A stretch of DNA of 32,000 bases. Origin: Candidatus Saccharimonadota bacterium. Lineage in GTDB: Bacteria > Patescibacteriota > Gracilibacteria > BD1-5 > UBA6164. Both the position numbers and the translations under genes were made by a program. The stretch lies in the NCBI GenBank assembly GCA_965227835.1, contig OZ245768.1:60001-92000 (forward strand), given 5' to 3'. Every line of letters starts with the position of its first letter. Position 1 is the stretch's first letter. The notes under the pieces are model-generated. The model was not told where the DNA came from. It did no database searches and was given only the letters and a program-made list of their open reading frames with translations. Below, piece by piece: positions 1 to 32,000 of this stretch.

Positions 1-43
1 AGTTGTAAACAGGTATTATTATTGATACTTTAGGATTAAACAT
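1..43 (-). CDS. Glycosyltransferase family 2, first 14 codons only (gene runs off the window start)
   Basis: ATG at 43..41 on the minus strand. MFNPKVSIIIPVYN is a canonical GT2 N-terminus. It starts 6 nt after the stop of the upstream operon gene. Confidence 0.55.
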   Translation of the reverse strand, partial: MFNPKVSIIIPVYN

Positions 44-49
44 AACATA

Positions 50-1180
50 TTATTTTAAAATTAATTCCCGGTCTTTAATTAGTTTTTTTATATCGTATTT
101 TTTTATATTATTTTTAATTTTGTTTTTATCAAAATTAGTTTTTGTAATTATTTTCATTGCTTGAAGAAAACTTCTTTTATCCATATATGGTGTAATAATT
201 CAATTTTCATGTATTTCAATCTTTTTACATTTTCAAAAGTTATTATTATTTCTTATAAGTTCTTTTGCTCAATATTTAAAATCATGAGTTATCACGGGGA
301 TATTGCAAGATAGTGCTTCTAATATTACTCTTCAAAATCATTCATTTAAACTTGAAAATAGGAAATAATTAGACTTGTTTAAAAATTTATATACATTATC
401 TTGTCTTCAAAGTAAATATATATTTTTGTTTCAAATCTTTTTTATTAACTCTTCTAAATCTTTTTTCTTTCTTCAGTATCATATAATTAAAAATTGATAA
501 TTTTTATATTTTTTGTTAAATTCATTAAAACTATTTATTAAAAATTCTAAATTCTTAACTTTCTCTAATCTAGATACTGTTATAAAGTTTTCTTTTTTAT
601 TATCAAATAGATTCATATATTTTTTAATAGGTTCTTTTTTTCTTTTTTCAATTTCATTTATATTTAGGGGATTATATAATATTTCTATGTTTTTATATCA
701 CTTATTTTTTAGTTCTAAAGCCATTTCTTTAGAAATAGTTATTATTTTGTCGGCTTTTTTATAAAAATAATTAAAAAGATATTTATAAAAAAAAGATCAT
801 TTATTCGTGTAAAAAGACAAAGAGTTATGTATAAAAATATAAATTTTACTCTTGTTTCAAAAAATTATCTTACTTATAATATTTGACAAATTTAAACTAT
901 CTCAATGTGATATTGATATACATATATTTTCTTTTTTACAAATATTTTTATATTTTAATGCCCTTGAAAATAATTGATATAATAACACTAAAGGATTATA
1001 CGAGTGAATTTTTTCATTTAGGTTTATAATTTTATTTTTTATTCAAGTATTATTTTTTTTATCATATACTTGTACTATAATATCATTATTTTTTGAGGTA
1101 TCTAATAAAATCTGAAGGAAACTTTCAACTCATCAGATTAAATTTGTTTGATAAATTATGTGAAGAATATTTTTCTTCAT
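50..1180 (-). CDS. Glycosyltransferase family 4 (GT-B, retaining type)
   Basis: 376-codon ORF, checked codon by codon and open only when TGA is sense. The C-terminal SSLNEGFGRVILEALSCNIPVITHD matches the GT4 E-x7-E region. TAA stop at 52..50. Confidence 0.8.
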
Positions 1181-2037
1181 TAATATTTTTTATATCATAA
1201 TAATTTTAGAAATTGAATTGTATTAGATAATATAAGATTTTTTATATATCTATATTTTATAGTTTTGTTTAATTTCTTTAAATAGTTTAAATTCTCAACT
1301 GTGAGTTCATTTCAAAACTCTTTAATTAAAAATGGTATAAGTTTTTTTTGTTCCTTAAATATTCTTTTTATGTTATTACTAGCATTATTCTTATGTTTTC
1401 TAATTTTCATTAATGAATCTTTAATATAATAAACATTAAAATTTTTAGCAATAATATATGAAATATATGTATCAGTTATTGTTCAAAAATCCTTAAATCA
1501 TCCATGATCTTTCAATTTATTAGTTTTTATTACGGATATAAAAAATGTATATGAAAAATTAAGTGAATTTTTAACTCTGTAGTTAAGAAATTGATTTCAA
1601 TGTTTGTGAAATCATGGTTTCATATCTGTAGTTAATTCAGAAATTATATTTCAAAAACTATTTATATTTTCAATATCAAAATATATGCAATCTATTTTTG
1701 GTTTCTTGTTAATTTTTTCATAACATTTATCGATAAAATCTTTTTTTACTATATCATCGTCTCACATGGGGATGAACCATTTTGTTTTACACTTATTTAA
1801 CAAAAAATTCCATCAATTAAACATTCATAAATTTTTTTCTTGCTTAAATATTTTTATATTACTATACTTTTCATATTTTTTATAATTTATACTGATTGTG
1901 GATCAATCATCAGAGATTAATATTTCCCAGTTATTATTGGATTGATTTATTATTGATTCTAAACATTTATGAAAAAAAGATTCTCTTAGTTTTGAATCAA
2001 TTTTGGTAGTGATTGCAAATGTAATTTTATCAAGCAT
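1180..2037 (-). CDS. Glycosyltransferase family 2
   Basis: 285-codon ORF verified open in code 25. Motifs: WEILISDDGS (nucleotide-sugar binding) and PMGDDD. Its stop overlaps the next start as TAATG. Confidence 0.7.
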
Positions 2038-2776
2038 TATTTATTTTTTTAAAATATTTTTGATAAATACTCTTTAATGCTTGATTATGAGTTACTTTAT
2101 TAATTCAAAAATAAAAAAGTATTGTATGTGAAAAAAATCAATAAATTTTTCTAATACATGAGTAAATATTATTTTTTGACTTAATATCTTTATTTAATAT
2201 TGCAAACATAGCACCATAAGGTGTTTCAAATTTTTCGTTAGTTATAGCATCAAAAAAATGAAATTCTTTACATATATAAATATTCCACTCATCTCAAAAA
2301 TCTTTTTCTGTCCATCAAGATTTGTGTTTTTGCCATTCTGCTCAATCTAATCACCATGCATCCTTCATTCATTCAGGAATTTCTTGAGGTATAAAACCAT
2401 AGGGAGTAAAAATAATAACTTGTTTTCTAGCTAAAGGTATTGTTTCATTTAGTACTTTTAATCACTCTTCTTTTTCTAAATGTTCAATAACATCTAGAGT
2501 AATTACTGTATCTACTCACTCTTTAGGAATAGTTTTTATTACTTCATCCCATTTTTGTTTTAGAACAACAAAAAATCTATCTTTGTTTCAAACCTTTTTT
2601 AATAAATGTTCTGCATATTGTTCATAGGGTTCAGCACATATATGAACTATAGGTTTTATATATTTTTGAGGATTAATTCAACATCAAATATCTAAAACTA
2701 TATCTGTTTGTTTTATTTTTTTAGAAACTGTATCTAAAAATTCTCATTGAGATGATATAAATTTTATATTTTTCAT
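2027..2776 (-). CDS. Class I SAM-dependent methyltransferase
   Basis: 249-codon ORF verified open in code 25. Motif I VLDIGCGINP and LDVIEHLEKEE. Overlaps both neighbours by 11-13 nt, consistent with an operon. Confidence 0.75.
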
Positions 2777-3501
2777 TTATTTTTTATAAATTCAAAAACT
2801 ATTCTTTTATTTTTATTTAATGTATGATAAAAATAAATATTAATTTTCCTTAAAATATGTGATTTTTCTATAATTAAATTATTTAGGTTTTTATTATTAA
2901 ATATTTTAATTATTTCTTTATTTTCTTTTTCTAAATTTGCTATTTTTTTCTCAAAAATAGATATTTTTGTAATTCTATTTTTCAAATAAATTTTTATTTC
3001 TCATAAATATTTATTTTGCTTATTCTTTTTAACCGATTTTGAATAATAAAAATAAATATCATTATACTTAGCATATTCATTTATTATTTCAATTTTTTCT
3101 TGTATTGTATATGAGTTGTAAATTAAATTATTATTTAATATCCAACCTAATCAATTATAATTTCTAATTGATTTTGAGTTATTTATATTATATTCAGGTA
3201 TTTTATTGAAGTATAAACAACATGCTATCCTATGATGTCAATCAATAGGTATGAGTTCTTTACTAACCATTATTGGATAATTTTTGTTAAATCAATTTTT
3301 TTTAAAATCATCAATTAATGTATTAAAATTTTTAGAAAAATCATTTATATTCTTTTTATTATACTCGATTCATCACATTATGTATTGATACCTTTCATAC
3401 ATTTCTTTATATTTTTCAAAATTGATTCACTCTATATATCATTTTATGTATAAAGTTCATAATCATACTTTTTTTGAAATTATTTTTTTTAAATCCTCCA
3501 T
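2764..3501 (-). CDS. Hypothetical protein with ParB/sulfiredoxin-like DGHHR motif
   Basis: 245-codon ORF verified open. PIDGHHRIACC resembles the ParB-N/Srx-fold catalytic motif. The C-terminal third looks coiled-coil. Start overlaps the upstream stop as TAATG. Confidence 0.55.
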
Positions 3502-4223
3502 TATTTTATTTTTAATATAAAAAAGTTTCTTATAACTCAATTATCATCATCACTAAATCATTTATCAATTATCCTAAAAATTCAATTTTCAATTATTTTA
3601 TTTTCTAAATTACTATCATCTCATTTTCTATCAATTCATTTGTAAATAAAATGACTTTCCATGATAAATATTCAATTATACTTTAGTAATTCTGAAATTC
3701 TTTTAATATAATCATTAAATTCTATTCATACCCACCAATGAACAGCAAAACTCATAATTAAATCATATTTCTTATTTGTTTCATATTTTCAAAAATCTCA
3801 ATTTATAATATTAACATTTTTTATTCATTCTTTTTTTTGTAAGTATTTTCAGATATCTGTTGCATATTTTGCATATTCCACTATATCTATATGTTTTACA
3901 AACCTGGATAAATATAATGATAAGAATCATACATTTCATCAAATATCCAGAATTTCACTATCCTTGTTAATGTATTTTAATAATCAATAGTTTCATATTC
4001 TTGAAGCAGAAGGTCTTTGACCTTTTATATTTAATGGAGGATAACTTTGATATGGATAATAATAATTTTTTGTTTCAACACCTTTTAAAAACATTTTTCT
4101 GATATTGTACTCCAATTGAGATATATGTCCTATTTTATAAAAATAATAATTCTCAATTTTTGTGTAAAATAAAACGACGTAATGTTTAAGATTAATTGCA
4201 ATTTTTTCAATTATTTTTTTCAT
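3501..4223 (-). CDS. Class I SAM-dependent methyltransferase
   Basis: 240-codon ORF verified open. Motif I ILDIGGNVGFLSLYL (both Gly of GG written TGA) and DLIMSFAVHWW. Confidence 0.75.
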
Positions 4224-4235
4224 TTTATATTTTTA

Positions 4236-4997
4236 CTAACTATCATTAAACTTACTATCTTCAATTTTATATGTATGCCAATTTTTTGTAATAAGAGACA
4301 TATCACGAGTAAGTCATACTCAACTATATTCTCAAATTGTTAATTTTCATACCTTACTTCATCATAGTGTAGCATATTCATACATGGATATTTTTCTGTC
4401 TCAACATATATGTATTATTTGTTTTTCTTTATTATCTTCTAAAAATTCTTTCATTCACTTTGCTACTCACTGAGCAAATAAGTATGTTCAAAACCTATCT
4501 GTAAATGCTTTCTCGTACTCCCATGGCATCGTAGTAAAATTTGTTCTAGCTATTATTGTCGTGAAATTATCATCATCATAAGATTTTACTATTTCTTCTG
4601 ATGCTAGTTTTGTTAATCAATAATAATGTTTTGGATTTGGAGTTGAATTTTCATCATATGGTGACTCTTCTCAAGAAAATATACAAGCTGTCTGTAGGTA
4701 TAAAAATTTTTTTATTCATTGTCTTTTTGCAATTTTTAATAAATTTCTTGTTGCTTTTACATTTACTTCCCAAGCTAGTTCTTTATTTTCCTCACATTTT
4801 GGAATTGATGCTATTGCTGCCAAGTGAATTATGTATTTTGCTTTGTTTTTTTTGAGAAATGATTCAACCATTTTTATATTTGTGATATCCATTTCTTTTC
4901 TATTGGGATAGATAGAATTTGGAAATACCTTTTTACATGCTTTACCTAATCTTCAAGTTCATCATGTAATTATTATTTGATCATCAGTGATTTTCAT
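4236..4997 (-). CDS. NAD(P)-dependent sugar reductase, RmlD/FnlB-like short-chain dehydrogenase
   Basis: 253-codon ORF verified open. Rossmann motif IIITGGTGRLGKA with TGA at Gly positions. Catalytic YxxxK in HYYGLTKLASE. Confidence 0.75.
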
Positions 4998-5001
4998 TTT
5001 T

Positions 5002-5765
5002 TTATTCATATTTTCTTGTCTTATTTCAATTTTTATCTGTAAATCATTTTTTCATCCATAATGCACTGTGAGGATTTTTTACAGATACTTGATTTTTTGG
5101 TCTTTCTTCTTTTGTATAGTAATACAATATTATTGATTTTCTTCCAATATTTTGACTACATTTTAAAGGGTTTGGACTTCAATGAAAGCTCATATCATGA
5201 GAATCAAAAATTATCAATCTATTAAAAATAGGGCTTATTTTTTTGCACATCTACTTACATCATTTTCCCATAATTCAAACTCTCACCCCCATTTTTCATC
5301 CCAATCTTTATTTAAATAAACTATTGCATTTAATCTACGATCTAATCATGTTGCATCATGATAATTTCAATCTACATGTATATCTAATAATCAATCTTTT
5401 AGAGTTAGATTCAATCATCCTCAAGTGAAATATGAATCAGGTACTATTTTTTTAATTCACATTTTTTCAGACATAGCATTTAAAAATATTGATGAGTTCA
5501 TTATACGAACGGCTTCAACTATTCATTCTGGTATATCAAACTCTGATTGCCAGTTAGTTCTTTTTTTTATTTCAATATTTTTATTGTTTGTTTCTTGCCA
5601 GTGATTAGAATCATTACCAGGAAAATTCTTTAAACATTTTTCTGCCAATTCTTCAGAGAATATGTTGTCTATTTGTATATGTTTAAAAGGCTTTTCATAT
5701 AATTTCGTGCTTTTTATTTTTTCAGCAATCACTATTGCTTCTTTTTTTAGTTTATTTTGGTTCAT
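5002..5765 (-). pseudogene. 2OG-Fe(II) oxygenase (prolyl-4-hydroxylase-like), interrupted by a 1-nt deletion in a T7 run
   Basis: The N-terminal frame from ATG 5765 ends at an in-frame TAA (5237..5235) just after the run at 5238-5244. The downstream frame continues ISPIFNRLIIFDSHDMSFHGSP to a stop at 5004..5002. The joined protein has HVDGN...H, the 2-His-1-carboxylate pattern. Length 764 nt is one base short of a multiple of 3. Confidence 0.65.
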
Positions 5766-5788
5766 ATTTATATTTTTTAATATATATT

Positions 5789-6781
5789 TTAATCATTTAA
5801 AAATCATCATAAGTTAAGTATATCTCTTATTTCATACTCATTCATTAGATAGTCATTACTTGTATATTTTTTATCAGACATTTTTTTGTATTTTTTATAT
5901 TTTTCATTTAAGTATCATTCCACTGGTAAATGTATTCTAAAATTTTCATCTTCTACAGTATTTAATGCTTCAAATTCTGATATCAACTCTTCGTGTATTT
6001 TTTCTCCAGGCCTTACACCAATCTCATGATATTTAAATTCTTTTCAATAATTATTAGATAATACTTTTGCTAAGTCTAATATACGGCAAGCAGACATTTT
6101 TGTCACATAAATTTCTCACCCATAACAATTATCACAAGCTTTGAATAACAATAATATTGCTTGTTTTAATGTCATAAAATATCTTGTCATTTCTTTGTTT
6201 GTTATAGGGAAAGATTTATTTTCTTTCAACAAATTTTTAAAATAAGGTATTATACTTCATCTAGTTCACATCACATTTCATGCTCTTACACAAACAAATC
6301 TGGTATCAGTGTGTTTCTTATTAGCCTGTATTATCAATCTTTCTCAAACAGATTTGCAACTTCAGTATACATTTATAGGGTTGCATGCTTTATCTGTAGA
6401 TACATCAACAACCATTTTAACTCAATTATTTATAGAAGCACTTATAACATTCTCTGTTCACATAATATTTGTTTTTACACTTTCCCAAGGTTCGTTTTCA
6501 CATATAGGTACATGTTTCAAAGCAGCTAAATGGAATAAATAATCAACTCATCTACAGGATTCATTTAGTTTTTCACATTCTCTAACATCTCATATCACAT
6601 ATTTTATGATTTTATTTTCTGAAAATCTCCTTTTCATCAATACTTGAGACAGCTCTCACCTAGAATATATTATTATTTCCTTTGGAGAATAATTTTCAAG
6701 TAATTGTTTTGTCAATTCATTTCCCCAAGATCAACTTCATCCTGTTATTAATATTTTTGCATTATTAAAATCTGTTTTCAT
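5789..6781 (-). CDS. UDP-GlcNAc 4,6-dehydratase, CapD/FnlA/PseB family
   Basis: 330-codon ORF verified open. Motifs: ILITGGSGSWGNEL, GDVRE, HLAALKHVPICE, STDKACNPINVYGSCK (YxxxK), RAGNVMGTRGSIIP. Confidence 0.85.
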
Positions 6782-6787
6782 TATTTT

Positions 6788-7837
6788 TTATGTATTTCTT
6801 AAAATAATTTTTAAAATTTTTTCAGATACATTTGTATCTTTATAATCGTTTGGTATATCTCAAATTGTTGTATTAATAGCAACATTATATGCATTTATTA
6901 TTTCTTCCTTTTTTATTCAACTTAATATCATTGAGTTATTTTCTAGTAATTCAGGTCTTTCAGTGGATGTTCTTAATAATATGCAAGGTATTTTTAATAT
7001 ACTACATTCTTCAGGCACAGTTCAACTATCAGATAATACGCATTTTGCATATTTTTCAAGATTTAAAAAATGTGTAAATGAGAAGGGCTTGTTAATTTCA
7101 ATGTTTTTTCCAAGTATTATATTAAACTTTTTTATCATCACATCTAGTTTTGGATGCATTGATAATACAACTTTTGTTTCTTTTGCTAAATCATTTAGAG
7201 CATATATTATTCACTTTAAATTATTTTCTTCTATTATGTTTTCTTCTCTATGTAGACTTACCAATATATATTCACCTTTCTCCTTTCTTTCTCATACATT
7301 TTTTAAATTTTTATTTATAACCTCTGTTATAGGATTTCATGTAACTATTATTTTACTTGTGTGGTATCATTCAGCTAATAAATTCTCTCTACTTCTTTGG
7401 GTATATGGCAACAAAAAATCTGACACTGAGTCTATAATTCTTCTGTTTATTTCTTCGGGTACAATATCATCATAACATCTGTTTCAAGCTTCCATATGAA
7501 ATACGGGTATATTTTTTCTTTTTGCTACATAAGCACTAAGTCAAGAATTTGTATCTCATAGTATTAAAACAGCATCAGGTTTGACTTTTTCCAGAGTTAA
7601 GTTTATGTCTTTCATCATCTGTCAAATGAATTCAAATCATATTTTTTGATTTTTATTGAATTGGAAGTTAGGTTTCCTTATTTTTAGATCATCAAAAAAC
7701 TGATTTTTCAGTTCAGGGGTAAAATTTTGTCATGTATGAACAAAAAAATGTTTTGTATGTTTATCAAGTATTTTTATTATTTCACTTAATCTTATTAAAT
7801 CTGGTCTTGTTCCTGCTATTGTTACTATCTTTTTCAT
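6788..7837 (-). pseudogene. wecB: UDP-N-acetylglucosamine 2-epimerase (WecB/FnlC-like) carrying a +1/-1 frameshift pair
   Basis: Family motifs: GTRPDLIRL, HMEAGNRCYD, PEEINRR, VTGNP, HREEN, SDSGTVPEE, TERPE. Segment 7381-7503, which holds HMEAGNR, lies in a different frame from both flanks. There is an extra base in the A4 run 7498-7501 and a missing base near 7380. The start frame hits TAG at 7390..7388. Confidence 0.75.
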
Positions 7838-7941
7838 AATTTTAAAACTAACCACATTATAAAATATAAATTTTTTACTTATCCCTAAACTCTATATCTC
7901 AAAAAGATTTCTAATTTCTAAAATTTTTCTAAACCAAACTC

Positions 7942-9129
7942 TTAAACCTCCCAGGGATAAAAAACATCATAACTATCATTTTCCATTTTCTTCAAAGTTA
8001 CCACATTTCATCTCTTATAATACTTTTTCTCAAAATAATTAAGAGAAGTAAGCTTTTTTCAATTATAACTTATCTTAAGTTCATAAGGAACAGAATCAAT
8101 TACAAAATCTATCTCTTTTTTATCCTGAGTCCTATAAAAATTAATTTTATTAGATTTATAGGAGTTATTTATATAGTTAAAAAAAATATTTTCAAAACTA
8201 TTTCATACAATTTCATAATTATCTTCACAAAAATTCCTTATCCCATTATCTATAAAAAACAATTTTGGCATCTTGGTAAGCTCTCATCTCAAATTATTTG
8301 AAAAAGGATATATAAGTTTTATAACAAAAGTATTTTCTAGTAAAAACAACCACTCATTTAAAGTTTTTATATTTATTCAAACAGTATTTGAAATCTCTGA
8401 TAAATTCAATAAATTTCAAGATTGGTTTGCTAACAATCTTATTAACCTATTAAATTTTTCAAGTTCTTTTATCTTTCAAATATCTTTTATATCTTTTTCT
8501 ATATAATTACTATAAATTTGTTTCAAATACTCTTTTTTCAGTTCTATATTATCACTTAAGGCTATCTTTGGATATCATCAGAATTTTAGATATTCTTCAT
8601 AAAAAAATCTAATCTCATCATTTATATAAAAAGAATTAATTTTTTCTCATACAATTTTACTTAAATTATCTTTTCATTTAAAAATTAAAAATTCTTCAAA
8701 ACTTAGAGGTAAAATATCAAATTTTATAATCCTACCAACTAAAGAATCTTTCAATTTTCATCTTATTTCAAGTGTAGAAGATCAAGAAATTATAAACTTT
8801 ATATTTGAAAATGAATCATATATATACTTTAAAAAAGAAGTAGGATTTTCTAAATACTGAATTTCATCAATAAAAATTGTTATCTTATCTATCTCGTTCC
8901 AATTATTGTATAGTTTTAAATGGTTTATAAAAATATCTGGATCTCCATTTAAAAGTTCTAAATTTTGAGGCTTTTCTAGGTCTATAAATACTGAATTATC
9001 TTTAAAATACTCATCTCTTATATATTTCATCAAACTAGTTTTTCAAACCTGTCTAGCACCATAAAAAAGCAATATATCTTTTTTGTCTAAAAATAATTTT
9101 ATTTTTTCTAATACTTTTCTTTTGTACAT
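7942..9129 (-). CDS. AAA+ ATPase, AAA_14/DUF4143 family
   Basis: 395-codon ORF verified open. P-loop GARQVGKTS has its Gly before K written TGA. Walker B is IFIDEIQ. KFGGYP and EIDFVI are typical of the DUF4143 C-terminal domain. Confidence 0.8.
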
Positions 9130-9207
9130 ATTTAATATTTTTACCAGTAAGATACCTAAAATATTTAATATTTTTACCAGTAAGATACCTAAAATATTTA
9201 ATATTTT
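9128..9207. repeat. 33-bp tandem repeat (2.4 copies) ending in a 23-bp palindrome
   Basis: ATATTTAATATTTTTACCAGTAAGATACCTAAA occurs at 9128-9160 and 9161-9193, with a partial third copy from 9194. CCTAAAATATT-T-AATATTTTAGG is palindromic. Copy 1 overlaps the ATPase start codon. Confidence 0.85.
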
Positions 9208-9362
9208 AGGTAGTATAACTTATTTTTGTTAAAGAATCAAGTTTAGTTTATTTTTCTGCAAAATATTATTTGGTATTTTGTATTGGTTCCTCACTGTGTT
9301 TTTATACTAAAAAAACATACTATGTTTGTCCTTAAATTAAATTTTTATTATTCATCTTTTTT

Positions 9363-10880
9363 CTAAATCTTACTTCTCAACTTCATTATTTCTCGAACAA
9401 AATTCTTAAACTCACCAAAATTTATAGCAATAAAAATTAAAAACCAAAAAATTCAAATCAAAAACATAGCTCATAAGCTGGATAATCTTCATAAACCATC
9501 TAACAAAGGACTTACAAAAACATTTCCAAGTATTCCCAAAATTCACAATAGTACTACATTTTTTACAAGAAAAACAAAATCAAATTTTATAAAATACTTT
9601 CTTCATAAAAAATACTCACTCATAGCATAAATCAATATCCATCAAATTCAAGTAGCAAGAGCAGCTCAGTAAACTCAAATTAGTTTTATAAAAATAAGAT
9701 TCATTATAAAGTTAAAAATTAAAGCTATAAATATTATCTTTACCCTATCAGCTACTCTTCAAATTCATGCCAGTATACTAAAGTTTATATGCAATAAAAA
9801 ATTAAAAACCAAAAACAATACAGAATATTTCAAAATCACTCATGAAGTCAAAAACTTTTCTCAAAACAAAGTATATGCTATAGTTTCAGCAAATACAAAC
9901 ATCAATATATTAAAAGAAATAGCAACAGCTATGAAATTTTTACTCATTATCTCTTTAACCATTTTTATTTTATTGTTCTCCTTTTTTGCATTCATTTCTG
10001 AAAACATAGGAAAAAGAAGTCAAAAAATAGGTCAAATAATCATTACAGGAATTCAAACTATACTTAGATAATTTGTATAATATCAAGCATCCTTAGTCCC
10101 AAGTAAATAAATAACCATTTGCATATCTATTTGACTAAGTATATTTCATGCTTGAGATCAAACAAATACCAACAAAGCATATGAAAAAACCTTTTTAAAA
10201 AGACTCCTTGACCAAATAATTTTTGATTTACATAAATATTTTTTGTAGTAGCTTCTATAAAAAAAGTAAATAACAAAAATCAATCAAAAATACATTCATA
10301 AAACCCGTGCAGAAGAATAAACTACAATATTTCAAAGATCAAGCAAAAACACAAAAACTGTGAATCCCAGTATAAAAAGCATTCTTAAAAATTCTGTAAG
10401 TTTATTGTAAAAAGTATTTTGAACAGCTAAGAAAAAGTTATTAAAAACTTGAAAAATATTTACTCACAAAAAATACAAGGCAAATATTTTTACTATATCA
10501 GAAGCAACATCAGATTTAAAATAGCTACTAGCCAAAAATTCTGCACCAAAAAATAAGATAAAAGCTATAATTATACCTGTTACAAGCTGTGTTAAAAACG
10601 AATATGCAATTAAACTTTTAACTTTATCATACTTATCTTTTTCTATATATTTTGGTATAAAATAATTCAAACTCTCAGTCATTCAAAAATCATTGAAACC
10701 TGCAAGCAGAGAAACTAAACTAAGTATTCAATAAAGTACTCAAAGTTCACTTACACTAACTTCTCCAGACACTATTATTTTTATAATATATCCAGTAGGA
10801 GCAATAACAAACGAAAAAAAATAAAGCCAAAATCACTTCTTTAAAAATTTTTCAGTCAATGTATTATGCTGTTCTATCAT
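9363..10880 (-). pseudogene. MOP/Wzx-type polysaccharide flippase carrying a +1/-1 frameshift pair
   Basis: About 505 codons of multi-TM protein, ending GVYGAALATGIGWILIY, a typical MOP C-terminal helix pair. The start frame meets TAG at 9779..9777 and 9746..9744. Residues ILAGIGRVADRVKIIFIA are encoded in another frame between an extra base in the A4 run 9779-9782 and a missing base near 9721. Confidence 0.7.
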
Positions 10881-11988
10881 TAAGTACCTTTTTTATAATT
10901 TTTTCAAATTCTAAACTATTTTTTTCACAACTTCTATGATTTTTTATATGATTAAAACTTGATTTTGCCAAATTTATATAATTTTTTTCATTTTTTAAAA
11001 TATCATACATTTTCTCTCACATAGCCTCATAATCTCAATCTTTTACTTTAAAACCATTTATACCATCTTTTATACTATCTCTCACACCTCACACATCATA
11101 TCAAATTGCAGGTATGCCGTAAGAATTAGCCTCAAGAACTACAATTCAATATCATTCTTTATAAGAAGGCAAAAGAAGTATTTTACTTTTACTTATATCT
11201 TTTTTATTTTTTATATTTCATTTAAATTCAACCAAATCTTCCAAAGACAAACTCTTTATTAAATCTTTTATTCAATTTAAGTACTTTCATTCTTTATATT
11301 TTCAAAATATATTTAGTTTGTATTTTTTATTGTATTTATTCACAAAATGTCTAAATGCAAGTATAGCATGTTCAAGTCTTTTCATCGGTGTTATTCTGCT
11401 AAAAAAAGCTATTTCATTTTTTTTCTCTCATAAATTTATTTTACATCCTTTGTCAAAGTCTATAGTATTTTCTATTTCAAATACTTTTTTCTTATCAAAA
11501 AAATATTTATCTACCAACTCATCTTTACTAGATTTAGAAACAGTTATTGTATATTTATTTTTATATAGATCTAGAGATTTTCTATATAAAAACCTTCACA
11601 ATAGATTAAAAGGAAAAATATATTTGAAATCCCATTCAATATCAGAAATATGATGTATCAAAAAAATAATTGGGATATCTTTCTCAAAAATAGGGGATAG
11701 CATAGGAAATCATCAAGCTTCATCTATTATCAAATCAAACTTTCACTTCAAATTTTTTCTGTAATAAGTTGGAAATATGAAATATATACTGTTTATATTT
11801 CATACTCTTATAATTTTAACTCAATTTATTGTTTCTTTCTTAGGACTATCACCAAAACCACTACCTATCCATGTAATATCATATCATTTATTTTTTATAT
11901 TTTTTATATAATTCCATAAAACTACTTCAGCTCATCAAGCATCTGGGTGTTTTATATCTTTCCAAGATAAAAAGATAATTTTTTTCAT
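10864..11988 (-). CDS. Glycosyltransferase family 4
   Basis: 374-codon ORF verified open. LPSYKEGYGIVVLEANSYGIPAIGYDVGGVRDSIKDGINGF is the GT4 E-x7-E region. The next gene's start overlaps by 17 nt. Confidence 0.8.
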
Positions 11989-12046
11989 AAAAAAGGGGGG
12001 CTTAAATAACCCACCAATTATATAAAAAAATATTAATTTTCAATTT

Positions 12047-13207
12047 TTATTCTTGTACTTCACTAACTTCTTCTTCCAAAGATTCTTCTTTAACTACTTC
12101 AACAGTTTCTTCTTCAACTTCTTCATTTTCTTCCTGCGATTTTTCAAGTCAAAAGATTGTTATATTATCCAAAGAAAAATCTGTAATTCAATAATAATAA
12201 ACTCTATATTCCATACTTCATTTATCTGTTCTTAAGAAATCTATATCAAAATCTTGATATACATCATTTTCTTCAAAATCTTTAGCTTTTACAAACAAAG
12301 ACTTATTTAATCAATCTCAATTAGAATTAAATACTTCAATTCATGCAATTATATCTTCCCTAGAGTTATCACTTGTTTTTATTCTAAATACTGCTCTATG
12401 ATCACCTGGAAGTTCTTTTTCAGAATAAGGTCAAAATACCATATGATTAGCTTTATCTCTACCCTCTACTCAAACAAGAGCATATTTATTAGAAGCATCT
12501 TCATCAAATGTAATTTTTCATGTTTTTGTTCAAAGTTCCCTTTCTTCAAAAACTACACTACCTTCTCATTTTAAAGAAAATTCTCTTACTCCTTCAATCT
12601 CTATTATTCTTATATCATCTAAATATATTGTTTGTTCACCATTATAATATGCCCAAGGAATTACTTTAGTATCATCTTCCATAACCTCAAAATCTAGAGA
12701 AAATTTATTGTAAGAGTTACTTTCAAATTCTCTTGTATATATTTCTTTGTTATAATTATATATTTTTCTTTCATCATCATCCAATACATCAACATGCATT
12801 CAAGCTATTACTCCACTTACATCTCTACTATCTATTTTCATAGAGTAAAATATTCTGTAATTTCATTTATCAAGAATTATTGGCATATTATGTCATAAAG
12901 AACCTGGTCAATCTATAGATTTAGTTGCTTTTATAGAATCATTTTCGCTGGCATCAGGGTCATTTGTTATTACACTACCAACTTGATTATATATTTCTTT
13001 TGAACTAAAAGAAATAACTTCACCTTTTTTTTCTATTTCATCTTCTATTTCTACACTATCATCAACTATATCTTCAACCTTTGTTGTTTCATCAGAAACC
13101 ATAATTTCATTATCTTTTTCTAATTCTCCTTTATTTACTTCTTGTTTTGATTTAGAACAAGAACCCAAAATTACAAAAATTAACATTAAAAATAAAATTT
13201 TTTTCAT
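12047..13207 (-). CDS. Lipoprotein with two tandem ~110-aa repeat domains and acidic linker/tail
   Basis: 386-codon ORF verified open. Signal peptide plus lipobox MKKILFLMLIFVILGSC. There are two similar modules (YRIFYSMKIDS...IAGMHVDV... and AVFRIKTSDNS...IAGIEVFN...). Both the N-terminal linker and the C-terminal tail are E/D-rich. Confidence 0.7.
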
Positions 13208-13268
13208 ATTGTATTAAAAATTAAAAAATAAATTTCCTTATATTTTTCTGATACTGTGAGTTTCAATA

Positions 13269-14120
13269 CTAATGTTTTTTTACTCAAAATCAATGTTTTT
13301 TATCTCTAATATAAAATGAAAAATTTACAAAGTTTTCAATTGGAAATACTATGAATTTTATTATCTTTAGCCTTATCTTTGTAAACAAAGTTACTTTCTT
13401 GTATGAAGCCATAAAAGTTATTTTTTTATAAAATATCATAAGTTCTCTTAGATACCTTACTATACTAAAGAAATTTACAGCTGAGTTACTACTTAAGTTT
13501 ACCCTTACACTAAGTTCTTTTATCTTATAATTCTTTTTTTCTAAGTTATATAAAAACTCTACGTCAAAAGCGTATCAAAACATTTTTACATTTTTTAAGA
13601 ATATTTCTTTTAACTCTTTTCTAAATACTTTTAATCAAGTTTGAGTATCTTTTACAGACATAGAAAATAGCATTTTATTCAAAACTACATTGAAATTAAG
13701 CATTATAATCCTCATTATAGGGTATACTACATTTGATTTTTCATGAGTTTTTGATCATATCACTATGTGATATTTTTCATTTTTTAATAAATATTTTATG
13801 TGTTCTACCAAAGAGTCAGGTTCTATATCCAAATCTGAATCGTAAAAAGCAATTATATCTCAATTTGCTTCCCTCAAACCTTTACTTATGGCAAATCATT
13901 TTCACATATTCACTCAGTAGTCTACTACTTTTATAAAGTCATATTTTTCCTCTAACCTTTTTATTTCTTGGCTAGTATTGTCTTCACTTCAATCATTTAC
14001 CAATATAAATTCAAAATCTATATTTTCTAAATATTTTTTTAAATACAGATTTAAAAATTCCATATTTTTAAATATTTCTTCTCATTCATTGAAGCAGGGA
14101 AGTATTATGGAGGCTATCAT
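13269..14120 (-). CDS. Glycosyltransferase family 2, dolichyl/polyprenyl-phosphate sugar transferase-like
   Basis: 283-codon ORF verified open. Motifs: ILPCFNEGE, LVNDGSEDNT, NMGKGFAISKG, FYDSDLD, DTQTGLKVF. A C-terminal hydrophobic segment is present. Confidence 0.8.
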
Positions 14121-14323
14121 ATTTAAAATTTATTTAAATAAAAAAGTTTTAATCTTTGTATAAATTTTTACTATGTTTTAACAATTCTATCATAAATATT
14201 TACTTATGTAAAAAATTTTCAATTAAAAATTTTAAAAAGTTAATTGTAAGTAATTAATCCTTGATAAATAAGCTCTTTTAAATATTATCATTTTCTAAAT
14301 AAAAAATTCTAATTTTATAAAAT

Positions 14324-15763
14324 ATGACAAACAAATATATTCCTACGATATGACTTGAAATACATGTGAGAATAAAATCAAAAACCAAAATGTTTTGTTC
14401 TTGTCCAAATGCTATTTCTCTTGCTTTAGAACCAAACATAAATACCTGTCCTGTTTGTATGTGATTTCCTGGTATGCTTCCATCTTTGAATAAAGAGGTT
14501 GTTAGATTGGCTGTTATATGAGGTTTAATGATGAACTGTGAAATTAACAAAATATCTAGTTTTGATAGAAAAAGCTACAACTATCCAGATCTTCCTACAT
14601 GATTTCAAACTACTCAAATGTATGAACCTATAGTTTGAGCTTGAAATGTAAAAACTCTAGTTTCAGGTGAGATTAGAGATTTTAATATTCATCATATGCA
14701 TATAGAAAATGATGCTTGAAAACTTACACATGCTTGATGAAAAACTCTTTGTGATTACAACAGAGCTTGATCACCTTTGATGGAAATAGTTACAGAACCA
14801 GTATTTCATAACAAAGATGAAGTTATGGAATTTTTAAAAGAACTTCAAAAATTATTTAGAGCAGGTTGAGTTTCTGATGCTGATATGGAAAAAGGTCAAA
14901 TGAGGTGTGATGTAAATATTTCTATATCTCCCGAGTGATCTAGCGAACTTTGAATTAGAACCGAGACAAAAAATATAAATAGTTTTAGTGCAATAGGTAG
15001 AGTAATAGATCATGAAGTAAACAGACAAATAAACATAGTTGAATCATGAAATTTAGTTGATCAAGAAACTAGATGATGGGATGATGATTCTTGAAATTCT
15101 GTTACTCAAAGAAGCAAAGAAAATGCCATGGATTATAGATATTTTCCCGAACCTGATTTGTTACCATTGAAATTGGACGATAAATTTATACAGGAACTTA
15201 AAAGTAGTTTACCAGAACTTCCAATTGAAAAAAGACTAAGGTATTTAAATGACTACAAACTAAATGGGGATGATGCAAGGCTTCTTACTACAGATAGAGA
15301 ACTTAGTGAGTATTTTGACAAACTAGTTGAGCTTAGCTGAGATTCCAAGAAATCTTGTTCATATATAACAACTGTCCTTCTTTCTATGATAAATGAAAGT
15401 GAAGATATTTCTTCAATTACTCAATTAAAGTTTGATATAAAACAATTAGCATATGTTATAAATTTAGTTAATAAAGATGAATTATCATCAACCAATTCTA
15501 AACAAGTTATAGAAGAATTATTTAAAAATTGATGAGATAGTGATTCTATAATCGATAAAAATAATTTAAGACAAAAAAACGATACTGAAACTCTGGAGAA
15601 AATAGTAGATGAAGTTTTGAAAAATTGTGAAGTCCAGGTTTCAGATTATAAATCTTGAAATACAAATATTTTTTGATTTTTTGTTTGACAGTGTATGAAA
15701 GCTTCTAAATGACAATGAAATCCAAAGATATTTAATGAAATTTTGAAGAAAAAACTAGATTAG
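14324..15763 (+). CDS. gatB: Asp-tRNA(Asn)/Glu-tRNA(Gln) amidotransferase subunit B
   Basis: 479-codon ORF verified open in code 25. Motifs: [72 protein letters not shown] sits exactly on the invariant Gly residues. Confidence 0.95.
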
Positions 15764-15957
15764 TTTTAGTTATTTAATAGATTTTTTTAGTATTAGCCAC
15801 TTTTTTTAATTTATCAATTTTAAAATGAGCTTTATTAAAATAAAGCTAAAGATATTTATCTTTTCTTTTATAAAAAATGCTAATTTTTCATATATAACTT
15901 AAAACCTTTTTATATCAAGAAATTCAATTTATGTTTTTTACTTAAAACCAAACCACA

Positions 15958-17088
15958 ATGGAAATTTACATAGATTTAAAAAAACAAACAAACGATTCAT
16001 ATGATATAGTTTTTACTAAACAAGTATGAGATAAAATATTAGATTTTTTATTGAAACTAAAGAAAAAAAGGGTTCTTATAATAAGTGATTCTAATGTATA
16101 TCCACTTTATTTTGAACCTCTAAAAAAATCAATAGATGAGGATATTTTAGTATATGGTTTCCAGTTTGAAGCTTGAGAAAAAAGTAAAGATATAGAAACT
16201 GTTTTGCAAATATGTAAAAAATTAATAGATCTAAATTTTGATAGAGATGATATACTTATATCTCTTTGATGATGAGTTGTTTGAGATATAGTTTGAATGG
16301 TTGCAGGTATCTATAAAAGATGAATTGATTTTATTCAAATACCTACGACTCTTCTTTCTATGTTTGACTCTTCTGTTTGATGAAAAACTGGTATTGATTA
16401 CTTGGGAATTAAAAACATTATTTGAGTATTTAAACAACCAAAACTCGTTCTTATAAATTGATTATATCTTTCAACCTTGGATGAAGAAGAGATATTATCT
16501 TGATACTTTGAATGATTTAAACATTCTCTTATAAAATCTAGGCACTATTTTGAAAAATATTTAAAAGAATCAGACTTATTTTTTTCAAAAGACTTTTCTA
16601 ATTTAGATAAATCTATTTATGAAAATGTTTCAGTTAAAGTTGAAATAGTGATGAAAGATGAAAAAGAATTTTGAGTGAGGAAATTTCTTAATTTTGGACA
16701 TACACTAGGGCATGCTTTGGAATCTGTATCTGATTTTTGAATAAAGCACTGAGTTTGTGTCTGACTTTGAATGATTTATGCAAATATACTATCAAATAAA
16801 TTGTGAATTCTTTCAAGTAAACTAATGTTTGATATCAACAATTTTCTTTTGAATAAGTTAGCTTTTGTGTGAATAGAATCAATTGAATTTAGTTTTGAAC
16901 AAATTTATGGAAAAATGCTTTTAGATAAAAAAAATACCAATGAAAGTATAGTATTTGTTTTATTAGAGTCTCCTTGAAATATGATTTTTAAATTATTTTG
17001 AAATCAGGATAAATATATATTGAAAGAATCTTATGAAGATTTTAGAATGTTTATTAAAGCTTCTAAAGGGACCTCTGCAAAAAGATAG
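15958..17088 (+). CDS. aroB: 3-dehydroquinate synthase (last 6 codons supplied by the inserted IS end)
   Basis: 376-codon ORF verified open. GGGVVGD is written TGA TGA TGA GTT GTT TGA GAT. Also PTTLLSMFDSSVGGKTG, KNIIG and NFGHTLGHALE. Confidence 0.92.
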
Positions 17089-18274
17089 ATTTAAATTACA
17101 AAAATATAATAAAAAGATTAAAATATGATAAATATTTTAATTTTTTTTTAATGATTATGTCACCATTTAAAGAACAACAAACATTTTTGAATTATTTCCA
17201 AAATGAGTTATGAATTACAAGAACAGAAAAGTTTCTAACAAAATTAGATAAAGTAGTCCCATGGGAATCAATATCAAATAAAATTAATTTATCTAGAGAA
17301 ATATCAGATTGATGAGTTTGAAGACCAAGAATGGAAATACAAAAAATGTTAAAAATACTATTTCTTCAATGACTATATGGATTATCAGATCCGGAAATAG
17401 AAGATCAAATAAGAGACAGAAATAGCTTTCAAAAGTTTCTATGAATATCTGAATCTAAAGATATACCAGATGAAACAACAATATGTAGATTTAGAAATGA
17501 ATTATCAGAAAACTGAAGTCAGGAAACTATATTTACAATGACTCAATTTATTTTAGCTGAAATGTGATTTACAGTAGAAAAGTGATTTATTCAAGATGGT
17601 ACTATAATAGAATCACCAAAATGAAGAAAGAATAATAAATGAGAAAATACAAGAGATAAGGAAGCTAGTTTTACAAAGAAGAATTGAAGAAGTTATCATT
17701 GATATAAAGCTCATATTGAAACAACAAAGAGAGGAGACTTTGTAATGAATACAACATATACGACAGCTAAGATACATGATTCACAATTATCTGATACTTT
17801 AATTACTTGAGATGAGAGTGAAGAGGCATATGGAGATAGTGCCTATATAAGTAAAGATAAAATAAAATTTTTAGATGAGTTATGAATTAAGTGAGAGTTC
17901 AATGAAAGATGATCTAGAAATAATCCGTTGACTTCTTATCAAAAAGAACAAAATAGAATTAAATCTACTATTAGGGCAAGAGTAGAACATCCTTTTTCTA
18001 TTTTAAAGGCTAAATATTGAAATTATAAAACAAGATATAGATGATTAGTTAAGAATGCTATGCACTGGTTTTTATCTTGTGCTATTTATAATTTTGAACT
18101 ATTGGCAAGGAGGTATATATAGCTTTCTAATAGGTGAATTGTGCCTAAATTTGGAAATTATACCTAAAAAAAGGCATAATTCATAGAAATTATCTTATAT
18201 ATTCTTCAAAAAAAGTGATTTTTATTCAAAATCACTTTCTTCTTACTCTTTTTTATAATTTTGCAGAGGTCCCT
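17067..18274 (+). mobile_element. IS5-family insertion sequence (1208 bp)
   Basis: 16-bp perfect terminal inverted repeats AGGGACCTCTGCAAAA (17067-17082) and TTTTGCAGAGGTCCCT (18259-18274). Flanked by the 3-bp direct repeat TAA (17064-17066, 18275-18277). Contains a single DDE transposase gene. Confidence 0.88.
17151..18122 (+). CDS. IS5-family DDE transposase
   Basis: 323-codon ORF verified open in code 25. N-terminal GGVGRPR (DUF772-type), then QDGT, YGDSAYIS and RARVEHPFSILK. It uses TGA = Gly, so the element is adapted to this host. Confidence 0.88.
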
Positions 18275-18290
18275 TAAATTTAAAAGGTAA

Positions 18291-18325
18291 GAGGTAGTCG
18301 TGCTAGCACGACTACCTCTCATTTT
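18291..18325. terminator. Bidirectional intrinsic terminator (28-bp perfect palindrome)
   Basis: GAGGTAGTCGTGCT/AGCACGACTACCTC followed by TCATTTTG. The reverse strand also leads into a T-rich stretch. It lies between the pre-insertion aroB stop and the convergent small ORF. Confidence 0.7.
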
Positions 18326-18328
18326 GTT

Positions 18329-18568
18329 TCACCTTTTTTCGCATTTATAGTAATCTTTTCCAAAAGTCCTATCCACCATTGCATATTGACCTACAAATAT
18401 GTAGCTTGTTGTCCTAGGTATTCTACAACTAACACCATCTGTTTTGAGTATTTCTGCAGTTCTAGCTGTTATAAAAGGTATCATGGACTTTTCTATATCG
18501 CCAGCAATAGCCACTTGTGGGGTGAAAAGAATTAATGCGATAGCAAAACATATATTCAAAAATTTCAT
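18329..18568 (-). CDS. Small secreted protein (signal peptide, 2 Cys); TGA-free ORF with Shine-Dalgarno
   Basis: AAGGAG lies 9 nt upstream of the ATG. Signal peptide MKFLNICFAIALILFTPQVAIA. The ORF ends in TGA 10 nt (18319-18328) from the terminator palindrome. Under code 25 the frame stays open to 18164. Confidence 0.5.
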   Translation of the reverse strand: MKFLNICFAIALILFTPQVAIAGDIEKSMIPFITARTAEILKTDGVSCRIPRTTSYIFVGQYAMVDRTFGKDYYKCEKR

Positions 18569-18638
18569 TGAACAATTCTCCTTTTTAGTTTAAACAAGAA
18601 CTTTAATTCTATTTACTTTTTTTCAAAATCAAATTTTT

Positions 18639-18666
18639 TTGACGAGTAGTTCTTTTTTAATATAAT
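18639..18666 (+). promoter_or_regulatory. Sigma70-type promoter for tRNA-His
   Basis: TTGACG (18639-18644), a 16-nt spacer, then TATAAT (18661-18666). The tRNA starts 15 nt downstream. Confidence 0.6.
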
Positions 18667-18680
18667 TTCTCAACTTTAAT

Positions 18681-18758
18681 GGTGCCTGTAGTTTAGTTGG
18701 TTAGAATATCGGGTTGTGACTCCGAGGGTCGTGGGTTCGAGTCCCATCAGGCACCCCA
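18681..18758 (+). tRNA. tRNA-His (anticodon GTG)
   Basis: Cloverleaf folded by hand. The extra G-1 pairs with C73. Acceptor GTGCCTG/CAGGCAC, anticodon loop TTGTGAC, T-loop TTCGAGT, encoded CCA. Confidence 0.9.
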
Positions 18759-18780
18759 TTTAAAAAACTTAAAAATGCAA

Positions 18781-18813
18781 AAGAGCCGCGTCTAGACGCG
18801 GCTCTTCTTTTTT
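18781..18813. terminator. Bidirectional intrinsic terminator
   Basis: 12-bp perfect G+C-rich stem AAGAGCCGCGTC-TA-GACGCGGCTCTT followed by CTTTTTT. An A-run precedes it, so it can serve the convergent minus-strand ORF as well. Confidence 0.8.
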
Positions 18814-18840
18814 AAATGGTTACTCAGGAACTACATAACC

Positions 18841-19235
18841 TTATATTGTATCTGAAGCTTTTACCAAAATTTCTTTAGTACCTTCTCTGGTCTGTATTTC
18901 CATACCATTTTCTAAGGTTTGCTTTAAATTTACCCTTACAAAATCAAACCTAGCAACCGTTGAACATATCGAAATTATTGCAATAACAACAGCAACTAGA
19001 AATAATAGCATAAAGCCCTTATCTTCTTCAATATCACATTCATACAATTCGAATGAAATCAAAAGTGTCACAAAAGAAATTACTGTGCATATTAAGCAAA
19101 GAAATGTTATAGCCGGTATTGGATCCCATTTTCCTTTGCTAACAAGATCAGGAAAAAAAATGGGGCAATAATAGTAGTAATAATTACGATGATAAATAGA
19201 ATAACTCCTTTATATTCTAATATTTTCTTTTCCAT
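18841..19235 (-). pseudogene. Small 3-TM membrane protein, frameshifted in an A8/T8 run; TGA-free ORF with Shine-Dalgarno
   Basis: AAGGAG lies 7 nt upstream of ATG 19235. The first frame stops at 19109..19107. Adding one base to the run 19153-19160 joins it to the 18841-19071 ORF, giving a 131-aa protein with three hydrophobic helices. TAA stop. Confidence 0.5.
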
Positions 19236-20104
19236 GTTTAAACTCCTTTGTTTGGTTGAGAAAATTTGGTAAGATTATTATTTTGATAATCTCCCAAAGT
19301 AAGAAATGAAGTGCAATTAAAAGAGAAGAAAATATAGTATTCCCCGTAGGGTAATAACATTATTTTCTAATATAATAAGATATGTACTGACAATTAATAT
19401 TCCAAGAGAGAGAAAGTATTGAATTTCATTTAAATAAATGATTAAAGAAAAAAGATATAGCATAAATACTAAAAAGATCAGAATCAACAATAAGCAGAGA
19501 GATATACAGAAATTCAGTAAAAAAACGATGAAACAATAAAAAAGTATATTTAGCACTAGAAGCAGAAATCAAATCATATCAAAGACGATGGCTAACAAAA
19601 ACTCAATCAATGAAAATAAATATGAATACTAATATGAAAAATTTCATAATAGAACAACTATCAATAACAGAAATACAAATGTCCCCAAAAACAATTGCTA
19701 AGAAACGGAATAATACTCAAACAGATAAAAAGAAACATATCTCCCATACAAGTATATATTCTTGGCTAGAAACTGGTATGTGAAATAAATATAAAGAACT
19801 ATTATTATATAAACATAAAGGTTATAGAAAGAAAAAACAACAAACAGAAAGAGTGAAAATTAAAAATAGAGTTAGTATTAAAGATAGACCTGAAACAATA
19901 AATAACAGAGAAGAAAAATGACATATTGAAGCTGATTTAATTGTTTCTAAAAAATGATTTAAATGAGCTATACTTACATTGGTTGATAGAAAGACTAGGT
20001 TACCTAAAATCTTTAAAATAAAAGATAAATCAAGTGAAAATATAATTAATCTAATAGCTTGAGTTAAAGATGATATATGAATTAAATCTGTTACTTTTGA
20101 TAAT

Positions 20105-20722
20105 TAATCCAACACTAAACCACCAGCTCTGCTGGTGCGAGTAGTGGAGGTTTTACCGTTCCGGTAGTTGTGTATAATCTTCTAGGAAGCACCTAGGAGG
20201 GGAATAACTTTTTAAAGATATGTCCCACAAATACGCAAAGCAGTCCCATGTGAATTGGGACTGCACTTACCACATAGTGGTGGTACCAAAGTACCGAAAA
20301 AAAATACTTTTTCAATCAGTTAGAAAAGATATACGAGACACATTTCATGAACTTGCAAAGAGATATGATTTTGAGATATTAAAATGAAATATAACGATAG
20401 ATCATGTTCATCTCGTTTTGAGGATATCTCCAAAATACTCTGTTGCAGAAATTCTGTGAAGATTGAAATGAAAGAGTGCAATAATACTTCATAACAAACA
20501 TAGTAAGAAGAAATGACTGTACTCGAAGAATTTCTGGAGTAGATGATACTATGTAAGTACAGTTTGACTTGACTTGGATATGATAAAAAATTATGTTCAA
20601 CATCAGCAACATAAGGATAAAACCATTGATGGAAATCAGTTAGATTTAAACTGGTAAAAACTATTTTAGCCCCTTCTAGGGGCTTCCATTTAAAGCTACC
20701 AGTTCTACTGGTAGATATTTAC
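20105..20722 (+). mobile_element. IS200/IS605-family element (tnpA only) nested in the IS30 transposase gene
   Basis: No inverted repeats or target duplication. Subterminal hairpins are related: CACCAGC-TCT-GCTGGTG (20121-20137) and CTACCAG-TTCTA-CTGGTAG (20696-20714). The junction is ambiguous by 1 nt. Confidence 0.8.
20220..20657 (+). CDS. tnpA: IS200-type Y1 (HUH) transposase
   Basis: 145-codon ORF verified open. Motifs: YHIVVVPKYRKKIL, DHVHLVL (HUH), LKGKSA, FWSRGYYVSTVG, with several Gly written TGA. Confidence 0.9.
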
Positions 20723-21291
20723 TGAATGGAATTTGCTAAGCATTATTTATTAAATGATATATGAATAGATACTTACTTTTGTGAACCTTATTCTTCTTGG
20801 CAGAAGTGAAGTGTTGAGAATTTAAATAGGATTATCAGGAGATTTTTTCCTAAATGAACTATATTTGATTATGTAAGTGATGAAAAAATAAAAAGTATTT
20901 GCGATATATTAGCAAATACTCCTAGAGAAATACTTTGATTTATTTCCCTTAATCAAGCACACTTTTCACAATCTTAATGTTGTATTTGGAATTATAACAA
21001 AATTTTTTATAATCTCAAAAATAAAAAATTTCTTAATGCTATATTTTCTTCTTTAAGTTCATTTAAAAAATTGCACTTCGGGGTTTAATTCAGGTAATCT
21101 TACTAAAATGTAGTCTAATTACAAAATTTAAAAAGTCAAATAATTTTTTGAGAAAACTTTGATTTATTGCTCATTTTTATATAATTTTTAGGTTATTTTT
21201 ACTATAACACCTTTTTTAATTATATCAAAAATCTGGTTTTCCTAATCTAATATAATTAAAAGTTATTTTATTTCTTAACCATTAAGTTGTT

Positions 21292-22635
21292 ATGACAACT
21301 GATAAAGATATAGTTCTGTTTCAAGAACTATTTGAAAAATCTCCTGAGATTAAATATCCAAAAATTTGAGAAGTTATCTCTGGTGAGATTGAAAAGATAG
21401 AAAAGAAAAACATTTTGGTAAATGTTAATAATCAATTTTCTTGACTAGTTGTGTCAAAAGAAGTTGGTAATACTGTAGATTTAAATGAACTAAAAGAATG
21501 ACAATCTATAGATGTCATGGTTCTGTGAGATTCAGTTGAAAAAGGTCTCTTAATATTATCATTAAAAAGGGCCAATCAAATTAAGTCTCTTAGTAATCTA
21601 GGTAAATATTTTGAATGATGAGATGTAATCACAGTTAAACCAACAGAAGCCAATAAATGAGGTCTTTTGGTTGATATAGATTGACTAAAAGGATTTATCC
21701 CAGTTTCTCAGCTGACACCTATACATTATCCTAGAGTAGAATGAGCTAATTCAGAAAAAATATTAGAACATTTAAACGGACTTATAGGAATTGATTTCAA
21801 AGTAAAAGTTATAAATGTTGATAGTGATTGAAAAAAAATTATTTTTTCCGAAAAAGCAGCTATAGAATGAGATAGATCAAAAGCTTTAGAAGGTTTGAAA
21901 AAGTGAGATATAGTTGAATGAGTAATATCTGGTATACTTTCTTATGGACTTTTTGTTACATTTAACTGACTTGAATGATTAGTCCATGTTTCTGAAATAG
22001 ATTGGGGACATGTTACAGATCCTTCAAAATTCGCAAAAGTTTGAATGAAAGTAAAAGTAAAAGTTATAGGACTTGATAGTGATAAAATATCACTTTCTAT
22101 AAAAAGATTAAAAGAAAACCCTTGGGATGTACTTGCTAGAGAACATAAACTAAATGATGTTATAACTGCACCTATATCTAGAATATCACAATTTTGAGCT
22201 TTTATTGAACTAGCTTGAGGTATACAATGATTGATTCATTTATCTGAAATATCTCACGGTGTTGTAAAAGATATAAGAGAATATGTAAAAGTTTGAGAGG
22301 AAATTAAAGCTAAAATAATAAACTTTGATCCTAATAAAAAAAGGATAGGTTTATCTATAAAAGCTTTGAAAGATTCTCCCAAAACAGATAGTGATAAACT
22401 AGAAGATCTCGATGAAATGGAATCTATGAAAACAGATCCTAAGCAAGAAAAAAATTCCTCTAAAGTAAAAGAAGACAAACCTAAAAAAGACATAAAAGAT
22501 ATAGAAGATGTATCTAAAAAAGAAGATAAAAAACCTGCTAACAAGAAAAAAGCAGAAACGAAAGATTCTTCAGTAGAAGAGCCTATTAAAGGTGATACTG
22601 AAAAACAAGGAGTTTTAGAAGAAACCTCAAAATAG
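21292..22635 (+). CDS. rpsA: 30S ribosomal protein S1 (four S1 domains plus K/E/D-rich tail)
   Basis: 447-codon ORF verified open. Repeated S1 motifs: G.V.G.V..I...G..V, e.g. GDIVEGVISGILSYGLFV and GLIHLSEIS. About half of the Gly codons are TGA. Confidence 0.9.
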
Positions 22636-22747
22636 AAAAATACTTTTAAATATTTTTGGGAAGTTTTTATTTATATTTTAAAAACACAGAGATATTTATT
22701 TAAAGACTTTTTAAAAAAGTTTTGTTTAAATCAATAATATATAAAAA

Positions 22748-23524
22748 ATGGATAAAAAAATTTTGAATGAAATGTTTGATAACTTATTACACATAGGTAA
22801 TAAAACTAACTATTGGAATCCTAGAATGAAGGAATATATATATGGATCTGTGAATGGTATACATGTTTTTAACTTGATAAAAACATCAGGAGAACTTGAA
22901 AAATTAAAATCAGTTTTGAAAGAACAGGTACAAGAAGGCAAAAAAATTCTTTTTGTTGCTACCAAACTTCAAGCTAGAAGTGCTTTTGCAAAACTTGCAA
23001 CAGATACATGAAATTTTTATGTTACAGAGAAATGGGTTCCAGGGCTTTTAACTAATTTTAAAACAATAAGGAAAAGAATAACTAGTTATTTAAAACTATT
23101 GAGAGATTCTGAAACAAATGCTTTTGATATTCTCACTAAAAAAGAAAAGGCTTCCAAACTTTTAGAACTTGAAAAACTGAATAAAGCTTTTAAATGACTT
23201 AAAGAAATGAAAAAAGTCCCTGACTTGATTTTTGTAGTTGATGGTTTTTTTGAATCACAAGCTTTGAGAGAAGCTAATTCTCTTAATATAAAATCTTTAG
23301 CTGTTCTAAATACAAATGGTGATCCTTACAAGCTAGATTCTTTTGTCCCTGCTAATACTAACTCAGTTAAATCTATAAACTATATAGTATGAGAATTAAA
23401 ATCATGTTTTAGTTGAGTAAAGGTTACTCCAAAGACTCTACCTAAGAAACTAACTGATAGAAAAATTTCAGCTTCAAAAGAAGATTTGTCAGAGAAAACT
23501 CAAGAAAAAGTTTGAGAGAAATAA
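22748..23524 (+). CDS. rpsB: 30S ribosomal protein S2
   Basis: 258-codon ORF verified open. Motifs: HIGNKTNYWNPRM, ILFVATK, EKWVPGLLTN, PDLIFVVD. Confidence 0.92.
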
Positions 23525-23562
23525 TGAATAAAATATATTTTAATTTTTAAGTAAAAAATATT

Positions 23563-24348
23563 ATGGCAATCACTGCTACACAAGTAAAAGAACTTAGAGA
23601 AAGGACTTGAATTGGTATGATGGAGTGTAAAAAAGCTCTTACAGAAACTAATTGAGATATGGAGAAAGCAATTGAAGAGTTGAGAAAAAAAGGTTTGGCA
23701 AAAGCTGCTAAAAAAGCAGATAGAAAAGTAAGTGAAGGGGGTATAAAAATTATTAGTGAAGGTTCTAAAGCTTATGTTATCTCTGTTGCTTGTGAAACTG
23801 ATTTTCTTGCTAACTCGGATAAATTTAAATCAATGTTATCAGATATAGCTAATTTTTTAAAAGAAAATGGTTCAGATTCAAAAGAACAAGCTCAAGAACT
23901 TATTAATAAAAATTATGCTCTTGAAATGTGAGAGAATTTACAGGTTTTAAACTATGAAGTTTTAGAGGCTCCTGTTATTGCTTCTTATGTTCATTCAAAT
24001 GGTAAACTTGCTTCTTTGGTTTCTGCTAATAGTGGAACTGATGAAGAAAAAGTTAAACAGGTTGCTATGCATGTTACTGCTTCAAATCCAGAGTATTTAT
24101 CTCCTGAAGATATTTCTGATGAAACTATTGAGAAAGAAAAGGCTATTCAATTGGAGATAATGAAAAATGATCCTAAGATGCAAGGGAAACCAGATGAGGT
24201 TTTGTTGAAAATTATTGAAGGGAAGATGTGAAAGTTTAAATCAGAAATTTCTTTACTTGAACAAGCTTTTATAATAGATCCTAATCAGAAGGTTAAAAAT
24301 TTTATAGGTGAAGGAAGTTTGATTTCTTTTAAAAGATATTCTATATAA
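23563..24348 (+). CDS. tsf: Translation elongation factor Ts
   Basis: 261-codon ORF verified open. Motifs: VKELRERTGIGMMECKKAL, ACETDFLA, VAMHVTASNP. Conserved rpsB-tsf gene order. Confidence 0.92.
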
Positions 24349-24355
24349 TGGTTTT

Positions 24356-24395
24356 AGGTAAGGTTTTAATCTAGTTTTAAAACTTTACCTTTTTT
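24356..24395 (+). terminator. Intrinsic terminator of the rpsB-tsf unit
   Basis: 13-bp stem AGGTAAGGTTTTA...TAAAACTTTACCT (one G-T pair) followed by TTTTT. Confidence 0.75.
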
Positions 24396-24420
24396 CAAAT
24401 GTAAAAATCTTATCTCAATT

Positions 24421-24675
24421 TTCTATCCTTTCTGGGAGTAGAAATAAACTTAGTTGTATCCACCTTATACTGGTTTTCTCCAGTTTACTCTAGCCCGAGC
24501 AAAACCTCATCCTAGCCCAATCAGAAATCACCCCAGTCCTTCTCTAGTTCCACCTCACCTCCGTACAGCCCTCACCCTAACCCTCTCCTTTTGGAAGGAG
24601 AGGGAATAGAACAGAAGAAAGGATAGAAATGGAAAGAATAGAACTGGAAAGGATAGAACAAGGATATTAGAATAT
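24421..24675 (+). other. Non-coding C-rich, G-poor module closed by a 13-bp inverted repeat, followed by five GATAGAA-type direct repeats at 14-16 bp spacing
   Basis: TTCTATCCTTTCT (24421-24433) pairs with AGAAAGGATAGAA (24616-24628). There is an internal 10-bp hairpin CCCTCTCCTT-TTGG-AAGGAGAGGG (24581-24604). (A/G)ATAGAA(C/A) recurs at about 24605, 24621, 24637 and 24652, with a diverged fifth copy ATTAGAAT at about 24666. No ATG-initiated ORF of 60 codons or more in any frame. Confidence 0.6.
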
Positions 24676-24766
24676 TTATTACTTGATTTAGGGTAAGATT
24701 TAGAAATTGTTTTTCTTTTAAATGAATTTTTTAGTGTTTTCTTGATAATCTTTTGATTTTTTATTT

Positions 24767-24841
24767 AGTCCCGTAGTTAAACGGCTATAACACAGGACTC
24801 CAAATCCTGTATTCGGGGTTCGATTCCTCGCGGGACTGCCA
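24767..24841 (+). tRNA. tRNA-Trp (anticodon CCA)
   Basis: Cloverleaf folded by hand. Acceptor AGTCCCG/CGGGACT, anticodon loop CTCCAAA, T-loop TTCGATT, discriminator G, encoded CCA. Anticodon CCA reads UGG only. Confidence 0.9.
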
Positions 24842-24852
24842 GTTAATAGTTG

Positions 24853-24888
24853 AAAAAAAGCTCCTAGACGAAGTCTAGGAGCTTTTTT
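24853..24888. terminator. Bidirectional intrinsic terminator
   Basis: AAAAAAGCTCCTAGAC-GAA-GTCTAGGAGCTTTTTT lies between tRNA-Trp and the convergent protease gene. Confidence 0.8.
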
Positions 24889-24905
24889 AAAATATCTAAA
24901 TCTAT

Positions 24906-25802
24906 TTATTTTATTTGGCTTAATACGGTAGGGAGCATTGATAAATAAAACATACTGAATAAAAATATCGTTAGTGATATATAGCTTAAAATAGCCAGCC
25001 ACAACCACATTATACGCTTATATTTAGAGAGTTTGGGTCTTTTGATATTACTATTCTCAATATTTTCAGTCATTTTTACTTTTAGAATAGAGAAAATTAC
25101 TAATAGAACACCTAAAAGTATATAAACTCCATTAATCCATATATTCTCATTTCCATATCCTTTAATTATTAGATAAACCATAGCAAACCATGCTAATACT
25201 GAAATTCCAGTTTGTATTTTCACATTTATAATCTTTGTAAAAGACATAATAATAATCCAAACTAAAATAATTAATGGATTTTGGAAAAGCAGTGAGAATA
25301 ATGTTAATATTATGATTCCAAAATATTTGCTTCGTTCACTAATAGCTTGAGTAATATGACCACCATCAAGAGGATTAATTGGTATAAGATTGAAAAAATT
25401 AATAAAGAACCCAATTTGACTAATTGTAAGCAAGTTAGCTGCAAGTTCACTTTGTTTGTTATCAATAAGATACCATATAAAAAAGAATATCATAGTAGAT
25501 AATCCTCCAAGAATTGGACCACCTATACCTATTATAGCCTCATCATTCCTATTTTTTATAATTTTGGGTATTGCTATAACTGCACCTAAAAAAGGAATAA
25601 ATATAGGAGGAGGAGTCTCGTAACCAAGTTTTTTTATTGCCAATACATGACCAATTTCATGAAAAAATATAAGTACCACAACTCCTATAGAAACCCATAA
25701 GTTAAAAATAGATTGATATGCAATTATTGAAACTATCATGCTCAATAATGTAACCTTGGAAATATATAAATTTATATGTTTTCCATTTTTTTTCGTATCC
25801 AT
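24906..25802 (-). CDS. Site-2 protease family (M50) membrane metalloprotease; TGA-free ORF with Shine-Dalgarno
   Basis: 298-aa ORF, intact even in the standard code. HEIGH zinc motif and NLIPINPLDGG in hydrophobic helices, with multiple TM segments. AAGGAGG lies 6 nt upstream of the ATG. All 19 Gly are GGN. TAA stop. Confidence 0.85.
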   Translation of the reverse strand: MDTKKNGKHINLYISKVTLLSMIVSIIAYQSIFNLWVSIGVVVLIFFHEIGHVLAIKKLGYETPPPIFIPFLGAVIAIPKIIKNRNDEAIIGIGGPILGGLSTMIFFFIWYLIDNKQSELAANLLTISQIGFFINFFNLIPINPLDGGHITQAISERSKYFGIIILTLFSLLFQNPLIILVWIIIMSFTKIINVKIQTGISVLAWFAMVYLIIKGYGNENIWINGVYILLGVLLVIFSILKVKMTENIENSNIKRPKLSKYKRIMWLWLAILSYISLTIFLFSMFYLSMLPTVLSQIK

Positions 25803-26085
25803 TTTATACCTCCTTTTAAATTAATTAATTGAATGGATATATATATTATAATTATTTTTTACAATAGTCAAAAAAATTTAATCTACCCATCATTATCATT
25901 TAATCTATCCACTTTTTACAAAATCAATATAGGAAAATAATTATAATTGAGGTAATGATAAATTATTTTTATCTTTTAAATTTTTAATATATTTTTTAGG
26001 AGTTTTGTATAATTTTTTTAAACTTATTAATGTTTTTAAAGAATTATTTATTTTAGGCATAATAGTAAAAAATGTGTGGCTAAAA

Positions 26086-26123
26086 AAGAAAGTATTTGGC
26101 ATAATATGGCTAAATACTTTCTT
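26086..26123 (-). terminator. Intrinsic terminator of the 26180-27232 gene
   Basis: 12-bp perfect stem AAGAAAGTATTT / AAATACTTTCTT with a 14-nt loop. On the minus strand it is followed by TTTT. Confidence 0.6.
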
Positions 26124-26179
26124 ACTTTTAGTAATGCAAAATAAAAGTTATTAAAAATTCTGTTTTAATAATTAAATAA

Positions 26180-27232
26180 CTAAGAAATAGCTCTTAATAA
26201 AATCACATCTTCAGCATTTAAAACTGAATTTATCAAAATACTACACATTTCATTTACTTTCATATCTATAGGCAATCATAATCAATCCTTTTCTCATTCT
26301 CTACAATAAAGCAAAGGAACTTTACTATAATCTCATTTTTTATAATATAATCACCTTATTTTATTCCTATCTCTATATAATCATTCTCATACCATACTAT
26401 GAGTTCATAAAATTTTCTCTGGAGTACCATGTGTCATATGTATAGTATCAGAGTAAATAGAACTTTCACTGCGGAAATCTGTTCAATAAGATTGAGAAAC
26501 TTTCACTCATCAAAGCATATCAATTTCTCATGTCCATCTAGTCAAAACTCTAAATTTATTCCATACTTTTGAATTACCTCAATCTATAAAATCTCTTAAT
26601 AACCTTATAAATATTTCAAAATGTGGTAAAAAAGCTCATTGATTCTTTCTGCAATAAAAATTTAAGGTTCTTTGCTTGGGTACTTCCAATATGTCGTTTG
26701 GTATTAAAATATTTTTAGTTAATAATTTAAATTGCCACATATTTACTTCAACAGATTGATTTTCAACTCATCCATTAAATCACTGGGATTTCAAATATTT
26801 TTTAGTATCAAACCTAAAAAGTATTTTTTCTGCCAAAAGTCTCCTTAGTCTTATATTTATACTATTATCAGTAATAAAATTATAAATATGATTAATACCT
26901 ATACGCTTTATATTACTTACAAGTGACATCTTAATACCAATTCAAACATTCTCATCATATAATATTTCTTCAATATCATAAAAATTAAGTCTTTTTACCT
27001 TTTTAATTATTATACCAATATAATACGGACTTGATTCACTAAACTTATGTTGAAGTATAAAATCCTTTATTTCCTCAAATTCTAAACTCTTGATATTTTT
27101 AGATATAGAATTTTTATCCTCTTCTGTTATATTAGGATTATTTAAGAAACCTTTTATTTCACAAAAATCTATTTCCTTTTTAGATGAATTAATTAATTCT
27201 GAGAATCATGGATTCATTTCATGATATTGCAT
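26180..27232 (-). CDS. Hypothetical protein (350 aa), no recognised domain
   Basis: ORF verified codon by codon and open only in code 25 (many TGA = Gly). ATG 27232, TAG 26182..26180. A TTGACA-type promoter lies upstream. No family motif recognised by eye. Confidence 0.7.
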
Positions 27233-27360
27233 TTTTAAATTTTTAGGAATTTATTTGACGATAATATATTTTTATATTTAAATATGTCAATATCTAATTT
27301 TTTAAGATTTAAATATTTGAATATTTTTTATACCATTATAAATAGTATGGAAATTTTTAT

Positions 27361-27388
27361 TTGACAAAAATATATTTTAAGATATAAT
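27361..27388 (+). promoter_or_regulatory. Sigma70-type promoter of the 27419 gene
   Basis: TTGACA (27361-27366), a 16-nt spacer, then TATAAT (27383-27388). The box ATTTGACAAAAATA also occurs at 28465-28478. Confidence 0.6.
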
Positions 27389-27418
27389 TCAAAATATTAT
27401 TTTTTAATTTAATTTTAT

Positions 27419-28135
27419 ATGTCCACAAATGCAAACGAACTTATTCTTGATTTATCAACTGGTAGTGTTTTGGAAAAAAGTATTTTACCAAGTACTAAAG
27501 ATATTTTGGATTCTAATAGTGATAAAATATCTGATATTTTTTTATCAGAATATAAAAAAGTAGAACTTTTTGAAAAAATTGATAACTCAGTGAATGAACT
27601 TAGAGAATGTTTAGCTAAAGATTTATCGTTGATTTGTAATATACTTACAAGACCAAAAACTCTTTATAATAAACTTAGAATTTTATTTGAAAAAGCAATT
27701 TTAAGTAAAATGGATATGAGCCATGTTGAACAAAAAATTTGTAGTTTATATAAACCAGTTCTTCGTAAAGAAGTTGAAATATCTTTTTATATTTATAAAA
27801 AATCTTTATTTAATAATAAAAAGTCTCCAGATACTCATTATGAAACTTCACTTTTAAACTCAATAAAAGAAGCAAAATCAAATGATGTTGATATAAGTGA
27901 TATTGAAAGAAGCTACAATTACTGCCGTAAATTAGAAGATTTGGGGCAAAATTTAATATCATTAAAAGACAGATTATCATCAGTGAAATGATTAAATTTA
28001 GAAAACCCTTGATATGTTTCTGAACTGGCAAGATTATCATTATCTTTAGTGGAAGAGTTTGAATTAGACTTAAAAAAACCTGAAGATATTGAGATATTTT
28101 TATCGAAAGTTGAAAGTAGTTTTTGAAGTATATAG
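27419..28135 (+). CDS. Hypothetical protein (238 aa), probably helical
   Basis: The track ORF 27419-27991 continues through three TGA codons to TAG 28133-28135, directly before a terminator hairpin. Gly-poor, K/E/L/S-rich. Confidence 0.7.
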
Positions 28136-28150
28136 TTATTTAATTTTAGT

Positions 28151-28189
28151 AAAATCTCTCTTATTGCCAAAAGCAATAAGAGAGATTTT
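28151..28189. terminator. Bidirectional intrinsic terminator
   Basis: AAAATCTCTCTTATTGC-CAAAA-GCAATAAGAGAGATTTT lies between two convergent ORFs. Confidence 0.8.
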
Positions 28190-28206
28190 AAACAAAAAAT
28201 TAATTT

Positions 28207-28407
28207 TCATCTCCTAGGTAGAAAACCTCTTATATAAAGAGCTTCTTCTATTGTTTTACCCTTTATATCTTTTTGCTCTATTCCCAACAAATTGGAATAT
28301 CTGTTAGGTGAAGATTCCCATTGTTTTATTTTAGTATCTTTACCCTCCACAAATATCTGTCCATTTCTGTGAATAGATATATTTTTACCTCTTAGCTTAA
28401 ACTGCAT
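28207..28407 (-). CDS. Small basic protein (66 aa); TGA-free ORF with Shine-Dalgarno
   Basis: AAGGAG lies 6 nt upstream of the ATG. All 6 Gly are GGN. The ORF ends in TGA 17 nt before the terminator hairpin. Under code 25 the frame stays open to 27919, antisense to the convergent gene. Confidence 0.5.
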   Translation of the reverse strand: MQFKLRGKNISIHRNGQIFVEGKDTKIKQWESSPNRYSNLLGIEQKDIKGKTIEEALYIRGFLPRR

Positions 28408-28437
28408 TTTTTGCTCCTTTATTTAAATGAGACTTAA

Positions 28438-28465
28438 ATCTTATTTCAAAAAAGCTATATGTCAA
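28438..28465 (-). promoter_or_regulatory. Candidate promoter of the 66-aa ORF
   Basis: On the minus strand: TTGACA (28465..28460), a 16-nt spacer, then TAAGAT (28443..28438). The -35 is one half of the palindrome TGTCAAATTTGACA. Confidence 0.45.
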
Positions 28466-28467
28466 AT

Positions 28468-28496
28468 TTGACAAAAATACATATATTAATTATAAT
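28468..28496 (+). promoter_or_regulatory. Consensus sigma70-type promoter of the 28579-29289 gene
   Basis: TTGACA (28468-28473), a 17-nt spacer, then TATAAT (28491-28496). Confidence 0.7.
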
Positions 28497-28578
28497 ACAT
28501 TTAAATACTAAGTTTTTAATAAAAATTTTAAATCACTAAAAATTCAAGTATATGAAAAATAATCATTTAAAACCAATT

Positions 28579-29289
28579 TTGGATGTAGTTGTAGAAGGTA
28601 AAAGACCTAAAAAGTCTTTTATTTATGTAAAAGATTTATTTGGTGAATCTGTAAAAATAGTTTTGGAAAAAGGTTCTAAATGCCCAACTTGTTGAGAAAA
28701 ATTTGATCCAAATTTAGATGATAATGATGAACAACCAAACAAACATAAAGACCATCTTAGTTGTGAATGGATAAATATTTCTGAACCAAAAATTAAAAAA
28801 TTCAAACTAAAAAAACCAATATCTAAAGTATATGATTATTCGACAGAAGAAAATTCTTTTATCATGGACTCATATTCAAAAATATTTATATCTTCTGTTG
28901 AAATAATTCCTTCATGACAGTTAATACTTATTTGACAAAATATAGTAAAATCACCATGACACTGGTATAAACAATCTTGTACCCAGTGATGGAATCCTTC
29001 TATCTCTCCACTTAAAAATAAAATCTATAATCCTAATGCTAGTAGAATAATCGTAGATAGATATTCAAAATGAAAAACTAAAAAGAGTCCTTGCAGAATA
29101 GTTTTTAATCCTACAGATAAAGAATGAATGTTTATTTATGACTGAGTTTTTTGATGAATTAAGAAAAATTGAAAAAAAATTGATGTTCCGTATTCTTATA
29201 TAGAAAATGCCTTATCTTTTATAATTAAAAATGAAGAATTAAAAAATCAGCTATGATTTAAAGAATTAGCCTTTAATTCACAAGTATAA
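28579..29289 (+). CDS. Hypothetical protein with N-terminal CPxCG zinc-ribbon-like motif
   Basis: The frame is open from 28531 to TAA 29287-29289, verified in code 25. Motifs: KCPTCGEKF and HLSCEW. The first in-frame ATG is far downstream. TTG 28579 is the nearest conventional start. ATG 28551 is one frame off (see findings). Confidence 0.6.
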
Positions 29290-29574
29290 TTTCAAAAATA
29301 CATTCATCTTAATTATATATTTTATGTTTTTAGGAGAACCTGGAAATTTAACATTTTGACAGAAAAAATAATTTTTTTGCTAATTTTCACTAAAAAATTT
29401 TATTCATAAAAATTATCTAAAGAATCTTTACTTTTATCCTGAACGAAGTAATTTTACCACAGGTACCTATATTTTATGCTTTAACAATGTTTATTTTTTG
29501 CAATAAGAACAAAACAATATATACTTCAAAGCATAATCAAAAATAATTCCAAAAACTCTAAAAATATTTTATAA

Positions 29575-31299
<1,725 letters not shown>

Positions 31300-31583
31300 T
31301 AACTTTTATATTCTTGTCAATATAGGGCTTCATCCCTTTGCTATATGATATTTTGGGTAAATAATTGTTACAGGTTGAAACTCTCTTCTTGGTATATTTT
31401 GAGTAGGTATGATAAGGGGCTGGAAATCTTTTTTGAGTTTTACAAAAGGCTAAAGCCTTCTGTTGAACTAAATATGATAAGAGACTGAAACTTCCTTTTG
31501 ATAATAAATACAACAAATAGCTTCAACCTTCTATTGAAGATCCATTCAATAAGAAATTATATATAAATTTAAAATAATGTATT

Positions 31584-32000
31584 ATGAATAATGAAAAAGA
31601 CATAATTATAATGGATTTAGAATATACTGCTTGGGAAGGAAACAATGAGCATTGATGGAGAGAAGACTTATGACAATACAAAGAGATAATACAAATAGGA
31701 GCTGTAAGGACAAATAGTACTTTTTCTAAAAAAATAGATAGTTTTTCGTGTTTCGTTAAACCTAAAATAAATTTTGTACTTTCTGAATATATAAAAAATC
31801 TTACAAAAATCTCTCAGGAAGATATAGACACTAAATGAATTGATTTCTTTGAAGCTATAGATAAATTTATTTCTTGGTCATGCTGACTACCTATATATAG
31901 CTATTGAAATGATTTTGGTATTATCAAACATAACTTTGAACTTTATAAGAAAGAAATTTCTTTCCCCAATGAATTTTATGATATAAAAGATACTTTTAAA
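31584..32000 (+). CDS. DEDDh-type 3'-5' exonuclease (DnaQ/KapD-like), 5' part; continues beyond the window
   Basis: ATG 31584, open to the window end in code 25. IIIMDLEYTAWEG is the ExoI motif (D-x-E). QIGAV follows. Confidence 0.7.

Follow-up and report, generated by a model that had tools for sequence, protein, structure and literature searches.

Four minus-strand genes in the recoded chromosome of a Candidatus Gracilibacteria bacterium appear to have entered it from a gene pool that uses the standard genetic code, a reading to which we assign a probability of about 60%, with their odd features representing donor signatures that have not been erased. The stretch of DNA analyzed, a window of 32,000 nucleotides with ~25% GC and ~33 genes, follows code 25, in which UGA is read as glycine. 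Standard-code genes would have been inserted into strain-variable islands beside tRNA-His, tRNA-Trp and IS elements, probably through plasmid-like or integrative mobile elements, and would have retained a Shine-Dalgarno (SD) site, which the native genes do without, glycine written only as GGN and, in two cases (ORF1 and ORF4), a TGA stop ahead of a hairpin that belongs to the gene itself. A standard-code gene without in-frame TGA is translated correctly by a UGA=Gly host, so that the direction of import is a permissive one; only a TGA stop would fail, being read as glycine and giving rise to a C-terminal tail or a stop-less transcript. The direction and timing of the transfer, the expression of the genes and the fate of translation at their TGA ends we infer from the directly observed sequence signatures, presence/absence differences, family memberships and mobile-element link described here. 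If the import reading is true, the change of UGA to glycine is no block to incoming standard-code genes.

When only TAA and TAG are taken as stops, long ORFs emerge across the window, those of at least 150 codons covering 31 kb, as against 2.6 kb when TGA is also treated as a stop. Database matches of its EF-Ts carry the name Candidatus Gracilibacteria. Glycine in 28 native genes is encoded by 381 TGA and 142 GGN codons (73% TGA, ranging from 25 to 100% per gene), whereas the four flagged ORFs have 34 GGN and no TGA, as the preliminary description had stated; within the window a complete lack of TGA among the glycine codons is a feature of these ORFs only. Had ORF3 followed the native rate, its count of 0 in 19 would have a probability of 2e-11; under the lowest rate of any native gene (tsf, 25%) the value is still only 0.004. 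GGA and TGA stand at 13:0 in the cassettes (as we term the four ORFs) and at 40:381 in the native genes, placing the glycine codons of the former far from the host equilibrium. Their codon usage other than glycine is close to native (27–34% GC), which suggests a long stay in a low-GC background without gain of TGA and thus speaks against import. The cassettes had been described as visibly less AT-rich than their surroundings, and their GC content (0.27–0.34 versus a native median of ~0.25) does show an excess, but a small one, with the local GC peaks being partly due to tRNAs, hairpins and a 420-nt spacer.

The second distinguishing feature is the SD site, which among the ~33 genes of the window is found only at the four flagged ORFs. 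The duplex energies, computed against a generic anti-SD, range from -8.0 to -13.1 kcal/mol at these starts and are no lower than -4.2 at all other genes. The sites, all on the minus strand, are AAGGAG for ORF1 (18578..18583, 9 nt before the ATG, -8.9 kcal/mol), ORF2 (19243..19248, 7 nt, -8.4) and ORF4 (28414..28419, 6 nt, -8.0), and AAGGAGG for ORF3 (25809..25815, 6 nt, -13.1). The pattern AAGGAG-N5-10-ATG occurs four times in the window, exactly at the four cassette starts (4/4 versus 0/28 native starts, ~3e-5 by hand count); shuffled windows contain 1.19 on average, with 3 of 100 reaching four. Both duplex energy and motif count thus bear out the earlier claim of a canonical site 6–9 nt before each ATG that is absent elsewhere. 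SD and zero TGA coincide in 4/4 cassettes and 0/28 native genes, defining two discrete gene classes, and the distinct class proposed for this window is accordingly real. Minus-strand promoter-like sites precede ORF3 (TTGACT-17-TAATAT, 25871-25843) and ORF4 (TTGACA-16-TAAGAT, 28465-28438).

The individual genes are heterogeneous. ORF1 (18329..18568, minus strand) specifies a 79-aa orphan with a signal-peptide-like N terminus, whose sole match in database searches was its own 134-aa annotation under code 25. Its stop is a TGA (18331-18329), beyond which code 25 reads on to 18164, the next TAA/TAG lying 55 codons further. ORF2 (18841..19235, minus strand), a membrane protein of ~131 aa with a TAA stop and no TGA, had been taken as one ORF; its 395-nt span instead comprises two frames (19235-19107 and 19071-18841) that are joined only via a 1-nt frameshift. 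Pseudogene formation or an assembly error probably accounts for the break, and the gene gives the impression of being in decay. A homolog with an identical SD is present in the closest comparison contig, L088, at 89% nucleotide identity versus 95–97% in the flanks. ORF3 (24906..25802, minus strand) encodes a 298-aa member of the peptidase M50 (site-2 protease) family with no TGA, 19 GGN codons and a TAA stop. It matches PF02163 at 49.4 bits, above the curated gathering cutoff of 27.2, and retains the HExxH (FFHEIGHV) and NxxPxxxLDG (NLIPINPLDGG) motifs, and is an intact M50 peptidase that shows nothing above 41% identity outside its own genome. Its nearest relatives (39–41% identity) lie on standard-code contigs of 43–50% GC, and each has an SD and a terminator. 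The suggested standard-code donor is thereby favored for ORF3, but no close donor was found among 5.8 billion proteins, the best matches reaching only 41% (ORF3) and 66% (ORF4), with none for ORF1. Had the transfer been recent and the donor a sampled bacterium, such a lack would be surprising.

Strong hairpins (-23 to -28 kcal/mol) lie 3' of all four ORFs, in a region with 10 terminator-like sites against 2.8 expected. The preliminary description of a long perfect GC-rich hairpin abutting each gene nevertheless needs qualification. A hairpin with a perfect stem of 13–15 bp and T runs on each strand (18288..18321), starting 8 nt after the TGA of ORF1, is by its sequence a putative two-way intrinsic terminator belonging to ORF1 itself. 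That at 18779..18808, conserved in L088, lies between ORF2 and tRNA-His(GTG) (18682..18758, plus strand), a native anchor gene located ~200 nt upstream of rpsA in relatives, and is the predicted terminator of tRNA-His, common to the tRNA and ORF2. The third (24860..24882; 10 bp, GC-rich, flanked by A and T runs), on which ORF3 converges, is the predicted terminator of tRNA-Trp(CCA) (24767..24841, plus strand), a further native anchor, and the variable island starts just past it. As the hairpins after ORF2 and ORF3 are kept in L088, which has no ORF3, both are native tRNA terminators; the reported tRNA neighbors themselves are confirmed. The ORF4 hairpin (28152..28188; 16 bp) is AT-rich and lies 18 nt after the TGA, before the converging gene 27419-28135; the 70 nt downstream of ORF4 fold at -27.0 kcal/mol, but the hairpin has no T tract and the terminator scan gave no score there. 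In integron gene cassettes each ORF is followed by an attC site, an intI integrase is present, and promoters are usually lacking. We rejected this identification, given the perfect short-loop stems (two of them tRNA terminators), the lack of an integrase and the presence of promoter-like sites.

Comparison with L088, which is 95–97% identical to the window and covers the sites of ORF1, ORF2 and ORF3, shows that the cassettes are located in strain-variable blocks beside tRNA genes and IS elements (the adjoining transposases being IS5-like, IS30-like and IS200-like). One block missing from L088 (15889..18617) contains a TGA-rich aroB, an IS5-like DDE transposase and ORF1, whose site is empty there. 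In another (19293..21094), an IS200/IS605 tnpA interrupts an IS30-like transposase; TGA is used by every gene of this block, indicating that these are code-25 IS elements. From the tRNA-Trp terminator to the DEAD-box helicase gene stretches a variable island (24915..29500) with ORF3, ORF4 and three further genes that use TGA and have no known domain; it is therefore a mosaic rather than one element. The homology with L088 breaks off at 24914, at the 3' end of ORF3, and the same position is occupied by a NUDIX gene in L088 and by unrelated genes in L009. Five more distant Gracilibacteria (L008–L012) keep the order tRNA-His, rpsA, rpsB, tsf, tRNA-Trp, and the ~85 ORFs of their syntenic region include no cassette and no SD-led gene; ORF3 is at the corresponding site in neither L088 nor these five. 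The sister genomes thus point to ORF1 and ORF3 as foreign, and the proposal of recent acquisition gains from this and from the mobile-element link of the ORF4 family, but does not extend to ORF2, which L088 shares. A status as island genes is partly supported, by a signature unlike that of the host and, for ORF1 and ORF3, by presence/absence; no integrase domain was detected among the island proteins, and there are no clear direct repeats at the junctions. The sharing of ORF2 and the lack of integrase and repeats also tell against import. A PHROG search gave no match below E = 0.01, the weaker ones being mostly of unknown function, and GenBank phage and IMG/VR searches gave no match for the cassettes.

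ORF4 (28207..28407, minus strand; 66 aa) provides a link to mobile elements. It belongs to a conserved family of ~65-aa proteins, with 29 representatives at E <=1e-3 and 9 at <=1e-10, most of 64–68 aa and ending in a shared C terminus (...RGFLPR(R)). The closest match has 66% identity, and the 66-aa protein is predicted to adopt a confident compact fold (AlphaFold, pLDDT 94.6); searches assigned the protein to no Pfam family, and no structure matched it significantly. Its TGA stop (28209-28207) lies exactly at the normal C terminus of the family, beyond which code 25 would add 95 further codons, antisense to 27419-28135, before a TAA/TAG. Among 13 full-length copies that were read (11 on L091–L100 plus those on L089 and L109), 10 have a TGA stop at this position. 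On L109 (~40% GC by hand count) SD, TGA stop and terminator are again the same, and the gene adjoins a NUDIX-like ORF without TGA. On L092, L095 and L100 it lies directly downstream of a type IV secretion system (T4SS) coupling-protein gene (Pfam-assigned on L095 only, as PF02534; plasmid matches to the coupling protein were also found), with a PF03432 relaxase also upstream on L095, and ParA-like genes occur on L091 and L098. These loci resemble the relaxase and coupling-protein modules of conjugative or mobilizable plasmids, unlike the window, which has no transfer genes. Very tentatively, ORF4 may be an early-expressed leading-region gene.

The same family underlies a second, clearly less probable explanation, namely that the cassettes come from a mobile gene pool of plasmids, integrative elements and phages residing in code-25 bacteria and possibly in standard-code partners, whose genes are kept TGA-free and SD-led by selection rather than recency so as to work under either code, the window copies being cargo or remnants. 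ORF4-family copies occur in at least four recoded contexts (the window, L106/L107, L103-105 and L091); at 57–67% identity, the window copy included, none was found to contain an internal TGA and all end at TGA, with a strong SD in three of the four and only a weak GAGGT in L091. Such a pattern is as readily explained by selection against TGA as by repeated import. Furthermore, the vent plasmid-like contigs bearing ORF4-like genes are mosaics, in which ParA and an MRKT-type gene use TGA at conserved glycine sites, while the coupling protein (0/30 Gly), HsdR (0/32) and a 1047-aa protein (0/96) are TGA-free. Since they also bear genes that require UGA=Gly, an element residing in a code-25 host, and not a standard-code cell, may have been the direct source. 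SD energies of <=-6 are seen in 15/58 TGA-free but 0/25 TGA-using ORFs of these contigs (Fisher P = 0.004), although the contigs are mutually related and the samples hence not independent. The host-like codon usage apart from TGA also agrees with this explanation, as does the precedent of phages predicted to infect Gracilibacteria and Absconditabacteria, which are compatible with code 11 and lack in-frame TGA (Liu et al. 2023, mBio, PMC10746230), so that their genes are readable under both codes. Against it, the TGA ends of ORF1 and ORF4, with 55 and 95 codons to the next stop, do not appear tuned for a code-25 host, unlike those of the phages, whose TGA stops are said to have other stops close behind (PMC10746230). 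For the same reason the notion of a uniform class readable in both codes finds no support: ORF1 and ORF4 have no in-frame TGA only in that they end at one, extending to 134 and 162 aa under code 25. Moreover, the window has neither transfer nor phage genes, ORF1–ORF3 have no phage or plasmid matches, and the presence of such elements in a standard-code cell is a conjecture.

Import is also preferable to the view, which we consider improbable, that these are native genes under a special translation regime, in which a strong SD and UGA avoidance would allow fast or condition-specific expression, for instance when tRNA-Gly(UCA) is limiting. High expression does go with a lower TGA share among native genes (tsf 25%, rpsB 38% and rpsA 53% in the window) and is zero in some relatives (tsf 0/15 in L008, rpsB 0/14 in L012), but no SD was detected in these TGA-poor genes of the window or the relatives. 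The cassettes are lacking in relatives both near and far, ORF3 has relatives outside the lineage, and in the ORF4 family TGA stands at the canonical stop with read-through tails that differ in length and sequence. Least probable of all is an artefact, whether through ORFs arising by chance, DNA that encodes no protein or standard-code contaminant sequence assembled into a chimera, for although ORF1 is an orphan, ORF2 is frameshifted and the AAGGAG...ATG count by itself is only modestly over chance, ORF3 is an intact, Pfam-supported enzyme, ORF4 belongs to a real family and folds with confidence, each cassette of host-like GC is a single gene amid TGA-rich genes on one contig, and ORF2 and both tRNA-side junctions recur in the independent assembly L088.

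Among known systems, tRNA-linked islands and phage "morons" (the latter being single genes that bring along a promoter and a terminator) resemble the cassettes, which are strain-variable DNA with an atypical signature beside tRNA genes and IS elements, each with its own promoter-like site, SD and, for ORF1, terminator; the cassettes differ in that integrase, attachment repeats and prophage backbone are all lacking. Imported genes likewise arrive with a stop codon at which the host no longer terminates in genomically recoded E. coli without RF1, where such stops are reported to be resolved via read-through and ribosome rescue (Ma et al. 2018, eLife, PMC6207430); that system is engineered, with UAG unassigned, whereas here UGA is glycine. 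The code-11-compatible phages are the closest parallel, being mobile DNA tied to UGA=Gly CPR bacteria, and their discoverers argue that recoding of the host does not keep such DNA out. They are free genomes of >20 kb whose hosts were assigned through CRISPR spacers, while every integrated prophage in that study is TGA-dense (PMC10746230). The cassettes, in contrast, are single chromosome-integrated genes without phage genes or matches, two with TGA and two (ORF2, ORF3) with TAA stops, and only they combine the TGA dichotomy with an SD dichotomy. The novelty first claimed for them is thus lessened by these phages, though not wholly anticipated: single chromosomal standard-code-like genes in a recoded bacterium extend the published precedent.

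When TAA and TAG are taken as the sole stops the window yields long ORFs, those of at least 150 codons covering 31 kb as against 2.6 kb with TGA counted as a stop, and its EF-Ts, translated with TGA as glycine, is 74-97% identical to proteins source-named Candidatus Gracilibacteria. Gracilibacteria are reported to read UGA as glycine and to lack prfB (PMC6851277). Within this DNA of ~25% GC, four minus-strand ORFs, namely ORF1 (18329-18568), ORF2 (18841-19235), ORF3 (24906-25802) and ORF4 (28207-28407), were tabulated together with 28 native genes. The native genes write 381 of 523 glycines as TGA (73%; per gene from 25% in tsf up to 100%), whereas none of the 34 glycines of the four ORFs is so encoded, as the preliminary description had stated; for ORF3, 0 of 19 has a probability of 2e-11 at the native rate and of 0.004 at the lowest native rate. 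The claim that Shine-Dalgarno (SD) motifs are exclusive to these ORFs also holds: duplex energies at their starts, scored against a generic anti-SD sequence with the 16S gene lying outside the window, range from -8.0 to -13.1 kcal/mol, and those of every other gene of the window, including rpsA, rpsB and tsf, never fall below -4.2 kcal/mol. The pattern AAGGAG-N5-10-ATG occurs at exactly 4 sites in the 64 kb of both strands, which are the four cassette starts; shuffled sequences contain 1.19 on average, with four attained in 3 of 100 cases, and taken by itself this count amounts to modest evidence. The striking point is the coincidence of the SD motif with the TGA-free state, found in all four cassettes and in 0/28 native genes.

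The native TGA share varies widely and is lowest in translation genes, because the glycosyltransferase/sugar-modification cluster at 50-14120, with a GC content as low as 16-18%, writes nearly all of its glycines as TGA (16 TGA and no GGN in 50-1180). The TGA-free state alone was ruled out as proof of foreignness: some relatives carry native tsf or rpsB genes without any TGA, namely tsf at 10001-10786 of one more distant Gracilibacteria locus (L008; 0/15) and rpsB at 8771-9514 of another (L012; 0/14), both without an SD motif, and thus TGA absence by itself is no foreign mark in this lineage.

Comparison with a close-relative contig, L088, separates conserved from variable DNA. The two are 95-97% identical over 10304-15888 and 21095-24914 and 89% identical over 18618-19292; they differ in 15889-18617 (aroB, an IS5-like transposase and ORF1), in 19293-21094 (an IS30-like gene interrupted by an IS200-type tnpA) and in everything past 24914, where L088 has a NUDIX gene instead. 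This boundary at 24914 falls at the final bases of ORF3, immediately beyond the terminator of tRNA-Trp. Given this pattern of presence and absence, ORF1 and ORF3 were gained or lost at the strain level, and their surroundings are IS-rich, tRNA-flanked variable DNA. As described earlier, three of the four ORFs adjoin tRNA genes: tRNA-His (18682-18758, plus strand) is flanked by ORF1 and ORF2, and tRNA-Trp (24767-24841, plus strand) is abutted by ORF3. ORF2, with an identical SD motif, is common to the window and L088, and its divergence exceeds that of the flanking DNA; it is an older member of the group and apparently decaying. Five more distant Gracilibacteria loci, with EF-Ts 67-84% identical to that of the window, share the order tRNA-His, rpsA, rpsB, small ORF, tsf, tRNA-Trp, and their ~85 ORFs include neither an M50 gene nor an SD-led one; these five are all the Gracilibacteria from a genome-collection scan, whose back-translated patterns are probably broken by TGA-coded glycine.

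The ends of the cassettes required revision. ORF2 is not one ORF as proposed: its 395 nt fall in two frames, with 42 codons from the SD-led ATG and 76 codons joined to them only via a 1-nt shift. In L088 the frame is intact at this break but is lost again a few bases on, and because L088, a 3.37x contig, shows frame breaks of its own, which makes its reading unreliable, the frame state of ORF2 is uncertain in both. ORF1 and ORF4 are delimited by TGA, and the host code adds 55 and 95 further codons respectively, carrying ORF1 through its own hairpin (18288-18321) and ORF4 antisense into the gene at 27419-28135; the database copy of ORF1 is the 134-aa read-through product. The proposed hairpin beside each ORF is present, a strong one lying 3' of all four, but those after ORF2 and ORF3 fall within sequence conserved in L088, which has no ORF3, and are the terminators of tRNA-His and tRNA-Trp. 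A cassette's own hairpin is clear only for ORF1; that of ORF4 (28152-28188) has no T tract.

ORF3 encodes an intact protein of the M50/site-2 protease family (PF02163), with HEIGH and NPLDGG motifs. Its best matches outside its own genome reach 39-41% identity and sit on standard-code contigs of 43-50% GC, each with an SD motif and a terminator hairpin. A more distant homolog is found on a phage-like 73-kb contig, L006 (54% GC), which consists of dozens of small same-strand ORFs and also encodes an RF-1-domain protein of 147 aa, sized like an ArfB-type peptidyl-tRNA hydrolase; the M50 homolog and this protein occupy 10001-10894 and 17729-18172.

ORF4 belongs to a small-protein family with 29 representatives recovered by sensitive search, most of 64-68 aa, which end at ...(R/K)GF(L/I)(PR.), the position of the TGA of ORF4. 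Several database members carry W at this point and then continue, which is the signature of a code-4 gene caller reading past a TGA. AlphaFold predicts that the 66 residues form a compact four-strand-plus-helix domain (pLDDT 94.6); no PDB entry matches the model significantly (best, tyrosinase caddie protein, E = 0.05, TM ~0.5), and the sequence matches no Pfam family. Copies 55-67% identical to ORF4 occur on 12 JGI metagenome loci, several with a GAGGT-type SD motif, and the stop at the canonical position is TGA in 9/12 and TAA in 2/12, L101 breaking at codon 29. A contig of ~40% GC by our own count (L109) shows the ORF4 layout in a standard-code context, with AAGGAGG, the ORF4-family gene, a TGA stop and a terminator in succession and a TGA-free NUDIX-like neighbour.

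The same layout recurs on contigs that use TGA as sense. On L106/L107 (24-26% GC; recJ with 23 TGA and 11 GGN) the ORF4-like gene has a GAAGGAGG SD motif (-13.4), 8 GGN, no internal TGA, and a TGA at codon 67 with a terminator directly 3'. On L103-105 (31% GC; helicase with 25 in-frame TGA) it has an AGGAGG motif, a TGA stop and a terminator, and on the vent contig L091 (30% GC; ParA-like gene with 5 TGA) a weak GAGGT-type motif and a TGA stop. Read-through tails of the ORF4-like genes are 19 to 95 codons long; the post-TGA sequence differs between loci, and hence the tails do not look conserved.

The simplest account, to which we assign a probability of roughly 60%, is that the four ORFs represent a passive one-way import of standard-code genes. 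A standard-code gene, having no in-frame TGA, would be read correctly by a UGA=Gly host, its TGA stop being the sole element expected to fail; the SD sites, GGN-only glycines and TGA stops with terminators could then be donor marks still unerased, and the variable islands the landing places of imported DNA. At the TGA ends, on the analogy of a study of recoded E. coli (PMC6207430), the likely outcomes would be glycine insertion with a tail, or ribosome rescue on a stopless transcript. We infer the direction and timing of transfer, the expression of the cassettes and a usable anti-SD sequence on the ribosome, the 16S gene lying outside the window.

A low-GC mobile pool in which TGA is avoided by selection is a possible but distinctly less probable source. 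Cassette codon usage is near native except for glycine, implying a long stay at low GC without gain of TGA. GGA is one step from TGA and still makes up 13 of the 34 cassette glycine codons, whereas native genes have 40 GGA versus 381 TGA; moreover, ORF4-family copies in four recoded contexts are 57-67% identical to that of the window and none has gained a TGA, and very large databases contain no close donor for the cassettes. A tuned dual-code design is countered by ORF1 and ORF4, which have no backup stop near their TGA. A precedent is found in TGA-avoiding phages of Gracilibacteria, for which a broader host range was suggested (Liu et al., PMC10746230).

The hydrothermal-vent plasmid-like contigs bearing ORF4-family genes (L091-L100) need UGA=Gly themselves. 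In their ParA, the Walker-A glycine and other conserved positions are encoded by TGA on two contigs (L091 4615-5253, L098 9129-9767), and a 94-aa gene right after the ORF4-like gene (L095 10368-10652) has TGA at conserved sites, one of them GGN in homologs. TGA-free genes dominate the rest, including the coupling protein (0/30 Gly), the type I restriction subunit HsdR (0/32), a 1047-aa protein (0/96) and the relaxase. SD energies of -6 or lower are found in 15/58 TGA-free ORFs versus 0/25 TGA-using ORFs (Fisher P = 0.004), a test that is indicative only, the contigs being related to one another. The two-class pattern is thus not unique to the window. On L092, L095 and L100 the ORF4-family gene is preceded by genes for a type IV coupling protein, an 84-aa product and a ~250-aa product; the Pfam assignments come from L095 only, where the coupling protein matches PF02534, the ~250-aa product weakly matches a DnaJ domain, and a PF03432 relaxase also lies upstream. 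The best plasmid matches of the coupling protein are small Desulfotalea and Sulfitobacter plasmids. It is conceivable, if rather doubtful, that Gracilibacteria and other bacteria related to them with UGA=Gly harbour plasmid-like elements in which genes divide by code, with maintenance genes using TGA and transfer or cargo genes SD-led and TGA-free, and that the chromosomal cassettes are their deposits. The ParA-like maintenance genes may need UGA=Gly and hence work only in a recoded cell, and the coupling protein, relaxase, ORF4 family and perhaps the M50 peptidase may be kept SD-led and TGA-free, and so also be expressible in a standard-code partner or prey cell; as a corollary, genes ending in UGA shortly ahead of a terminator may be completed in the recoded host when ribosomes read through the UGA and are then rescued at the transcript end.

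A native class of genes with special expression is improbable, as native TGA-poor genes have no SD motif and the cassettes are missing from relatives, and an artefact is very improbable indeed. Phage origin was rejected: tblastn of ORF3 against 50,697 GenBank phages gave no match, IMG/VR holds no relatives of ORF1, ORF2 or ORF3, PHROG gave no significant matches, and the ORF4 family has one weak 35% match. A known-plasmid origin was likewise set aside, since PLSDB contains no match for ORF4 and its sole match for ORF3 is weak and chromosomal, from Bacillus. An identity as integron cassettes was rejected as well: two of the hairpins are tRNA terminators, no integrase was found, and promoter-like sites are present.

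An altered genetic code is often called a firewall against foreign DNA. Cassettes inside the chromosome would imply that this firewall leaks one way, and that genes written in the standard code can establish themselves in a UGA=Gly genome, recognisable by a double mark of SD motifs and no TGA glycine codons. This mark could trace gene import in recoded bacteria, and the rate of GGA to TGA change could date it. If selection on shuttling elements keeps the TGA-free state, gene traffic would link small epibiotic bacteria and their hosts, with a handle for genetic tools working in both alike. New here are the single-gene chromosomal cassettes, a two-class signature in which SD use is coupled to TGA avoidance, a conserved family of small proteins keeping its terminal TGA in recoded hosts, and plasmid-like elements with mixed TGA use. 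TGA-free mobile DNA associated with code-25 CPR bacteria had been published only as free phages, integrated prophages being all TGA-dense (Liu et al., PMC10746230), in contrast to the single-gene cassettes in the present chromosome.

Several further features of the locus were observed. The spacer between tsf and tRNA-Trp (24349-24766; 420 nt, 34-36% GC) is conserved in L088, the corresponding gap in more distant Gracilibacteria being only 25-70 nt; it holds a hairpin, CCCTCTCC-TTTTGG-AAGGAGAGGG, together with several GGATAGAA-like repeats, matches nothing in Rfam and folds no better than shuffled sequence (z = -1.0). A hidden RNA gene behind the GC peaks was ruled out, Rfam yielding just the two tRNAs in the window. 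The island genes at 26180-27232, 27419-28135 and 28552-29289 have no Pfam or PHROG assignment. In the five more distant loci, L008-L012, rpsB and tsf are separated by a small membrane ORF of ~100-120 aa (9638-9961 in L009); in the window (23524-23563) and L088 the two genes are 38 nt apart, without this ORF. The IS block at 19610-20977, missing as a whole in L088, comprises an IS200/IS605-type tnpA (20220-20657; PF01797) inside the split IS30-like gene (19610-20107 and 20726-20977), and since all its genes use TGA as glycine these elements are native to recoded hosts. At 15958-18122, in a 2.7-kb block missing between gatB and tRNA-His from both L088 and L009, a TGA-rich, housekeeping-type aroB accompanies an IS5-like DDE transposase, which suggests IS-mediated relocation of a native gene.
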